From Clostridia bacterium (GTDB lineage Bacteria > Bacillota > Clostridia > Oscillospirales > CAG-272), in NCBI GenBank assembly GCA_017628875.1, contig JAGBYG010000121.1, positions 1 to 44,799 on the forward strand: DNA of 44,799 nucleotides, in the 5' to 3' direction. Numbering within the stretch: position 1 is the first letter of the stretch; every line of letters starts with the position of its first letter. The notes under the pieces are model-generated. The model saw only the letters and a list, made by a program, of their open reading frames with translations, was not told where the DNA came from and did not search any database. The position numbers were made by a program, and so were the translations under genes. Below, piece by piece: positions 1 to 44,799 of this stretch.

Positions 1-241
1 CTGCCCACAGCGCAAGAGTATACATCTCTTCACTCCAGCACATATCGTAAACGCTGATAGTGTGCTTTGCCATCATACCGGCAAGGGCCTGTTTCGGAGT
101 TTTCCCCTGCAGTGCTGCAGCTACTTTGAAATTATGCAGCCTATCATCGTCCGCGGCATATTCCTTTGCCTTGCCGCATAAAACCTTTTCACTTCTCTCG
201 TTCTGCTCTTTGAACAGTCTTTCAAATTCTTTAGCATTCAT
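1..241 (-). CDS. DUF1599 (Nmad1)-like protein, first 80 codons only; C-terminus lies beyond the left edge
   Basis: ATG at 241 with GGAG upstream and an in-frame TAA further upstream; open to position 1. Translation MNAKEFERLF..KAKEYAADDDRLHNFKVAAALQGKTPKQALAGMMAKH fits the K-x-x-Y ... D-x-L-x-NF ... KH pattern I recall for DUF1599. Confidence 0.5.
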   Translation of the reverse strand, partial: MNAKEFERLFKEQNERSEKVLCGKAKEYAADDDRLHNFKVAAALQGKTPKQALAGMMAKHTISVYDMCWSEEMYTLALWA

Positions 242-373
242 CTTCCCATCTCCATCTGTCTTGAAGGTGTCTTAACTTCCTTGATGTCGAGCACCCTTGT
301 GTCTCCGAACTTCTCGGCATACATAGCCAAGTCTTCTTTTATGCCGACGGATTTTCCGCTGGGCGCATCCACA

Positions 374-1048
374 CTAATCGTTATTATCAGCATCTATACA
401 AACCTCCTTGAAATAAGGGAGCTTTTCCATCCAATCACAAAGAGTATGCCATTCATCAAGCTTGTGATTTCTACGAGCAAAATACATCGTCTTTAGAACT
501 TGATAATTAAGCTGAACAGTTCGCTTCTGATTATAAGAAGAGGGAAGAAGCTGTATCATCTGCCACCAATAATCTTTTGCAGGAACAAGGGGATTTTCTT
601 CTTTACTTGCCGCCAAAAAACCACGCCTTGCACTATTAAGAAGTTCAATAATCCTCTTTAACCCATCTAAAAAGAAATCTTCAAGATGCTCACAGCTAAA
701 ATCTTCAATGGTAAATCTTTTTGCGTGTATCTTGTGCATTGTTGAACAAGAATTTGCAACAGTACCCACTTTATAAGTGTCAAACTCTTTCCACCAATAA
801 AGCGGAGCGGTAATGTCTAAGGTAACATTTATCATTCTTAGGAACTTGCCGTGGTCGTTTCCTGCTTTGGAAAGGTTCTTCATAAGTTTGAGGTCATTTT
901 CGCCAACCTTAAAACCATAATAAATCGGGTCGTTATCGTATCTTGGGCAATACCCGCTATCGCTTTTATCCCAACTGTTCATTGGGTTTCTCATTCCTCT
1001 TATCGCCGCTTCCCATCCAAATACTTCTGTATTTTCAATCTTTAACAT
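374..1048 (-). CDS. Divergent ThyX-like (flavin-dependent thymidylate synthase fold) protein lacking the canonical RHR..S motif
   Basis: 224-aa ORF, ATG preceded by GAGGTG. ThyX-like landmarks HGKFLRMINVTLDITAPLYWWKEF and LLPSSYNQKRTVQLNYQVLKTMYFARRNHKLDEW. The position of the ThyX RHRxxSxxxxSxR signature reads DTYKVGTVANSCSTMH. Confidence 0.75.
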   Translation of the reverse strand: MLKIENTEVFGWEAAIRGMRNPMNSWDKSDSGYCPRYDNDPIYYGFKVGENDLKLMKNLSKAGNDHGKFLRMINVTLDITAPLYWWKEFDTYKVGTVANSCSTMHKIHAKRFTIEDFSCEHLEDFFLDGLKRIIELLNSARRGFLAASKEENPLVPAKDYWWQMIQLLPSSYNQKRTVQLNYQVLKTMYFARRNHKLDEWHTLCDWMEKLPYFKEVCIDADNND

Positions 1049-1052
1049 CTCT

Positions 1053-1232
1053 TCACCTCAAATCATCCTTCATTTCTTCCATCTTCTTCAGAGCTTCAAC
1101 CGCCTCGTCAAAATAGCCCATCTTTCTTTCAAGGTTTTCTATCTCTTCCGCTTTGGCGTTTCGCTCCTGCGCGTGTGCTATGTTCAGCGCACACTTCCAT
1201 TTCTCTTTGATGAAATATTCGTAAGCGTTCAT
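1053..1232 (-). CDS. Small hypothetical protein (59 aa, below the ORF-track cutoff)
   Basis: ATG at 1232 preceded by GGTGGTGAG; fills the gap between two minus-strand genes; its stop lies 5 nt upstream of the ThyX-like start codon. MNAYEYFIKEKWKCALNIAHAQERNAKAEEIENLERKMGYFDEAVEALKKMEEMKDDLR. Confidence 0.45.
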   Translation of the reverse strand: MNAYEYFIKEKWKCALNIAHAQERNAKAEEIENLERKMGYFDEAVEALKKMEEMKDDLR

Positions 1233-1236
1233 TCTC

Positions 1237-1722
1237 TCACCACCTAAACTCAGGATGCTTTTCCATAAAGGGATTTACTATTTTTTCTATGGCAGCATCG
1301 GCAGCTTCTTCACTGCGGAAAGCAATTTCTCCAATACCACAATTGCCGCACCAATCAGCGGCGTATAACACGCCAACCTCGTTTCTTATATACCAAGCGG
1401 GGATTTCGTTGTTCAGACAATCAATTTCTCTCCCGCCGTGTTGCATTGAATATCTCCACAGCAACTGGTTGAGAATAACGTGCAATGCTCTCTGCTCCAT
1501 TAGTTCTTTGTCGGTGCAATAGTTGCCTGCAGCATAATAGTCATTGTCAAACGAAGTTAAACAATCCTCATCAGCTTCAACACATCCGTCAACGTCAATG
1601 TAAAAAAACGTCTCGCCCTCCACCCTCTCAAAAGGGTCTTTCTCTTTCTTCCCCACAAGCGTTTCTATCTGTTCCGCTGTAAGGTCTATTCTCTTGCCGT
1701 TTAGCATTAAGTAGTTTTCCAT
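1237..1722 (-). CDS. Hypothetical phage early protein (161 aa)
   Basis: ATG with GAGGAGG RBS, abuts the upstream gene stop; no family recognised. Confidence 0.6.
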   Translation of the reverse strand: MENYLMLNGKRIDLTAEQIETLVGKKEKDPFERVEGETFFYIDVDGCVEADEDCLTSFDNDYYAAGNYCTDKELMEQRALHVILNQLLWRYSMQHGGREIDCLNNEIPAWYIRNEVGVLYAADWCGNCGIGEIAFRSEEAADAAIEKIVNPFMEKHPEFRW

Positions 1723-1986
1723 TTATACCTCCTCGTAAGTCTCTGCAAAAATGTCGGGCTTGCAGGGGTAAAACTCGCCCTTAACTCCTTTTATGATGTA
1801 GTCACCCTCTATCGCCGTGTATTCGCCCTCTAAGGTTGGGATAATACAGGTACACTTTAGGCCGGGGACAATTGGAACTCTAAAGCTGTGCGCCGCATTG
1901 TTTGTGAATTCTAACACTTCACAAAAGGTGTCTCTTGTGAATAAAACAGCCTCTATTTCCACAGGCTTTTTTCTATATTTTTTCAT
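1723..1986 (-). CDS. PGDYG-domain-like small phage protein
   Basis: 87 aa; C-terminal AIEGDYIIKGVKGEFYPCKPDIFAETYEEV resembles the PGDYG motif family. Confidence 0.55.
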   Translation of the reverse strand: MKKYRKKPVEIEAVLFTRDTFCEVLEFTNNAAHSFRVPIVPGLKCTCIIPTLEGEYTAIEGDYIIKGVKGEFYPCKPDIFAETYEEV

Positions 1987-2050
1987 TTGTCGTCCCCTTT
2001 CGACCTTTTTTGCACCTTCTTTGTGCTATCCTCTCCTCGGAGGTGATAAG

Positions 2051-2194
2051 ATGCAGAATGAATATACCGTTCTCTTCAATGGCATTACAAACATCATTGC
2101 CGCTCTGAAATACTTGCAGTTTCAAGCAGAGGAGGCATATATAGAACGCCTTGAAAGAGAAGAACAAGACCGTATAGCCGGGGGTGATTTTTAA
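2051..2194 (+). CDS. Opposite-strand micro-ORF (47 aa), hypothetical
   Basis: ATG at 2051 preceded by GGAGGTGATAAG; lies in a 214-nt gap between minus-strand genes; followed by inverted repeat GGGTGAT-N5-ATCACCC. Confidence 0.3.
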   Translation: MQNEYTVLFNGITNIIAALKYLQFQAEEAYIERLEREEQDRIAGGDF

Positions 2195-2200
2195 TCACCC

Positions 2201-3343
2201 TCACCCCTCCTCGCCTTCCGCTCCGCACACAGGGTCAATATGATCGCCGAGCAAGAACTCCGGGCTAAACGGACTATTCGCCCTGTAAAATCTTTTATCA
2301 TAAAAGTCTTGCACTGAAACGCACCCCTCTTGTCTGTTTGATGTAAACAAATGATTGCACTTGCAGTCTCTTACTCCGCTTTTAAACAGCTCCTCGTCTA
2401 TTTGTTCTTTGGCATATTCTTTTCCATAAATTTTGCACATCGCCGTGTTGTTGAATCTTGTCGATTTTGCTATTAACGCATCACCACAGCAACAGTAGTT
2501 CGTGCCTATATGGTGCATGTCGTTGTCCGCCAAGCTGTAATCTATCCCATGCTTTTCAAAATACTCAACAAAAGGACGGTACATTTTAATTCGTGTTTCA
2601 GGTTTAAGGTTCAATAGTCCCATCTGAGTAAAGTCCGCTTGCGATAAATTTGTTGCCTCCAAGACTTTCTCCTTATGTTCTTTGTTTTGTGGCACCAACT
2701 TCAGCCCCTCTAAGGTAAAATTATCCGCGCCCTCAAAGGCCTTAACTATTTCCAATGTGCTAAGGTTTGGGATACACGGCTGTATGCGTATGCCAACCTT
2801 GAATCCCTCTCTCTTTAGTTCTTTAAAAAAACTAATTCTTTTTTCTATGCCGGGCACATTTGGTTCTATGTTTTTGTTGTCGCTAATGTTGCTAACAGAA
2901 AGCTGAAACGCATGCATGTCAGGCCTTATGTTCGCCCCATACACCGTGTCTGATTTTGTGCTAAACAAAATCGTTACGCCATACTGATTGCAAACGTCTA
3001 TTAGCCGTTTTGTTATTCCAAGCCTCTCTTCAACATGTTGAAACGGATCACTCATTCCTCCACAGTGCCATGTAATGCGGTCCGAAATTAACGTATCCAA
3101 AAAACTATTTTTGCTTACGTTGCCATTGTCAAATATTTTTCGCAGTCGCCGCTCAACAGACCCCACGTCACCGACCTGAAGCCCTTTGTCGAACTCGCAT
3201 ATTTTTCTGCAATTACTAAAGCAATAAAGGCATTGAAACGAGCAACTTTTATATGTGTCTACACGAATCGGCAGACCGCAAATAGCAAATTTACTACTCA
3301 CATTTAACGGTTCAAATTTTTTGATATTGAAGTTTTCTACCAT
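2201..3343 (-). CDS. Radical SAM enzyme, spore-photoproduct-lyase-like (COG1533 'DNA repair photolyase' type)
   Basis: 380 aa; CxxxCxxC cluster motif in VDTYKSCSFQCLYCFSN; downstream GGMSDPFQHVEERLGITKRLIDV..ILFSTKSD resembles the SplB-like family. Confidence 0.8.
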   Translation of the reverse strand: MVENFNIKKFEPLNVSSKFAICGLPIRVDTYKSCSFQCLYCFSNCRKICEFDKGLQVGDVGSVERRLRKIFDNGNVSKNSFLDTLISDRITWHCGGMSDPFQHVEERLGITKRLIDVCNQYGVTILFSTKSDTVYGANIRPDMHAFQLSVSNISDNKNIEPNVPGIEKRISFFKELKREGFKVGIRIQPCIPNLSTLEIVKAFEGADNFTLEGLKLVPQNKEHKEKVLEATNLSQADFTQMGLLNLKPETRIKMYRPFVEYFEKHGIDYSLADNDMHHIGTNYCCCGDALIAKSTRFNNTAMCKIYGKEYAKEQIDEELFKSGVRDCKCNHLFTSNRQEGCVSVQDFYDKRFYRANSPFSPEFLLGDHIDPVCGAEGEEG

Positions 3344-3358
3344 CGTTTCTTCTCCGGC

Positions 3359-3886
3359 TCACTTGCAAAAATAGTGACAGCCTATCTCTCTCACACAGTT
3401 CTTCGTCAGCGGTCTTGTGGCAAAGTAAATCGCGTCGCCCACAATACCGTCGCTGTCTATTGATGCTTCTATGGCTGCATACTGCATTTCATTCGGATAT
3501 GCGCTATCTAACATCGGCACGGTGCAAAACTGACCGGGCGCGTATATAACGCCCTCTACAGTATTGGGAAAGCGTGGGTCTAATACTCTGTTGAAGATAA
3601 CCTCAACTACCGCCTGCTGTCCCTCCGCACACTCCCCTCTCGCCTCAAGATAAACAATCTTTGCGAGTAGTTTGTATTCTTCCTCAGAGATGGATATACC
3701 GCTGTATTTACTCGGTGTTTCTTCCCATACCCTCTCTCTGCTCATATCCTCAATGCGTGTTTCGTTTCTGTCCCAGCTTCGGCTTATATACGCCGCGCCT
3801 GCTTTACTGCTCAGAATTATCACGACAACAGCAAACACAAGCAGCAGAAGCATCGCCGCTATAATCTGATAACCTTTTTCTTTCAT
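3359..3886 (-). CDS. Membrane-anchored SleB/CwlJ-type cell wall hydrolase (Hydrolase_2 domain)
   Basis: 175 aa; N-terminal TM helix IIAAMLLLLVFAVVVIIL; LAKIVYLEARGECAEGQQAVVEVIFNRVLDPRFPNTVEGVIYAPGQF matches the SleB-type signature. Confidence 0.8.
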   Translation of the reverse strand: MKEKGYQIIAAMLLLLVFAVVVIILSSKAGAAYISRSWDRNETRIEDMSRERVWEETPSKYSGISISEEEYKLLAKIVYLEARGECAEGQQAVVEVIFNRVLDPRFPNTVEGVIYAPGQFCTVPMLDSAYPNEMQYAAIEASIDSDGIVGDAIYFATRPLTKNCVREIGCHYFCK

Positions 3887-4425
3887 ATCGTTACCGTCCT
3901 TCCATCAACTACGGGAGAATACAAGCCATAGTCCGAATTATTCTGTCTTCCTATAACCTCTATAGCACTTATCTTCCGCATATTCTCCGACATTCCCTTG
4001 AACATCATTTTTTCCTTTTTAGTCTGTCTCGCTTTCGCTTTCTTTTCAGGAGTATTCGCCGCAGCTTCCTGTCGTTTCTGCTCGCGGTATCGTGCTTGAT
4101 ACTCCAGTCTGTGCTTCTCTTTGCAAGCATCGCATCGGCAGCTGTTCGGATGAGTACCGATAGACACGCCGCAATCTACGCAAAACTTCTCCGGCGGCGT
4201 AATAAACTCAATAAACTCCTTTTCGTGTGCAAACATATGCTGAAGCTTTTTAAACTGCTCTTCGTTTATCTCTTTGCGAACATCGTAATAATCTCTGATC
4301 GCCTGATACGGAACGCCCGAAAACTTGTACATCTGTGTCCAACTTGCGCCCGTCTTGCGGATAAACCGTTGGATGTCTCGCGCAAGCTTCTGTTTGCGCT
4401 TAAGTTTCCTCTCAATCGTCGTCAT
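3883..4425 (-). CDS. Hypothetical DNA-binding protein with Zn-ribbon-like Cys cluster
   Basis: 180 aa; ATGA overlap with the downstream gene; basic N-terminus; CVDCG..CRCDAC cluster followed by a K/R-rich helix. Confidence 0.6.
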   Translation of the reverse strand: MTTIERKLKRKQKLARDIQRFIRKTGASWTQMYKFSGVPYQAIRDYYDVRKEINEEQFKKLQHMFAHEKEFIEFITPPEKFCVDCGVSIGTHPNSCRCDACKEKHRLEYQARYREQKRQEAAANTPEKKAKARQTKKEKMMFKGMSENMRKISAIEVIGRQNNSDYGLYSPVVDGRTVTI

Positions 4426-4642
4426 CGTATTTCGACTCCATTACCATCCTGTAAATCTCACATTTTTCATAAGCCTTGCAGCAAAAGGTCTGTAAGTGCA
4501 GCTCCTGCTCCACGTGAAATCTCCAGCGGATATCAAGAACGCACCTGTTGGTAAACCCTTCGCACACAATCTTCCTGCGCCCGTCATCGTATCGATAAAA
4601 CGGACACTGAACATCACTCTGAACAAAAGAACCACTCGGCAT
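4412..4642 (-). CDS. Small Cys-rich hypothetical protein (76 aa from the internal ATG)
   Basis: ATG at 4642 preceded by TAAGGAGGAATGTT; the ORF-track start at 4702 has no comparable RBS. Confidence 0.6.
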   Translation of the reverse strand: MPSGSFVQSDVQCPFYRYDDGRRKIVCEGFTNRCVLDIRWRFHVEQELHLQTFCCKAYEKCEIYRMVMESKYDDDD

Positions 4643-4710
4643 AACATTCCTCCTTACGCTATATTGCGCTGTCGCATTCGGCGGCGTGTTTGCCGACAGC
4701 AATCTTTTTT

Positions 4711-5124
4711 CTAATTTTTGGCCTTAAAGTCTCGAAACCACATCATCAGCTCATCGTTGTCGGCGTTTTCGGCAGGCGGATCAACGTTGCACATTTCAGC
4801 AATCAAAAAGCAATATCTTGCAACTTCTTCGCTTCTCTGCTTACCGGCAATCAATCCCTGCTTTTGCTGCTTCACCCTTGCATATATCTGTCCAAGCTGC
4901 GGTGCAAACTCTCCACCTTCGGCGGAAATTTCCATAATTGCCTGAGTAACATCTTCGCTTTTTGCTTTTCCGAAAAACTTAAGCCAAGTGTTCACCAGTG
5001 CGTTTATTTCCATTTCCGTTCCCGGTGTCCTATAGTTCGACCAAAGCTGACTCATCAGGTATATACAGCCCTTCACATCTGCTTGTGTCATACATATCCC
5101 TCTTAATGCTCTCAAGTAAGGCAT
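4711..5124 (-). CDS. G39P-like replicative helicase loader/inhibitor (start uncertain: 5124, 5091 or 5055)
   Basis: WSNYRTPGTEMEINALVNTWLKFFGKAKSEDVTQAIMEISAEGGEFAPQLGQIYARVK resembles the 'loader and inhibitor of G40P' family; sits downstream of the replisome organizer. Confidence 0.55.
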   Translation of the reverse strand: MPYLRALRGICMTQADVKGCIYLMSQLWSNYRTPGTEMEINALVNTWLKFFGKAKSEDVTQAIMEISAEGGEFAPQLGQIYARVKQQKQGLIAGKQRSEEVARYCFLIAEMCNVDPPAENADNDELMMWFRDFKAKN

Positions 5125-5722
5125 CGTTTCTGCCTCGTTTGGGAGTGTTTCCGTTTCTGCCTTCCCATGAGATAACCTTCTGTTTCCAAGATTTCACCTT
5201 TTGGCCTTTACTGTCGACCCAATTGTTAGCCTCGAAGTAGTCAAAGAACCGTTTGGGATCAACCTCATTGCCCCTTTCTCGGCAATAATCGGCAATTTCA
5301 GCGAGCGTGGGTGGCGTGAAACGCTTATTATTACTCTCCTTTGCCTTTTCCTTATCCTTTGCCTTTTCCTTATCCTTTGCCTTTTCCTTTGCCTTTTCCT
5401 TTTCCTTGGCATCGTTGGCATCTTTTTGAATGCCATCGCATGCGTTCGCATCTTTCGCTATGCGTTCGCATCCGTTTGCATCCCATCTTTTATTGGCATT
5501 AAGGCTGCTCTTGTGGCATTTGGCCTCGTATTTTGCTACATCCCTATCTATCTGCCCCTTCATGGTCGGGAAGACAAACCTTTCATTACCGCGAAGGTCC
5601 GGGGTTACGCCCGTGCTGCTGTATTCAAGCAGTGCCGTGAATAACCGCCCTCTCTCTGCGTCATTTAAAGGCTCTATCGACTCTAAGTAGCTGTGATAGG
5701 CATTAAAGTATTCAAGTGCCAT
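5030..5722 (-). CDS. Phage replisome organizer (DnaD-like N-terminal region plus conserved phage C-terminus Phg_2220_C-like)
   Basis: 230 aa; ATG with GGTGAGG RBS; LNDAERGRLFTALLEYSSTG..QIDRDVAKYEAKC and FTPPTLAEIADYCRERGNEVDPKRFFDYFEANNWVDSKGQKVKSWKQKVISWE; central KEKAK low-complexity linker. Confidence 0.75.
   Translation of the reverse strand: MALEYFNAYHSYLESIEPLNDAERGRLFTALLEYSSTGVTPDLRGNERFVFPTMKGQIDRDVAKYEAKCHKSSLNANKRWDANGCERIAKDANACDGIQKDANDAKEKEKAKEKAKDKEKAKDKEKAKESNNKRFTPPTLAEIADYCRERGNEVDPKRFFDYFEANNWVDSKGQKVKSWKQKVISWEGRNGNTPKRGRNDALLESIKRDMYDTSRCEGLYIPDESALVEL
5338..5485. repeat. Tandem and iterated repeats inside the organizer gene (candidate replication origin)
   Basis: CCTTTGCCTTTTCCTTAT at 5338-5355 and 5356-5373 plus partial copies to ~5408; ATGCGTTCGCATC at 5440-5452 and 5460-5472; several GCATC copies 5409-5485. 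Confidence 0.4.
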
Positions 5723-5735
5723 TTACCTCACCGCC

Positions 5736-6137
5736 TTAAAACGGTAAGTCGTTTTCGTCTGCGTCTGTCTCCATCTGCTCTACAGGACCGTTAAAGTCGT
5801 AGAACGCACCGCCGGGAGCCGCTTCGCTCTTCTTGCTGTCGCCAAAGTAAACCTTGTCTGCAACAATCTCTGTTGTCACTCTCTTGTTGCCGTCCTTGTC
5901 GGTCCATTCGCTGTTTTCAAGATGACCGGCAATAATAATCTTGCTGCCCTTAGTGAAATACTTGCCGATAAAATCTGCTGTGCCTCGCCAAGAAACGCAT
6001 CTGAAGAAGTCTGCCTTTTCCTTGTCGAAATCTCTGTCTACCGCAATTGAAAAGTTTGTGACGGATACGCCGTTGGGGGTTCGTCTTACATCAGGATCTG
6101 CAGTAAGTCTTCCTGAAATGGTTAAGTTATTAAGCAT
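5736..6137 (-). CDS. ssb: Single-stranded DNA-binding protein
   Basis: 133 aa; OB-fold N-terminus MLNNLTISGRLTADPDVRRTPNGVSVTNFSIAV; acidic C-terminal tip DENDLPF. Confidence 0.95.
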   Translation of the reverse strand: MLNNLTISGRLTADPDVRRTPNGVSVTNFSIAVDRDFDKEKADFFRCVSWRGTADFIGKYFTKGSKIIIAGHLENSEWTDKDGNKRVTTEIVADKVYFGDSKKSEAAPGGAFYDFNGPVEQMETDADENDLPF

Positions 6138-6825
6138 TGTTTTTCTCCTTTGTCTTTAATCTGTATAATCTCGCTATTGTCTTATCTACCTCTATGCCGT
6201 CAGATAAATGCCATTTCTCGTTGAATGTCTTCTGACCTATTGTGTGAGCCTCTGTGTGGTGGTCTCTGCACAGCGGCTGTACCTTCATGCCCTCGTGTAC
6301 TATCTCCGTTCTGTCCCTTCCCATGCCAACGTGGTCCGCGTGGTGAAGGTCTGCTTTCTTTCCGCATATGCAGCATTTCTTGTTCACAAGGCAGCTGTAT
6401 ATGTAGTCTTGAATATCGTCTACAAAATCAAGCAGGGGGAATGGACAGGGTATGTCGTACTCGAGTATCATTCGCACGAGAAACCTCTGAAACGCACATA
6501 CAAGGCTCATCGGCGCATTAGATAAACTGAATATTCTGTCAGCCGTTTCGCCGAGATCATCAGCGAGGAACTTTATCTTCATGTATTCCTTCATCAAGCC
6601 TCTGTCCTCGCCGGTCTCGTCTGCTATTGCTCTTATGAGCGCATAACAGGCTTTGCGCTGCTTGTCAGATATTTGGCGGCTGTCATTTAACTGAACTTGG
6701 CAAGTCTTGTATCCTCTCTTGGTGAGAGTGAAGTAGTCATCGTATTTTGCTCTGATAAGAAGTTCTCCGCGCCTCTCGTCATAACCAACGATTACGCCCT
6801 TAACTTCATCTATTGGCGTTTTCAC
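6130..6825 (-). CDS. Putative HNHc-type nuclease
   Basis: 231 aa, GTG start; CCICGKKADLHHADHVGMGRDRTEIVHEGMKVQPLCRDHHTEAH resembles the phage 'putative HNHc nuclease' family found next to SSB/annealase genes. Confidence 0.7.
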   Translation of the reverse strand: MKTPIDEVKGVIVGYDERRGELLIRAKYDDYFTLTKRGYKTCQVQLNDSRQISDKQRKACYALIRAIADETGEDRGLMKEYMKIKFLADDLGETADRIFSLSNAPMSLVCAFQRFLVRMILEYDIPCPFPLLDFVDDIQDYIYSCLVNKKCCICGKKADLHHADHVGMGRDRTEIVHEGMKVQPLCRDHHTEAHTIGQKTFNEKWHLSDGIEVDKTIARLYRLKTKEKNNA

Positions 6826-7465
6826 TGTTTATCTTCCTTATGCAATCAAGGCAAAGAACTCTGCCGAACATCTTCTCGCTCTTGTCTGCGTGTGCTCTGA
6901 TCGGAATAGGCTTGCCGTTGGAGTCGGGAATAGGCTCTAATGTCTTGCCGCAATCAGCGCAAGTGAACTTTAAGCTCTTGCCCGGAATGCCATCACCAAC
7001 AGGCTTAACAATCGTTGAGGGTTCGCTTACGCAAGCATCAAAAATCTTCTCTGCTTTCTTGTCAGGTGTGTTCTCCTCTTCGGGAAGGTCTTCACCTGCG
7101 TAGATGTAAAGGCCGAGGCCGTGTCTTGCCACAGCTTTTGTAAGGCTTCTCTGAATGGCTTTGTTTACATCGAAGCTTGTTACCTTGTCTACAGGAATGC
7201 TCTTGTTCTTGTAGTCCATAACCGGCAGATACTCGATATGCTCAATGCCGTTTACGGTAACGCCTGTTTTAACCCAACAAGTAGAGCCGTCTGTGTGATA
7301 AAAGAGGCCCGATGCATTTTCGTAAATAGTGTATGTTGCATCAGGATGAAGCTTCTTAACTTCGCCCCAAGCCCACGCCCAAGACAGATATGTAAGTCCG
7401 TTCTTTTTCTCGGTCTTGCCGTTTACGTTGATGTTGTTTAATGTGCTGAAATAGTTTTCCATCAT
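6806..7465 (-). CDS. Rad52-like single-strand annealing protein (Sak/DUF1071 type) with C-terminal Zn ribbon
   Basis: LTYLSWAWAWGEVKKLHPDATY..YLPVMDYKNKSI..AIQRSLTKAVARHGLGLYIYAGEDLP; C-terminal CADCG..CLDC. Confidence 0.8.
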   Translation of the reverse strand: MMENYFSTLNNINVNGKTEKKNGLTYLSWAWAWGEVKKLHPDATYTIYENASGLFYHTDGSTCWVKTGVTVNGIEHIEYLPVMDYKNKSIPVDKVTSFDVNKAIQRSLTKAVARHGLGLYIYAGEDLPEEENTPDKKAEKIFDACVSEPSTIVKPVGDGIPGKSLKFTCADCGKTLEPIPDSNGKPIPIRAHADKSEKMFGRVLCLDCIRKINSENANR

Positions 7466-7653
7466 TCCACCTCATAACATTCGCTGCCTACGAGCTGTGC
7501 AAGGATTTCAACATCTCTGTGTTTGATTAAATCCCATATCTCATCGAGGAAGCATTCCTCGCAGAGCATCTTGCCGTCAAATTCTATGATCTTGTCTCCG
7601 GCGCATTGTGTGCAGCCGCAGGTGTTTTCAATAGGCTCGTAGTTAATTCCCAT
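7462..7653 (-). CDS. Small Cys-rich hypothetical protein (63 aa from the internal ATG)
   Basis: ATG at 7653 preceded by GGAGAAAGAACA; CGCTQC..CEEC motifs. Confidence 0.5.
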   Translation of the reverse strand: MGINYEPIENTCGCTQCAGDKIIEFDGKMLCEECFLDEIWDLIKHRDVEILAQLVGSECYEVE

Positions 7654-7852
7654 TGTTCTTTCTCCTGATAATCTTTCCTCTTGTGCCGTCTTCATACTCG
7701 CAAAACGGCAACTGCTTTCTTCTCTCTGCTTCTTTTCTGAAAAAGCCGCAGGTCTCGCAATCTTCTCGATATTCGTTGTGATTGTCGCAGCCCTGCATGA
7801 TGCATTCTCTAATCAGATCAACGCTTACCAACGAAACCACCCCGCCTTGCAT
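7643..7852 (-). CDS. Small Cys-rich hypothetical protein (start uncertain)
   Basis: ORF-track ORF 7643..7894 overlaps the upstream gene; first ATG at 7852; no family recognised. Confidence 0.35.
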   Translation of the reverse strand: MQGGVVSLVSVDLIRECIMQGCDNHNEYREDCETCGFFRKEAERRKQLPFCEYEDGTRGKIIRRKNNGN

Positions 7853-8010
7853 CCTCCGAGCCAAAAAGCAAGAAGTCCGATAGCTACACGGCAAAGGCCA
7901 AGTCCAAAGCTCACGTCAAAATGTTCCATACCGCCCACAGTACCGAGAGCGAAAATAAAACCTAACGCCGCTATCGTTCCTGCGATATTTCTCTTTGTCT
8001 TTGCTTTCAT
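7825..8010 (-). CDS. Small membrane protein (61 aa, two predicted TM segments)
   Basis: ATGA overlap with the upstream gene stop; hydrophobic IAGTIAALGFIFALGTV and VAIGLLAFWLGG. Confidence 0.5.
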   Translation of the reverse strand: MKAKTKRNIAGTIAALGFIFALGTVGGMEHFDVSFGLGLCRVAIGLLAFWLGGCKAGWFRW

Positions 8011-8288
8011 AGTCTTCCTGCCTTTCTCAGAGTCCTTCTGATTGTCTTTAATCTGACTAAAATACGAATCGCTCTGCTGTGTTCTTGGCGATAGTATCTT
8101 TCGAGCTCGTCAATGTCTTCGCTTATGTAGTAGCCTTGCCCGAAGCTAAGTATCATCACGCCTTCGTTTCTTGCCAGTTCAATGAGCTTTCTTACTTTTC
8201 TGTCGGGAAGCCCTGTCCACTGGCAGAGCATCTCTCGGCTCACTGCGCTTTCCTTGTTCGTGGGAATGTAGCTTGTAATCGTTCTCAT
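8007..8288 (-). CDS. Winged-helix-like DNA-binding protein
   Basis: 93 aa; SREMLCQWTGLPDRKVRKLIELARNEGVMI is HTH-like; basic C-terminus. Confidence 0.55.
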   Translation of the reverse strand: MRTITSYIPTNKESAVSREMLCQWTGLPDRKVRKLIELARNEGVMILSFGQGYYISEDIDELERYYRQEHSRAIRILVRLKTIRRTLRKAGRL

Positions 8289-8309
8289 AAGCCGTCCTCT
8301 TTCTTTCGG

Positions 8310-8528
8310 TCACTCTGTGACCCTTTCTTCGAGCCATTTAATAGCGTCTCTTTCGAAAATCAAAAACTCAGTATTTTCGTTTCCACCACCTAACGCCCAT
8401 GCAAACGGAAACACTCGACTAATAATCGCTTGCCTTGTTTTGTAATAAGAGCAAGGAATACCGTAGCTTCTTAATAGCTTTTGAAACTCCTCAACTGTAA
8501 GCGTTCCAACTATTTTTCTTTCGGGCAT
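8310..8528 (-). CDS. Excisionase-family/MerR-like HTH protein (candidate Xis)
   Basis: 72 aa; GGAGG RBS; LTVEEFQKLLRSYGIP...FERDAIKWLEE pattern; second gene of the lytic early operon. Confidence 0.45.
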   Translation of the reverse strand: MPERKIVGTLTVEEFQKLLRSYGIPCSYYKTRQAIISRVFPFAWALGGGNENTEFLIFERDAIKWLEERVTE

Positions 8529-8530
8529 CG

Positions 8531-8725
8531 CTAGTCCTCCTTAAGGAGTTCGTCCACCGTTACATCGAAGTGCTTTGCAACAGATACGATTTTGTCTACC
8601 GTAATAGGTTTGCCTTCTCTCCAATTGGTAACGGTTGACACATGAACGCCGATATCTTTTGCTAATTTGTACGAAGAGATGTGTTCTTTTTCCATCAAAT
8701 CGCACAATTTTTTGGCAAAACTCAC
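8531..8725 (-). CDS. Cro-like XRE-family HTH regulator (GTG start at 8725 preferred; the ORF-track TTG at 8788 lacks an RBS)
   Basis: FAKKLCDLMEKEHISSYKLAKDIGVHVSTVTNWREGKPITVDKIVSVAKHFDVTVDELL is a canonical HTH_XRE; GGAGG lies 11 nt upstream of the GTG; divergent from the CI-like gene. Confidence 0.8.
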   Translation of the reverse strand: MSFAKKLCDLMEKEHISSYKLAKDIGVHVSTVTNWREGKPITVDKIVSVAKHFDVTVDELLKED

Positions 8726-8903
8726 TTTTTTATCAACCTCCTCTTTACAATAGCGGTCTATTGTGCTAGAGTAGTTATACCTCGCCAAAGGTTGTGAAAC
8801 TATCTAGCCCGTTAGACCCCTCGTGCATTATAGTAGCACATAACTGTCTAATACGCAAGACTGTTTTACATAAAATATCTAACAAATTAGACAGGTGATT
8901 TTT
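8726..8903. promoter_or_regulatory. Divergent genetic-switch region with candidate operator half-sites
   Basis: TTAGACAG at 8887-8894, its inverse CTGTCTAA at 8844-8851, TTAGAC at 8812-8817; minus-strand TATAAT at 8827-8832; inverted TGTGCTA (8762) / TAGCACA (8833). Confidence 0.4.
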
Positions 8904-9233
8904 ATGAATATTGCACAAAGTCTGCTCGTCTTGTTGGGTGAAACGCATACCAGCAGGTCAAAGTTAGCTAGAGAAATTGGTGTACATACAACAACTGTTA
9001 CCAACTGGCTTGATGGGCGAAAAATCGACAGCAAAAATCTTCTAGCTGTCGCAAACTATTTTGGGGTATCTGTTGACTACTTAACTGGAAACGAAACAAA
9101 AAAAGAGCCCGTTCCCATTTCTGAGAACGAACTCGATTTACGCCTTATTGAATTACTTACTTCTCTTACGCCGGACGAGATGCGTCAAGTTGACGCTTTT
9201 GTTCAAGGACTTTTAGCAGCTCGTAAAGCTTAA
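8904..9233 (+). CDS. CI-like XRE-family repressor
   Basis: ATG at 8904 preceded by GGTG (the ORF-track start at 8895 is GTG); SRSKLAREIGVHTTTVTNWLDGRKIDSKNLLAVANYFGVSVDYL HTH plus a C-terminal helical extension; same direction as int. Confidence 0.8.
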   Translation: MNIAQSLLVLLGETHTSRSKLAREIGVHTTTVTNWLDGRKIDSKNLLAVANYFGVSVDYLTGNETKKEPVPISENELDLRLIELLTSLTPDEMRQVDAFVQGLLAARKA

Positions 9234-9306
9234 GTTTTTCTTCATAACTAAGTCGTGCAATATATTCCGCGGCTTGGTCTCTCGTCATCGGCTTTTTTCC
9301 TTTCAT
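9166..9306 (-). CDS. 46-aa ORF antisense to the 3' end of the CI-like gene (speculative)
   Basis: ATG at 9306 preceded by AGGAGGCAAATATA; MKGKKPMTRDQAAEYIARLSYEEKLKLYELLKSLEQKRQLDASRPA; overlaps 9166-9233 of the CI-like CDS on the other strand. Confidence 0.25.
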   Translation of the reverse strand: MKGKKPMTRDQAAEYIARLSYEEKLKLYELLKVLEQKRQLDASRPA

Positions 9307-9394
9307 TATATTTGCCTCCGTTCTCCGCACGGTAGGCAGCGACCCCTTGTGGGGTAATAGTATCTTTCTAATTGTCCAATAAAAAGGACTTATA

Positions 9395-9448
9395 GGAAGT
9401 TTCGGAAGTTTTGAGAGTAAATATACGAAGTTTTGAAGTGAAACTTCA
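9395..9448 (+). promoter_or_regulatory. Repeat cluster upstream of the lipoprotein gene
   Basis: GGAAGTTT at 9395 and 9404, CGAAGTTTT at 9426, and palindrome TGAAGT-GAA-ACTTCA at 9434-9448, just upstream of the GGAGGG RBS. Confidence 0.35.
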
Positions 9449-9464
9449 CATTGGAGGGTGAAAT

Positions 9465-10133
9465 ATGAAGAGGATCATCTCTTTAATTTTAGCTCTGTGT
9501 ATATGCTTTTCCTTCGCGGGATGTTATACATACACGGAATACGAGGACAACTACAAAAGCGGCTATAACGACGGTTACGCCGATGGTTCTACTAAAGTAG
9601 AAGAACTAGAGTCTGAGCTTGAGGAAGTTCGCGAGTGGAAATACGAGGAAGGCTATGACGCAGGATATTACGACGGCGTTGAGCGAGGCAAGCACCTTAT
9701 TGAGACGGATGAATATCATGAAGGATACCAAGACGGTTACGATGATGGTTGCGCCGATACTACTGAAGAACTAAAAGTAACGGTTGATAACGAAGCGTAC
9801 ATTCAAGGTAAAGCTGAAGGTTACGAGAGCGGAAAAGCTGAAGGTTATAACAACGGATATAACGCGGGATATTCTGCAGGGAAAAATGCCGGTTATAGCA
9901 ATGGTTATGACGCTGGTCGTAAAGCTGCGGCTCAAGCCTCTGCCAGCAAAACTACCACAAACAAAACAAGCACCGCTACTCAGCAAACTTCTGTTACCGT
10001 ATATGTCACAAACACGGGCTCGAAATACCATCGCTCAGGATGTCAATATTTGCACTCGAGTAAGATTGCTATATCTTTAAGCAAAGCTAAAGGAAGCTAC
10101 TCTGCCTGCTCTGTTTGTAACCCACCTAGATAA
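9465..10133 (+). CDS. Lipoprotein with GYxxGY repeats and a C-terminal Cys/His motif (candidate lysogenic-conversion or superinfection-exclusion protein)
   Basis: Signal peptide plus lipobox MKRIISLILALCICFSFAGC; repeated (S/E)GY(N/D/Q)(D/A)GY motifs; C-terminal TGSKYHRSGCQYL...ACSVCNPP. Confidence 0.8.
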   Translation: MKRIISLILALCICFSFAGCYTYTEYEDNYKSGYNDGYADGSTKVEELESELEEVREWKYEEGYDAGYYDGVERGKHLIETDEYHEGYQDGYDDGCADTTEELKVTVDNEAYIQGKAEGYESGKAEGYNNGYNAGYSAGKNAGYSNGYDAGRKAAAQASASKTTTNKTSTATQQTSVTVYVTNTGSKYHRSGCQYLHSSKIAISLSKAKGSYSACSVCNPPR

Positions 10134-10267
10134 ACTAACTTAATTCCCGGTAAACCGAGCCCGCGCCGCCAAGCTGAACCCGGTTTACCTTTGCAGGGAG
10201 CTGACAAAAGGTCAAAACTTAACCCAATGTCAGCGTACAATACTTTAAGGATTTAAACAATAGGAAC

Positions 10268-10292
10268 ATATATTGCCGTAGACGCAATATAT
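10268..10292. promoter_or_regulatory. Perfect 9-bp-arm palindrome upstream of the 10348 gene
   Basis: ATATATTGC-cgtagac-GCAATATAT. Confidence 0.4.
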
Positions 10293-10347
10293 TACATCCA
10301 AAATTAAATCTATTTTAAAGGGAATAATATATTTACGGAGGCTGACA

Positions 10348-10917
10348 TTGAAAAGTAAAATTAAGCAGCTCGTTTCTGAGACTAAAGACTCAAAACCTTA
10401 CAACCAGTGCATCACTTGCGGCCACTTTGGCAAGACTTGTGGCGGCGCAAACTTTCTCTCTATGCACATTAAGCGCATGGGCGAATGGGCGCGTATCAGA
10501 AAAGATTATCTCGGTTGGACAAACGAATACATAGCCAAAGAGACAGGTGTGTCTGAGACTACTGTAGCTCGTTTCCTTGCCGGTCATTTAGATGAAATAA
10601 AGGTAACAACAGCGCAAGCTATTCTTGGTTTTCTTTCCAATGATTTCTGCGGATCTATGCCTTGCTACGATTTCAATAGCGTAGAGACATCTTCACCTGT
10701 TTCGGATCTGAAGATTCAGCATTATGAAAAACAAATAGCGAGCCTCGAAAAACAGATTGTGGATTTAATCTGCGAAAATCAAAAGAAGATAGATTTTCTC
10801 AAAACAGAGCTTGAAAAGCGCACGCTCTCCTTAATGAAGAGAGACGAGATTATAGAGAAGAAAGATGCAATCATCGAAAAAAAGGATGATATTATCGAAA
10901 GGCTTTTGACCAAATAG
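10348..10917 (+). CDS. HTH plus coiled-coil protein of the lysogeny module (TTG start)
   Basis: TTG preceded by GGAGGCTGACA; N-terminal CITCGHFGKTCGG; HTH EYIAKETGVSETTVARFLAG; C-terminal coiled coil with KRDEIIEKKDAIIEKKDDIIERL repeats. Confidence 0.65.
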   Translation: MKSKIKQLVSETKDSKPYNQCITCGHFGKTCGGANFLSMHIKRMGEWARIRKDYLGWTNEYIAKETGVSETTVARFLAGHLDEIKVTTAQAILGFLSNDFCGSMPCYDFNSVETSSPVSDLKIQHYEKQIASLEKQIVDLICENQKKIDFLKTELEKRTLSLMKRDEIIEKKDAIIEKKDDIIERLLTK

Positions 10918-10926
10918 GGTGTAAAT

Positions 10927-12012
10927 ATGATTTGCAAGAACATCAAATGCAAAAAAGAAATATCTGACGATTTCGAGTATTGCCCTTACTGTGGACGGAA
11001 GCAAACTGTAGCCGAGCGCAAAAAGAGCAAACGCCCAAACGGTGCGGGCTCTGTATATAAAAACTCCGGGCATCGCTCCAAGCCTTGGGTAGCTGTGCGC
11101 AATAAACAATTGTTGGGTAGCTATGCCACAAAAGCTGAAGCATTTGAGGCGCTTGAGCGCTCCGCTGGGGCTTCAATCACAGAGAAGTACAACTACACTT
11201 TCAGCGAAATATATGAGCTTTGGAGCGAAGAAAAATATCGCACGCTTACAAAAAAAGGCATAGAGGGCTACCGCTCTGCATACAGAAACAGCGCCGCGCT
11301 CTACGATAAAAAGTTTCGCAATATCAAAACGCCCGATTTTCAAAGTGTCATTGATAGGTTCGCAGAACAGGGTAAGTCAAAATCTGTCGCTTCAAAGCTG
11401 AAGCAGTTGTTTAGCCAAATGTCTCAATGGGCTATGCGCGAAGATATAACTACAAAAAACTACGCAACCTTTGTTACGCTTGAAGGTGAAGAAACAAAAG
11501 ATAAAAACATCTTTACCGACACCGACATTGCTAAACTCAAAGCGGACAACAGCGAAACGGCACAAATTGTATTATTGCTCATTTACACGGGCGCAAGAAT
11601 TACCGAGTTGTTTACTGCCGAAAAAACAAATTGTTTTGATGAGTATTTCATCGGCGGCATAAAGACGGAGGCGGGCAAAAACCGCATTATTTATGTGCCC
11701 GAAGTCGCACGCGAGTATTATAAATATTTTGTTCAATCGAGTAAGGAAACCTTACTCGATGGATATAGCGGCAACAAAAATGTCAACAACTTCCGTGGAC
11801 GAGATTTTGATGAGCTAATGGAAAAGCTGAGTATCGAGGGCAAAACCCCGCACTCAGCACGCCACACATTTACATCGCAAGCAGTTAAAAACAAAGTTCA
11901 GCCCGAAGTATTACAACAGTTATTGGGTCACGCTAAATACTCAACTACCGTTGATAATTATAGCCACATCAATAAAGATAGCATACTCGCGGAAGCTCAA
12001 AAAATTTGGTAA
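10927..12012 (+). CDS. int: Tyrosine integrase with N-terminal Zn ribbon
   Basis: 361 aa; CKNIKCKKEISDDFEYCPYCG; catalytic-region motifs TGARITEL, HSARHTFTS, LLGHAKYSTTVDNYSH; adjacent to the tRNA-derived att core. Confidence 0.95.
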   Translation: MICKNIKCKKEISDDFEYCPYCGRKQTVAERKKSKRPNGAGSVYKNSGHRSKPWVAVRNKQLLGSYATKAEAFEALERSAGASITEKYNYTFSEIYELWSEEKYRTLTKKGIEGYRSAYRNSAALYDKKFRNIKTPDFQSVIDRFAEQGKSKSVASKLKQLFSQMSQWAMREDITTKNYATFVTLEGEETKDKNIFTDTDIAKLKADNSETAQIVLLLIYTGARITELFTAEKTNCFDEYFIGGIKTEAGKNRIIYVPEVAREYYKYFVQSSKETLLDGYSGNKNVNNFRGRDFDELMEKLSIEGKTPHSARHTFTSQAVKNKVQPEVLQQLLGHAKYSTTVDNYSHINKDSILAEAQKIW

Positions 12013-12023
12013 CAACTAACGCG

Positions 12024-12031
12024 TTACTAAC
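12024..12031 (+). repeat. Candidate integrase arm-type site (TTACTAAC), left arm
   Basis: Exact 8-mer repeated at 12256-12263 and 12267-12274 on the other side of the core; ATAACTTTTT is also present on both sides (12046-12055, 12216-12225). Confidence 0.4.
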
Positions 12032-12129
12032 ACGATTTTATTTTAATAACTTTTTGTGGCTATAAGTTGCTGTATTCCTTCATAATCGCTTTATATTTCA
12101 ATTATATTCGCTACTTGAAAAACTGAATT

Positions 12130-12179
12130 CTTCCTTGGTAAGGATGAGGTCACCAGTTCAAATCTGGTCAGCAGCTCCA
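12130..12179 (+). other. attP core: 3' portion of a tRNA-Thr(GGU)-like sequence (anticodon arm to CCA), not a complete tRNA
   Basis: CTTCC-TTGGTAA-GGATG (anticodon arm, GGT anticodon, one stem mismatch), AGGTC variable loop, ACCAG-TTCAAAT-CTGGT T-arm, CAGCAGC-T-CCA acceptor 3' strand. The upstream 20 nt cannot form a D-arm or a matching acceptor 5' strand. Confidence 0.7.
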
Positions 12180-12255
12180 AAAATGCCCGATTTCTTAGGA
12201 AATTGGGTATTTTTTATAACTTTTTCACATTACAATTTATTGCACTCCAACTCAA

Positions 12256-12274
12256 TTACTAACATATTACTAAC
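12256..12274 (+). repeat. Candidate integrase arm-type sites (2 x TTACTAAC), right arm
   Basis: TTACTAAC at 12256-12263 and 12267-12274. Confidence 0.4.
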
Positions 12275-12283
12275 AGATTTTAC

Positions 12284-12311
12284 TTGACTTTCGCATATAT
12301 GATGATATAAT
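12284..12311 (+). promoter_or_regulatory. Near-consensus sigma-A-type promoter
   Basis: TTGACT (12284-12289), 16-nt spacer, TGaTATAAT extended -10 (TATAAT at 12306-12311). Confidence 0.5.
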
Positions 12312-12317
12312 AAATAT

Positions 12318-12486
12318 ATCTAAAGCGTTTCGCACCCGCTTAGGATAATGTGTTAGAATTAGTTTCGGAAAGATTTTTTTCAGGCTCAAAACTGATATTC
12401 TTTTCAATGCCGTTCTCGATGCTGCAATCATCGGGAGCGCAAACACACAAAACAAAGACCCTCCCCGAAATGGGGAGGGTCTTTTG
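12318..12486 (+). ncRNA. Candidate ~170-nt non-coding RNA between the promoter and the bidirectional terminator
   Basis: No RBS-preceded ORF in the interval; 5' hairpin CTAAAGCG-N9-CGCTTAGG; ends at the strong hairpin 12454-12484 followed by TTTTGTT. Confidence 0.3.
12454..12484. terminator. Bidirectional Rho-independent terminator
   Basis: AAAGACCCTCCCC-gaaat-GGGGAGGGTCTTT with T-runs on both strands; directly follows the stop of the 12487 gene. Confidence 0.8.
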
Positions 12487-13257
12487 TTATGCCTGAACTA
12501 TGTACTTATAGTACCTTGCGAGCTTATCTTCAGGACCGTCTTTGTCCTCTAAGAATGCTTTAGCCATTTCGAGCCAATAGTCAGGATGAATGATATTTAA
12601 TTTTTTCGCCACCTTGCCGTAATCGGAATACAGCATATTTATAGTAGCATAAAATTCGGCGGGATCGCAATCGATACCCTTCTGAGCCATAAGCTGTTTT
12701 ACCTGCTCATAACTCCAGTGTGCGCCCATAGTTCCGTCCTCGTTCTGCATGCCTCTCACCCACTGCGTTGCAGTTTCTTTTGTAATAGGCATAACAGAGC
12801 TTCCACCGGCCTTGCCCTTTTCCATCGTGCCGCCGCGCCATCCCATTTCTTCAGGATAATCGTGAGGCATTTCGTGGGATCTTTCCATCTCACCACCTAC
12901 AGCAAAGCCTATTTTGTTCATCGGACTTGCAAGTGGGTCAGTGAAAGGAGGGCGGTGTTTCCTCTCTCTTTCGAGGGGGTCTCTTCCGCCGTCGTACTCG
13001 CCGTACATCGGCTCATATTCGCCACGATAAGTATTCTCCATTCTATACTGCTTTGCAGTTCTCGGTGCATACTTGCCGCTGTCGTAATGCGGTTTGCCTC
13101 GTCTGTCAGTAAATCGATCCTCGGGCTCGTATCGATACTGTTTCATGTCATAACGGTTGTCATAGCCGTTACGCATTTCTCTATCGTTCATTTCATAACG
13201 GTCTCCGCGGTCCTCTTTGCCTTTAGCAAGCATAACCATTCTTGCAACATTGTTCAC
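12487..13257 (-). CDS. Cargo protein E: R/Y/E/D/M/G-rich low-complexity N-half plus conserved helical C-terminal domain (function unknown)
   Basis: GTG at 13257 preceded by AAGGGGGG (the ORF-track TTG at 13302 overlaps the upstream gene). RYEMNDREMRNGYDNRYDMKQYRYEPEDR...; C-terminal HWSYEQVKQLMAQKGIDCDPAEFYATINMLYSDYGKVAKK..KLARYYKYIV. Confidence 0.65.
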   Translation of the reverse strand: MNNVARMVMLAKGKEDRGDRYEMNDREMRNGYDNRYDMKQYRYEPEDRFTDRRGKPHYDSGKYAPRTAKQYRMENTYRGEYEPMYGEYDGGRDPLERERKHRPPFTDPLASPMNKIGFAVGGEMERSHEMPHDYPEEMGWRGGTMEKGKAGGSSVMPITKETATQWVRGMQNEDGTMGAHWSYEQVKQLMAQKGIDCDPAEFYATINMLYSDYGKVAKKLNIIHPDYWLEMAKAFLEDKDGPEDKLARYYKYIVQA

Positions 13258-13270
13258 GCCGACACCCCCC

Positions 13271-13660
13271 TTATGCGCCTGCTGCGGGAGTAGTTCCGTC
13301 AATAGCGTCTAACGCATTGTTAGGAGCACAGCACGGAGTTCCAAGCAGCTTGAACGAGCCTCCGATTGCGGAAGTGGAAACCACAGTGGAATATCTTGTG
13401 CGAGTTCTAAGGGCGCACGCTGTCACCTGAGCGCAGCACTTATTAGTCAAAGGATATTCTTCAGTACCGTCACCCACAGTGATTACAACAGGCGCGGTAA
13501 TAGTAGTTGCTGCCGGTATTGCCTGAGCTATAACAATGCAGTATTTTTCGCCATTGGCATAGCTGCCAGCGGGAAGGTTTACGGTTAATGTACCGTCTGC
13601 AAAAGTCACAGCTTGGCTTAAAACTAATCTGTCACATAATCTGCAAATATATTTAGCCAT
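13271..13660 (-). CDS. Cargo protein D: 129-aa Cys-containing beta-rich protein (function unknown)
   Basis: ATG with AAAGGAGG RBS; Cys pairs at the N-terminus (CRLC), middle (NKCCAQVTAC) and C-terminus (TPCCAP); T/V/I/A-rich strands. Confidence 0.65.
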   Translation of the reverse strand: MAKYICRLCDRLVLSQAVTFADGTLTVNLPAGSYANGEKYCIVIAQAIPAATTITAPVVITVGDGTEEYPLTNKCCAQVTACALRTRTRYSTVVSTSAIGGSFKLLGTPCCAPNNALDAIDGTTPAAGA

Positions 13661-13681
13661 AAAAAAGCCTCCTTTAAATCA

Positions 13682-13701
13682 GGGGCAGCCAAAGCTGCCC
13701 C
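13682..13701 (-). promoter_or_regulatory. Intercistronic GC hairpin (attenuator or mRNA-processing element)
   Basis: GGGGCAGC-caaa-GCTGCCCC between cargo genes C and D; no strong T-run. Confidence 0.35.
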
Positions 13702-13723
13702 GAAGTTTCACCCTTTAGGGGAT

Positions 13724-14422
13724 TTATGCGCCACAGCCGCAGCCACAGCCATTGTTATAGGGAACTGCTACAGGAGTAGGAGGAGATACCCAATAAGCGG
13801 GAGTGGGGCAATCGTTGCCGGTGCGTCTGATAATTTCGGCAGTGCTTGCATCAATAGCCGCACGAATTACAGCATTCTGCTGGCTCTGAGAAAGCTGATT
13901 GCTAAGTTCTGCAATGCGAGCATCCTTGGTTGCGAGCTTCTCGTTTACAAGGAAGTCCATCAGACCCCTATAGTTGGCGTTCTGATTGTCAATAATGTCG
14001 CGGGTCTGCATATTGATTACATTGCCAATATCGCAGAAGCCTTTTGCCATATTGAAGTTAACGCCGTCTACTGCTCTCTGTGTAGTGCAGCAGCAATCTG
14101 CGAGCTGGCTCTGCAAACCATAGAAGCCGCTGGTAATGGCATTATTGAGCGCATAAGTGGAGTCACAAATACCCTGCTGTACGCCTCTTACTGCGCTATC
14201 AATGTTCTGAGTTGCAAAGCCGTCATACAGTTCGGCACGGGTAAGAGCCTGTCCGCCGCCACCGCCGCCGCCAAAAAGACCGCCGCCGTAGCCACCGTAA
14301 CCAAGCACCATAGCCGCAAGGATAATACCCCAAATGCCGCCAAAGCCGTCACCGAAACCACCGTTATTGTTTTTGCCGTCCTGTCCCATAAGATAACCTA
14401 AAGTTAAAGAGTCTTCGCCCAT
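13724..14422 (-). CDS. Cargo protein C: Gly-rich membrane segment, Cys-rich core, CGCGCG C-terminus (function unknown)
   Basis: 232 aa; GGFGDGFGGIWGIILAAMVLGYGGYGGGLFGGGGGGG; ADCCCTTQ; coiled-coil-like Q/N-rich segment; ends NNGCGCGCGA. Confidence 0.65.
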   Translation of the reverse strand: MGEDSLTLGYLMGQDGKNNNGGFGDGFGGIWGIILAAMVLGYGGYGGGLFGGGGGGGQALTRAELYDGFATQNIDSAVRGVQQGICDSTYALNNAITSGFYGLQSQLADCCCTTQRAVDGVNFNMAKGFCDIGNVINMQTRDIIDNQNANYRGLMDFLVNEKLATKDARIAELSNQLSQSQQNAVIRAAIDASTAEIIRRTGNDCPTPAYWVSPPTPVAVPYNNGCGCGCGA

Positions 14423-14483
14423 TGTTTAACCTTCTTTCGTTTTAAATTTTTTATATCGTCAGGCCGTACGCTCCTGATAATAT

Positions 14484-14720
14484 TTATCTTTCGCTCGGTA
14501 TGGTTATGCCAAGCTGTCTCGCTACATCATCCACAGTTGTTCCACGTTCTGCCGCTACATTCTGAGCTATGCGCTTCAGCTCAGCGGGGCTCTTGCCATT
14601 CATCATCTGCATAATCTGTCTTACTTGTGGATTGTTCTGCGCTAAAGAAAATAAAATCTGCTGGGGATTTTTCCCTCTGCGCAACATATCTACCATCTGC
14701 ATTGCAGGATTATTCATCAT
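14484..14720 (-). CDS. Cargo protein B: 78-aa M/Q/N-rich helical protein (function unknown)
   Basis: Start overlaps the upstream stop (GATGATGAATAA); no family recognised. Confidence 0.55.
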   Translation of the reverse strand: MMNNPAMQMVDMLRRGKNPQQILFSLAQNNPQVRQIMQMMNGKSPAELKRIAQNVAAERGTTVDDVARQLGITIPSER

Positions 14721-15072
14721 CGTCGCTTACTCCTTTTAGTTTGGATAATTCTTCTTCTAAACGCTTGATATCGTCTTTAGTTGCGTATTCGATAACCTCG
14801 CGCTTTTCGCTAACAGGTTCAAACTCCATAAACTCAGCCGCACCTGTCTGATAGTTCCACCGCTTTACATATATTCTGTTGTGGGAAATGTCGGGGAACA
14901 CCATTAAATTGCCGCTAAAGTCCGCAGGAACGCCCCCTGCTTCTTCTCTACTCGACACAAGACGAGATGTCAAAGATAGGCCCTGTGCATTCTGAGAGGG
15001 CTGTGGAGGCTGATACACGGGCTGCTGGTAATTGAAATAGTTGGGATAATTTAAAGTTGTTGGATAAGCCAT
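14710..15072 (-). CDS. Cargo protein A: P/Q/Y-rich N-terminus, small beta domain, acidic coiled-coil tail (function unknown)
   Basis: ATG with AAAGAGGTGG RBS; MAYPTTLNYPNYFNYQQPVYQPPQPSQ...; RIYVKRWNYQTGAAEFMEF. Confidence 0.6.
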   Translation of the reverse strand: MAYPTTLNYPNYFNYQQPVYQPPQPSQNAQGLSLTSRLVSSREEAGGVPADFSGNLMVFPDISHNRIYVKRWNYQTGAAEFMEFEPVSEKREVIEYATKDDIKRLEEELSKLKGVSDDDE

Positions 15073-15100
15073 AAAACCACCTCTTTCTGAGTAAATGGTA

Positions 15101-15140
15101 AAACAAAAAGCTCCCCTTGTTGTGCAAACAAAGGGAGCTT
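15101..15140 (-). terminator. Rho-independent terminator after the sigma-like gene
   Basis: Minus strand: AAGCTCCCTT-loop-AAGGGGAGCTT followed by TTTTTGTTT; lies between the 15149 stop and the RBS of cargo gene A. Confidence 0.65.
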
Positions 15141-15148
15141 GAAGGGCA

Positions 15149-15382
15149 TTATAAAATCGTATCTGCTATTTTGATTAACGCTCTTTTGTGTATAGTCTTA
15201 GCTTGTCTTTCACATATACCGATGGTATCTGCGACAAAGCACAGATCCTTGTCTTGTATGTCGTGCATCAGAACAAGCAGGTGTTCCCTTTCGGGAAGTC
15301 CCACTTGTTCTAATATAGCTCTTGCCTTAACAGGAGAGCCGTGTCTCAAAAGGTGTCGAACAGTTTTGGTACGTTCGTCCAC
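15149..15382 (-). CDS. Sigma-70 region-4-like / LuxR-like HTH regulator (77 aa from GTG)
   Basis: GTG at 15382 preceded by GGGAGGTATTCAA; LPEREHLLVLMHDIQDKDLCFVADTIGICERQAKTIHKRALIKI matches the region-4 HTH pattern. Confidence 0.6.
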   Translation of the reverse strand: MDERTKTVRHLLRHGSPVKARAILEQVGLPEREHLLVLMHDIQDKDLCFVADTIGICERQAKTIHKRALIKIADTIL

Positions 15383-15407
15383 TTGAATACCTCCCAAAAA
15401 TTATTTG

Positions 15408-15435
15408 GGTTAAGTTTTGGGGAGGTTAAGTTTTG
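15408..15435. promoter_or_regulatory. Two direct 12-nt repeats upstream of the sigma-like gene
   Basis: GGTTAAGTTTTG at 15408-15419 and 15424-15435 (16-nt period) in the 48-nt intergenic gap. Confidence 0.35.
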
Positions 15436-15445
15436 ACCGTTGCTA

Positions 15446-15691
15446 TTAAGGATAGTTTTCTTCGTCCGTAGGTTTGACTTTGGTCATAATATCGCTGCCG
15501 AAAATCTGCCTTAGAGCGATAATGAAAAGTTCACCGCCCCAAAAGCCTAATAGTCCGGCTAACACGTTTCCGGGAATAACGGTGTCAAGTCTGTGGTATT
15601 CCCACAATATAGCCGCTGTGATAATAATGCTTACCGCTACACAGAAAACGATAATAGCATTGGCAAATTTTATCTTGCTCAGTTTCTTCAT
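15446..15691 (-). CDS. Two-TM membrane protein of the lysis cassette (second holin/antiholin-like)
   Basis: 81 aa; ATGA overlap with the endolysin stop; TM segments AIIVFCVAVSIIITAAILW and VLAGLLGFWGGELFIIAL. Confidence 0.55.
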   Translation of the reverse strand: MKKLSKIKFANAIIVFCVAVSIIITAAILWEYHRLDTVIPGNVLAGLLGFWGGELFIIALRQIFGSDIMTKVKPTDEENYP

Positions 15692-16335
15692 TTTGCCATC
15701 ATTCTCTTGTTGATAATAACGGTCTTGATATCTGACAGGAACATATTGATATCTTCACTGTCGATAACCTTGTCTGTGCCGCCGTTGATAATGCCGCTGT
15801 CGAGAAGTTCTCGCATATCTGCCTTTGCCCATTCGGGAAGGTCGGAGAATCTCTCGATGTACTTGTCACCAAGTTCAGCTAAGATTTCATCTCTTGTCAT
15901 GTAGTCATCTCCTAAAGGACGCATAAGGGTTTTAATTAAGCTTTTGCTTCTGATACGTCGATAAACACCGCCGCCGTTGTCCTGACTTCCACCATTGCCG
16001 GGTGAAGTGTTTCCCTCTATAGTGGTAACAGTTCCATTGCCGTTATCCTTTTCAATAATGGCAGTATGTCCGCTTCCGATATTAAAATATACGATATCGT
16101 TCGGCTTCGGGTCTTTCACTACCTTGTCAGGCTCGTTGTTTTTGTAATAGTTCGCCAAAGCAGAGGAAGAAGCTGTTTTGAAAGGCAGCTCGTGTCCTGC
16201 CATAGCAAACCAATACTGAACGCACTGTACGCACCACGCTACGCCATTCCATCCGTACCACTCGCCATACTTGGTTTTGTTTACGGGTGTTTCGGTGTAG
16301 CCGATGTCCTGACGGGCAAAGTCGAGGGGAGTCAT
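15688..16335 (-). CDS. Endolysin, CHAP / NlpC-P60-type peptidoglycan hydrolase with an unassigned C-terminal domain
   Basis: 215 aa; NGVAWCVQCVQYWF (catalytic Cys context), GSGHTAIIE, TIEGNTS; ATGA overlap with the holin. Confidence 0.85.
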   Translation of the reverse strand: MTPLDFARQDIGYTETPVNKTKYGEWYGWNGVAWCVQCVQYWFAMAGHELPFKTASSSALANYYKNNEPDKVVKDPKPNDIVYFNIGSGHTAIIEKDNGNGTVTTIEGNTSPGNGGSQDNGGGVYRRIRSKSLIKTLMRPLGDDYMTRDEILAELGDKYIERFSDLPEWAKADMRELLDSGIINGGTDKVIDSEDINMFLSDIKTVIINKRMMAK

Positions 16336-16652
16336 TTAGACTCCTCCTCAGTGGTGATAAGCAGACCGTTATTAAGTGCATAAACAGCCGCCTCAATCAT
16401 AGCGTCAATAGTTGCCTCGTCAAGCTCAATACCGTGTTCGGCAAGGTAAGCCAAAACATAAGCCTTCTTCTCTTCGCCTCTACCGACGCCTTTGTAAATC
16501 TGCTCTGCGGCGGCTACAGCAATTTTAATCCATTCGTTGATTTTCTTCTGCTGTGTTGCTGTGGTCTTGCTCTTAATGTAGGGAACAATAACCGCTGTGA
16601 CGATAGCGCAAAGAAGTGTAATAATTGCTTTTACAATAGGTGTAATGTCCAT
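16332..16652 (-). CDS. Holin, LL-H family-like
   Basis: 106 aa; single N-terminal TM ITLLCAIVTAVIVPYI; WIKIAVAAAEQIYKGVGRGEEKKAYVLAYLAEHGIELDEATIDAMIEAAVYALN resembles Holin_LLH; AAGGAGG RBS. Confidence 0.8.
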   Translation of the reverse strand: MDITPIVKAIITLLCAIVTAVIVPYIKSKTTATQQKKINEWIKIAVAAAEQIYKGVGRGEEKKAYVLAYLAEHGIELDEATIDAMIEAAVYALNNGLLITTEEESK

Positions 16653-16662
16653 TTTATCCTCC

Positions 16663-16992
16663 TTAAGACACTACTTCCCACTCGTCTACTTGCTCTTTTA
16701 TATGGTCAATAAAGCTATTGCCGCCTTTTGCCTTATAAGCCTTGTATTCGAGTATGAAGTTCTCGTATTCAAACTGTCTTATTTTTTTCTCTTCTCTGTG
16801 GTGGTAGTAAGTTTTCATCATATCAGAACGCAAAAGACATTTCATTCCGTCCTCTTCGTTCTTCGTTCCCAAAACCTTTTTTCTGATGGGTTTAACAAGT
16901 AAGATAACAGCCGCGGATATTGTGGTTATATAAGAACATACCTGTACCACCGTGATTATTACTGCGTGCAATGGACTACACCCCGCTTTCAT
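16663..16992 (-). CDS. Membrane-anchored hypothetical protein upstream of the holin (start uncertain)
   Basis: TM VIITVVQVCSYITTISAAVILLV; first ATG not overlapping much of the upstream gene is at 16992; TTG at 16971 is also possible. Confidence 0.45.
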   Translation of the reverse strand: MKAGCSPLHAVIITVVQVCSYITTISAAVILLVKPIRKKVLGTKNEEDGMKCLLRSDMMKTYYHHREEKKIRQFEYENFILEYKAYKAKGGNSFIDHIKEQVDEWEVVS

Positions 16993-17392
16993 CCTTAGTC
17001 CAATTATCGGGGTACTGCTCGGGAGTGTATACATTGTTGTCTACTTTGGAGGTGTAGATTTCATCGCCCCACCAGCCTTTTTCATCCTTGCTGAAAGCCT
17101 CGGTCACAGAGATAACTTCGGGAATAATTCTGATGCCGTTTTTGTACTGAAGCTCTTTCCAAAGGTCGGGAGCGTTATCGGGATTGTTCTCTTCGTTGTC
17201 CCAAAGGTCTACAGCTGCTTTCACTACGGCGTCATTCCAATTTATACGAGTGCCCGCTTTGATAAGTGAGCCGTCATACTTCATACCCTCGTAGAGAGAG
17301 GGAACGGTTGAAGCTTCGTTGTCGGGAATATCTTTCGCCCAAGCTACACCGCTTTTTCTAAACTGTCTCGCTCTTTCAATTCGGTCAATCAT
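16976..17392 (-). CDS. Hypothetical virion/tail-associated protein (138 aa)
   Basis: ATGA overlap with the upstream gene; W/D/N-rich motif INWNDAVVKAAVDLWDNEENNPDNAPDLWKEL. Confidence 0.55.
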   Translation of the reverse strand: MIDRIERARQFRKSGVAWAKDIPDNEASTVPSLYEGMKYDGSLIKAGTRINWNDAVVKAAVDLWDNEENNPDNAPDLWKELQYKNGIRIIPEVISVTEAFSKDEKGWWGDEIYTSKVDNNVYTPEQYPDNWTKDESGV

Positions 17393-17694
17393 TCACTCAC
17401 CCCCAAAAGTGCATCTGCCGTCTGTTCAAGGTTTGCTACCCTCGCTTCGATAGTCGGTGCAGGAGTGTAGTTTTCAGGCACATTCGTAAGCTGTATGCTG
17501 TTCACATTCAGCACCGTGCGGAGGTATGCGTTCGGGTCTACTTCCTGCATAAGAAAGCCGTTATCTGCGTAGACGGAGATTACTCCGTCCACGCTCTCAA
17601 GTCCTCTGAGGCTGTCGCCAATAAAGGTCATTGTCTTTTCGCTTTTTAAGCGTTTTATGTTTAAGTATTCGATGTCGTTTATTTTGATTTTCAT
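17389..17694 (-). CDS. Hypothetical protein (101 aa)
   Basis: ATG with AGGAGG RBS; follows the receptor-binding-like genes. Confidence 0.55.
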   Translation of the reverse strand: MKIKINDIEYLNIKRLKSEKTMTFIGDSLRGLESVDGVISVYADNGFLMQEVDPNAYLRTVLNVNSIQLTNVPENYTPAPTIEARVANLEQTADALLGVSE

Positions 17695-17703
17695 AAGTAC
17701 CTC

Positions 17704-18567
17704 CTATTCGGTGGTGATGTAAGCATTATAAGTGCCATAGGTAGTGTTATATACAAAACTAACCGTTGTAGCGGAAGTAATTCCTATTGTGTAGGTAACT
17801 GGATTGCCACTTGTGATACGACTACCATTAAGGTGAATGATAGTAGCAGTAACATTAATAGATGTTCCTTGCTCAAGAGATAAAGTCCCAGCGGATGTGT
17901 ATTTCGTTCCATTAACAGTAAGGTAGGCGTTGGTAGCGTCAAAGTCACCGCTAAATGTCAGCGAGTGTTTATTTGTTGTGCCGCCGCCAGAACCACCGCC
18001 GCTTATAGACGCGCCCGCTGTAAATGTGCCTGTGCCTGCGTTGTAGACATACTCTTTATTTACCTTGTCATACAAACAAGCTACGCCGTCAGGGTCGAGG
18101 CAAGGTCTGTAATCACGAATTAGTGTATTTCCGTCATTAAACTGGCAAGAGTACAATTTTGCGTGACACGGGTAACCTGAAACGCCGCCCAATAACTTAA
18201 ATGTTGCGGAGGGGTTTGCGCTTCTTGTTGTTGTTTTGCTTTCGTTTGCTACACTAACCGTTTGATTGCTACTCGTACCAACAATAGAAACAGTTCTTCG
18301 TTCAGTACCTAAAAAAGAGAATGCACTTGATTTTCCGTCTTCTAAATAGCCGCTTGCGTTAATACCGAAATAATAGCCTGCATTTGCACTCTGACCCATA
18401 AGAGCCTCGTTACCAGTAATAGTGGTAAACTCTATGTCCATTGTTATTGTGTGTATAGAGCCAATTCCAGTATCAATATACTGCGTTCCGCTACTCTCGA
18501 TATACTCCACATAATTAACACCGTCTCCCGATGCCCCATACCCTCGTCTTAAAAATATACAGTTCAT
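17704..18567 (-). CDS. Receptor-binding-like tail protein, paralog 2
   Basis: 287 aa; shares N-terminal GVNYVEYIESSGTQYIDTG, central DYRPCLDPDGVACLYD...GTFTAGASISGGGSGGGTT linker and C-terminal ..ITTE with the adjacent gene. Confidence 0.65.
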   Translation of the reverse strand: MNCIFLRRGYGASGDGVNYVEYIESSGTQYIDTGIGSIHTITMDIEFTTITGNEALMGQSANAGYYFGINASGYLEDGKSSAFSFLGTERRTVSIVGTSSNQTVSVANESKTTTRSANPSATFKLLGGVSGYPCHAKLYSCQFNDGNTLIRDYRPCLDPDGVACLYDKVNKEYVYNAGTGTFTAGASISGGGSGGGTTNKHSLTFSGDFDATNAYLTVNGTKYTSAGTLSLEQGTSINVTATIIHLNGSRITSGNPVTYTIGITSATTVSFVYNTTYGTYNAYITTE

Positions 18568-18575
18568 AGTGCCTC

Positions 18576-19490
18576 CTATTCGGTTGTGATGGCGGCTTTG
18601 TAGGAACTTTGAGAATAAGACATTGTTATTTTGCAGTTGCTTGTAACGGTGTGATTATATGTTCCTTTGCCGTTTTGCACTTTTGTGCCGTTTAATGTTA
18701 CATTAGCGAGTCCATCATAATTGGTGTAAGTACCCGCAACATAAACGCTTACCGCTGTACCCTCTGCCACATTCACAGTTGTTGCCGTTGTATACTTTGT
18801 GCCGTTGATTGTTACATAGCCATAACTGCTACTAAACGTACCCGACAGCGTAACCGCATATTCTTTCGGCGTTGTACCGCCACCCGAACCGCCGCCGCTT
18901 ATCGAAGCTCCTGCCGTAAATGTTCCTGCACCGTATTCATAAGCCTTGCTTATTTCTTCATAGAAACAAGCCACGCCGTCAGGGTCTACAGCCGCCCTAT
19001 AGTCTTTAACAAGAGTGCCGTTATCGTAAATTTGGCATTGCTCAACAGACAAGTTTGGAGCGATGTTTGCCGCGCCGCCTACATTGTTAAGTGCAAACAA
19101 ATAAAGATTGTAGTTACATTGAAAAGTTGCCGCTGTAAAAGATGTTGATACAGAACCAACCTTTAACACGTTTTTGTTAAAGTCAACCGTCTGCATTTGC
19201 GTATAGTCTGCGGTGAGGGAAGCAGTTTTATTTGCATACTCAGCCAACCACGCCGCGCTATTGTTGCGAATACGCAAGTCAAACGCGCTGTTAAGGTAAC
19301 CGTTTCTCGCACCGAATAGGAAAAATTCTGTTGTGGTTGAGGGATGTTTTGCTTTCATAACCACTCTTGTATTTTGGTTAGGCTTAAATCCTGTATCAAA
19401 ATAAGAGCTGCCGTCACCTTTTATCCATTCGACATAGTTAACACCACCGCTACTACCGCCGCCAATTCTCATCGGTAATCTACATTTCAT
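18576..19490 (-). CDS. Receptor-binding-like tail protein, paralog 1
   Basis: 304 aa; GVNYVEWIKGDGSSYFDTG, DYRAAVDPDGVACFYE...GTFTAGASISGGGSGGGTT, ends ..ITTE. Confidence 0.65.
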   Translation of the reverse strand: MKCRLPMRIGGGSSGGVNYVEWIKGDGSSYFDTGFKPNQNTRVVMKAKHPSTTTEFFLFGARNGYLNSAFDLRIRNNSAAWLAEYANKTASLTADYTQMQTVDFNKNVLKVGSVSTSFTAATFQCNYNLYLFALNNVGGAANIAPNLSVEQCQIYDNGTLVKDYRAAVDPDGVACFYEEISKAYEYGAGTFTAGASISGGGSGGGTTPKEYAVTLSGTFSSSYGYVTINGTKYTTATTVNVAEGTAVSVYVAGTYTNYDGLANVTLNGTKVQNGKGTYNHTVTSNCKITMSYSQSSYKAAITTE

Positions 19491-19494
19491 ACCA

Positions 19495-22221
19495 TCACTC
19501 CTGTACCCTAACGATAATGGGAATGTTTATACTCGGCGCATCTCCCACGCATTTCGCTGTAAGACTGTTTGCTCCTGTAGTCGCTACGGAGATTAAACCA
19601 AACGCAGCTATGAGTTCTGCATCTGCCGCCGCATCTGTGCCGCTGAGGACAACATCGAAGTCGGGGCTTACATCGTAACTCGCTTTCAGACCGCTAATAG
19701 TAATGGTCTGAGATTTATAGCCGCTTGAGTCTGCCCAACTTGTAGAGGAGAGCGTTCCTGTATACTGTGTCCAGCTACCCGCAGGACCAGCAGGACCTGT
19801 TGCGCCGTCACTACCCTTACTGCCGTTCTTTACCGTGAATGTACTTGTAGTATTATCGGTCTTTGTAACTGTGATAACATTGCTACCGCCGTCTGCATTG
19901 GAAGTGGTGGTCTGTGTAACGCTCTTGATGCCTACACCGTCAGAGCCGCTTGAGCCTGTATCGCCCTTGTCGCCCTTTAGATTTGCAGAGCTTGTACCGC
20001 TTGCTGATGTGACATTAAGTGTTGTACCACTCCAAGAATGTGTTACGGATGTACCGTCTTTGCCGTCTTTACCCGCAGGGCCTGTACCGCCATCCTGACC
20101 GGCAGGGCCTCTAAGATCAGCAGATGTTGTACCACTTGCTGATGTAACAGAAAGAGTAGTACCGTTCCAAGAATGGGTTACGGAAGTACCGTCTTTGCCT
20201 GCAGCACCGTCGCTACCTTTGCTGCCGTTTTTAACCTTGAATGTACTTGTAGTGTTATCGGTTTTAGTGACGGTGATTACGTTTTCGCCACCATCAGCAG
20301 AGCTTGTCGTGGTCTGTGTGACGCTCTTGATACCTACACCGTCATTACCGGCAGGGCCTGTATCACCGTCCTGCCCAGCAGGGCCTCTCAAATCAGCAGA
20401 AGATGTGCCACTTGCAGATGTAACAGAAAGAACGCTGCCGTTCCAGCTGTGCCTTGCACTTACGCCGTCGTCACCTTTCGGGCCGGTTTCACCCGTGCTA
20501 CCCCTACTGCCGTTCTTTACTTTAAAGGTGCTTGTGGTGTTGTCTGTTTTAGTTACGGTGATTACGTTTTCGCCACCGTCAGAATTGCTTGTTGTGGTCT
20601 GCACAACACTCTTAATGCCCACGCCGTCGTTGCCCGGAACACCCTGACCGCCGGTATCGCCTTTCTGTCCCTGACTTCCTCGGCTGCCATTCTTTACGGA
20701 GAATGTGCTTGTTGTTCCGTCAGTTTTGGTTACGGTGATAACGTTTGTGCCGCCGTCTTCTGCGCTTGTAGTAGTCTGAACCACGCTCTGAACGCCTACG
20801 CCGTCTTCGCCGTCTTTACCCGCAGCTCCGTCTTTACCCGCAGGACCGACAAGGTTAGCTGAAGATGTTCCGCTCGCAGACGTAATGTTAAGTGTTGTTC
20901 CGCTCCAACTGTGGGTAACGCTAATGCCGTCCTGTCCAGCAGGGCCTGTGTCGCCTTTTGCGCCCTGAAGCGGGCCGTTGTTTACCCAGCCGCTTGTCTT
21001 ACCGTAAATGTAAATGTCGTAGGGTTCTGCCGCGCCAACGCCGTATGCGTCGCCCTCGGAGGGGTTTGGAACTGCGCTCTGTAAAGCAGAGAGAGAAGCG
21101 TAATAGTCAAGAACTTTAAAGCCTGATCCGGTGTCACCTTTAAGGTCAGCGGAAGAAGTGCCGCTTGCGGAACTTATTGTCAGCTTTGTGCCGTCCCATT
21201 TGTGGGTTACGCTCACGCCGTCCTGACCGTCGTTGCCTGCCGGACCGGTGCTGCCCTTGCTGCCGTTTTTAACAGTAAAGGTGCTTGTGCCGCCGTCAGT
21301 TTTGGTGACGGTAATTACATTAGAGCCGCCGTCCTCTGTGGAGGTAACGGTCTGTGTAACGCTCTGAATGCCCACGCCGTCGCTGCCGTCTTTGCCGTCT
21401 TCACCGTCGCTGCCTCGGCTGCCGTTTTTTACAGTGAATGTACTCTTAGTGTTATCTGTCTTGGTCACAGTAATAACGTTACTGCCGCCGTCAGCGTTGC
21501 TCGTCTGAGTCTGAACTACGCTCTGAATTCCTACGCCGTCACTGCCGTCCTTGCCGTCGCTACCATCGCTGCCTCGGCTGCCGTTCTTAACTGTAAACGT
21601 GCTTTTAGTGCCGTCGGTTTTTGTTACGGTAATAATGTTTGTGCCGCCGTCTGTAGTGCCGGTCTGAGTCTGAACTACACTCTGAATTCCAACGCCATCC
21701 TTGCCCGCAGCACCGTCGAAATAGTCTTTGCCCTTTACAGGTGTATAACCATCCTTACCCGCTGCGCCGTCCTGACCGTCCTTGCCTGCAGGACCTACAA
21801 GGTCTGCGGAAGATGTGCCGCTTGCCGAAGTGACGGTAAGTCGTGTGCCGCTCCAAGAATGGGTCACGCTTGTACCGTCTTTGCCATCACGACCCGGCTG
21901 GCCCTGCGGACCTTCAGGACCTACAGCCGCCTTAACTTCAAAGTCAAAGGTCTGTCCGTCAGATAAGGTGATAGTGTAGGTTGTATATTCTCCGCTTTGA
22001 GACGTCTGTTCGATGCTTGTAATCGTTGCGCCCTGATCGCCCTTAACTCTGCCCAAGTCAATCTTCTGACCGTCGGTCATTGTTACGATAAGGTTGCCAT
22101 CTCCGTTTATCTCAAAGCCACTTGCCCCTCTGCCGATATAGCCCTGCAGCGTAGCAGTAATCTGAGGAGACAATCTTTCACCAATATCAGGAGTAATCTG
22201 AGGAGTAAGTTTAATGTCCAT
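19495..22221 (-). CDS. Collagen-like, modular repeat fibre protein (908 aa from ATG 22221)
   Basis: ATG at 22221 preceded by GAGGTGGAG (the ORF-track start at 22242 is TTG). G-X-Y runs (GPEGPQGQPGRDGKDG etc.) separate 6 copies of a (T/V/I)SVTHSWSGTxLxVTSASGTSSA module and 7 copies of a VGI(Q/K)SV(V/T)QT.T...DGG.NVITVTKTD.T.STF.VKNGS module. Confidence 0.85.
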   Translation of the reverse strand: MDIKLTPQITPDIGERLSPQITATLQGYIGRGASGFEINGDGNLIVTMTDGQKIDLGRVKGDQGATITSIEQTSQSGEYTTYTITLSDGQTFDFEVKAAVGPEGPQGQPGRDGKDGTSVTHSWSGTRLTVTSASGTSSADLVGPAGKDGQDGAAGKDGYTPVKGKDYFDGAAGKDGVGIQSVVQTQTGTTDGGTNIITVTKTDGTKSTFTVKNGSRGSDGSDGKDGSDGVGIQSVVQTQTSNADGGSNVITVTKTDNTKSTFTVKNGSRGSDGEDGKDGSDGVGIQSVTQTVTSTEDGGSNVITVTKTDGGTSTFTVKNGSKGSTGPAGNDGQDGVSVTHKWDGTKLTISSASGTSSADLKGDTGSGFKVLDYYASLSALQSAVPNPSEGDAYGVGAAEPYDIYIYGKTSGWVNNGPLQGAKGDTGPAGQDGISVTHSWSGTTLNITSASGTSSANLVGPAGKDGAAGKDGEDGVGVQSVVQTTTSAEDGGTNVITVTKTDGTTSTFSVKNGSRGSQGQKGDTGGQGVPGNDGVGIKSVVQTTTSNSDGGENVITVTKTDNTTSTFKVKNGSRGSTGETGPKGDDGVSARHSWNGSVLSVTSASGTSSADLRGPAGQDGDTGPAGNDGVGIKSVTQTTTSSADGGENVITVTKTDNTTSTFKVKNGSKGSDGAAGKDGTSVTHSWNGTTLSVTSASGTTSADLRGPAGQDGGTGPAGKDGKDGTSVTHSWSGTTLNVTSASGTSSANLKGDKGDTGSSGSDGVGIKSVTQTTTSNADGGSNVITVTKTDNTTSTFTVKNGSKGSDGATGPAGPAGSWTQYTGTLSSTSWADSSGYKSQTITISGLKASYDVSPDFDVVLSGTDAAADAELIAAFGLISVATTGANSLTAKCVGDAPSINIPIIVRVQE
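19777..21920. repeat. In-frame tandem coding repeats of the fibre gene
   Basis: Two interleaved imperfect repeat units with GXY linkers; these explain the long Cys/Ala-rich antisense ORFs in the track. Confidence 0.85.
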
Positions 22222-22231
22222 TAGCTCCACC

Positions 22232-22573
22232 TCATTCCACAATCATAATGTTGTCTTCGGCAATACTTGTTTTGTATTCGCCGTAGTAGTTTACATCGTA
22301 TCTGTATTTACCCTTTTTAAAGAGCTTAGTAACTTCCTCGTCACAAGCAAATGTAACGCCTGCAGCAGCGTAATGCTTTTCGGAATAAACATCCTCTTTG
22401 CGCTCGTTGCGGATAATAATTTCAAAAGCAGTTTCGTCTGTCGGTTCAACGATACCGCCGTCCTGATCTCTCAGATCTATTGCGAGATTTAATTCAAAAG
22501 TGTCTCCCTCGTACCAGTAAACGATACCGTTCTCAATTCTCGGAGACATCTTAGCTCTTGGAATTTCAGCCAT
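22232..22573 (-). CDS. Small beta-rich virion protein (113 aa)
   Basis: ATG with AAGGGGGAG RBS; first gene after the terminator that follows the giant ORF. Confidence 0.55.
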   Translation of the reverse strand: MAEIPRAKMSPRIENGIVYWYEGDTFELNLAIDLRDQDGGIVEPTDETAFEIIIRNERKEDVYSEKHYAAAGVTFACDEEVTKLFKKGKYRYDVNYYGEYKTSIAEDNIMIVE

Positions 22574-22607
22574 ATATAGCTCCCCCTTTCATTTATAGTG
22601 CGAGCAT

Positions 22608-22641
22608 AGCAAAAGCGCAGGGATGTTTTCTATCCCTGCGC
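22608..22641 (-). terminator. Rho-independent terminator after the giant ORF
   Basis: GCGCAGGGAT-N7-ATCCCTGCGC (22615-22641) followed on the minus strand by TTTTG. Confidence 0.65.
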
Positions 22642-22648
22642 CCTTGTC

Positions 22649-25600
22649 TTAATGCCACGGAGCGTCGTCTATAGTGCTTTCCGAGTAGTCAAGCAGGTAA
22701 AGGACATCTTTCTGATCTCTCGAAATATTCAGAGAATTTATGATATCCATGACCGCTTCCTTTTTAGAGCCGCTGTCTGTCTTGCCGTCGCCATCAGCAT
22801 CTGTGCCTTTGGCTTCCTTTTTCCTTACATAGTAATCTTTGTAGACATCAAACTCTATGCCTGTGGATTCTATCTCCTCGTAATACTTGGTGATAGCAGT
22901 AGAGGACATTTCCTCGCTTGCAAGGTTGAGTGCGTAGTTCTTAATGCTTTCAGCCTTGTCGGAAGTCTTCTCAACCTCCTGCGCCCATTTGGGAACTTCG
23001 TGAGTTTCCTTGACATCTCTCTTCGCCGTCTCTGCAGCATAGTCATAAGCCTTTTTGATAACCTCAGATTTCTCCGTGTCATCAAGTTTGTCGTACCAAT
23101 CGGCAGAGGTGATATCCTCGATGAGCTCTCTCTGTCTCTTGCCTCTTGTCTCGGCATACTTGACATACTCGTCCGCGCTGAGATACTCGCCGTCGATTTT
23201 ATCGCTCTGACTTACGCTGCTGGGGAACACTTCGTCAAAACCAAGGTCATAAAGTCTCTGCAGCTCATTGTCTGTAGGAGTGGAAACATCTTCGGATACA
23301 TAAGCCGGATTGAGCATATTGTTGAACACTCTCGCAAGCACAGTGCCGGTGCTTTCTCTTCTGCCCCATGCATCGATGTAAGGTATCTGCTGATATTCGC
23401 CCGGAGTCTTGTTTGCGCTCTTGCCGAGTAAATACTGAATGTCTCTCTCAATCTGAGTCTTGTTTCTATCGACCCAAGTTGTCTCTCGCTCGGTTTCAGT
23501 AACTCTTTCAATCTGTCCTGCAAGAGTAGGAAGTCCCTGAGAGAGGTAACTTGTAAAGGCATTAACGAGAATACCCATCAACTTGCCGTCAGAATAGCTT
23601 ACATTTTCGATGACATCCTGAAGACTTGAAAGCATACTCATTTCGAGCATGGGTTCGCTAATTCTGCTCACGCCCTCTAAAACTGCAGCAAGGTTAAACT
23701 CGCCGTCGTTTTCGATAAGCACGTTTGCAATCTCCGCACCCACGAACATGGGGAGAGCTTCGGGGGCAAGCCAATCAATAGTGAAGTTCTTGTCACCGAC
23801 GGTCAGCGCATAGTTCTGTCCGCCCATCAGCTCGTCAAATTCCTGCTGCTTCTTGTCCTTGTCCTCACCTGCAGAGAGAACACCCTGCTTAACGAGGAAA
23901 ATACCAAGTCCTAAGAGAGCAGATCCAACGAGGCCCGATGCAATAGAGTCGATTGCTTCTGCTGCTGTGGCTGTACCCTTCTTCACGCCGCGTGCGGCCT
24001 GAACAATGCCCTTTGCAAGTCCTACAGGAGAATACTCTATACCACGAACTAAAATGTTCGCAGGTGTTCTTCTGAAGGGCAGAACGCCTTCTGCAACGGT
24101 CTGTGCAGCGGCGACCACCTTGTTCTTCGCCTTGCTCTTTCTGCCAATAGCGGAAATAAAATTGGAGAAGTCGTTGAAGTCTCTGTATGTTGCTTTCTGT
24201 GCTTCCTTGATAGCATATGCTCTCGCCTTATCCAGCTCGCTCTGCTGCATTGTGGACATATCTGTAATGTTTCTTGCTTTGAGATATCCGGCAAGCGCAG
24301 AAGCGTAAGCAGGTCTGCTGAACCACATGTCTTCCGCCTCGAGTGCGAAGCTATTTGCATTAGCAAGCCAGTTGAAAGGCTTTGCAATCTTGGAAGAGCC
24401 GAATGCGGGTTTCATTCTTTCGATTTCGCCTATAGCATCATTGTACTTGCCTGCGCCGGTAATCTGATCCGCAACGATCTTATAATCTTCAAAAGCCGCC
24501 TTATAAAGTTTAGAGCCGCTTGCGATGGCCTTTGTTCGCTGCTCCTGCGGAATGAGCTTTTCGATGAGTGCAGCCGTTGCGTTCTTTGCACCTCTGACGG
24601 GAGCAAACATTGCGTTACCGAGAATGTTTCTGACATGGGTTCTCGGATTGAACAGCATTGCAAGATATCTCCAAGAGTTCCACTTATCCATAAAGGTGTG
24701 GGGAATCTGTGCAGCAACATGTCTGTAGATAGCTTCCTGAGCAGCAGTTCTTGCCTCTTCGGTCTCTGCCTGTTCGTAGTTCTTAACAAGCTGACTATCC
24801 ATTTCGAGCTGCGGAGCTTTGTCTCCATATCTCTCGTTGAGGCTATCCTGCAGCGTCTGAATGCTTCTCTGAATGCCGTAAAGCTGATATTCGGGAGAAA
24901 GCTTCTTGAGCATTCTTACAGCCTGTACCATCTGTGCGCCCTCTCTTACTCTTGCGGCAAGATCGGTCAGAATGCGTACCGCTGTTTCGGTATCGCCTGC
25001 GTTCAGAGCGTTGTTGTAAAGCTGGAAGCCAAGAGCCACATTGTTCTTGCCAAGCTGGTTCTTGTTCACATCGGCTGCCCAATCGAGAAGAGCATCATTC
25101 CAGCCCTTTCTCTTGATGGTATCGTCAGCATACTTCTTAGACTCAGCATCAGTAATGGGAATATAGCTGAAGCCGCCTTTCACCACTTCTTCGGTGAGTC
25201 TTTCAACCATTTCGTCGGAAGTAGCTTCTGCCTCCATAGCGGTTCTAACGGTCTGAGAAACCTTGTTGCCCTTGTTTGTTCTCGCAGGAACGGAAACCTC
25301 TCTGAAGGGCTTTTCGCCGGGTTCAATAGAGCCGTACTTCTGAACGAGAAGCTCGGTGGCTTTACTCGCAACAGCCTTAACGCCCTTTTTGTCAAGAGAC
25401 TCATAAAGTTCGGAGTACATCTTAACGGTGCGGGCTTCAGCGTTGTGCATTCTGTTTCTGTCTTCAACGCTGATGTTGTCACCCTGCTCGCGGTATTTAG
25501 CGATAGCTTCTTCCGTTTCTCTGATTTTCTTTAAGCGTTCAGTAAAGCGATCGAGAACAGCCTTTTCGCTTGCGTTGAACACGGACATATCAAGTGCATT

Positions 25601-28600
25601 TACTGCGTTACTCAATACTGTCGAGTCCGTTCTTTTTCTTTCGTGTTCTTTGCGAAGCTTTTCAATTCCCGGAATTTCGCGAGAGAATCTGATATCAGGA
25701 TTGCTTGTAGGATTTTTGTTATCTACGTTCTTTGCCTGCTCAGAGTTAAAAATAACGGTCTCTGTGTCTAAAATGAAGCCGTCATAGTTAGTGCTGTTAA
25801 CCTTGTTGAAAAGCTCAACAGCCTCAACCATATCTCCGATAGCTGTCTGAGCAACGTCATAAAGCATAGCGAAGTCGCTTTTGCCGCTATACACATCGCG
25901 CAGCACACCATCTACTGTTGCTTCATATCCGTAGTTTTCAAAACTGTAGTCGTCTTCGTTTCCTGCCACAGCCTTTAAGAACTTACGCATCTGCGCCCTT
26001 GTAATGGTAGTTTCGCTTGTAGAGACAGGGTTCGTAATGTTGAGATAAAAAGCCTTTGCTTTTCCGTACTGTTCGGCGTGATTCTTGCTGTTTGTGAAGT
26101 AGAATCCTCTTCCATACAGATTGGAGTATTTAGACTTTCTGCGGTCGAACACGGTAAAGTCCTCGTTTCCGCCTCTGTACATCACGCGGAGATAGCCTTT
26201 GTTGTCGCGCTCTTTTGAATCTTTGAAATACTCCTGCTGTCCCTTGCTCAACTTTTCGCCGTCGCTGTCGGTTGTAAGTTCACGGGAGAAGTGGAACTGA
26301 GAAACGAGAGACTGTCCACGAAGCTCACCTGTCGAGTAATAGTGCTTTACGTCATTAACAATACGTGTGGCGTTTATACTGTTTTCATAAGTTAATGAAC
26401 CAACACTTCTTCCGTTTTCGTCGGAAAAGTCAATGCTAAAGAAACCTTCTTTTGCATACTCGTTGATAAACTTTCTGATTGTGGAATACTGCTCAGAAGT
26501 AGGCTCGGCTTTTGCAAAAATGTCTAAACCGGGAGTCTCAGCCATAACGCGGATGTTGCCGTCATTCATAAAACGAATTAAGGCCGCTGTCCCCTGCGTA
26601 TTTGCATAGATAACACCGATTCCTCTGTGGTCTTCTCCACGCATTCCATAGTGCTTACCTTTTTCGCCACTGAAGTTTAAAAGTTTGCCATTAGGAAGCA
26701 AGTACCCTGCATCGTAAAAATACGGAGTATATCCAAATTCTTTAACCGCCTGTTTTCTGAAGTAGTCCGCTTCGTCTAAACCGCTTTTAGCAATAGCCTC
26801 TTTTTCTTCGTCATCTCTTATCTTGTTATAGAGTTCGTTATAACGTTTATGAAGCTCGTTAAGTTCAGTAGATAAAGTTTTTGACTTTTCGATTATTGCT
26901 GTTAAACCGTTTTTGTTCACCCAATCGCTATACTCTTTGATTGAATCAGGGGACGGTTCCTTAGATACTCTATCAAAGAGCTCTTTGTATTCGTCAGAGT
27001 TTTCGATGTCGTATCTTTCTGCGGATAGTCTCTGCTGCTCTTTGCGCTTATCTTGAATTTCTTCTAAAAGGCCTTCGCGCTCTTTGTGAAGATCTATCTC
27101 TCGACTTGCCTTGCCCTTGACAGAACTTCCATTATGTGCTATTTTGACCTCAGAAGAAGTTTTACCACGCTGAGCGCCGCCGTTGGCGGAAGAGCCGCTA
27201 AGTGCTTTTTGCACAGTGGGAAAGCTTCTTTTTTTCATTTCGCCGATATTATATACTGCATTCCCATTTTTCCCTTTACTTACAGAAATAGTGCATCGAT
27301 AATATGTACCGTCGAAATCCAAAAAGAATGCCGTGCGATAATTCCAACCATCTTTAGCGGTTTCTCCGTGTCTTGCTTCTACATCTTTAACATCTTTTTT
27401 GCCTCTTGTAGAGACCATCGCCAACTCGTCTATATGTGCACCGGCACTAACTTTGCGCTCAAAGTCTCCGTCGCTTATGCGGCCACCATCTTTATAGGGC
27501 GAAGATATTTTTCCGGCGGTATCTTCGGTAAGTGTTAGCAGATCTCCGTCAACGGCGATAAGCGTTACGTTTTCGCCTTTGCGTATTTTGTTGTTTATAT
27601 AGGTTTCAAGCTGTTCGCTCCAGCTGTCAGGGTCGTTTCCGAAAATTACCTGTCGGTCTGCGCGGACATATTTTTTTCCATCAGGTAGAACTTCTACGCT
27701 TGTTTTGCTGTTTGCAGGCGGTCCTCTTGTACTTTCAGCTTTAGTCTTGCCGATTGCTTCCTTAATTGCGGGCTGCAAAACTTTTTCGCTCTGCTCGTAG
27801 TCAGTTTTAGAAAATACGTTCATGTCCGCAAGGCTGTCGCAGATGAGCTCCGTCCAAATCTCTTCAGGACTCATGCCTGACCCTTCGTAAGCTTCGATGT
27901 ATTTGTCCACAATAGCGTCAGCGCGGGCTTTGGTAAACTCCTTGTCGATTCTCTCTCGAACAACATTGGGGTTAATTTCTCCCTTGTCAATCATATCGTG
28001 ACCGATTTCATGCTTAACAAGCTGTTCGGAAGTAAAATCAGGATGGTCTACTCGTGCATAAACTTTGTTGCCAACAATAAAAGCTCTGGCGTTTATGTCA
28101 TAAGTTTTGCCGTCTTCGCCCTTTTGAGATATCTGAAGATTGTCTCCGGCAAACAGCACAAGCTCAAGTCCTCTGGATTTCGCTTGAGCCTTCGCATTTT
28201 TAATAGCTTTAGTTTCGCCGCTCTTAACAATGCGAATGTGTGCGTTTTTAGAACCACCTTCGATACCGAGAGAGGCTTCGCTTACTTTTTCGCTATAAGT
28301 GAGCGAAGCTGTTTCGCTGTCTGCGGGTCTGCTTTTCTCGAGCCCGCTCTGATTTCGTCCTGCGCTTTCTTCCAGCTGTCGTATCTGTCCGCCGGTATTC
28401 TCACCATCAAGCCCGTTGCTGACTTCGCGTAAATGAACTTTTTCTCCATTATTTTCCTCCATGTTATAACTCTGAGCGTCTTCTGATTCAACGTTATTCT
28501 TGCCCTGTTCTTTGAGTCTTGCAATAACACCTGCGTCATAAGCGTTCTCTAACTGAGCGTCGCTCATATGTGGAGTGTGACGTTTCTGCATCACATACTC

Positions 28601-30442
28601 TTTGCCAACTTCGCCCTTGCCGTATTCATATGCAATTTCAAACTCTTTTGCGTAATTCTCAAAAGCAATCGGCTCACTTGTAGAAGATGCGTAAGTCTCA
28701 TATGCGTTCTCTAAAAGTGTCTGAGTCTGTGCGTCGAACTTCGGCATATTTCGCTGACTCATCTTCTCTCCAATAACATTCGCACCACCAAGACCCGCTG
28801 CACTTACGCCACCACTCAGCGCACCGCCGAGACCTGCAAGTAAAACATTCTTGACGTTGTCCCAAAATACCTTTTTCTTGGCTTCTTCTTTGGTCATGCC
28901 GTCAGCCATATACTGCTTAACGAGCTGTGCGTTTTTAGAGTTTCTGCCTGTAATGATAGCGTCGGAGAGAATGTTTGCCCCTTCCGTCAGCATTTCTTCA
29001 ATGCCTTCGGTAGCCGCCTGAACACCAATAGCTTTTAAGAGTTCCTTAACAGTCGCTGCATTCATAGCACCGTTTAACAGCTTGTTAATGGGTGCATACT
29101 CAGCCAATGCTTCGGCTGCGCCTGTTGCAATTGCGCCTGTCAGTATCTGCTTGTTGCTCAGACCTCTGTCCACAGCTTCCTGCATATAGCTTGCAGCGGA
29201 AGCACCGCCCATTGCTACAGTAGCCGCAGGACCAAAAGTGAGAGCGAGAACTGTACTATCAGCTACGCTCATGCCGGTGTTGTAGAGGAAGCTCAGAACT
29301 TCGCTGTCGATGTCCTCGTCTGTTGCCTGTCTGACAGCCTGAACATAAGTGGTAACAGGCATGTTGTATTTGTTCATCGGTCTGTAGTTTTCAAAATCCG
29401 CAGGATCGTTGTGACCGATGCTCTTAATGCCTTTTGCAATTGCCTCAACCGCCATACCGGGTGCATTTGCCACGGTCTGCAGGTTCGTAAGGAAGGGTCT
29501 ATCTTCGTAGTTCTGCCGTGCTCTCTCAACCTGAGCGTCGTACTCTTCTTGAGCCTTAAGCATTGCCTTGTAGTTTTCAAGACCCTCGTAGTCAAAGTCG
29601 AGCTTTTCGAGCTCAGTAGCAGTATCGCTTACAAACTGTTTGCCCTCGTCAAGGACAGCCATGAGCTCGTCTCTGTACTGCTCCATACTCTTGTTGTCAG
29701 TGGTAATGCCGAACTTTTCGGCAACATACTCGTAATCTTCGTCCCACTCAAAATTGCCGGTGTTTACCTTGTCGAGCACACGCTTAATAACTTCGTTGTC
29801 TGCATCTGTCTGAGAAGCTGCCTCATACTGCGCTTTCTGTTCGGGGAGTTTTTCCATCTGAGAAAGCTGAGTCTCGTTTTTGTTGGCGTAGTAAAGGTCA
29901 GAATATCTTTTGATTTTCGCTTCGAGATCTGCAATATAGTCGCCGTCTACGCCGCTCTCGGTAACCGCTCTGCCGGTCTCGTCTCTTTTAAGCGTTCCTT
30001 TTTCACTTGTAACGCCCTTTTTCTTCTTAGCGTCATAGTCTTTTGCGTAATCGAGCTGCTTCTGAAGATTTTCAATAGTGCTTTTCTGCCTGTCAAGGGA
30101 GTAACCGCTGAAGATTTTGTCCTCAGCGGCTGTTTTCTTTTCAGCTTCCTGCTGCTTCTTAACAGTGTTGTTTATAAGCACCTGATTCGGGCCGTGCTTA
30201 AGACCGACATAAGTAGAGCTTCTCAGCTCATTTGAAGGCTGTGCTTCTCTTCTTTTGAACTCGGTCTGAAAAGCTTCTCTGTTCTTCTCGTATACAGCAG
30301 CTTTTTCTTTGTATCTTTTATACTCATCTTCGCTTTGCTTTTTTCTTAGAAACTCTTCGGGCGAAGTCCAAGAAGAGCCCGTTTTTTTCTCTATGCCTCG
30401 GCTTTTTAAAAATTCGTCAACCGTTGTATGTTTTTTTGCCAT
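22649..30442 (-). CDS. Giant (2,597 aa) multi-domain virion protein: polyvalent-type effector fusion / probable ejection (internal) protein
   Basis: Single uninterrupted ORF in the structural operon. Coiled-coil N-terminus; Gly/Ala-rich hydrophobic region (aa ~385-560); zincin HEIGH (aa 811-815); toxin-like module (aa ~915-1075); ART-PolyVal-like region (aa ~1398-1590); ~900-aa C-terminal module with a TM-like segment and a DADGDGKTD motif. Confidence 0.9.
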   Translation of the reverse strand: MAKKHTTVDEFLKSRGIEKKTGSSWTSPEEFLRKKQSEDEYKRYKEKAAVYEKNREAFQTEFKRREAQPSNELRSSTYVGLKHGPNQVLINNTVKKQQEAEKKTAAEDKIFSGYSLDRQKSTIENLQKQLDYAKDYDAKKKKGVTSEKGTLKRDETGRAVTESGVDGDYIADLEAKIKRYSDLYYANKNETQLSQMEKLPEQKAQYEAASQTDADNEVIKRVLDKVNTGNFEWDEDYEYVAEKFGITTDNKSMEQYRDELMAVLDEGKQFVSDTATELEKLDFDYEGLENYKAMLKAQEEYDAQVERARQNYEDRPFLTNLQTVANAPGMAVEAIAKGIKSIGHNDPADFENYRPMNKYNMPVTTYVQAVRQATDEDIDSEVLSFLYNTGMSVADSTVLALTFGPAATVAMGGASAASYMQEAVDRGLSNKQILTGAIATGAAEALAEYAPINKLLNGAMNAATVKELLKAIGVQAATEGIEEMLTEGANILSDAIITGRNSKNAQLVKQYMADGMTKEEAKKKVFWDNVKNVLLAGLGGALSGGVSAAGLGGANVIGEKMSQRNMPKFDAQTQTLLENAYETYASSTSEPIAFENYAKEFEIAYEYGKGEVGKEYVMQKRHTPHMSDAQLENAYDAGVIARLKEQGKNNVESEDAQSYNMEENNGEKVHLREVSNGLDGENTGGQIRQLEESAGRNQSGLEKSRPADSETASLTYSEKVSEASLGIEGGSKNAHIRIVKSGETKAIKNAKAQAKSRGLELVLFAGDNLQISQKGEDGKTYDINARAFIVGNKVYARVDHPDFTSEQLVKHEIGHDMIDKGEINPNVVRERIDKEFTKARADAIVDKYIEAYEGSGMSPEEIWTELICDSLADMNVFSKTDYEQSEKVLQPAIKEAIGKTKAESTRGPPANSKTSVEVLPDGKKYVRADRQVIFGNDPDSWSEQLETYINNKIRKGENVTLIAVDGDLLTLTEDTAGKISSPYKDGGRISDGDFERKVSAGAHIDELAMVSTRGKKDVKDVEARHGETAKDGWNYRTAFFLDFDGTYYRCTISVSKGKNGNAVYNIGEMKKRSFPTVQKALSGSSANGGAQRGKTSSEVKIAHNGSSVKGKASREIDLHKEREGLLEEIQDKRKEQQRLSAERYDIENSDEYKELFDRVSKEPSPDSIKEYSDWVNKNGLTAIIEKSKTLSTELNELHKRYNELYNKIRDDEEKEAIAKSGLDEADYFRKQAVKEFGYTPYFYDAGYLLPNGKLLNFSGEKGKHYGMRGEDHRGIGVIYANTQGTAALIRFMNDGNIRVMAETPGLDIFAKAEPTSEQYSTIRKFINEYAKEGFFSIDFSDENGRSVGSLTYENSINATRIVNDVKHYYSTGELRGQSLVSQFHFSRELTTDSDGEKLSKGQQEYFKDSKERDNKGYLRVMYRGGNEDFTVFDRRKSKYSNLYGRGFYFTNSKNHAEQYGKAKAFYLNITNPVSTSETTITRAQMRKFLKAVAGNEDDYSFENYGYEATVDGVLRDVYSGKSDFAMLYDVAQTAIGDMVEAVELFNKVNSTNYDGFILDTETVIFNSEQAKNVDNKNPTSNPDIRFSREIPGIEKLRKEHERKRTDSTVLSNAVNALDMSVFNASEKAVLDRFTERLKKIRETEEAIAKYREQGDNISVEDRNRMHNAEARTVKMYSELYESLDKKGVKAVASKATELLVQKYGSIEPGEKPFREVSVPARTNKGNKVSQTVRTAMEAEATSDEMVERLTEEVVKGGFSYIPITDAESKKYADDTIKRKGWNDALLDWAADVNKNQLGKNNVALGFQLYNNALNAGDTETAVRILTDLAARVREGAQMVQAVRMLKKLSPEYQLYGIQRSIQTLQDSLNERYGDKAPQLEMDSQLVKNYEQAETEEARTAAQEAIYRHVAAQIPHTFMDKWNSWRYLAMLFNPRTHVRNILGNAMFAPVRGAKNATAALIEKLIPQEQRTKAIASGSKLYKAAFEDYKIVADQITGAGKYNDAIGEIERMKPAFGSSKIAKPFNWLANANSFALEAEDMWFSRPAYASALAGYLKARNITDMSTMQQSELDKARAYAIKEAQKATYRDFNDFSNFISAIGRKSKAKNKVVAAAQTVAEGVLPFRRTPANILVRGIEYSPVGLAKGIVQAARGVKKGTATAAEAIDSIASGLVGSALLGLGIFLVKQGVLSAGEDKDKKQQEFDELMGGQNYALTVGDKNFTIDWLAPEALPMFVGAEIANVLIENDGEFNLAAVLEGVSRISEPMLEMSMLSSLQDVIENVSYSDGKLMGILVNAFTSYLSQGLPTLAGQIERVTETERETTWVDRNKTQIERDIQYLLGKSANKTPGEYQQIPYIDAWGRRESTGTVLARVFNNMLNPAYVSEDVSTPTDNELQRLYDLGFDEVFPSSVSQSDKIDGEYLSADEYVKYAETRGKRQRELIEDITSADWYDKLDDTEKSEVIKKAYDYAAETAKRDVKETHEVPKWAQEVEKTSDKAESIKNYALNLASEEMSSTAITKYYEEIESTGIEFDVYKDYYVRKKEAKGTDADGDGKTDSGSKKEAVMDIINSLNISRDQKDVLYLLDYSESTIDDAPWH
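25673..26251 (-). other. ART-PolyVal-like (ADP-ribosyltransferase of polyvalent proteins) segment of the giant protein
   Basis: QQEYFKDSKERDNKGYLRVMYRGGNEDFTVFDRRKSKYSNLYGRGFYFTNSKNHAEQYGKAKAFYLNITNPV follows the F-x-x-S-K...Y(H/R)G...F-x-x-F...G-x-(Y/F)-F-(T/S)...A-x-x-Y...YL-x-I-x-NP pattern I recall for that family. Confidence 0.6.
27803..28240 (-). other. Zincin-like metallopeptidase segment of the giant protein
   Basis: LVKHEIGHDM encoded at ~27995-28021 (H811 = 28010-28012), followed ~50 aa later by E/D-rich helices. Confidence 0.55.
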
Positions 30443-30457
30443 CAGCGTTCCTCCTTG

Positions 30458-31597
30458 TTAGGACAGATCTTTAGAGTATTTTTCGTACCACTGTCTTCGC
30501 TGTGTCGCAGTTATTGCCCCTTCGTTGTAAAGTTCCCACACATAACCTGACAGAGCATCAAGCCCATACTGAGCCATATCTTTTATATCTGCCTCAATAC
30601 CAGTCGGTTCGCTGCCGCCGCCACCACCATTGCCTTTGCTTAACGCTGCCTGAGCAATGCTGTATGCATCTGCATCGCTGATACCTGCCTGACTCAGCAT
30701 ATCTGCAGAGGGCATAACGCCGCTCTTGAGCATAGTCATTGCAGTATCATAAGCGTAGCTTCTGTTTTCGCTCGCCTGTTCGCTCTCCATATTAGCAATG
30801 TTCATTGCGTAATTTCTATTACTCTCGTATACGCCGAAGTCGTAATTTCTCTCAGCGTTGTACTGATCCGCAGCAAAGCCGAGCTCCCACTGATAATCGC
30901 TTACGGTGTCTCTGTATCTGCCGTAGTCGGTATCTTCAAGGGTCTGAGTCATGCTGAACTGATTGTAGAGGTCCTGAGTCTCCTGATTGTACTGATCTCT
31001 TGCCATACCGTAAAGCTCAGGAACAACATCGTTAAGCTGTCTCAAGTAGTTCTGATAAGCCTGCTGACCTGCGTTCTGTGCGTAAGTGTTTGCGTAACCG
31101 CCGGTAAGACCTGCAGCCTGACCCATAGTGTCAAGCATTGCCATTTCGCCAAGCGCGGAATACTGGTCTTTATACTGCTGATAGAGCATATCTGAGTTAA
31201 GGTCGTAAGAGAACTTGTCTCTGTTCACAATCTTGTTGTAGATATCTGTAATCTGACCTTCCCACTTGCTCACATAGCCGCCGGGCTTGCTGCTCTGTAC
31301 CTGACTCAGATAATTCTGTGCAGCATTTACAGATGCGGAGGGAGTGTAAGTTCCGTATTTGTTGAGAGCCTGATCGGTGTCGGGGCTGATGTTAAGTCCG
31401 CTGTTTCCGATATACTCACTGCCGTCACCGCCGCCGGAGTATTTGTATTTGTCTCTCACCGCTTCAGCATTGGCGTGGGCCTGCTGTCTCTCTTCGGGAG
31501 TAGTGGCGTTTGCGTAGTCCTGCTTGTACTGCTGGACAAGGTTATAGTCCTCTTCGTTTAGGTATTTCTTATCGTACTGAGAAGTGTATGTAGCCAT
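30458..31597 (-). CDS. Q/Y/N-rich virion protein (379 aa from the second ATG)
   Basis: ATG at 31597 has GGAGG at 7-nt spacing (the ATG at 31603 abuts the SD); internal GNGGGGGSEP linker. Confidence 0.6.
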   Translation of the reverse strand: MATYTSQYDKKYLNEEDYNLVQQYKQDYANATTPEERQQAHANAEAVRDKYKYSGGGDGSEYIGNSGLNISPDTDQALNKYGTYTPSASVNAAQNYLSQVQSSKPGGYVSKWEGQITDIYNKIVNRDKFSYDLNSDMLYQQYKDQYSALGEMAMLDTMGQAAGLTGGYANTYAQNAGQQAYQNYLRQLNDVVPELYGMARDQYNQETQDLYNQFSMTQTLEDTDYGRYRDTVSDYQWELGFAADQYNAERNYDFGVYESNRNYAMNIANMESEQASENRSYAYDTAMTMLKSGVMPSADMLSQAGISDADAYSIAQAALSKGNGGGGGSEPTGIEADIKDMAQYGLDALSGYVWELYNEGAITATQRRQWYEKYSKDLS

Positions 31598-31599
31598 AC

Positions 31600-31797
31600 T
31601 CATTCCTCCTTTTCTTTAAGAGCCTCGGAATATTCTTTGAGCTCTGCTGCCGTCTGTTCTGCAGCCATTCTTCCGATGGCGTTTGAATACGCAGTAACGA
31701 TAGGTTCAAGGATAACGGGAGGAAGCCCGCTCTCTCTAAGAAGCTTATCGAAACTGTTTTTAAACTCTAAAATTGCTACGCTTGCGGGTTTTTCCAT
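31600..31797 (-). CDS. Small hypothetical protein (65 aa)
   Basis: GGAGG RBS located in the end of the fibre gene. Confidence 0.5.
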   Translation of the reverse strand: MEKPASVAILEFKNSFDKLLRESGLPPVILEPIVTAYSNAIGRMAAEQTAAELKEYSEALKEKEE

Positions 31798-31799
31798 TG

Positions 31800-33626
31800 T
31801 TAGCCTCCAATCATCTTTTCAAGAGCTTCCACTCTTCTCTTAAGTTTCTGTATCTGCCAAGTGTTAAGCGCGATAAATTCCTCATATCTAAGGCCGCATT
31901 CGCCGTAAATCCCCATTGGCTCGTCAAACTCAACGTAAGCTGCAAGATCCTGCGTTGTGTGACCAGTGTTCTCTACAGACGCCTTAACATCCTGCGCTAT
32001 AAATCCTGTGTGCTTTCGGTCAGATTTGCCAAAGTTATACTTAAAGACAGCAGGTAAAAGCCCGTTATAAATTTCCTCATATTCATCAAGGTCATAACTT
32101 ATTTCGTGTTTTACGTTTCTATCGGAGTTGGTTGCTACAGGTGATCCGTTTGCAGTTATGCTATCGCCTACAAGATGTGTGCCTGATGCGCCACAAGTTA
32201 CGCTACTATAATCGCCATACTTAATAAGCGCACCGCTATAATAAGCTGTCACTTCGCCGCCACCGAGATATTTCATAGAAGGTCCATTGTCGGTGGCAAC
32301 AACTGAGCTATAATTTGTAAATAGACCCGGACCAGAGGAAGTACCACTCGTGCCATAGCCTATATTGCCTAAATAAGAGTAGCCGTTATAAATAAGAAGA
32401 TGGCCCTTTACAATTACATCGTTACCCGAAATAGTGATACCGCTTAAAGTGCCGCCCGTTATGTTTGGGGAATTGATACTCACGCCCGCGCTAAGTGTTC
32501 CTGCAAAGGAGCCCGTTGCTGCACTAAGTTCGCCCGCAAACGTTCCTTTTGCCGCGCTCAAGCTGCCCGCAAACGTGCCGGTTGCCGCGTTCAAGCTTCC
32601 TGAAAACGAGCCGCTTGTTGCGGTCATTTTGCCATCAGAGTCTACTTTGAAGTTCTTGCCTATTCTTAAGCCGCTTGAGCCAAAGTACATTCCCGTTGTG
32701 CCCGAAAATGTCGCGCCATCGGTATACAGATTATCCGTGCCAATATTCCAGTTAGCTATCTTGCCGCTTGTGGCTTTCATATAGCCGGAACTGTTTACGC
32801 TGAAGGTCGGGTTTGCATCTGTGCCGCCTATCTGAATAGAACCGCCTGTTAAGTGAGCGTTGGGGAAATACACAGCACCCGTGTTCATGTACGCAAGCTT
32901 TGTGCTTCCGCTCCAAAAGGCCATCTCATCCGCAGTAAATGTGGAATAAAGCTGAGCCCCCTGTCGGCTTAAAACTCTCTCAAAATATGTGGTTAAGTCT
33001 TCCTTGGTCGGCTCGCTTACTTCCACATAATTACTGCCGTTTTTTGTGTAATAGGTCTTGGCGTTGTTGATTTCTGTGTCTTCCGTTTCTTCATACACGG
33101 AGAAATCTCCGTATATGTTGCCAACGCCCACGCCGTAAACCGGCAGAGCACCGTCGTGATACAAAAGCCCTGTCTTGATGTAGCTCTCCTGATTCACTCT
33201 GTAATCCGAGCTTGCCGCATCAATACCTGCCGAGTAGTTATAAAGCTGAGTAATGCCGTAGGGCGTGCCGTCAATATCCACCGTGGCGTTCTCAAAGTAT
33301 TCACCAAAGTCAGATACCGCCACATAGTTTCCCTGCAGAGAGAGCCCAAAGCTCTCACTGTTCTGCACAGCGTAGTCCGCAGTCTTGATTATCAGGGATC
33401 TCAGAGCTGAATACTCCTGAAGTCTCAGCTCTGTTTCGGGTCTTTTCGCATCTTCGGGGAGCTCACTCGCGTTCACCGCTTGACTCAGCTCGCTCATCAC
33501 CGCATAAGCCGATGTATCACAAGCATTGAGTGTATCTACCATCTGATAAAGGTAGCTTCTCAGCTCGTTTAAACGCTCCTCAGTAGTCCCTTCAGAAATG
33601 GAAGGATAAGCAATATTCAGGTTCAA
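31800..33626 (-). CDS. Tail fibre/spike with C-terminal Peptidase_S74 intramolecular chaperone domain (TTG start, TTGA overlap)
   Basis: C-terminal 109 aa NSDRNVKHEISYD...HTGFIAQDVK...LRYEEFIALNTWQIQKLKRRVEALE with the S-D-x-x-x-K autoprocessing motif; upstream tandem GxFAGxLSAA repeats. Confidence 0.85.
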   Translation of the reverse strand: MNLNIAYPSISEGTTEERLNELRSYLYQMVDTLNACDTSAYAVMSELSQAVNASELPEDAKRPETELRLQEYSALRSLIIKTADYAVQNSESFGLSLQGNYVAVSDFGEYFENATVDIDGTPYGITQLYNYSAGIDAASSDYRVNQESYIKTGLLYHDGALPVYGVGVGNIYGDFSVYEETEDTEINNAKTYYTKNGSNYVEVSEPTKEDLTTYFERVLSRQGAQLYSTFTADEMAFWSGSTKLAYMNTGAVYFPNAHLTGGSIQIGGTDANPTFSVNSSGYMKATSGKIANWNIGTDNLYTDGATFSGTTGMYFGSSGLRIGKNFKVDSDGKMTATSGSFSGSLNAATGTFAGSLSAAKGTFAGELSAATGSFAGTLSAGVSINSPNITGGTLSGITISGNDVIVKGHLLIYNGYSYLGNIGYGTSGTSSGPGLFTNYSSVVATDNGPSMKYLGGGEVTAYYSGALIKYGDYSSVTCGASGTHLVGDSITANGSPVATNSDRNVKHEISYDLDEYEEIYNGLLPAVFKYNFGKSDRKHTGFIAQDVKASVENTGHTTQDLAAYVEFDEPMGIYGECGLRYEEFIALNTWQIQKLKRRVEALEKMIGG

Positions 33627-35410
33627 TAAACATCACTTCCTGTCTCAAGGTTTTTGGCGATAGAGAATATCTTCACTTCGCCTGTTCCGCAAAGCTTCAT
33701 TCTGTAGTGATCGCATCTCGTGGGCAGAATAGAGAATACCTTGCTGTACATTCCTTCTCCATCCCAATGCCCCGCAAACTCCCATTCGCCGGAGTCGTAT
33801 TCCATAAACACATCCATATCAGAACCGGGAGGAAGTATCGCCCTGATGTTGATTCTCCCCACATATTTGTTGTCTGCGTATTCGTAACCAATAAGGCCGG
33901 AAACGGCTTCCCAATACACATCGCCTTCCGCCATACCCTCGTCTGCGATAATCTCTCTGAGAGTGTCGGTTTCGTCTATGAAGTAGAGGTTGTCTCCGCT
34001 CTCTGCAAACTCTTTAACTTTTGTGCCGTCTTCTCTGACCCAAAGGCCCTTTGCTGTGTCATAAACAAAAAGGCTGTATTCGCCATCGCATTCCATAGAG
34101 ATGTAGTATTTGTCTAAAAGTCTGCCGCCTACACCGTTTTTGAACTTGTCATTGCCGAAAGTCTCGTGAACAGGAACGGGAAGAGAGCCGTCATATCTCA
34201 TAACGCCGGTGTTGGATAAGTAATAAAGTCTCTCACCCACTACCTTCAGAGACTTATCAGAACCTTTTTGGACACCCCTACATTGTGTTTCCACAATCTG
34301 ATGTGCGCCTGTCGTGCTGATGTACACTTTGTGCAGGCAGTTCTCTTTGAAGAAGATGGGATATCCCATATATGTTGCCGCGCCCGTCCATCTGCCGTCA
34401 GTACCTACAGAAGCTGCAAAGCTGTCGCTTGATACGCCGAGATATCTTGTCCAGTTCTTGAAGTCGCCTAAAGCGCAGCAGTAAATCTCGTTTACTGTCT
34501 TACCCTCAGAGTTAATGCCGTAGTGACAGCCCCAAAGTCTGTTATTTGACTCTGTGATAAACTCCATGTCAGGAGCTTTTCTTTCGATACTCACTTCTTC
34601 CGCGCTCTGTGTGGTGAAGCTCACAACCTTGTCCAAAAGGCCCACGACGACCACAAAGCCGTTGCCCACCTCATAAAGGACATGAGAGCCGTTGAGCTTC
34701 TCGACCTGCTTAGAAAGGCTCTCGTCGCTTGTCTTCAGGCCCTTGATGTTAACGCCGTCATACTTCTTAAGTCCGTCGCCAATACCGGGCGCAGATATCT
34801 TGACATACACTGTCGCTACGCTTACCCACATACCCGTGGTTTCACTCCACTGCTTAAGGGCGTGAGTCTCTGCGGATGTATCAATCCACAGCTGACCGTT
34901 GGTGGGGTTTTCGGGAGCGGTGATGCTTGCGGTGTTATTAGTCACTTCGTAAGCTGTGCCGTCTACCTTGCAGAGACTAAGCTCCACTTTCTGCCCTGCA
35001 GCCACTCTGTTAATCTGATCGATATAGCCCCACTCGGTAATGTCTGCTGTGTTGATGAACACCTTGTCAGGCCATATAAGCAGATATGCGCCCATACCGA
35101 TAAGCTTCTTGGGCTGCATACTCTCGTTGGTGCTCAGAACAGGACCTTCAATCTTCGCGCCGTTCATGTAAACGTAATTGCCGTCAACATAGATAAGTGC
35201 ATCTTTGAAGATAATCCCCTGCAGGTCGTTCCACGCGGTGTTAATAAAGCCTCTCTTCTGCCTCTGACTCAGCAGAGGAAAATTATCGGAAGAGAGGTTT
35301 TCTGTTTCGTACCACTCGCCGTCGCTGATTCTTACGTTGTGGTTTCTGCCGTAAAAGGTGTCGGTAAAAAGACGGGAGGGCTGGCTATATATCGTGTTCG
35401 GATATTCCAT
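33623..35410 (-). CDS. Large virion/tail structural protein (595 aa), beta-rich
   Basis: AAGGAGGGG RBS; position between the head-completion genes and the tail fibre; no family recognised with confidence. Confidence 0.65.
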   Translation of the reverse strand: MEYPNTIYSQPSRLFTDTFYGRNHNVRISDGEWYETENLSSDNFPLLSQRQKRGFINTAWNDLQGIIFKDALIYVDGNYVYMNGAKIEGPVLSTNESMQPKKLIGMGAYLLIWPDKVFINTADITEWGYIDQINRVAAGQKVELSLCKVDGTAYEVTNNTASITAPENPTNGQLWIDTSAETHALKQWSETTGMWVSVATVYVKISAPGIGDGLKKYDGVNIKGLKTSDESLSKQVEKLNGSHVLYEVGNGFVVVVGLLDKVVSFTTQSAEEVSIERKAPDMEFITESNNRLWGCHYGINSEGKTVNEIYCCALGDFKNWTRYLGVSSDSFAASVGTDGRWTGAATYMGYPIFFKENCLHKVYISTTGAHQIVETQCRGVQKGSDKSLKVVGERLYYLSNTGVMRYDGSLPVPVHETFGNDKFKNGVGGRLLDKYYISMECDGEYSLFVYDTAKGLWVREDGTKVKEFAESGDNLYFIDETDTLREIIADEGMAEGDVYWEAVSGLIGYEYADNKYVGRINIRAILPPGSDMDVFMEYDSGEWEFAGHWDGEGMYSKVFSILPTRCDHYRMKLCGTGEVKIFSIAKNLETGSDVY

Positions 35411-35423
35411 AGCTCACCCCTCC

Positions 35424-35798
35424 TTAGAAGTGGAATCTCGCGCCGCCGTAAACGGGCATATGAGTCTTGTTGTATCTGTCCATAAATGCCTGATATGCTC
35501 TGTTGAACTTTTCTGCGGAAATGTTGTAGTGAAGGCTCTCTTTTTCCGCCTCGTCAATCTTCATGCAGAGATAAAGTCCGTATACCTCGTCATAAGGAAA
35601 CGGGATGAGCAGTTCCTGATCCCAGCTTGTAGCAATGTCATAGCCGCAAAATCTCTCGGGTATGGGCACATGCTGTGAAAAAATCTCATTGTAAGCTCTT
35701 GTGTCGAGCATGCTCAGCCATCTCATTTTCATATTTTCGGGTATCTGATTGCCTTTTCTCAGAATGTCAATTTCTTCTATTGCTTCTCTAATTGTCAT
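35424..35798 (-). CDS. Head-completion/connector-region protein (124 aa from the internal ATG)
   Basis: ATG at 35798 preceded by AAAGGGGGATACCTT and located just after a terminator; the longer ORF-track version overlaps the upstream gene and the terminator. Confidence 0.55.
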   Translation of the reverse strand: MTIREAIEEIDILRKGNQIPENMKMRWLSMLDTRAYNEIFSQHVPIPERFCGYDIATSWDQELLIPFPYDEVYGLYLCMKIDEAEKESLHYNISAEKFNRAYQAFMDRYNKTHMPVYGGARFHF

Positions 35799-35812
35799 AA
35801 GGTATCCCCCTT

Positions 35813-35841
35813 TATAAAAAACAGGGAGGCGCAAGCCTCCC
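35813..35841 (-). terminator. Rho-independent terminator downstream of the capsid gene pair
   Basis: GGGAGGC-ttgc-GCCTCCC (minus-strand reading) followed by TGTTTTTTAT. Confidence 0.7.
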
Positions 35842-35847
35842 CGCCGA

Positions 35848-36081
35848 TTATTCCTTACTAAGTCTGCTTGCAACAGTTTCCATATATCTCTCTTTTGCTT
35901 TTTCTGAGCGCATAAACTCATCATAGACAGCTTTGGGCACCATGTGAGTCTTGCCTCTCGGTAAGAGATAGTTCACGCCGTTAATAGATACGAAAGCATC
36001 GGTCTCGTCTCTGTTGCCTGTTCTCGGAACGTATAATTCCACTCTTTCAGCGGGTTTGTTTTCAGTTTTGGCTGTAGCCAT
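35848..36081 (-). CDS. Small protein downstream of the major capsid gene (77 aa)
   Basis: AAGGAGG RBS; possible decoration/head protein by position only. Confidence 0.55.
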   Translation of the reverse strand: MATAKTENKPAERVELYVPRTGNRDETDAFVSINGVNYLLPRGKTHMVPKAVYDEFMRSEKAKERYMETVASRLSKE

Positions 36082-36101
36082 AATTTCCTCCTTAAGGGTT
36101 G

Positions 36102-36128
36102 GGTGAGGGAGCGTTTAGCTCCCCCACC
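36102..36128 (-). promoter_or_regulatory. Stable hairpin 3' of the major capsid gene (no T-run)
   Basis: GGTGAGGGAGC-gttta-GCTCCCCCACC, 10 of 11 bp paired. Confidence 0.35.
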
Positions 36129-36139
36129 TGTAAAATCAG

Positions 36140-37207
36140 TTAGTTAGCTTCGTCAGTGCCGGAGAAGGAAGAAGCGGACATAACTCTGAGAAGTCTCTCA
36201 GGATAGAGAATGGTTGCGCCGTTGGTCTCGAACTTGTAGCCAACAGTGCTGAACTGCTCAAGAGGACCGCCGATTTCGCCCTTGTTCTTGACGATCATCT
36301 GCAGTGCGCCGCCTTCGGGATCGATGATGCCGAAAGCATCCTTGCCGAAGAAGTAGGTAGCGTAAGTAACAGTACCTGCCTTGTTTGCGTACTCGCCGTC
36401 AAGTACAGGAGCGAAGGTATCTTCGATGAATCTTACGCCGTGAAGTTCGCCGATCTCGCCGTTGAAGATTTCGCCGGGAGCTGCGTACTTGTGAGCTTCC
36501 ATCCAGCCGTCAGACTTACGAAGGTCGTAAGCTACAGAGGGATGAACAACAGCAACGTACTTGCCGTTGATGGTGGGAACTCTGTCCTTCTTCATCTTGG
36601 TAGCAGCCTTAGCAACCATATCGGGAGTGAGAAGACTCATAACAGTTGCGCTTGCTTCCATCTGACCGGGCTCAGTGGGAGTGCCAGCGGATGCGCCGGT
36701 AGCAATGGTAATGTTGTCGCAGTAGAGAACGTTGGTGTTAACGAGCAGAGCGTCACGGATAAGAACTTCCTGAGTCTCTGCAGCAGAAGCACCCATTTCC
36801 TCAGTTGCGCCAAGAATAACGGGGTCGTATGCTCTCAGTTCGAGAACATCGGAGATGGTAGCGTAAGTACCGTACTGATCGATGTTGCCGTACAGAGCGG
36901 TCTGACCGATTTTCTGACCAGTGGGAATAACGCCTTCTTCAAGCTTGGTAGCGCGAGCGAAGGTGTTCCACTTTCTCCACTCTACAAGGCCCTTGTGTCT
37001 TGCGGGCAGGGGCTGCTTCTTACCAAACTGAGCGTAGAACATCTCAGCGCGAGCGTTCTCAAGCAGCTCGGTGTCGTAAAAAGCTTTGAGAGTGGTGTCA
37101 AGGTTGGTGTGAGATTCGGCTTCGCCGGTGTATGCGTTAACGTAATTGGTAGTGGCATTTACAAGAGTGCCAGCGTCAGCAAAAAGCTGAAGGTTGATAA
37201 AATCCAT
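36140..37207 (-). CDS. Major capsid protein, N4-gp56-family-like (HK97 fold), with a Prp-type N-terminal leader
   Basis: 355 aa; FYDTELLENARAEMFYAQFGKKQPLPARHKGLVEWRKWNTFARATKLEEGVIPTG..IDQYGTYATISDVLEL resembles the N4-gp56 family; N-terminus MDFINLQLFADAG. Confidence 0.85.
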   Translation of the reverse strand: MDFINLQLFADAGTLVNATTNYVNAYTGEAESHTNLDTTLKAFYDTELLENARAEMFYAQFGKKQPLPARHKGLVEWRKWNTFARATKLEEGVIPTGQKIGQTALYGNIDQYGTYATISDVLELRAYDPVILGATEEMGASAAETQEVLIRDALLVNTNVLYCDNITIATGASAGTPTEPGQMEASATVMSLLTPDMVAKAATKMKKDRVPTINGKYVAVVHPSVAYDLRKSDGWMEAHKYAAPGEIFNGEIGELHGVRFIEDTFAPVLDGEYANKAGTVTYATYFFGKDAFGIIDPEGGALQMIVKNKGEIGGPLEQFSTVGYKFETNGATILYPERLLRVMSASSFSGTDEAN

Positions 37208-37248
37208 AATTGCTTCTCCTTTCGTATATCGGGAGAAGTCTTAAGCCC

Positions 37249-38268
37249 TTATCTGCCGGGATAGATCTTCTCCCCGCGAGCAGCGGCTTGTGTAATTTGC
37301 TTTTTAAAAGCCTCTCGCTGTTCGCGTGTCATGTTTCTATAATCGAATGTTGACATCGAAGCCGGCTGAGACTGTGCGCCGTTTTCTACGGGGCGAGTCT
37401 TACCTGCCTGTATCGAATTGGAGAGCTTCTCAGATACGGTCTGTGCCGCGGCCTGCATAGTGGCTTTCTGAATTTCTTCTCTGTGCACAGCATAATAGGC
37501 ATCTGCGACGGAAAGATTTACGCCCGGACCTGTCATCCTCATAAATGTGGGATTCTGAAGTTCGGTCTGTAAATCGAAAGAGGGGAAAGTCTTTTTGAGC
37601 TCTTCGCCCTGCTGCTGAAGTTTCATGAAATGCTCCTGCATTTTCTGTTCTTCAGCCGTCTTTCTGTCCATTATTTCTCGCTGTGCCTGCTGTCTTTCGA
37701 GAGTATCGATGTGCCTTGCCATCTCTTCGCTCACGCCCATCTCATCAGCTTTCTTTTCGTAAAAGCGAGTGCCGTTAGCGACAGCTTCGGTAAACTTCTG
37801 CATATCGAAGTTATCCACATCGGTAATGTCCATACCAAGATGCTGGCTTAAAAGCTCAAGTGCGGGTGTTAGCTTGTCGAGCTTGTCCTGCGCTGCTTGG
37901 CTGTCTTTCACTCTTGCCCTCATCATTTTGGACATTTCCTTCTTGTACTCAGGGTCGGCCATGATCTCTTCCCAAGACATGCGGTTCGGTACAGGTGCTT
38001 CGGGGGCTGTTTCTTCGGCAGCGGCGGCCTGCTCTGCTTTCTCATCTGTCTCGGCTTCCTGAATGCGCTGTTCGGGAACTTTAACTTCAGGTACGGCATA
38101 CGCCCGGTTCTTTCTAATCTTGTTCTGCGGAACGCCCAATTCTGCTAAACGAGCCTGTCCGGCGTCGACAGGATTTACGCCCGCTCCACCTTCTCCGCCG
38201 CCTTCGCCTCCGGCTGCGCCGCCGTCAGCAAAAAGCTGGAGATTGTGAAGTTTTATGAGATAACTCAT
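37249..38268 (-). CDS. Scaffolding protein with a Prp-type N-terminal leader
   Basis: 339 aa; helical, E/K/Q/A-rich; between protease and capsid genes; N-terminus MSYLIKLHNLQLFADGG. Confidence 0.75.
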   Translation of the reverse strand: MSYLIKLHNLQLFADGGAAGGEGGGEGGAGVNPVDAGQARLAELGVPQNKIRKNRAYAVPEVKVPEQRIQEAETDEKAEQAAAAEETAPEAPVPNRMSWEEIMADPEYKKEMSKMMRARVKDSQAAQDKLDKLTPALELLSQHLGMDITDVDNFDMQKFTEAVANGTRFYEKKADEMGVSEEMARHIDTLERQQAQREIMDRKTAEEQKMQEHFMKLQQQGEELKKTFPSFDLQTELQNPTFMRMTGPGVNLSVADAYYAVHREEIQKATMQAAAQTVSEKLSNSIQAGKTRPVENGAQSQPASMSTFDYRNMTREQREAFKKQITQAAARGEKIYPGR

Positions 38269-38356
38269 TGGTTGCCTCCATGTTTGTTCTGCCGCTATGG
38301 GCGGCGAGTCCTTATGCGCTTATGTTATAAAATCTGCGTGCGCTTTTTCTATCCCT

Positions 38357-38683
38357 CTACTTTACGGTGAGAGTAAGATTTTCTTTGTAGCCTTTTGCAA
38401 GCAATACAAAGCCGTTCACGATGCTGTCGAGAATGCTCATAACCATCTCGTTATACTTCTTATGAGGCTCAACGCTGATTTCTGCGTATCCGTCCTCGAA
38501 TCTTGTTAAGAGGCTCTTAGGCTTGGCGCATTTAAACTCCACAGCATCGATACAGCTCTGTGCAAATGTGTATGCGAGAATGGTTGCAGCCGCGCAAATG
38601 GGGTCAGAGCCTTTAAGCCCTGCCCCTGCGTGACCTTCAACCTTAAGGGAATGATGCATTCTGTCGTATGTAACGTTAATCAT
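38357..38683 (-). CDS. prp: Prp-like cysteine protease (ribosomal-processing protease family, DUF464)
   Basis: 108 aa; VEGHAGAGLKGSDPICAAATILAY (His/Cys dyad context) and C-terminal ENLTLTVK align with my memory of S. aureus Prp (GHADHGEYGHDIVCAGASAV..., ENIRLNYK). Confidence 0.8.
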   Translation of the reverse strand: MINVTYDRMHHSLKVEGHAGAGLKGSDPICAAATILAYTFAQSCIDAVEFKCAKPKSLLTRFEDGYAEISVEPHKKYNEMVMSILDSIVNGFVLLAKGYKENLTLTVK

Positions 38684-40646
38684 CGGTGTTTACTACCTTT
38701 CCTTCGTCAGGCTGACTTGCTTCCTGACTCTGTTCTCTTGCGTTTCTCACTCTTGCGTGCTCGCCGTTCTGCTCAAGCTCAACCTCTCCACCCATGTTAG
38801 GTAGGGGCTGTCCCGCGCCCTGAAGAATGCTCTGAGCAAGTCCCTCTGCCATTTCGGGTTCATACTTCTGTGCAAGGGTGAGTGCCATCTGCTGATATAA
38901 AACAAGCTGCTGCTGCATTGTGCCGTTCTGTGCAATCTTCTGACTCAGAGTATCTCTGTCATCAAAGTCCATAATGTCAAGACAAGCAAGAGCCTGATCT
39001 GCCATCTGCGGATTGAAGAAGCCAAGCTGATAAAGCTGAAGAGCCAGCTCGTTCTGACTTACCTTTGTGTATACATTCTTTTTCTGTGCAGAAATCTTGA
39101 TGTCGAATACGGGGAGTCTATATCCCATATCCATACCGAAATCAAAGCCCTGATGCTGAGGAAGAATGCCTGCATTTGAATAGGTCACAAACTGATCAAC
39201 GCCATACTGACCCGCAATTCTGAACTTACGGGGATTGTCGTAGAACTGTCTAATCAGCTCAACGCACATATTCACAACTTTAGTAAATGCTCTGTAGCTT
39301 GCTTTGGTAGAGTCTCTCGAACCCTTACCCGCAGCCTCCTGAAGTGCGGCAATTGCGCTTGCTGCAGTTACACCGCTTGAGGATACGCCGGAAGCAGACT
39401 CTGTGTTGCCGCTTGTCTCTCTCAGCTCCTGCACGGTGTTTTCCATAACGGAAACATAAACGCCGTCGAGTGCTCTGAAATCAACCTGCTTGAGAGAGTC
39501 CTCGCCAAGATTGCCGTTAGACTTAATAAGAGGCTTAGTCAGGTCGAGGAAATCAGCCTCGTTGATACCGCCGTCAGCTCTTGAGAAGTATCTCGGTGTA
39601 GCACCTGCCATAGCATTCTTCACAAAGGCAGTATTTAAAAGGTCAATAGTGGTCTGAGGACTTTTGCAGAGATCCACAAAGCCATATCCGCAGTTAGGAT
39701 ATCCTTCAACAGGGAAAAGGCTGTCAAATACAAAGGGATACATGCCGTGGTCGTAAAGGCCTTTAACCGCTGCGGCCTCGCCAACCTGCTGCTGTGCCAT
39801 CATGGGCTCGCCATCCACATAAACAGGATTGTTCATCTCATCACGCATCAGAACATTTCTTGTGGGAACTTCGGTGTCGTTCTCTGTTGCGTAAAGCACA
39901 ATATCGTCAACGTACTTGCAATACTGCAGGACCTTTCTGCCGTCCTGAGCGTAAGAGTGATAGTAAACCTCAATTACCGTCGCCTTGTTCTCTGTGTCTA
40001 CGGTATCGTCGTAGAGGAACTTAGTGGCAGTAAAGCTCTTGCCGGTGAGTTTGCCCTCAAGCTGGGGATAAATTCTCTTTAAAACTTCCTTGTCGGCAAG
40101 CTCTGTGTGGAAAACAAAAGCAGAGTCCTGAATATCGCTGATACCCGGCTCCCAAAACAGATTCAGAATGTTTACATTTGTAATGCTGATATCGCCCAAG
40201 CCGTTGAGCTTACTCTTGTCCCACATTACTTTCTGAACGCTTGTGCCGCTCTTGAGCTTTGCCCATAAAGCGTTGGAGTATGTCTCTTCGTAATCGTTCT
40301 GCTCTAAAATGCAGGGAATAATGCTTGTGAGCATTCTTGCCTCGCCCTTGTCTCCCTCTTCACGGGGAAGAAGCGTGGCTTCGGGATAAGCCTCCATACC
40401 GTCCGCGTGTTTGGAAACGATAACGTTGTGCAGCCATCCCGATTTAGCCTTGTAATCAAGGGCGTTATTAACGTTAAATTCGTTTCTCTCTCGCTGATCG
40501 TTTCTCAGCTTCCACCATTCTTCGGCAGAAACAACTCTGTCTTCGAGCTTTTTCTTGCCGCTTTTGTACTTCTGAAGAACCTTGTTGAACTCCAAAAGCT
40601 GCTGTTTGCCTATCTTCTGTACGATAGGCAGCTGTGTATTCTCCAT
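38676..40646 (-). CDS. Portal protein
   Basis: 656 aa; immediately downstream of TerL and upstream of protease/scaffold/capsid; acidic C-terminus; call based on position and size. Confidence 0.75.
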   Translation of the reverse strand: MENTQLPIVQKIGKQQLLEFNKVLQKYKSGKKKLEDRVVSAEEWWKLRNDQRERNEFNVNNALDYKAKSGWLHNVIVSKHADGMEAYPEATLLPREEGDKGEARMLTSIIPCILEQNDYEETYSNALWAKLKSGTSVQKVMWDKSKLNGLGDISITNVNILNLFWEPGISDIQDSAFVFHTELADKEVLKRIYPQLEGKLTGKSFTATKFLYDDTVDTENKATVIEVYYHSYAQDGRKVLQYCKYVDDIVLYATENDTEVPTRNVLMRDEMNNPVYVDGEPMMAQQQVGEAAAVKGLYDHGMYPFVFDSLFPVEGYPNCGYGFVDLCKSPQTTIDLLNTAFVKNAMAGATPRYFSRADGGINEADFLDLTKPLIKSNGNLGEDSLKQVDFRALDGVYVSVMENTVQELRETSGNTESASGVSSSGVTAASAIAALQEAAGKGSRDSTKASYRAFTKVVNMCVELIRQFYDNPRKFRIAGQYGVDQFVTYSNAGILPQHQGFDFGMDMGYRLPVFDIKISAQKKNVYTKVSQNELALQLYQLGFFNPQMADQALACLDIMDFDDRDTLSQKIAQNGTMQQQLVLYQQMALTLAQKYEPEMAEGLAQSILQGAGQPLPNMGGEVELEQNGEHARVRNAREQSQEASQPDEGKVVNTDD

Positions 40647-40657
40647 ATAAATTCCCC

Positions 40658-42064
40658 CTATATCGGTTTGAACTGATTAAGCGGGTCGTACATCGGCTTC
40701 CGCTTCTCTTCTGTTTTGATAGGTTTAATAGGTCTCGACATACAGAAATATCTGACCTCGTCAGCGCAATGGTCTTCTAAGCTTGTGTCGAGGTCCTCAA
40801 CCTTGTGCTCGTCATATATGAGCAGAGGAATAGTCCGTCTGAACGCCTTGCAGTTATCAAAGACGTACATTCTGCTGTACCCCTCTTCGTCCATCTGCAG
40901 CCGATAATGTATCTGCATCCATCCCGGTATGCGTTGGTTATCACCGGGCGTGAAGTAAACTCCCCTCTTCATAAATGTGTCCGCCACGCTTTCGCCACGA
41001 CTTGCATCCCATATAGAGGGGTCGGCTACGCCTATAATCTCTTTACCCTTCAGCCACGGATGTTCTCTTTCGGTCCTTGCCACTTCTTCGGCCTGCTTGT
41101 CGGGAGTCCATTTAACGCCCTCGTTGGGCGTGCTTGTGCATCCGTAAAGCTCAAGTATTCTGTAGATAGTGCCGTCATAGTCAACAGCCCACCATCCCAC
41201 AGAGAAAGGCTTGTTATAACCGAAGTCGAAGCTCCTGCAGATGGTCCAGCCTCGCGCCTCGCCCTTTGATAAATCTATGGGTGGTATCACATGGCAGTAT
41301 CTGTGCTGTGCTCTCAGCTCCTCCGCTGTGAAGCCAGTCTTTTCTATTGCCTCCGCAGAGGGATTCTCTATAAAGTCTTCAAAGAACTGACCCTCGTAAA
41401 CATCCCACCTGCCATAGAGCCAAGCCTCTTTCAGCTTCGGCGGAAGTGCCTCAAGCTGTTTTATGTAGTCAGGCTGCGCCTTCATCAGTGCTTTGTTATC
41501 CGTAACAAGGCTCTGTATAAAGGTGTAGTCTTCCTTGTGTTCGCCCTCTTCATATTGCTTGTCTATGAATAGTCTCTTTATGTATCCGTGTCCCTGCCCT
41601 CCGGGGTTGCAGGTGTAATAAACTCTCTTTGGAAAGTCGTTAACACCTCTAAGGCAGGCCGTGATGGTCTTCATCTGAAACTCGCTGAGCTGAGTGGCCT
41701 CATCCAAAAAGATGATGTCGTACTGTACACCCTGCAGCCTGTCAAGGTCCGCATCCTTAGCGCAGTACATGAAATTGATGGTAGAACCATTGGGGAACTT
41801 CAAAACCTTATCCTTGTCGTTGTACTTTGCTATCCCCACAAGCTCTTTTCTCAATTGGTTAATATGGTTGTTGATAAGCTCCGGGTAGCTTCGTCTCACT
41901 ATGAGCTGCTTTATTCCCGGATACTTAAAAGCCATCAGCTTTGCCTTAGTCTGAACAGCCCAGCTCTTTCCGCCTCCACGGGCTCCTCCGAAACCGATGT
42001 GTTTTGTACCCGCTTCAAGAAACAGTTTCTGTCTCTCGCTGGGCATAGAAATCTGAAGCTCCAT
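40658..42064 (-). CDS. terL: Terminase large subunit
   Basis: ATG at 42064 overlaps the TerS TAA (TAATG) with GGTGGAG upstream; Walker A GFGGARGGGKSW; Walker B DIIFLDEATQ; C-terminal nuclease-like region. Confidence 0.9.
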   Translation of the reverse strand: MELQISMPSERQKLFLEAGTKHIGFGGARGGGKSWAVQTKAKLMAFKYPGIKQLIVRRSYPELINNHINQLRKELVGIAKYNDKDKVLKFPNGSTINFMYCAKDADLDRLQGVQYDIIFLDEATQLSEFQMKTITACLRGVNDFPKRVYYTCNPGGQGHGYIKRLFIDKQYEEGEHKEDYTFIQSLVTDNKALMKAQPDYIKQLEALPPKLKEAWLYGRWDVYEGQFFEDFIENPSAEAIEKTGFTAEELRAQHRYCHVIPPIDLSKGEARGWTICRSFDFGYNKPFSVGWWAVDYDGTIYRILELYGCTSTPNEGVKWTPDKQAEEVARTEREHPWLKGKEIIGVADPSIWDASRGESVADTFMKRGVYFTPGDNQRIPGWMQIHYRLQMDEEGYSRMYVFDNCKAFRRTIPLLIYDEHKVEDLDTSLEDHCADEVRYFCMSRPIKPIKTEEKRKPMYDPLNQFKPI

Positions 42065-42552
42065 TATTCGCTCCACCTCTCCATATCAGAAGAGAAGACA
42101 ATCTTGATTTCTCTGTCCTCTGTTTCTCCCTCTGCCTCACGCTCAAGCTTGCGTATTCTCGCATCCTGTTCCTTGAGATCCCTATCTCCCTTGAGACTCT
42201 GTATCTCTTTGATATCCTTAAGCGCACCTGATAACGACCTTAGCGTGGTAGAACTTAGAAGCTTCAATGCAGCCTCTTCGTCTAAAGCGTCCACAGCTAT
42301 CTCTATCTTGCTTAAAAGCTTGTCAGCAACGCTTGTGAGCCTTGTGTAGCGGTCTACAGCTTTCGACTCTTCCTTCGCCATACTTTTCACAAAAGCTTTG
42401 TCTAAGTACTGCTCGCGCTGCTTTACCCACTCCTCAGCTTTGCCTTTGTTATAAATAGCCTGAGCTGTAACGCCATATTTGGCAGAGAGCTTTCGATAGC
42501 TTGTGTCTGTGGTAATGTATTCTGTTTTAAGTTTCAGCCAATCAACGGCCAT
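42064..42552 (-). CDS. terS: Terminase small subunit
   Basis: 162 aa; N-terminal HTH TSYRKLSAKYGVTAQAIYNKGKAEEW, then coiled coil; directly upstream of TerL; AAGGAGG RBS. Confidence 0.75.
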   Translation of the reverse strand: MAVDWLKLKTEYITTDTSYRKLSAKYGVTAQAIYNKGKAEEWVKQREQYLDKAFVKSMAKEESKAVDRYTRLTSVADKLLSKIEIAVDALDEEAALKLLSSTTLRSLSGALKDIKEIQSLKGDRDLKEQDARIRKLEREAEGETEDREIKIVFSSDMERWSE

Positions 42553-42616
42553 AGTAAGTCCTCCTTCGCGGCTCTCCGTCTATGGTAATAAAGAAGCGAC
42601 TCCGTTTTCTATCCCG

Positions 42617-42653
42617 CCACACAAGCAGAAAGAGCCCCACCGAAGTGAGACTC
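42617..42653 (-). terminator. Terminator-like hairpin at the early/late boundary
   Basis: Minus strand GAGUCUCAC-UUCG-GUGGGGCUC (two G-U pairs, UUCG tetraloop) followed by TTTCTGCTTGTG; lies between the phosphoesterase gene and terS. Confidence 0.5.
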
Positions 42654-42699
42654 TCTCTGCAGGAAAAAATATTGAAAAAAGGAGGTAAGAAGGAAACAT

Positions 42700-43467
42700 C
42701 TATAGTTCTGCTGTCATCTTCTTTTTATGATTAGACAAATATATAGTCGGATTGTCTTTAGTAGCAGGTTTATATCCCTGAGCATCTCCATATCCGCCAT
42801 AGCCTAACGTGGAAGCCGTGTTTACAAAAAGCTTTGTCACTTCCGCTACAGAGGAGTTTCCCATGTTGGGTCTGAAGAAGTTCAGCTTAAATACAGCCGG
42901 TAAATGAGTGTGGGAATGAATGTATATATCCGCATCCACAATGTTTGCAAGGTCAGCAAGTCTGTTTATCTTGCCGCCCTCTCTTCGTCCACCGCCTGTA
43001 CCGTGTGTAACATATGCCGTATAGCACATGGGCCTCTTGTGTATCTGCTCACTGCCGAACCTAATAAACAGCAATGCGGTAGTGGGGGAGTATTTATCTA
43101 CTATCCCTAACTGATGGCACATGAGCTCTGTAATGTCGAGTCCGTCTGTCTTGTATATTCTGTGCTCGTGGTTACCGGGTGTAACACAAAGTATCTTATC
43201 CTTAATGGGCTCAAATATATGAACGCACTGCTTCAGCTGCTCCATCGGCTGCAGGTTAGCTCCGTATGTGTCGCCGATAGAAGATTGTATGGCGCAATCC
43301 ATAAGGTCGCCGTTTAATATGCAGTATGCGTTTGGTGTCTCCTCTATGTATTTAAGTGTCGCCTTTATTCTCAGGAAGTCTGAGTGAATATCTCCCAAGT
43401 GGAGATCGGCAAGAGGAATAATTTCGATCCTTTCAAACGAAGGAAGGCTTATCTTAATCGCTTTCAT
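42700..43467 (-). CDS. Calcineurin-like metallophosphoesterase
   Basis: 255 aa; IIPLADLHLGD, NGDLMD, GNHE, HGTGGG, SHTH motifs. Confidence 0.85.
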   Translation of the reverse strand: MKAIKISLPSFERIEIIPLADLHLGDIHSDFLRIKATLKYIEETPNAYCILNGDLMDCAIQSSIGDTYGANLQPMEQLKQCVHIFEPIKDKILCVTPGNHEHRIYKTDGLDITELMCHQLGIVDKYSPTTALLFIRFGSEQIHKRPMCYTAYVTHGTGGGRREGGKINRLADLANIVDADIYIHSHTHLPAVFKLNFFRPNMGNSSVAEVTKLFVNTASTLGYGGYGDAQGYKPATKDNPTIYLSNHKKKMTAEL

Positions 43468-43531
43468 CTAACCCCACCTTTCACGGTGCTGCATAAATGA
43501 TAGCAATCTGATAAGCCTTTTCTCTATCCCT

Positions 43532-43735
43532 TTACCTATATCTCTTCAGTTTGTTAGTCGTATTGTAAATTTTTACTTCGCTTCTTTTTGTCATAGTGTT
43601 TTTTTCAGCAAGTCTACCGGCCTTCACCGCCTCAATTCTCGCTCGCATCTTTGCGTATTCGGGACAGGCTTCCGTTTGGCATCCCGGCTTTCTGTCGGGG
43701 CAATCAGGTCTGCAGCCTCTCATGTTATATAGCAT
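43532..43735 (-). CDS. Small Cys-rich basic protein (67 aa)
   Basis: CRPDCPDRKPGCQTEACPEY cluster; abuts the rusA stop. Confidence 0.5.
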   Translation of the reverse strand: MLYNMRGCRPDCPDRKPGCQTEACPEYAKMRARIEAVKAGRLAEKNTMTKRSEVKIYNTTNKLKRYR

Positions 43736-44107
43736 TTACCATTCTCCTTTTTCGTAGATAGTAATTTCGACTCTCGGGTTTTTTCTATCCACCGCAAAGT
43801 CGTGGGTAAAGCCTTGAATGTATCCCCATCCGTCATCGGGTATTGAGCCAAGCTTAACAAGAGCATCCTGCACAAACTTCTGTGCAAAAGCTATGTTGTC
43901 AAGGTCTCTTCTCTTCGCCTGTTCTATCCAAAGGTAGCTTATCTTAATGGGCGGCTTAAGCTTTCCTTTCAGCTGAGACACAATGTTCCATTCGATCATC
44001 TCCTGAGCCTTCTGCTTCATCTTGTTTCCGGCTCTTGGATCTGCTCGGTTGGCTCTTGTATATTCGTTTAGTCCCGGCAGCGTCCCCGGTATCGTAAGCT
44101 TAATCAA
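43736..44107 (-). CDS. rusA: RusA-like Holliday junction resolvase (TTG start, TTGA overlap)
   Basis: 123 aa; LTIPGTLPGLNEY..., RRDLDNIAFAQKFVQDALVKLGSIPDDGW resembles the RusA acidic catalytic core. Confidence 0.75.
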   Translation of the reverse strand: MIKLTIPGTLPGLNEYTRANRADPRAGNKMKQKAQEMIEWNIVSQLKGKLKPPIKISYLWIEQAKRRDLDNIAFAQKFVQDALVKLGSIPDDGWGYIQGFTHDFAVDRKNPRVEITIYEKGEW

Positions 44108-44436
44108 TACTTGTTTCTCCTAAGTCCCGGATATCTCTTCTCGAATGGGACAAACTTGTCTTTGAATATCCTTTTCTGATGTTCATCAAGTCTTGCCTGC
44201 CAAACATCAGCCTCAACATATTTACTCGGTGAGTAGGCCTCGTGATATTCGTTTACTTTATCTATGGCGTAGCTAATAATCTTATCTATTCTCTCTCCGC
44301 TCATAACGCCCTTTCCCATAACTTCGGGAGCATTAAGAGCCATAGAGATAAAATCGCAAGCTTTTTGAAATCCCACATCAAGAGCATTCTCTACAAGAGC
44401 CTTTTTCTCTGCCTCTATTTTCTGTAGAAATGTCAT
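44104..44436 (-). CDS. Hypothetical early protein (110 aa from the internal ATG)
   Basis: ATG at 44436 preceded by GAGGTGATGAG and overlapping the upstream stop (ATGA); the ORF-track start at 44475 lies inside the upstream CDS. Confidence 0.55.
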   Translation of the reverse strand: MTFLQKIEAEKKALVENALDVGFQKACDFISMALNAPEVMGKGVMSGERIDKIISYAIDKVNEYHEAYSPSKYVEADVWQARLDEHQKRIFKDKFVPFEKRYPGLRRNKY

Positions 44437-44799
44437 CTCATCACCTCGTTTTGTCTCAGCGTTTTCTTTCCGCATTTCTTACACTTGAGAATAGCCACGG
44501 CATCTGTAGATGCAGAGTAATTTACAACCCATTCATGTTCACAGGTTTTCTGCTTGTGCTTGGCTATAACCTTATCCGTTTCCCCGTCATTGCGAGGCCC
44601 TACACCATCTTCTCCCTGAGCCCCCGGTCTTTCGCCAATACCTATGTCTACAATGCAGTAACCATCAGCAAACTGAATAGAAGGACAATTATCAACCGCA
44701 ACTACCGGCTCACCTTGTTCTCCCTCTGCGCCGATATCCTTAATGCAGTCGCGGCCATCCGATAGCTTTGATAGTCTTTCGTACCATTCTTCTCTTACC
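44433..44799 (-). CDS. Hypothetical protein, C-terminal 121 codons only (N-terminus beyond the right edge)
   Basis: Open frame from the edge to TGA at 44433-44435; ...GERPGAQGEDGVGPRNDGETD...CEHEWVVNYSASTDAVAILKCKKCGKK (C-terminal Zn-ribbon-like motif). Confidence 0.55.
   Translation of the reverse strand, partial: VREEWYERLSKLSDGRDCIKDIGAEGEQGEPVVAVDNCPSIQFADGYCIVDIGIGERPGAQGEDGVGPRNDGETDKVIAKHKQKTCEHEWVVNYSASTDAVAILKCKKCGKKTLRQNEVMR

Follow-up and report, generated by a model that had tools for sequence, protein, structure and literature searches.

Closest Described Systems

The closest described counterpart of the phage protein analyzed here is ThyX (Pfam Thy1, PF02511; T. maritima TM0449, PDB 1O26), in which the RHR motif and the Arg equivalent to R165 hold the FAD phosphates and ribityl chain (review PMC6514825). 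A dUTPase-ThyX-DUF1599 block is known from Asgard viruses and phages (bioRxiv 10.1101/2021.07.29.453957). One ThyX-derived enzyme with an altered role, the paralogue PolB of polyoxin biosynthesis, is a UMP/dUMP C5-methylase and provides precedent for a change of substrate on this scaffold (PMC5954106). PolB sits in a Streptomyces antibiotic gene cluster, whereas the family described below is phage-borne and far more divergent. Presumably, PolB retains the ThyX motif and is still recognizable as ThyX. ThyA and the phage hydroxymethylases (T4 gp42, SPO1 gp29) offer a functional analogy only, namely one-carbon transfer to C5 of pyrimidine deoxynucleotides by a member of a phage nucleotide module; ThyA-type enzymes differ from the ThyX-like protein in fold and chemistry and have no sequence relationship to it.

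The Locus

The window, a 44,799-nt stretch of DNA (contig JAGBYG010000121.1, assembly GCA_017628875.1) from a Clostridia bacterium, is a temperate siphovirus-like genome that encodes an integrase and carries the ThyX-like gene at the end of its early (replication) region. The features discussed here are as follows.

2–241, (−) strand: four-helix protein (phrog_6802, by PHROG match), first 80 codons of ~110 aa, cut by the window end
238–393, (−) strand: 51-aa ORF between the ThyX-like and four-helix genes, overlapping them by 20 nt and by ATGA, respectively
374–1048, (−) strand: ThyX-like protein, 224 aa (ORF call), of a sister family of ThyX (phrog_6721)
734–781, (−) strand: DTYKVGTVANSCSTMH, codons of residues 90–105, replacing ThyX F-RHR-IAS-YNEL-S-G-R-Y
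1053–1232, (−) strand: 59-aa ORF, chance-level family matches only
1237–1722, (−) strand: 161-aa ORF, no Pfam, PHROG, or NCBIfam match
1723–1986, (−) strand: 87-aa member of a widespread family of phage proteins (phrog_419, E = 2e-33; phrog_4159 "nucleotide pyrophosphohydrolase", E = 8e-8)
2201–3343, (−) strand: radical-SAM-type protein, 380 aa, CxxxCxxC at residues 34–41 (nt 3221–3244), from the motif and weak NCBIfam matches; phrog_13321

Relationship to ThyX

An earlier note on this DNA had assigned a ThyX fold to the 224-aa ORF, an assignment that our comparisons bear out. The protein is without Pfam, NCBIfam, or PDB sequence matches, Pfam Thy1 included, and belongs to phrog_6721 (E = 6.5e-82), which PHROG annotates as "unknown function". 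Searching the PDB with its AF2 model, which is of moderate confidence (pLDDT 78.6), returned ThyX for all of the top 50 Foldseek matches (E about 3e-5, probability 1.0), with TM-scores of 0.39–0.50 and thus at most 0.5; in BFVD, uncharacterized gut-phage proteins came first and ThyX next. Among 81 relatives, the commonest weak match was Pfam Thy1, seen in 12 (best E 9.6e-5), and phiCTP1 gp68 reached 23.8 bits, against a cutoff of 24.8, across profile positions 39–185 of 191. Alignment of the family with ThyX by hhalign was collinear and full-length, covering 171 columns with a probability of 71% and E = 3.7e-5, and a remote branch (phiCD211, XP41-N3, Fnu1, P0167) that retains RY[RH] or THR bridges the step from RHR to TYK. 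Together, these profile and model comparisons show the ThyX-like protein to be a homologue of ThyX with the same predicted fold; the length of ~220 aa is likewise common to both, although the family falls below the Pfam threshold for Thy1.

The family comprises >8000 clusters at 90% identity and 4127 representatives at 50% identity, found in the phages and prophages of anaerobes from gut and rumen. This very large sister family of ThyX has no name in any library tried and, unlike ThyX itself, is so far limited to phages and prophages of anaerobes. ThyX-like genes harbor in-frame homing-endonuclease inserts, for which ThyX genes are also targets; such inserts are typical of conserved enzyme genes.

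Active-Site Residues

The replacement of the Arg and His residues of the RHR motif, also claimed previously, holds up in the profile alignment: RHR is not intact and reads TYK, with ThyX RHR...S..R.Y corresponding to TYK...S..M.H. In the hhalign alignment, R78/H79/R80 become T91/Y92/K93, S88 becomes S102, R90 becomes M104, and Y91 becomes H105; K93 for R80 is a conservative change, and the Ser is retained. This motif hardly varies among 34 close homologues or among 81 representatives at 45–66% identity (Y92 in 80, K/R93 in 77, S102 in 80, M104 in 78, and H105 in 77).

Equivalents of ThyX H53, P69, S88, P151, N163, R174, H178, and E182 are kept in the family, as is the N-terminal R..R..S, with Lys standing for R80. 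Lost are R78, H79, R90, Y91, R165, and R147, the last of which we take to be a further ligand residue of ThyX; E58 and E144 are likewise replaced, and the substrate loop is longer by one residue. An invariant set is peculiar to the family (K68, R71, D90, T91, S100, T103, M104, H105, and K196). The replacements thus include the RHR residues and the R165 equivalent that contact the FAD phosphates and ribityl chain, as well as three of the five dUMP contacts listed in PMC6514825 (R78 and R90 gone, R74 a Lys, in our reading of the T. maritima equivalents). The alignment places a group of near-invariant small polar residues (S100, S102, T103, H105, H66, N181, H195, and E199) where ThyX has its pocket, and these look like an active site.

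From what is known of ThyX at present, an enzyme with these losses is expected to be inactive; catalysis would require other residues to compensate, candidates for which are guesses only. Divergent and without the canonical motif, this ThyX-fold protein cannot be classed as an ordinary ThyX. The contention that it is no standard dUMP-to-dTMP synthase therefore stands as far as motif and divergence go, but genomic context favors a role of the thymidylate-supply type.

Genomic Context

We examined 160 ThyX-like loci (80 viral and 80 genomic) and 80 DUF1599-centered viral loci; these sets are phylogenetically non-independent, most of the latter coming from only two lineages (61 and 15 loci). Nucleotide-metabolism genes neighbor the ThyX-like gene in 66 of the 80 viral loci (MazG in 41, NrdD in 28, NrdG in 25, DUF3310 in 18, dUTPase in 12, and DUF1599 in 10) and in 25 of the 80 genomic loci (31%). 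True DUF1599 lies within 1.5 kb in 8 of the 80 viral loci, and one representative, P0167, is a fusion of the ThyX-like protein with PF07659 (E = 6e-9). The association of the ThyX-like protein with DUF1599 raised in the earlier note is therefore real at the level of the family, but it does not demonstrably extend to the gene downstream in the window.

None of the 160 ThyX-like loci contains canonical ThyX. Of the 80 DUF1599-centered viral loci, 57 have canonical ThyX (in 54 it lies within 1.5 kb) and 10 have the ThyX-like gene (in 8 within 1.5 kb); no locus holds both. Syntenic phages carry YqaJ...DUF1599-MazG-HD-ThyX (L276, L300) or YqaJ...DUF1599-MazG-ThyX-like (L332), and ThyX and ThyX-like genes have this slot and the partners DUF1599, MazG, HD, and dUTPase in common. 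Canonical ThyX is thus replaced by the ThyX-like gene beside DUF1599, MazG, and HD in phage genomes. The virulent 100-kb phage PMBT24 encodes NrdD/NrdG, dUTPase, a dNMP kinase, and Pol III alpha; neither ThyA nor ThyX was found in its genome, which has the ThyX-like gene alone, two genes away from the kinase. In L079 and L127, the ThyX-like gene stands beside a thymidylate-kinase-like protein, dUTPase, dCMP deaminase, and a ThyA homologue in which Asp occupies the Asn177 position, a parallel to the T4 gene set, where a separate thymidylate synthase exists.

Since ThyX and the ThyX-like gene occupy syntenic DUF1599-MazG(-HD) slots in 57 and 10 loci and never together, we favor the reading, to which we give an even chance, that ORF 374–1048 is a member of a ThyX sister family standing in for ThyX in pyrimidine deoxynucleotide metabolism. 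Because the gene sits in the place of ThyX in gut-phage genomes, its product probably serves DNA-precursor (thymidylate-type) synthesis and not a special module with the two neighboring genes discussed below. It would be an active enzyme, most likely transferring one carbon to C5 of dUMP to give dTMP or a close variant, with its phosphate and cofactor binding rebuilt.

Alternative Readings

The ThyX scaffold may instead have been repurposed to make a non-thymine precursor (5-hydroxymethyl-dUMP or a C5-modified dCMP), or to act on a substrate without a free 5′-phosphate (either a nucleoside or a DNA base), in a phage that carries a modified base; we consider this unlikely. The arginines for the dUMP and FAD phosphates are lost and base-side R174, H178, and S88 kept, as would fit such a change, and PolB, the only known neofunctionalized ThyX paralogue, changed its substrate (PMC5954106). 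MazG, HD, dUTPase, dCMP deaminase, and kinase-type neighbors resemble the helpers of base-replacement phages, but DUF1599, MazG, and HD also flank canonical ThyX in sister phages and are therefore no sign of an unusual base. A ThyA homologue occurs in 2 of the 160 ThyX-like loci. In L079 and L127, the ThyA homologue with its Asp and a carbamoyltransferase give the surroundings of the ThyX-like gene the look of a cytosine hypermodification cassette. Against a modified base, the carriers are for the most part ordinary temperate phages or prophages, as is the integrase-encoding window; no transferase for further modification was recognized; and a standard Illumina library preparation served for sequencing PMBT24, with nothing unusual reported about its DNA (PMC11035940).

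Equally doubtful is a protein of ThyX fold that has given up ThyX-like catalysis and binds nucleotides or DNA, with a part in regulation, sequestration, or antidefense early in infection. Of the ThyX ligand contacts, half are gone, many Lys and Arg residues are conserved, and neither the window, where no MazG, dUTPase, Nrd, or true DUF1599 was found, nor its closest relative has nucleotide-metabolism neighbors. Distant members adjoin recombination (Erf, Gam, SSB) and replication genes, which would also fit a DNA-directed role. The pocket residues that resemble an active site speak against this, as do the mutually exclusive replacement of ThyX beside DUF1599-MazG, the DUF1599 fusion, and the in-frame homing-endonuclease inserts.

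Much less probable is the proposal of the earlier note, in which the ThyX-like gene, a DUF1599-like gene immediately downstream, and a spore-photoproduct-lyase (SPL)-like radical SAM gene form one DNA-base modification or repair module. The three genes do lie on a single strand and span no more than 3.3 kb; a search for terminator-like sites found none on the (−) strand between the radical SAM and ThyX-like genes, and true DUF1599 accompanies the family elsewhere. Co-occurrence, however, already contradicts the module: homologues of the radical SAM protein were found in 1 of 80 viral and 0 of 80 genomic ThyX-like loci, and those of the downstream protein in 1 of 80 (3.8 kb away) and 0 of 80. 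Conversely, no ThyX-like gene was present in 16 loci of the downstream family or in 19 viral loci of the radical SAM family, the latter also lacking MazG and DUF1599 neighbors, and even at 75% identity a relative has entirely different neighbors.

Nor is the downstream gene detectably DUF1599, and the 51-aa ORF (238–393), which has a homologue in locus L148 (E = 1.5e-16), intervenes. Neither the 80-aa fragment nor its full-length homologues (98–139 aa, without a Pfam domain) matched Pfam DUF1599 at E ≤ 10; hhalign gave the family P = 0.1 against DUF1599 and P = 0.14 against MazG; and its AF2 model (four helices, pLDDT 82.9) had no significant Foldseek match in the PDB (best E = 1.5). A DUF1599 identity is thus not demonstrable. 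Like DUF1599/Nmad1 (PF07659) and the MazG-type all-alpha NTP pyrophosphohydrolases, the protein is small, four-helical, and of about the same size, with a common motif order (K-x-x-[DE]-Y close to helix 1, then E-x-x-x-D-x-x-N-Y within the final helix), and its gene occupies the position held by MazG or DUF1599 in relatives. Unlike them, the downstream family has its own invariant block, RLHNF...QALAGMMAKH, and is linked neither to the ThyX-like family nor to ThyX. MazG-type structures appear among the nonsignificant top Foldseek matches.

The radical SAM gene itself is as described, with C34-x3-C38-x2-C41 (CSFQCLYC); it shares the strand of the ThyX-like gene, and 1152 nt separate its stop codon from the start of that gene downstream. 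The label "SPL-like", however, has as its only source weak NCBIfam matches to two radical SAM families (PA0069, 46.9 bits, cutoff 360; Rv2578c, 27.1 bits, cutoff 430). A mobile-pair-B radical SAM family was also matched weakly, and Pfam Radical_SAM was not matched at E ≤ 1. It is an independent accessory gene unlinked to the ThyX-like family. Both it and the four-helix gene are neighbors by mosaicism, not partners, and the ThyX-like gene would be one of several independently shuffled accessory genes in this early region.

A decaying, functionless ThyX pseudo-enzyme, which the lost signature motif might suggest, is the least credible reading, as thousands of intact full-length variants and a replacement motif near-invariant at 45–66% overall identity argue strongly against it.

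The earlier note had recognized no DNA methyltransferase in the window, and none was found among the part of the window ORFs covered by our non-exhaustive scan. At the DNA level, the 87-aa gene is matched in phages of Gordonia, Streptococcus, and Bacillus, and in some phages the domain it encodes is fused to a MazG-like pyrophosphohydrolase.

A Sister Family of ThyX in Phages of Gut Anaerobes

The 224-aa protein encoded at window positions 374–1048 (minus strand) is a ThyX-fold homologue. It has no Pfam Thy1 match at E ≤ 1, nor any other Pfam or NCBIfam match, and a PDB sequence search with either the protein alone or a profile of its close homologues returned nothing; in PHROGs it belongs to phrog_6721, 'unknown function' (E = 6.5e-82). 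An AF2 model of moderate confidence (pLDDT 78.6) adopts the Thy1 fold: all 50 of the 50 Foldseek matches listed against the PDB are ThyX (E 3e-5 to 9e-5, probability 1.0), with ∼230 aligned columns and TM values of 0.39–0.50. Comparison of the same model with BFVD placed 'uncharacterized' gut-phage proteins at the top, followed by viral ThyX. Among 81 family representatives (45–66% identity), Thy1 was the commonest weak Pfam match (12/81, best E 9.6e-5). The best-scoring relative, gp68 of Clostridium phage phiCTP1, shares 40% identity with the window protein and reaches 23.8 bits (E = 4.5e-5, profile positions 39–185 of 191), below the Thy1 (PF02511) gathering threshold of 24.8 bits. Profile–profile alignment of the family, including a distant branch, with 15 ThyX sequences gave a probability of 71% and E = 3.7e-5 over 171 columns. 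An hhalign comparison restricted to close members and Thermotoga-like ThyX was weak (P = 0.015, probability 3%). Alignment to Thy1/ThyX, the check proposed in the earlier note, upholds the relationship through these profiles and the relatives' weak Thy1 matches, but not through a match of the window protein itself.

The family is large. At least 8000 candidates were scored, every one of them significant, and Pfam domains are lacking in the 120 listed; when 50%-identity representatives were searched exhaustively, 4127 matched at E ≤ 1e-3 and 931 of these at E ≤ 1e-30. The gene is carried by cultured phages of Clostridium, Enterocloster, C. difficile, Fusobacterium, and Desulfovibrio, among them phiCTP1, PMBT24 with its CB457/CB473 relatives, phiCD211, and Fnu1, and in all of them it is annotated as hypothetical. 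In genomes, matches lie in prophage-like loci of Clostridia and Treponema and also in some gut and rumen MAGs of Bacteroidales and Succinivibrionaceae. No name or description for the family was found in Pfam (2025 copy), NCBIfam 20, PHROGs v4, BFVD/UniProt names, or the source annotations, and literature searches did not turn up a described ThyX-like family lacking RHR; a 2018 review mentions PolB as the sole neofunctionalized ThyX paralogue (PMC5954106). We regard it as a motif-less sister family of ThyX.

A Partly Rebuilt Active Site

Residues were mapped onto ThyX of T. maritima (TM0449; reference sequence identical to 1KQ4) by profile alignments, which leave the substrate loop uncertain by about one position.

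Table. TM0449 residues and their counterparts in the window protein
Kept: R25→R17, R28→R20, S30→S25, H53→H66, P69→P82, S88→S102, P151→P169, N163→N181, R174→R192, H178→H195, E182→E199
Conservative: R74→K87, R80→K93, S83→T96
Lost: E58→R71, R78→T91, H79→Y92, R90→M104, Y91→H105, E144→W162, R147→I165, R165→Q183 (Glu in most members)

In place of the ThyX motif RHR-x7/8-S, the alignment reads T91-Y92-K93...S102, of which the Ser and a basic third position are left. The earlier note's statement that the Arg/His residues of the motif are replaced is therefore confirmed for R78, H79, and R90, with R80→K93 a conservative change and S88 retained. The conserved His is present (H66, equivalent to H53; 70/81 representatives), with 24 residues separating it from the motif in both proteins. 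Of the dUMP-binding residues R78, S88, R90, R147, R174, and the Tyr91 lid, S88 and R174 are kept (as S102 and R192) and the others replaced. In ThyX, RHR and the R165 equivalent hold the FAD phosphates and ribityl, while dUMP is held by R78, R174, S88, R90, and one further Arg, with Tyr as the lid (PMC6514825). Given the replacement of residues that hold FAD and dUMP, the site cannot be that of a textbook ThyX; the pocket is partly conserved and partly rebuilt. The distant branch, which keeps RY[RH] or THR, bridges RHR to TYK, as in phiCD211 (DRYHH), XP41-N3 (ERYRF), Fnu1 (QRYHF), and the family representative P0167 (DTHR).

The substituted residues hardly vary among the 81 representatives (Y92 80/81, S102 80/81, M104 78/81, H105 77/81, K68 79/81, R71 80/81), which argues for a working pocket and against decay. 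That the protein is a mere relic of ThyX is accordingly the least probable explanation we considered.

The Gene Neighborhood in the Window

The genes at the left end of the window all lie on the minus strand and are listed in order of transcription:

3359–3886, minus strand: SleB-type cell-wall hydrolase (PF07486) with an N-terminal hydrophobic helix
2201–3343, minus strand: radical SAM protein, 380 aa, with C34xxxC38xxC41
Between the radical SAM gene and the 224-aa ORF, minus strand: three small ORFs of 87, 161, and 59 aa
374–1048, minus strand: ThyX-like ORF, 224 aa
238–393, minus strand: 51-aa ORF
2–241, minus strand: downstream ORF, starting at 241 and leaving the window after 80 codons

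From the radical SAM gene to the 224-aa gene, the minus strand shows no terminator-like site. The genes in the remainder of the window are those of a temperate siphovirus-like genome and encode a tyrosine integrase, a Sak-type annealase, SSB, a RusA resolvase, a small terminase subunit, a metallophosphoesterase (PF00149; 'DNA repair exonuclease' in PHROGs), and a CHAP lysin (15688–16335). This gene content places the ThyX-like region at the end of the early region, directly before packaging.

The earlier note had proposed that the ThyX-like, downstream, and radical SAM genes form a linked three-gene module. At IMG/VR loci with 8 kb of flank on either side of the ThyX-like gene, a homologue of each neighbor occurs in 1/80 (the downstream family 3.8 kb off); at GTDB loci each occurs in 0/80, which makes once in 160 loci each. 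Conversely, the ThyX-like gene was found at 0/16 downstream-family loci and 0/19 radical SAM loci, and a homologue with 75% identity, carried on a 47-kb contig, lies among wholly different neighbors. The ThyX-like gene has no conserved link to either gene; the conserved module was rejected across all four locus sets, and we regard it as very improbable despite the arrangement in the window.

The earlier note called the downstream gene DUF1599-like. Its family (phrog_6802) is small, with 374 clusters and proteins of ∼100–115 aa. Neither the 80-codon fragment nor five full-length homologues matched Pfam DUF1599 (PF07659) at E ≤ 10, and no Pfam domain was found among the 120 homologue matches listed. 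With hhalign, the family gave P = 0.07–0.1 against DUF1599, in a collinear alignment, and P = 0.14 against MazG. An AF2 model (four helices, pLDDT 82.9) found nothing significant with Foldseek; the MazG-type structures 2p06, 1y6x, 2yxh, 2oie, and 7mu5 recur at the top, all at E > 1. Assignment to DUF1599 or MazG thus found no significant support in Pfam, local HMMs, hhalign, or structure comparison, and 'DUF1599-like' is therefore an unproven resemblance. At window positions 38–163 (minus strand), within this gene, the DNA is 72–74% identical to genes annotated 'hypothetical protein' in the Arthrobacter phages Tribby, Correa, and Cheesy, so the small four-helix family extends to actinophages.

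In the radical SAM protein, which the earlier note assigned to the spore photoproduct lyase/COG1533 type, the cluster motif is present (C34-S-F-Q-C38-L-Y-C41; CSHGCKYC in one homologue), but the curated models are not reached. DUF1848 (E = 0.002) is the sole Pfam match of the protein at E ≤ 1, Radical_SAM giving none, and there is no PDB sequence match. It scores 46.9 bits against NCBIfam PA0069 (cutoff 360) and 27.1 bits against Rv2578c (cutoff 430), with distant similarity, far under cutoff, to the mobile-pair-B radical SAM family as well. The protein is a relative of the PA0069/Rv2578c families and not a member of either. Conserved neighbors of this gene family were not found at 19 loci.

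The ThyX-like Gene in the Genomic Slot of ThyX

Neighbors of the ThyX-like gene at the 80 viral loci were counted by clustering, with Pfam checks of cluster representatives; ORF calling was crude, and HMMs were built from local clusters.

Table. Gene families near the ThyX-like gene at 80 viral loci
MazG: 41/80, 28 within 1.5 kb
NrdD: 28/80
NrdG: 25/80
DUF3310: 18/80
dUTPase: 12/80
True DUF1599 (PF07659, above cutoff): 10/80, 8 within 1.5 kb
Any of these: 66/80

These counts are not independent events, as a few phage lineages dominate the locus sets. The partners typical of viral ThyX (DUF1599, MazG, dUTPase) thus accompany the family, and P0167 is an in-frame fusion of a ThyX-like protein with DUF1599. 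The association with DUF1599 claimed from the window therefore stands for the family, but not for the downstream gene; in the window itself, no MazG, dUTPase, or DUF1599 gene is present. The association with nucleotide metabolism is weaker in the genomic set (25/80 loci).

A reverse set of 80 viral loci was centered on true DUF1599 by an alignment-based scan; a scan of viral contigs with the DUF1599 tail of P0167 as a single sequence gave no matches. Canonical ThyX occurs at 57 of these loci (54 within 1.5 kb), the ThyX-like gene at 10 (8 within 1.5 kb), and both at none. Among DUF1599 proteins ∼73% mutually identical, one lineage pairs with ThyX (55/61 loci) and another with the ThyX-like gene (9/15). 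The exchange is visible in synteny: L276 and L300 read YqaJ...DUF1599-MazG-HD-ThyX (Thy1 E = 4.5e-46), and L332 reads YqaJ...DUF1599-MazG-ThyX-like. Canonical ThyX was found at 0/160 ThyX-like loci. The ThyX-like gene therefore displaces ThyX in situ; the family occupies the genomic slot of ThyX, with its partners, and the two are mutually exclusive. A dUTPase-ThyX-DUF1599 block was noted earlier in Asgard viruses and phages (bioRxiv 10.1101/2021.07.29.453957). At the DUF1599-centered loci (L261–L340), MazG lies within 1.5 kb in 67/80, often with an HD-domain gene between, which suggests that DUF1599, ThyX, MazG, and HD form a conserved four-gene phage thymidylate module.

PMBT24 (OQ326496.2), a virulent 100-kb Enterocloster phage, encodes NrdD/NrdG, dUTPase, a dNMP kinase, and Pol III alpha. 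No ThyA or ThyX was found in positions 346–99962, and its ThyX-like gene (6313–7035 of the record), two genes from the kinase, is the only one of the thymidylate synthase superfamily. The published account of the phage does not refer to a thymidylate synthase (PMC11035940).

A further hint comes from two loci. A hypermodification set encloses the ThyX-like gene only at L079 (IMGVR_UViG_3300045988_164467, 5603–10872) and L127 (5936–10793), where a compact cassette runs thymidylate-kinase-like, ThyA homologue, dUTPase, ThyX-like, carbamoyltransferase (546 aa, PF02543 and PF16861), dCMP deaminase. The ThyA homologue (PF00303) reads 'GLPYD', with Asp at the position of E. coli ThyA Asn177, which we take to be a dCMP-hydroxymethylase signature. 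The cassette looks like a cytosine hypermodification pathway, possibly yielding carbamoylated 5-hydroxymethyl-C; the analogous T4 set includes a separate thymidylate synthase. No such co-located hydroxymethylase, kinase, and group-transfer enzymes were found in the window.

Function of the ThyX-like Protein

We hold at about an even chance that the protein replaces ThyX in pyrimidine deoxynucleotide synthesis. Its product would be dTMP or something close to it, and other residues would have taken over the binding of phosphate and cofactor; K68, R71, K87, K93, and K106 are candidates. Should dTMP be the product, a supposedly indispensable flavin/substrate motif would be dispensable, which bears on ThyX mechanism and inhibitor design, and thymidylate synthesis would be under-called in gut phage genomes such as PMBT24.

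Two other readings each seem unlikely. One is that the protein makes a different C5-modified pyrimidine or uses a substrate without a free phosphate; another product would open a new entry point into phage DNA-precursor modification. The other unlikely reading is a noncatalytic binding role. An antidefense sponge was also considered, and positive evidence for it is absent.

A more novel but doubtful possibility is that the family represents a distinct type of enzyme built on the ThyX scaffold. Having given up the arginines for the FAD pyrophosphate and the dUMP phosphate, it would work with a different cofactor form, substrate, or product, such as 5-hydroxymethyl-dUMP, a derivative of dCMP, or a DNA base. 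Thousands of phages of gut anaerobes would then have a way of modifying pyrimidines at C5 that has not been seen before. Both the literature and annotation pipelines define ThyX by RHR...S; the present family escapes Pfam and NCBIfam, although its variants number in the thousands and are common among the phages and prophages of anaerobes from human and animal guts.

Additional Observations

The SleB hydrolase gene adjoins the radical SAM gene in the early region, distant from the CHAP lysin; the PMBT24 early region likewise has a 'spore cortex-lytic enzyme' gene (19635–20081 in L345). The 87-aa ORF (1723–1986, minus strand) matches phrog_419 and phrog_4159 and shows 74–86% DNA identity over ∼80–120 nt, especially 1727–1806, to counterparts in phages of Gordonia, Streptococcus, Enterococcus, and Bacillus; at least the one in Gordonia phage DatBoi is annotated as a MazG-like pyrophosphohydrolase. 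A primosomal-like protein (5030–5722, minus strand; phrog_15768, phrog_6451) carries a KEKAKEKAKDKEKAKDKEKAKE low-complexity run. ORFs of 2597 aa (22649–30442) and then 915 aa lie within 19495–30442 (minus strand) and are presumably tail genes; G+C climbs locally to 0.535 at 20–22 kb.

Several ThyX-like genes (P0169, P0236, P0243, P0216, P0237, P0255, P0263) carry an in-frame insert of ∼140–215 aa between the domain halves, at family residues ∼120–150. The P0263 insert has no Pfam match; NUMOD4, HNH_3, and HTH domains were confirmed in those of P0169, P0236, and P0243, and the inserts resemble a homing endonuclease housed in the coding sequence. C-terminal extensions of longer members are mostly mutually unrelated and lack Pfam matches; the informative additions to the family are the DUF1599 of P0167 and the HNH inserts.

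Follow-up and report, generated by a model that had tools for sequence, protein, structure and literature searches.

What does a regulator-led gene block lodged between the lysis genes and attP do for the phage that carries it? The question is raised by positions 12,487 to 15,445 of a 44,799-nucleotide stretch of DNA from a Clostridia bacterium (GCA_017628875.1 JAGBYG010000121.1:1-44799), which we refer to as the window. The original prediction described there an insulated block made up of a small HTH regulator and five further proteins (A to E), none of which resembled a known virion, lysis or defence family, and proposed a role in lysogenic conversion, in which the block would build a cross-linked matrix at the envelope or spore surface.

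A six-gene cassette between the lysis genes and attP

All six cassette ORFs are present on the minus strand and match the original description. Their placement between lysis genes and attP was confirmed: a Holin_LLH gene (16332-16652) and a CHAP endolysin gene were located on the upstream side, and a tyrosine integrase gene and a 3' tRNA fragment on the downstream side. The HTH gene is followed by a strong terminator, genes A through E, and a second terminator. The features discussed below are:

15424-15435 and 15408-15419, minus strand: two exact 12-nt direct repeats CAAAACTTAACC, period 16
15149-15382, minus strand: HTH protein, 77 aa, predicted stand-alone sigma-70 region-4 / GerE-type
15108-15140, minus strand: intrinsic terminator, 14-bp stem and T-run, between the HTH gene and A
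15095-15100, minus strand: −10-like hexamer TACCAT, past the terminator T-run, 28 nt before the A start codon
14710-15072, minus strand: protein A, 120 aa
14484-14720, minus strand: protein B, 78 aa, Met/Gln/Asn-rich, small helical
13724-14422, minus strand: protein C, 232 aa, anchor of the module
13271-13660, minus strand: protein D, 129 aa, beta-rich, Cys-rich in Bacillota phages
12487-13257, minus strand: protein E, 256 aa
12454-12484, minus strand: strong terminator, 13-bp stem, closing the cassette just before attP
~12110-12182: 3' tRNA fragment, the attP core, downstream of the cassette
10213-10224, plus strand: CAAAACTTAACC again, in a third exact copy, with a TACAAT box 11 nt downstream

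The cassette ORFs are genuine genes: C and D have >7,000 and >5,000 homologues, respectively, in a 90%-clustered database, and the linkage of the genes is conserved across loci. The best start for E is the GTG at 13257 behind GGGGGGTG, which yields 256 aa and not the 271-aa TTG ORF; the E homologue P0241 begins at the equivalent MNNVAKMVML.

The cassette carries its own putative regulator, terminators and promoter-like elements

The HTH gene starts with GTG and is preceded by a GGGAGG ribosome-binding site. Like GerE/LuxR-type and sigma-70 region-4 stand-alone regulators, its product appears to consist of an r4-type HTH alone, although it scores under the cutoff for Pfam Sigma70_r4 (PF04545; E 2.5e-4, 20.9 vs 24.1 bits). 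Its positional equivalents at other loci reached E values of 4e-6 (r4_2), 1.2e-5 (r4) and 1.4e-7 (GerE) at best, and among 19 ORFs directly upstream of A at related loci, 7 matched Sigma70_r4 or r4_2 and 3 matched GerE. The predicted pair of 12-nt repeats is immediately followed by a −10-like AATAAT and the ribosome-binding site of the HTH gene, and a promoter-like TTAACC-18-AATAAT spans 15429-15400 ahead of the gene. The region from 15408 to 15435 is a candidate operator-like or −35-like element of the HTH promoter. The TACAAT box next to the third repeat copy precedes an HTH_3 gene and integrase operon; exact copies of this 12-mer are expected by chance ~0.005 times. Locus L004 has the same repeat architecture at its HTH gene with another repeat sequence, and its HTH-gene and integrase-operon regions likewise have a repeat in common, a different 15-mer. 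A phage-specific repeat common to the two promoter regions therefore occurs in two lineages with differing sequences, and we conclude that the cassette HTH gene and the HTH_3/integrase operon share a putative operator. Direct-repeat arrays upstream of A in related loci are candidate HTH sites.

The terminator at 15108-15140 is predicted to shield A–E from upstream transcription. A hairpin with T-run stands upstream of A at 21 of 41 distinct loci, compared to 2.9 in shuffles, and a −10-like hexamer (at least 5/6) lies 24-45 nt before the A start at 26 of 41, compared to 5.7±2.2 loci (maximum 12) in shuffled controls. A small HTH, a hairpin with T-run and a −10-like box ~30 nt before A thus recur in many lineages, far above shuffles, and the proposed insulation of the block under its own regulator holds. 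In the window, TACCAT is a candidate −35-less promoter of A–E. Its weak match to −10 (4/6) argues against the view that A–E have a promoter of their own; transcripts of the late operon could alternatively extend past the terminator into them.

C, D and E form a conserved core at variable genomic positions

Conserved linkage of the cassette genes was seen at 44 viral and 18 genome loci, and the five families are tightly linked in other genomes as well. The order A-B-C-D-E was found in ~20 of the 44 viral contigs and C-D pairs in ~35. C, D and E are the conserved core; A (34/44 loci) and B (28/44) are frequent additions. D follows C immediately, with homing-endonuclease-like ORFs intervening at a few loci only. 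The closest relatives have Oscillospiraceae and Clostridia as hosts, and cassette hosts overall are mostly monoderm Clostridia. The core also occurs in virulent C. perfringens phages, cultured Bacteroides phages and at least 8 crAss-like genomes, and a predicted Methanomassiliicoccales (archaeal) virus has C alone. In most temperate phages the cassette comes after the lysis genes, following endolysins of at least 6 Pfam types; an endolysin gene immediately precedes it in the window and in at least 8 lineages whose endolysins are not orthologous. In crAss cr4_1 the holin gene takes that place. In Bajarodcaudo virus 2 it lies between portal and capsid genes (portal…A-B-C-D-E-like…scaffold/MCP), in locus L019 within a morphogenesis cluster, and in the cultured phages CPD1 and C3_41T2LP among early or replication genes. 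The lysis-attP conversion position is therefore not a constant of the cassette.

Polyvalent (injected) protein genes or PolyVal-type metallopeptidases neighbour the cassette at several loci, and cotJ genes adjoin one related prophage. Homing endonucleases adjoin or interrupt C in 4 lineages. The cr4_1 C gene requires TAG suppression for a full-length product; E-C-D of this phage carry 1 recoded TAG in 661 codons vs 30 in 1,351 for the flanking late genes, which fits recent transfer or non-late translation. As read from its sequence contexts, the cassette is a horizontally mobile, self-contained operon in thousands of gut phages. It shows the hallmarks of a moron or autonomous accessory transcription unit, namely flanking terminators, a −10-like box (a predicted promoter) and variable position. 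Like phage morons such as lambda bor and lom or the staphylococcal immune-evasion cluster, which sits downstream of lysis genes, it is a unit bounded by a predicted promoter and a terminator at the lysis-attP junction, with variable position, patchy distribution and horizontal transfer. Unlike morons, it has six syntenically conserved genes, a dedicated HTH among them, is also found in virulent and crAss-like phages, and encodes products with no signal peptide or known host-directed function. Anti-CRISPR (Acr) and anti-defence operons with an Aca-type HTH similarly couple a small HTH gene to genes of unknown function, and the cassette sites match Acr hot-spots, which in Firmicutes prophages follow the endolysin and in other phages fall between genes for head morphogenesis. 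Acr operons consist of small, soluble members that can be exchanged one by one, whereas the five cassette proteins are larger and fixed in order, one with a predicted membrane segment and three with long low-complexity regions.

Location inside the morphogenesis clusters of Bajarodcaudo virus 2 and L019 speaks for the alternative that the proteins are virion-borne or ejected, with A and E, of low complexity and in part disordered, packaged and ejected with the DNA, C inserting a fusion-peptide-like segment into the membrane of the target cell, and D a minor capsid or tail protein. The polyvalent neighbours agree with this, as does the C segment, whose lack of a positive flank and Met-rich neighbour would suit a protein that starts out soluble and enters the membrane afterwards. 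C is also named 'viral fiber/spike' in crAss records, but these labels are unvalidated annotations. We consider this alternative quite unlikely: even within the structural cluster of L019 the cassette keeps its own HTH, terminator and promoter-like element, most temperate phages have it downstream of their lysis genes and two cultured phages have it amid replication genes, and none of its products matches a virion family in PHROGs or Pfam.

The cassette proteins lack characterized relatives

Protein C has an acidic N-terminus followed by one hydrophobic core of 8-13 residues within an uncharged Gly/aromatic-rich stretch (GGFGDGFGG-IWGIILAAMVLG-YGGYGGG). A helical region of ~18-residue repeats with an invariant CCC-TTQR motif comes next (CCC at residues 110-112), and the distal part is a Pro-rich linker and a (GC)n C-terminus ending in CGCGCGA. 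The Gly-rich segment, CCC and CGCGCG end are present as first described. Insertion of C into the membrane is uncertain, because the core is this short and no positive charges flank it. C is a member of phrog_16490 (E 2.6e-40, residues 17-226), an annotation that its archaeal-virus homologue carries in its record, and its family comprises 1,940 clusters at 50% identity.

Protein A has a P/Q/Y-rich N-terminus, a small beta domain (V-S-R-E-E-A...IYVK...TG), a coiled segment and an acidic tail; 13 of 20 members of its family match phrog_21718 (function unknown). Protein B has a match in phage CPD1 (CPD1_037, E 1.7e-16), and in the Bacteroidota and archaeal-virus versions a B-like motif is fused onto the N-terminus of C. 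Protein D is the slowest-evolving member, with 60-80% identity across otherwise unrelated phages, and matches gp17 of a crAss-like phage (E 1.8e-6). Its Bacteroidota-phage homologues are strongly diverged and lack the cysteines, as in crAss gp17. D had no PDB match by sequence or profile, and its AlphaFold model reached a pLDDT of 48.7. Protein E combines a low-complexity half rich in R/Y/D/E/M, in which a (H)YDNGRFAP-type motif is conserved, and a C-terminal helical domain with an invariant W, N-x-D-G, S-D-Y and D-x-D. This domain is DUF7841 (PF25223; E 5.7e-28, residues 165-266, 97.9 bits vs a cutoff of 25.2), and it was found in 32/32 E homologues.

Searches of Pfam, NCBIfam, PADLOC, PHROGs and the PDB returned no characterized relatives, in agreement with the original statement that no known virion, lysis or defence family is represented. 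The matches were DUF7841 and PHROGs 16490 and 21718, which match E, C and A relatives, respectively, and are catalogue entries with no assigned function; the literature searched did not mention the three as linked in one regulated cassette. Profile searches found no enzymatic or known domains, none of the six proteins matched PADLOC-DB 2.0 at E≤1, and none matched a structural family in Pfam or PHROGs.

Composition was the starting point for the proposed matrix, which would be cross-linked through disulfides or tyrosines. The N-terminal Cys cluster and beta body of D, the Gly-flanked hydrophobic segment of C and the Tyr-rich charged region of E do recall coat, exosporium and appendage proteins (CotY/ExsY, Ena/DUF3992) and YjcZ, and the GerE matches of 3/19 upstream HTHs, the proximity to attP, the operator shared with the integrase operon, the Clostridial hosts of the closest relatives and the cotJ-bordering prophage point the same way. 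The likeness is nevertheless compositional: C matched no YjcZ model in Pfam or NCBIfam at E≤1, D and 21 diverse D homologues matched no Ena/DUF3992 or CotY-ExsY family in Pfam at E≤5, no other coat family was matched, and conservation of the D cysteines does not extend beyond Bacillota phages. On direct reading of the sequences, signal peptides are absent from A, B, D and E, which also lack sorting signals. The C-D-E core is moreover carried by phages of non-sporulating Bacteroides, crAss-like phages and virulent C. perfringens phages, and the presence of C in the Methanomassiliicoccales virus speaks against cargo specific to spore formers. We therefore rejected a spore or cell-surface matrix, to which we now give almost no credence.

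Absence of signal peptides and a position directly after the holin/endolysin pair could also befit a released effector, in which D would be bacteriocin-like or host-directed and freed by holin and endolysin, with C as immunity or export helper. The TcdR/TcdE and UviA/UviB loci, in which toxin or bacteriocin depends on a sigma factor plus holin, offer an analogy, and the 60-80% identity of D between unrelated phages is compatible with it. Yet no similarity to toxin or bacteriocin families and no processing or export gene was found, D is divergent and cysteine-less in Bacteroidota phages, and a toxin/immunity pair would not predict five-gene synteny. This makes such an effector very improbable.

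Relationship to the lysis genes

The recurrent position immediately after endolysins, or after the holin in cr4_1, suggests that the cassette could be a late lysis/egress accessory module, in which C acts with holin and endolysin at the membrane, as an antiholin/timer or as a membrane disruptor, and D and E are cofactors. Dependence of the cr4_1 C gene on TAG suppression would agree with this. In topology C resembles T4 holin T with its antiholins RI/RIII and the i-spanins (Rz): it has one N-terminal hydrophobic segment, conserved cysteines lie in its large C-terminal domain, its partners are small and soluble, and holin and endolysin genes are often its neighbours. Unlike them, C has no sequence similarity in Pfam, positively charged flank or lipoprotein partner. 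A–E matched no holin family in Pfam or PHROGs and no spanin or antiholin family in Pfam, and a lipobox is absent from all five. The phage already has two holin-like genes apart from the cassette, a terminator and a separate promoter-like element insulate the cassette from the lysis genes, it lies away from such genes in CPD1, C3_41T2LP and Bajarodcaudo virus 2, and its hosts span three envelope types (monoderm, diderm and possibly archaeal). A dedicated lysis module is therefore unlikely.

A proposed C-based complex at the cytoplasmic membrane

The reading that we favor, tentatively and short of calling it probable, is that the cassette is an insulated, HTH-controlled, horizontally mobile phage operon for a C-based, non-enzymatic complex with a function at the cytoplasmic membrane. 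The HTH, or an immunity regulator acting on the common operator, would turn on the −35-less A–E promoter, so that cassette and late structural operon would be under separate control. As non-enzymatic components, the five proteins would assemble onto C, whose single short hydrophobic, Gly/aromatic-flanked segment would bring a Cys-rich rod of helical repeats to the cytoplasmic membrane. D (a beta domain) and E (DUF7841 with an Arg/Tyr-rich tail) would be obligate partners, and B, or the B-like N-terminal extension of C, may shield or handle the hydrophobic segment. As neither AlphaFold model was usable, it is only synteny that points to complex formation. The cytoplasmic membrane is suggested as the site because monoderm, diderm and archaeal hosts have no other envelope layer in common.

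Conserved order and linkage, insulation with a promoter-like element of its own, the recurrent HTH and the operator shared with the integrase operon support this reading, as do variable position, spread over Bacillota, Bacteroidota and archaeal viruses, homing endonucleases, the cr4_1 recoding, the architecture of C with its B-like fusion, and the absence of enzymatic or known domains. Housing in late-gene blocks in crAss, Bajarodcaudo virus 2 and L019 argues against separate control. The complex would most likely benefit the phage, through exclusion, takeover of the host or control of lysis; our first guess is superinfection exclusion or host takeover, and our second is lysis/egress control. 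Against exclusion, known exclusion systems are usually single small, fast-evolving proteins, and D is unusually conserved.

A bolder version, possible but doubtful, is that the cassette encodes a novel self-regulated, membrane-anchored phage machine, built from the C rod, D and low-complexity partners (Arg/Tyr-, Pro/Gln/Tyr- and Met/Gln-rich), for a step of the infection cycle that lacks a known system in phages of gut anaerobes. If true, this machine would be common to crAss-like, Bacteroides, Clostridia and possibly archaeal viruses, and may represent, for example, a universal mechanism of exclusion or egress at the membrane level.

Cassette layout and the phage that carries it

The phage in the window is temperate. 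The late gene block, on the minus strand, includes genes for the large terminase, the capsid and a P22-type portal, along with those for a polyvalent protein and a collagen-like fibre. Next come the Holin_LLH and CHAP endolysin genes and one for an 81-aa protein in which two segments are hydrophobic. The cassette, an HTH gene together with genes A to E, lies between these lysis genes and attP.

Features of the cassette and its flanks in the window
16332-16652, Holin_LLH, after the late genes
15688-16335, CHAP endolysin, after the late genes
15424-15435 and 15408-15419, minus strand, two exact 12-nt direct repeats, CAAAACTTAACC
15382 (GTG) to 15149, minus strand, HTH gene, 77 aa, with a GGGAGG ribosome-binding site
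15140-15108, minus strand, terminator with a 14-bp stem, between the HTH gene and A
15072-14710, minus strand, gene A
14720-14484, minus strand, gene B
14422-13724, minus strand, gene C
13660-13271, minus strand, gene D
13257 (GTG, most likely start), minus strand, gene E, 256 aa
12484-12454, minus strand, closing terminator with a 13-bp stem
about 12110-12182, 3' tRNA fragment forming the attP core, on the flank opposite the lysis genes
10927-12012, tyrosine integrase, on the attP side

The most likely start of E, the GTG at 13257, is preceded by GGGGGGTG, and the N-terminus of the homologue P0241 matches it. An Rfam scan of the region returned no family at gathering score. When IMG/VR was searched for relatives by way of the flanking genes, the integrase retrieved none and the endolysin 6 loci. 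Elsewhere in the window, probable fibres are encoded at 19495-22242, where a 915-aa protein contains collagen/CFSR repeats, and at 31800-33626, where a 608-aa protein has a Peptidase_S74 chaperone domain. Taken with the P22-type portal, these suggest that the virion is podovirus-like. The 2,597-aa ART-PolyVal protein (22649-30442) is polyvalent and presumably injected; giant proteins with LPD domains are encoded directly upstream of the cassette in two related loci, L027 and L032.

Sequence features of the cassette proteins

Each of the compositional features attributed to these proteins in the original prediction was present. Protein A is made up of a head rich in Pro, Gln and Tyr, a small beta domain and an acidic coil; B is helical and rich in Met, Gln and Asn. 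An STI1/ubiquilin relationship for B was rejected, as it stemmed from composition alone and a Pfam STI1 match was absent. Protein C begins with an acidic N-terminus followed by a hydrophobic core of 8-13 residues (16 at most), which is embedded in an uncharged Gly/Trp/Phe/Tyr-rich stretch of 14-33 residues that is devoid of Lys/Arg flanks; beyond it come a helical region in which indels span ~18 residues, the invariant motif (D/N)CCCTTQRxID, a linker rich in Pro and, at the end, (GC)n. Protein D is beta-rich, with cysteines conserved only in phages of Bacillota, and E combines DUF7841 (invariant W, NxDG, SDY and DxD) with a low-complexity half bearing a conserved YDNGRFAP-type motif. Direct reading of the sequences revealed no signal peptides in A, B, D or E.

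Searches of the six proteins against Pfam, NCBIfam, PHROGs and PADLOC yielded nothing beyond DUF7841, PHROGs of unknown function and a Sigma70_r4 match below threshold, and these family searches detected no enzymatic domain or defence-system match among the cassette proteins. Nothing below E 0.07 was found in the PDB, whether C, D and E were queried as single sequences or D, A and E as profiles. The AlphaFold2 models of D (37 sequences, pLDDT 48.7) and C (32 sequences, pLDDT 42.7) were both unusable, and Foldseek with the low-confidence D model found nothing below E 0.1.

Family size, linkage and gene order

Homologues of C and D number >7,000 and >5,000, respectively, in a protein database clustered at 90%. 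A profile search with C gave 1,940 clusters at 50% identity (944 of these at E≤1e-10), all of them 115-330 aa in length, and there were no fusions among the best 150. Among the 44 IMG/VR loci retrieved with C, iterative searching identified A in 34, B in 28, D in 35 and E in 21, and the gene order was invariably A-B-C-D-E on a single strand. The slowest-evolving member is D, which retains 60-81% identity even where that of C is only about 40%. The GTDB genomes with D homologues are MAGs labelled Oscillospiraceae, Ruminococcus, Eubacteriales or Clostridia.

Lineages that have A and C and lack B and E couple A translationally to a conserved 127-129-aa Cys/His-containing protein encoded upstream (L018 4657-5040; L035 1103-1492; L036 695-1081; equivalents in L023, L056 and L063), with no intergenic promoter or terminator between the two. 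A papain-like identity for this ORF was an impression by eye, and was dropped as a Pfam match was absent.

Candidate regulatory signals upstream of A

The cassette HTH is very divergent in sequence. In at least 10 lineages the ORF directly upstream of A encodes a 54-120-aa sigma-r4/GerE-type protein; among 19 such upstream ORFs, Sigma70_r4 or r4_2 was matched by 7 (best E 4e-6) and GerE by 3 (E 1.4e-7). Of 41 distinct loci, 21 have a GC-rich hairpin with a T-run between the HTH ORF and A (shuffles 2.9, maximum 7), and in 26 the start of A is preceded at 24-45 nt by a hexamer that matches a −10 box at 5/6 positions or better (shuffles 5.7±2.2, maximum 12); this hexamer is often TGnTATCAT-like and is found mostly at about −30. 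Based on this recurrent HTH, the hairpin and the −10-like box, A-E look like a unit shielded from upstream transcription. Just upstream of the box, direct-repeat arrays of 2-4 short copies, recurring about every 11 nt, occur in L013, L019, L034, L049 and L055 (examples within the 100 nt upstream of A are TGATAC ×4, ATGGCGT ×3 and ATGATAAAA ×3). These arrays look like activator binding sites. The predicted promoter of A-E would lack a −35 element and would probably depend on an activator. Since the hexamer of the window is weak (TACCAT), transcription of A-E by read-through of the terminator is possible there.

A third exact copy of CAAAACTTAACC lies at 10213-10224 of the window, 11 nt upstream of a TACAAT box that precedes the HTH_3-protein/integrase operon; the chance expectation for an extra exact match in the window is about 0.005. 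An analogous relation was observed in L004 with an unrelated 15-mer, GGTCATTGCTGGGGC, the layout being kept (two repeats, CAATAAT, ribosome-binding site). Because a repeat is common to the HTH gene and the HTH_3/integrase operon in both phages, we infer that the cassette HTH is tied to the lysogeny control region and not to the late operon. The motif common to the two regions consists of GGTCA plus a variable, phage-specific 9-10 nt (window 10213-10224; L004 10185-10215). The HTH_3 protein itself (window 10348-10917), encoded upstream of the integrase, has a Cys-rich N-terminus and is conserved in many cassette-bearing loci.

Distribution across phages and hosts

The range of the cassette extends beyond the temperate phages that infect spore formers. 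Where the phage is temperate and of Oscillospiraceae type, the preceding gene encodes an endolysin (at least 6 Pfam types) or a polyvalent protein, and the following gene is usually the integrase. The virulent C. perfringens phages CPD1, XP41-N3, 17DYC, HMD-PC1, PMQ04 and CPQ4 carry B, a homing-endonuclease-like ORF, C and D amid small early-type ORFs, upstream of recombination and replication genes. In Bajarodcaudo virus 2, genes A to D and one for an E-like protein lie between the portal and scaffold/capsid genes. In the cultured Bacteroides phage C3_41T2LP, the RecT and YqaJ genes are followed by a small HTH, an I-HmuI-type endonuclease, C, a weak D-like protein, a 77-aa Arg/Tyr/Asp-rich protein and a PolyVal metallopeptidase; its C (E 3.8e-31) is extended N-terminally by a B-like stretch, contains the hydrophobic segment and CCC, and ends in GCGCGC. 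The crAss-like phage cr4_1 encodes E (E 7.9e-29, DUF7841 first, then an Arg/Tyr-rich tail), C (E 1.3e-21) and D (E 1.8e-6, without the cysteines) directly after the holin, and at least 8 crAss-like genomes have E next to C. A predicted Methanomassiliicoccales virus has a C homologue (E 1.6e-9) annotated as phrog_16490. Comparison of the Bacillota and Bacteroidota versions using hhalign gave low probabilities for A, D and the E-like proteins; firmly shared between the two are only C, DUF7841 and, to a weaker degree, D.

A related prophage ending in CHAP lysin-C-D-E (L074 8522-9093, L075 and L077) abuts cotJA/cotJB and a 37-aa Mn-catalase fragment, suggesting insertion into cotJC. In L076 (2259-5055), the same prophage end precedes genes encoding a large serine recombinase, a ThsB_TIR protein and a SLATT protein. 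Three unrelated lineages have a gene for a small HExxH metallopeptidase (M78/SprT/PolyVal-like) shortly after the cassette (L031 7725-7988, L041 8908-9294 and, in C3_41T2LP, L073 7434-7898).

Homing elements and recoding

Homing-endonuclease-like ORFs adjoin or split C in four lineages. They lie beside C in L041 (6845-7684), CPD1 (L045 5122-5745) and C3_41T2LP (L073 3934-4554). In L042-L044 (about 5812-7548 in L042), the C-homologue gene consists of 130-aa and 87-aa ORFs split by a 255-aa GIY-YIG-like ORF, which is probably an intron or homing element. In cr4_1 (L046 845-8795), recoded TAG accounts for 1 of 661 codons in E-C-D, compared to 30 of 1,351 in the flanking late genes and 0 of 171 in the holin. 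Its scarcity in E-C-D would be consistent with recent transfer, or else with these genes being translated ahead of the code switch.

Discussion

The cassette is a gene set of conserved order, with flanking terminators, a recurrent HTH and promoter-like box, a shared operator-like repeat, a broad, patchy distribution and a variable position. Its families are already known only as function-unknown catalogue entries (DUF7841, phrog_16490 and phrog_21718). A literature search covering DUF7841, crAss annotation terms, crAss spanins and the cultured carrier phages found no functional or proteomic data, and the literature on DUF7841, crAss annotation terms and the cultured carriers did not mention the cassette, its regulation or its spread.

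The original prediction of a spore-surface or envelope matrix is contradicted by the host range and by the absence of export signals. The cytoplasmic membrane is the sole envelope layer common to all host types, and the regulation and positions of the cassette point away from the late structural programme; for these reasons we modestly favour a membrane-level accessory function, with exclusion or host takeover ahead of lysis control. Virion cargo is a possible alternative, and a released effector is likewise possible. For the favoured membrane-level function, C would be inserted in the membrane, the five proteins would form one complex on it, and the HTH or the immunity circuit would set expression.

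With ~1,900 clusters of C at 50% identity, >5,000 of D at 90%, and a spread over different host phyla that takes in the most abundant viruses of the human gut, the crAss-like phages, the cassette ranks among the larger gut-virome modules that are functionally blank. Its own regulator, predicted insulated promoter and, in temperate phages, an operator common with the integrase operon should make it switchable and genetically tractable, and cultured carriers (the CPD1-group C. perfringens phages and Bacteroides phage C3_41T2LP) make direct functional testing feasible. Any role, whether in exclusion, host takeover, lysis control or as virion cargo, would annotate thousands of hypothetical genes, and could expose a mechanism that phages of strict anaerobes share.

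Follow-up and report, generated by a model that had tools for sequence, protein, structure and literature searches.

What kind of protein is encoded by a gene that occupies 17.4% of the DNA in which it lies, and what could it do for the phage that carries it? The window, by which we mean the whole 44,799-nucleotide stretch that was analysed, contains a single reading frame of 2,597 amino acids preceded by a strong ribosome-binding site (AAGGAGG, 7 nt ahead of the start codon at 30442, an ATG). A first-pass annotation, made from the sequence alone, had described it as one uninterrupted frame covering about 17% of the genome and coding for a polyvalent protein, and the extent of the frame was borne out. 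The four motifs named there also lie exactly where it described them: HEIGH at residues 811-815 (H811 at 28010-28012), VMYRGG at 1420-1425 (R1423 at 26174-26176), AHIDEL at 1002 and DADGDGKTD at 2548-2556. The features of the gene and of two of its neighbours are listed in Table 1.

Table 1. Positions in the window of the giant gene, its modules and two neighbouring genes.
Feature	Residues	Position	Strand	Basis or detail
Whole giant gene	2,597 aa	22649..30442	(-)	Single ORF; polyvalent protein; ORF list and translation
Charged Lys/Glu-rich N-terminus	1-165	29948..30442	(-)	K+E+D+R 0.37-0.39 by composition; putative coiled coil
Conserved N module	~170-560	28763..29935	(-)	Long helices, including Gly/Ala-rich hydrophobic helices at 383-452 and 533-557
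Zincin-like metallopeptidase domain	~700-915	27698..28345	(-)	HEIGH 811-815 at 27998-28012; conserved H800, E865, D869
Alpha+beta domain, distantly LPD3-like	~918-1085	27188..27691	(-)	684 cluster representatives; alignment A2
Coiled-coil linker and uncharacterised ~165-aa domain	1113-1389	26276..27106	(-)	Invariant DHR and GNIR motifs; alignment A4
ART-PolyVal ADP-ribosyltransferase domain	1413-1590	25673..26206	(-)	Pfam PF18760; R1423, Y1448, D1554; ends NPTSNPDIRFS
Conserved all-helical C module	~1700-2500	22943..25345	(-)	Alignment A1; AF2 pLDDT 74.9
TM-like helix in C module	2166-2189	23876-23947	(-)	Kyte-Doolittle 2.04, strongly hydrophobic
Conserved tail ending APWH	2517-2597	22652..22894	(-)	Alignment of 20 tails; contains DxDGDG loop
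Q/N/Y/G-rich protein, conserved upstream partner of the giant gene	381 aa	30458..31603	(-)	Upstream in 14 of 80 related loci
Prp-type cysteine protease, candidate virion processing enzyme		38357..38683	(-)	NCBIfam Prp, E 3.5e-10

The giant gene is a well-supported new example of the polyvalent proteins and not a new kind of system. The class consists of known phage proteins that are probably injected together with the DNA, and it is recognised by two or more disparate activities in one polypeptide and by a location beside virion late genes. Here an ART-PolyVal domain, an HExxH peptidase-like domain, an LPD3-like domain and a domain with DHR and GNIR motifs are joined in one chain, and the gene lies beside virion late genes in the window and, in the same arrangement, in four related phage or prophage loci. 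We retrieved 348 homologues of the giant protein. Searches with the whole protein yielded no matches in PHROGs or NCBIfam, nor in the PDB by phmmer or profile search. Using tblastn against 50,697 GenBank phage records, the whole protein gave one trivial match only, and no record was matched by either the N or the C module by itself, even with the limit relaxed to E <= 1.

The assignment to the class is supported by a bona fide ART-PolyVal domain. The PF18760 profile matched residues 1413-1579 with 55.8 bits in the whole protein and 61.8 bits in the segment (E 1.2e-14 to 1.6e-16), well above the curated gathering score of 31.2 bits, and at least one of the proposed enzymatic modules thus has a significant Pfam match. 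The ART-PolyVal region foreseen in the first-pass annotation is therefore real, but the arginine highlighted there is not the family-typical catalytic residue. The active site of the family is an H-Y-D triad with His in strand 1, Tyr in strand 2 and Asp in strand 5; Y1448 and D1554 are kept, while R1423 replaces the His. This position holds Arg in the giant protein and in the four ART relatives closest to it, a fifth has Gln, and most other homologues have YHG. By its sequence, the domain is a homologue with a variant R-Y-D active site, and catalysis is uncertain because the conserved His of the family is absent.

The HEIGH sequence is the only HExxH in the giant protein and is invariant across the homologues, with a conserved E..CD downstream. 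In the AF2 model, an N-terminal helix is followed by a five-strand beta sheet and then by the HEIGH helix (residues 805-819), with pLDDT values of 90-97. The conserved E865 and D869 lie on a later helix, and the predicted structure has the layout of a zincin-like MPTase. The C-terminal end of the domain is an RGPP...SVE junction. Pfam yielded no significant match to a zincin family, the best being eCIS_core with an E value of 0.064 for the giant protein and 0.0024 for one relative. Foldseek found no zincin in the PDB with the whole multi-domain model of residues 150-1120 as query, which may have cost sensitivity. The zincin site proposed earlier thus holds for the motif and for a confidently predicted zincin-like fold but not for profile and structure matches, and we consider the domain to be putatively zincin-like on motif and predicted fold.

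The next domain, about 165 aa long, is widespread and is contiguous with the zincin-like domain in dozens of giant proteins, where the two form a dyad. It had been likened to toxin-like nucleases. The conserved domain is real, but searches of residues 915-1075 against Pfam up to E 10 gave no match to PBECR1-5, MuF_C or any other nuclease, and phmmer and profile searches of the domain against the PDB gave no match, so that the nuclease reading was not upheld. Similarity to LPD3 (PF18798) is distant: the giant protein has no Pfam match to it, 4 of 16 relatives of the domain match weakly (best E 9e-4), and hhalign of the domain against LPD3 regions gave an E value of 0.12 with the common pattern HI.EL ... 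DG.YY...I.V. The AF2 model of this domain is of low confidence. One relative, P0271, has a PBECR5 match, which most likely sits in a separate downstream domain, since the region in common with our domain covers only P0271 residues 1-364. The DHR/GNIR domain, which precedes the ART domain and is bordered by [FY]S junctions, has no match in Pfam or the PDB.

The centre formed by these domains is flanked by two helical modules. The N module, present in 104 of 296 retrieved proteins, lies near the N-terminus in every mapped case and is all helical in the predicted structure, with pLDDT values mostly of 70-97. It harbours the Gly/Ala-rich hydrophobic stretch previously noted at residues ~385-560, which was confirmed with a G+A fraction of 0.33 in residues 401-500. 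Pfam has no match to the N module, and Foldseek of the residue 150-1120 model against the PDB returned nothing for it. Residues 1-165 are kept only in the closest relatives, and few homologues cover the region.

At least 61 of the retrieved proteins share the conserved C module, and 164 giant-gene/C-module loci were found among species-representative genomes; the hosts of the C-module loci are monoderm Clostridia. Cultured carriers of a relative include Pseudoflavonifractor sp. Marseille-P3106, P. phocaeensis, Lawsonibacter celer, L. hominis and Massiliimalia timonensis. The TM-like helix predicted for the C-terminal part was recovered as the sole segment clearly above a simple hydrophobicity threshold, and both this helix and the Gly/Ala-rich helices are conserved in homologues. 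The C module is absent from Pfam and has no PDB match by sequence or fold; with either AF2 model as query, Foldseek found nothing in the PDB below E 0.3, including the ejection proteins of T7, P22 and N4. Against BFVD, Foldseek matched the C-module model (E 1e-11 to 1e-8, TM 0.35-0.5) to proteins of marine T7-like podoviruses that are predicted to be "internal virion proteins", those of Pelagibacter and Synechococcus phages among them, in a comparison between predicted all-helical models with high rmsd. The APWH tail is found also in P0003 and P0004, though BLAST finds no C module there. The Ca-binding-like motif reported in the tail is present, but the DxDGDG loop is variable and is deleted in some homologues.

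Whereas the ends of the protein are conserved, its centre is exchanged. Among 23 proteins with both modules, the intervening centre measures anything from 76 to 2,180 aa, the value of 76 aa belonging to the nearly cargo-less P0016. In the sister gene P0002, DNA identity is 87-88% over nt 289-1680 and 5040-7794, with no similarity across the 3.36-kb centre, which has evidently been replaced as one clean cassette of ~3.4 kb. Other conflict domains in the centres of homologues are MuF_C, PBECR3, PBECR5, LPD3, LPD23, ddrB-ParB, zeta toxin, PRTase and CHAP. The motif [RK][FY]S borders the ART, LPD3-like and DHR/GNIR modules and occurs 661 times in 193 giant proteins, compared with 160 occurrences of the reversed motif and about 290 predicted from composition. 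That proteolytic cleavage takes place at this junction motif is our conjecture.

The giant gene has fibre genes on either side and lies downstream of those for portal, capsid and adaptor. One gene order recurs in related loci, from terL through P22_portal, Prp, scaffold, capsid and adaptor to a ~590-aa protein, a ~350-aa partner and the giant gene, followed by lysis genes. The portal of the sister phage is of the P22 type and the adaptor of a relative of the SU10 type. No genes for tail tube, sheath or tape measure were seen in the window, either adjacent to the giant gene or elsewhere, or in the related loci with the recurring order, and the window has no tail chaperone genes. The 381-aa partner has no family match, and a protein of similar size holds its position in prophages L084, L086 and L087. 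The suggestion that the gene occupies the slot of an ejection protein was thereby supported: together with its partner, it closes the morphogenesis block, the place in which P22- and T7-type phages keep their ejection proteins. The source fits a short-tailed temperate phage with a P22-type portal that infects gut Oscillospiraceae/Clostridia.

Some features of the neighbourhood differ among loci or concern other genes. In L020 and L044, the scaffold and capsid genes follow immediately downstream of the giant gene. That the gene takes the MuF slot next to the portal in these two loci was considered and rejected, as the upstream genes in L044 are a methylase, NinG and an HNH nuclease, with no portal. 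An identity as a MuF/SPP1 gp7 head protein was rejected as well; the giant protein has no Pfam match to Phage_Mu_F, and some relatives carry only the nuclease-type MuF_C as cargo. One homologue, P0005 (2,060 aa), lies among housekeeping genes with no phage genes nearby. The 595-aa neighbour carries the PHROG label "internal virion protein", which does not agree with the nozzle or tail-hub role that is likely for it, and PDB searches with it and with the 381-aa neighbour were uninformative. Pfam Peptidase_Prp is found also in the sister phage, and the sequence NLQLF/AD occurs at the N-termini of the scaffold and capsid proteins. For the giant protein, a Prp-type site remains a weak idea: only a loose LLVQKY/GS was seen at the start of the C module, and its Gln is not conserved in homologues.

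On balance, we favour the view that the giant gene encodes a phage-type polyvalent protein made of a scaffold and a cargo, which would be packaged and expelled, the scaffold aiding DNA passage and the cargo being released onto host targets. The scaffold would comprise the helical N and C modules and the short APWH tail, and the cargo would be the hot-swappable centre with its zincin-like peptidase and its LPD3-like, DHR/GNIR and R-Y-D ART-PolyVal domains. Synthesized late, the protein would be built into the procapsid with the 381-aa partner and expelled via the portal and tail at infection. By analogy with T7 gp16, the TM-like and Gly/Ala-rich helices of the scaffold may then aid DNA passage across the monoderm wall and membrane. 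Release of the cargo at the inter-module junctions ([RK/H][FY]S, RGPP...S) could be the work of the embedded zincin or of the phage Prp, and the freed cargo would modify host targets, the ART domain by ADP-ribosylating them. What we observed is the layout of the domains, the spread of the family, the exchange of cassettes and the genomic setting; virion packaging and channel formation are what we infer. A more tentative proposal is that the N and C modules represent an undescribed ejection-scaffold family, in which cassettes of 0 to ~2,200 aa are recombined between the modules and the junctions are cut by a virion protease (zincin or Prp) after injection.

A tape measure, or another structural protein of the tail or fibre of a long-tailed phage, is highly improbable. 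In its great length, its largely helical make-up and its Gly/Ala-rich hydrophobic stretches, the giant protein is like many tape measures, but tail tube, sheath and chaperone genes are lacking, and the P22-type portal and SU10-type adaptor of its relatives speak for another tail. With about 1.5 Å of tail length per residue, as is the rule for tape measures, 2,597 aa would correspond to a tail of roughly 390 nm. A ruler is also incompatible with a length that varies so widely between the conserved ends and with the wholesale swap of the centre in a sister that is ~88% identical at those ends, and we rejected this reading on the variable, swapped centre and the missing tube and chaperone genes. 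More difficult to dismiss, if still rather unlikely, is that the protein is only a packaged carrier of effectors, with the N and C modules serving in packaging, portal docking or unfolding and translocation but not as a trans-envelope conduit, and with other proteins or the monoderm envelope making a channel unnecessary. The hosts are indeed monoderm, neither AF2 model matches solved channel-forming ejection proteins, there is a single clear hydrophobic helix, and the location in L020 and L044 is a head-assembly position. On the other hand, the C module resembles predicted internal virion proteins, the TM-like and Gly/Ala-rich helices are conserved, and the existence of P0016, in which the two modules enclose 76 aa, implies that the scaffold has a function of its own.

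It is improbable that the protein has no part in the virion and acts from the lysogen on competitors or incoming elements, as a prophage polymorphic toxin, a lysogenic-conversion factor or a host-domesticated polyvalent protein. The setting of P0005 would agree with this, as would the cargo, which is typical of toxin systems, and host-captured polyvalent proteins were noted by Iyer et al. (PMC5512222). Yet in the window, as in the four related phages and prophages, the gene is packed closely among those of the late structural operon, it starts 15 nt after the upstream gene with its own ribosome-binding site, and neither a signal peptide nor secretion-system genes nearby were seen.

The scaffold and cargo reading that we favour has several published precedents. 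The polyvalent class was described by Iyer, Burroughs, Anand, de Souza & Aravind 2017 (PMC5512222), who predicted packaging and MPTase processing of these proteins. Like its members, the giant protein is a polypeptide of more than 1,000 aa with several conflict domains (ART-PolyVal, HExxH peptidase, LPD-type), is encoded among virion late genes and contains a peptidase of the kind proposed as processing enzyme. It differs in that its N and C scaffold modules and its DHR/GNIR domain are not in Pfam, in the Arg of its ART domain and in the lack of a MuF, SNF2, methylase or N4-type RNAP module. The idea that polyvalent proteins are ejection proteins has likewise been published, for gp47 (2,811 aa) of Stx phage phi24B, which is abundant in virions by mass spectrometry and was proposed to be packaged in the capsid (bioRxiv 10.64898/2026.04.10.717836). 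It too is a polyvalent protein of giant size from a temperate phage with a short tail, encoded at the end of the structural region after a gene for a ~400-aa protein, but its domains are LPD5, LPD1, LPD38 and MuF-C and its host is Gram-negative. With hhalign, the N-half and C-module profiles showed no similarity to gp47, and BLASTP of the two upstream partners revealed compositional resemblance only. Similar 8-kb ORFs were reported in 2024 from prophages phi1 and phi4 of Clostridium clostridioforme LM41, with LPD3 similarity and an interpretation as polyvalent (PMC11318856). These are also from gut Clostridia, with one ORF, at the 3' end of the phage, filling ~20% of its genome, although they were published without domain anatomy and are likened here by description only.

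The ejection proteins T7 gp16/gp15 and P22 gp16/gp20/gp7 (PMC8954989) are likewise encoded in the structural operon of phages without a tail tube, are large, helical and highly divergent, and join an enzymatic domain to a scaffold that bears a hydrophobic helix in its C-terminal part; for T7-like cyanophages and pelagiphages, the likeness extends to the match of the C module to their predicted internal virion proteins. In contrast, no solved T7 or P22 structure matches the giant protein, its host is monoderm, its cargo would be cytoplasmic effectors and not a peptidoglycan hydrolase, and no partner with several TM segments like T7 gp14 was seen. The virion RNA polymerase gp50 of N4 (PMC13434306; Iyer 2017) is also giant (~3,500 aa), encapsidated, equipped with an MPTase domain and expelled in an ejectosome, but the giant protein lacks an RNA polymerase module, and no sequence similarity between the two was detected.

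Genes of this kind are widespread among the prophages of abundant gut Clostridia, as seen from the loci in species-representative genomes, and whether a phage gains a foothold in a defended host probably depends on them. If a scaffold with exchangeable cargo and possibly defined cleavage junctions is the true arrangement, it would carry the concept of ejection proteins, developed for Gram-negative hosts, over to monoderm ones and might offer a chassis for protein delivery into gut anaerobes. The centres would then amount to a collection, assembled by nature, of effectors that act early against host defence and in host takeover, several domains of unknown function among them. Among these, the DHR/GNIR domain is found also in a giant protein of ~3,100 aa from Rhodobacteraceae phage LS06-2018-MD07, and the segment that encodes it (residues 1113-1389) has a GC content of 0.41, compared with 0.46 for the whole gene.

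In the ORF list and on translation, the giant gene is a single uninterrupted reading frame with a canonical ribosome binding site (AAGGAGG) 7 nt ahead of its ATG; 15 nt separate its start from the stop codon of the preceding gene. It makes up 17.4% of the window, whose G+C content of 0.461 it shares. All motif coordinates in the first-pass annotation were exact when checked against the translation. The database search retrieved 348 homologues of the protein, mostly 1,600-4,400 aa in size and located on phage-sized contigs. Mapped onto the query, the homologues delineate a conserved module at either end and a variable centre.

Coordinates of the features (positions in the window unless a locus is named)
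Feature	Nucleotides (strand)	Residues	Observation
Giant gene	22649-30442 (-)	2,597 aa
Charged N-terminus		1-165	common to closest relatives only
N module		~170-560	present in 104 of the 296 proteins retrieved; always close to the N-terminus where mapped
HExxH domain		~700-915	motif once in protein, invariant in homologues
LPD3-like domain		~918-1085	684 representatives at 50% clustering
Coiled-coil linker and ~165-aa DHR/GNIR domain	26276-27106 (-)	1113-1389	DHR and GNIR motifs invariant
ART-PolyVal		1413-1590	score above Pfam gathering score
C module		~1700-2500	all helical; AF2 pLDDT 74.9 (moderate confidence)
C-terminal tail	22652-22894 (-)	2517-2597	last ~80 residues conserved, ending APWH
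Paralogue pair	17704-18567 (-); 18576-19490 (-)	287 and 304 aa	adjacent genes
~400-aa protein ahead of giant gene	30458-31603
Same, phage phi24B	L085 27853-29118
595-aa protein	33623-35410 (-)	595 aa
Major capsid N-terminus	~37178-37207 (-)		MDFINLQLF/ADAG
Scaffold N-terminus	~38227-38268 (-)		MSYLIKLHNLQLF/ADGG
Prp-type cysteine protease	38357-38683 (-)	108 aa
Homologue P0005	L081 10001-16183; L082 4218-10400	2,060 aa	N and C modules
Reverse transcriptase (RVT_1)	L088 1517-2623		structural region, upstream of giant gene

The N module is predicted to consist of long helices (AF2 pLDDT mostly 70-97). It had no match in Pfam, and a Foldseek search of the aa 150-1120 model against the PDB was empty. 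The Gly/Ala-rich hydrophobic stretch recognized earlier corresponds to hydrophobic helices inside this module. In the C module, residues 2166-2189 form the only strongly hydrophobic helix of the protein, as judged by a hydrophobicity scan rather than a TM predictor. Sequence and fold searches with the C module against the PDB were both empty. Among predicted viral structures, it matched C-terminal portions of further giant proteins from gut phages (E 1e-57 to 1e-28) and, with predicted helical models on both sides of the comparison, annotated internal virion proteins of T7-like podoviruses of Pelagibacter and Synechococcus (E 1e-11 to 1e-8, TM 0.35-0.5). Two homologues, P0003 and P0004, have the APWH tail and the N-terminal 648 aa in common and no C module detectable by BLAST, which suggests that the tail acts independently as a terminal element for docking or recognition. 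The DxDGDG loop inside the tail is variable and deleted in some homologues, so that the calcium site read from its DADGDGKTD motif must be considered unproven.

In the 23 proteins that possess an N and a C module, the length of the central part ranged from 76 aa in P0016, which is essentially an N module joined to a C module, to 2,180 aa. The existence of such a near cargo-less version suggests an independent function of the scaffold. The gene in the sister phage showed 87-88% DNA identity to the query over nt 289-1680 and 5040-7794, and in the 3.36-kb centre no similarity could be detected. One breakpoint of this cassette swap coincides with the N module's end and the other lies ~20 aa ahead of the C module. 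Other family members contained MuF_C, PBECR3, PBECR5, LPD3, LPD23, ddrB-ParB, zeta-toxin/kinase, PRTase or CHAP domains in their centres.

In the HExxH domain of the query, the upstream DH and the downstream E..CD are likewise invariant (H800, E865, D869). The AF2 model (pLDDT 90-97) starts with a helix, followed by a beta sheet, the HEIGH-bearing helix and additional helices; this arrangement is the zincin core described for polyvalent-protein MPTases by Iyer et al. The earlier zincin assignment gains an invariant motif and a zincin-like predicted core, but no curated profile or solved structure matched significantly (best eCIS_core, E 0.064). The following segment, previously described as nuclease-like, is a genuine and widespread domain, with representatives up to 73% identical, usually placed directly behind this type of zincin, but it matched neither a nuclease nor a PDB entry. 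Matches to LPD3 were weak (4 of 16 domain members; hhalign E 0.12 with agreement in the pattern HI.EL ... DG.YY..I.V); AF2 confidence was low for this domain. Searches of Pfam and the PDB gave no match for the DHR/GNIR domain, and the G+C content of the module containing it, 0.41 compared to 0.46 in the gene and window, fits a recently acquired cassette. The active site of the ART-PolyVal family is described as H-Y-D. The query retains Y1448 and D1554 and has R1423 in place of the His, as have four of its closest ART relatives; a fifth has Gln and most other homologues have YHG. R1423 is therefore a substitution at a catalytic position and no family hallmark. Judged from these residues, it is uncertain whether the query ART is enzymatically active.

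The gene is part of a temperate phage's late operon, with the integrase on the other arm. Its neighbourhood comprises the terminase small and large subunits, portal, Prp-type protease, scaffold, major capsid protein, a 166-aa protein, the 595-aa protein, a 608-aa fibre with an S74 chaperone domain, a 65-aa protein, a 381-aa protein, the giant gene, a 113-aa protein, a 915-aa collagen-like fibre, two paralogous ~300-aa proteins, holin-like proteins and an endolysin. The largest other ORF in the window encodes 915 aa, and none of the ORFs is a candidate for a tail tube, sheath, tape measure or tape-measure chaperone. The sister phage has an identical gene order and a portal of the Pfam P22_portal family. 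Two prophages of Clostridia genomes display the same compact order, which closes with a ~590-aa protein, a ~350-aa protein, the giant gene, a holin and an amidase, and one of them has an SU10-type adaptor. The gene content, portal, adaptor and related gene orders support the original premise of a short-tailed phage with no tape measure, and the giant protein is itself unlikely to be one. The window contains no terminal repeat and may be an incomplete genome. For the portal and the 595-aa protein, matches were confined to human-faecal phage contigs lacking annotation. When genomes were scanned with the C module, 164 loci were identified, nearly all in Oscillospiraceae and other gut Clostridia, with cultured hosts including Pseudoflavonifractor, Lawsonibacter, Massiliimalia and Dielma. 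From these relatives, the phage most likely infects a monoderm gut bacterium of the Clostridium class.

In the reading with the best support, which we consider reasonably probable, the giant protein is a capsid-packaged, ejected polyvalent protein, the conserved ends of which give the virion and ejection function while the centre delivers effectors. Packaging, ejection, membrane insertion and proteolytic release of the protein, and ADP-ribosylation by it, are steps that we infer. A narrower reading, in which it is an effector carrier without a channel role, agrees with the lack of matches to solved ejection proteins and with the monoderm hosts, and seems to us a less likely but serious possibility. 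That the giant protein is not part of the virion is unlikely, as is the tape-measure reading. Polyvalent proteins were defined as a class, with predictions of packaging and MPTase processing, by Iyer et al. 2017 (PMC5512222), and the same interpretation was given in 2024 to an 8-kb ORF covering ~20% of each of two Clostridium clostridioforme prophages (PMC11318856). The polyvalent protein gp47 (2,811 aa) of phi24B, a short-tailed Stx phage, is abundant in virions and has been proposed to act as an ejection protein (2026 preprint, bioRxiv 10.64898/2026.04.10.717836). N4 vRNAP is another giant ejected protein (Iyer et al. 2017; PMC13434306). Because of these precedents, the central idea of the first-pass annotation was already in the literature. 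New here are the family-level anatomy with N and C scaffold modules absent from Pfam, the clean cassette swap, the junction motif, the ART active-site variant and, from predicted models, a putative structural link between the C module and internal virion proteins, in phages infecting monoderm hosts. In phi24B as well as in this phage, a ~400-aa N/Q/Y/R/E-rich protein is encoded ahead of the giant gene; the two have ERNYDF/NRNYA-type repeats and only compositional similarity in BLASTP (E 0.06).

A short motif recurs at the module ends, in the form RGPP...[KR][YF]S for the zincin, NPT.NPDIR[FY]S for the ART and F[RH][YF]S for the DHR/GNIR domain, and is followed in the query by SRE[IL] at aa 1113, 1386 and 1587. 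Across 193 giant proteins, [RK][FY]S occurred 661 times in 430 unique contexts, compared to 160 occurrences of the reversed tripeptide and ~290 predicted by composition. We infer that these junctions are candidate processing sites. The classical Prp cleavage motif has been described in ribosomal protein L27 and in staphylococcal phage 80alpha. Since the phage has a Prp gene and both its scaffold and capsid proteins start with this motif (NLQLF/AD), capsid maturation is implied to be Prp-dependent. The giant protein contains only a loose match to the site, LLVQKY/GS, where the C module starts.

The 595-aa protein matched PHROG 511 (E 3e-52), labelled 'internal virion protein'. This label disagrees with its likely role, since its place after the 166-aa putative adaptor and the beta-rich look of its sequence by eye point to a tail hub or nozzle. 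The paralogues downstream of the collagen-like fibre are 34% identical (E 5e-34), have the linker GTFTAGASISGGGSGGGT in common and matched no family; they probably represent a duplication of a receptor-binding or fibre-tip protein.

Within 10 kb of P0005 there are no phage genes; it stands alone amid housekeeping genes (MarR, MatE, a SleB-like hydrolase and an amidohydrolase) and may be a domesticated or remnant copy. In the marine Rhodobacteraceae phage LS06-2018-MD07 (OP947163; L083), a ~9.3 kb gene annotated 'methyltransferase' spans the record origin and lies two genes after one labelled 'internal virion protein'. Its ~3,100-aa product carries the DHR/GNIR domain and is a further giant polyvalent protein in the ejection-protein position. 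The reverse transcriptase gene in the prophage encoding P0089, a relative of 3,878 aa, may belong to a diversity-generating retroelement.
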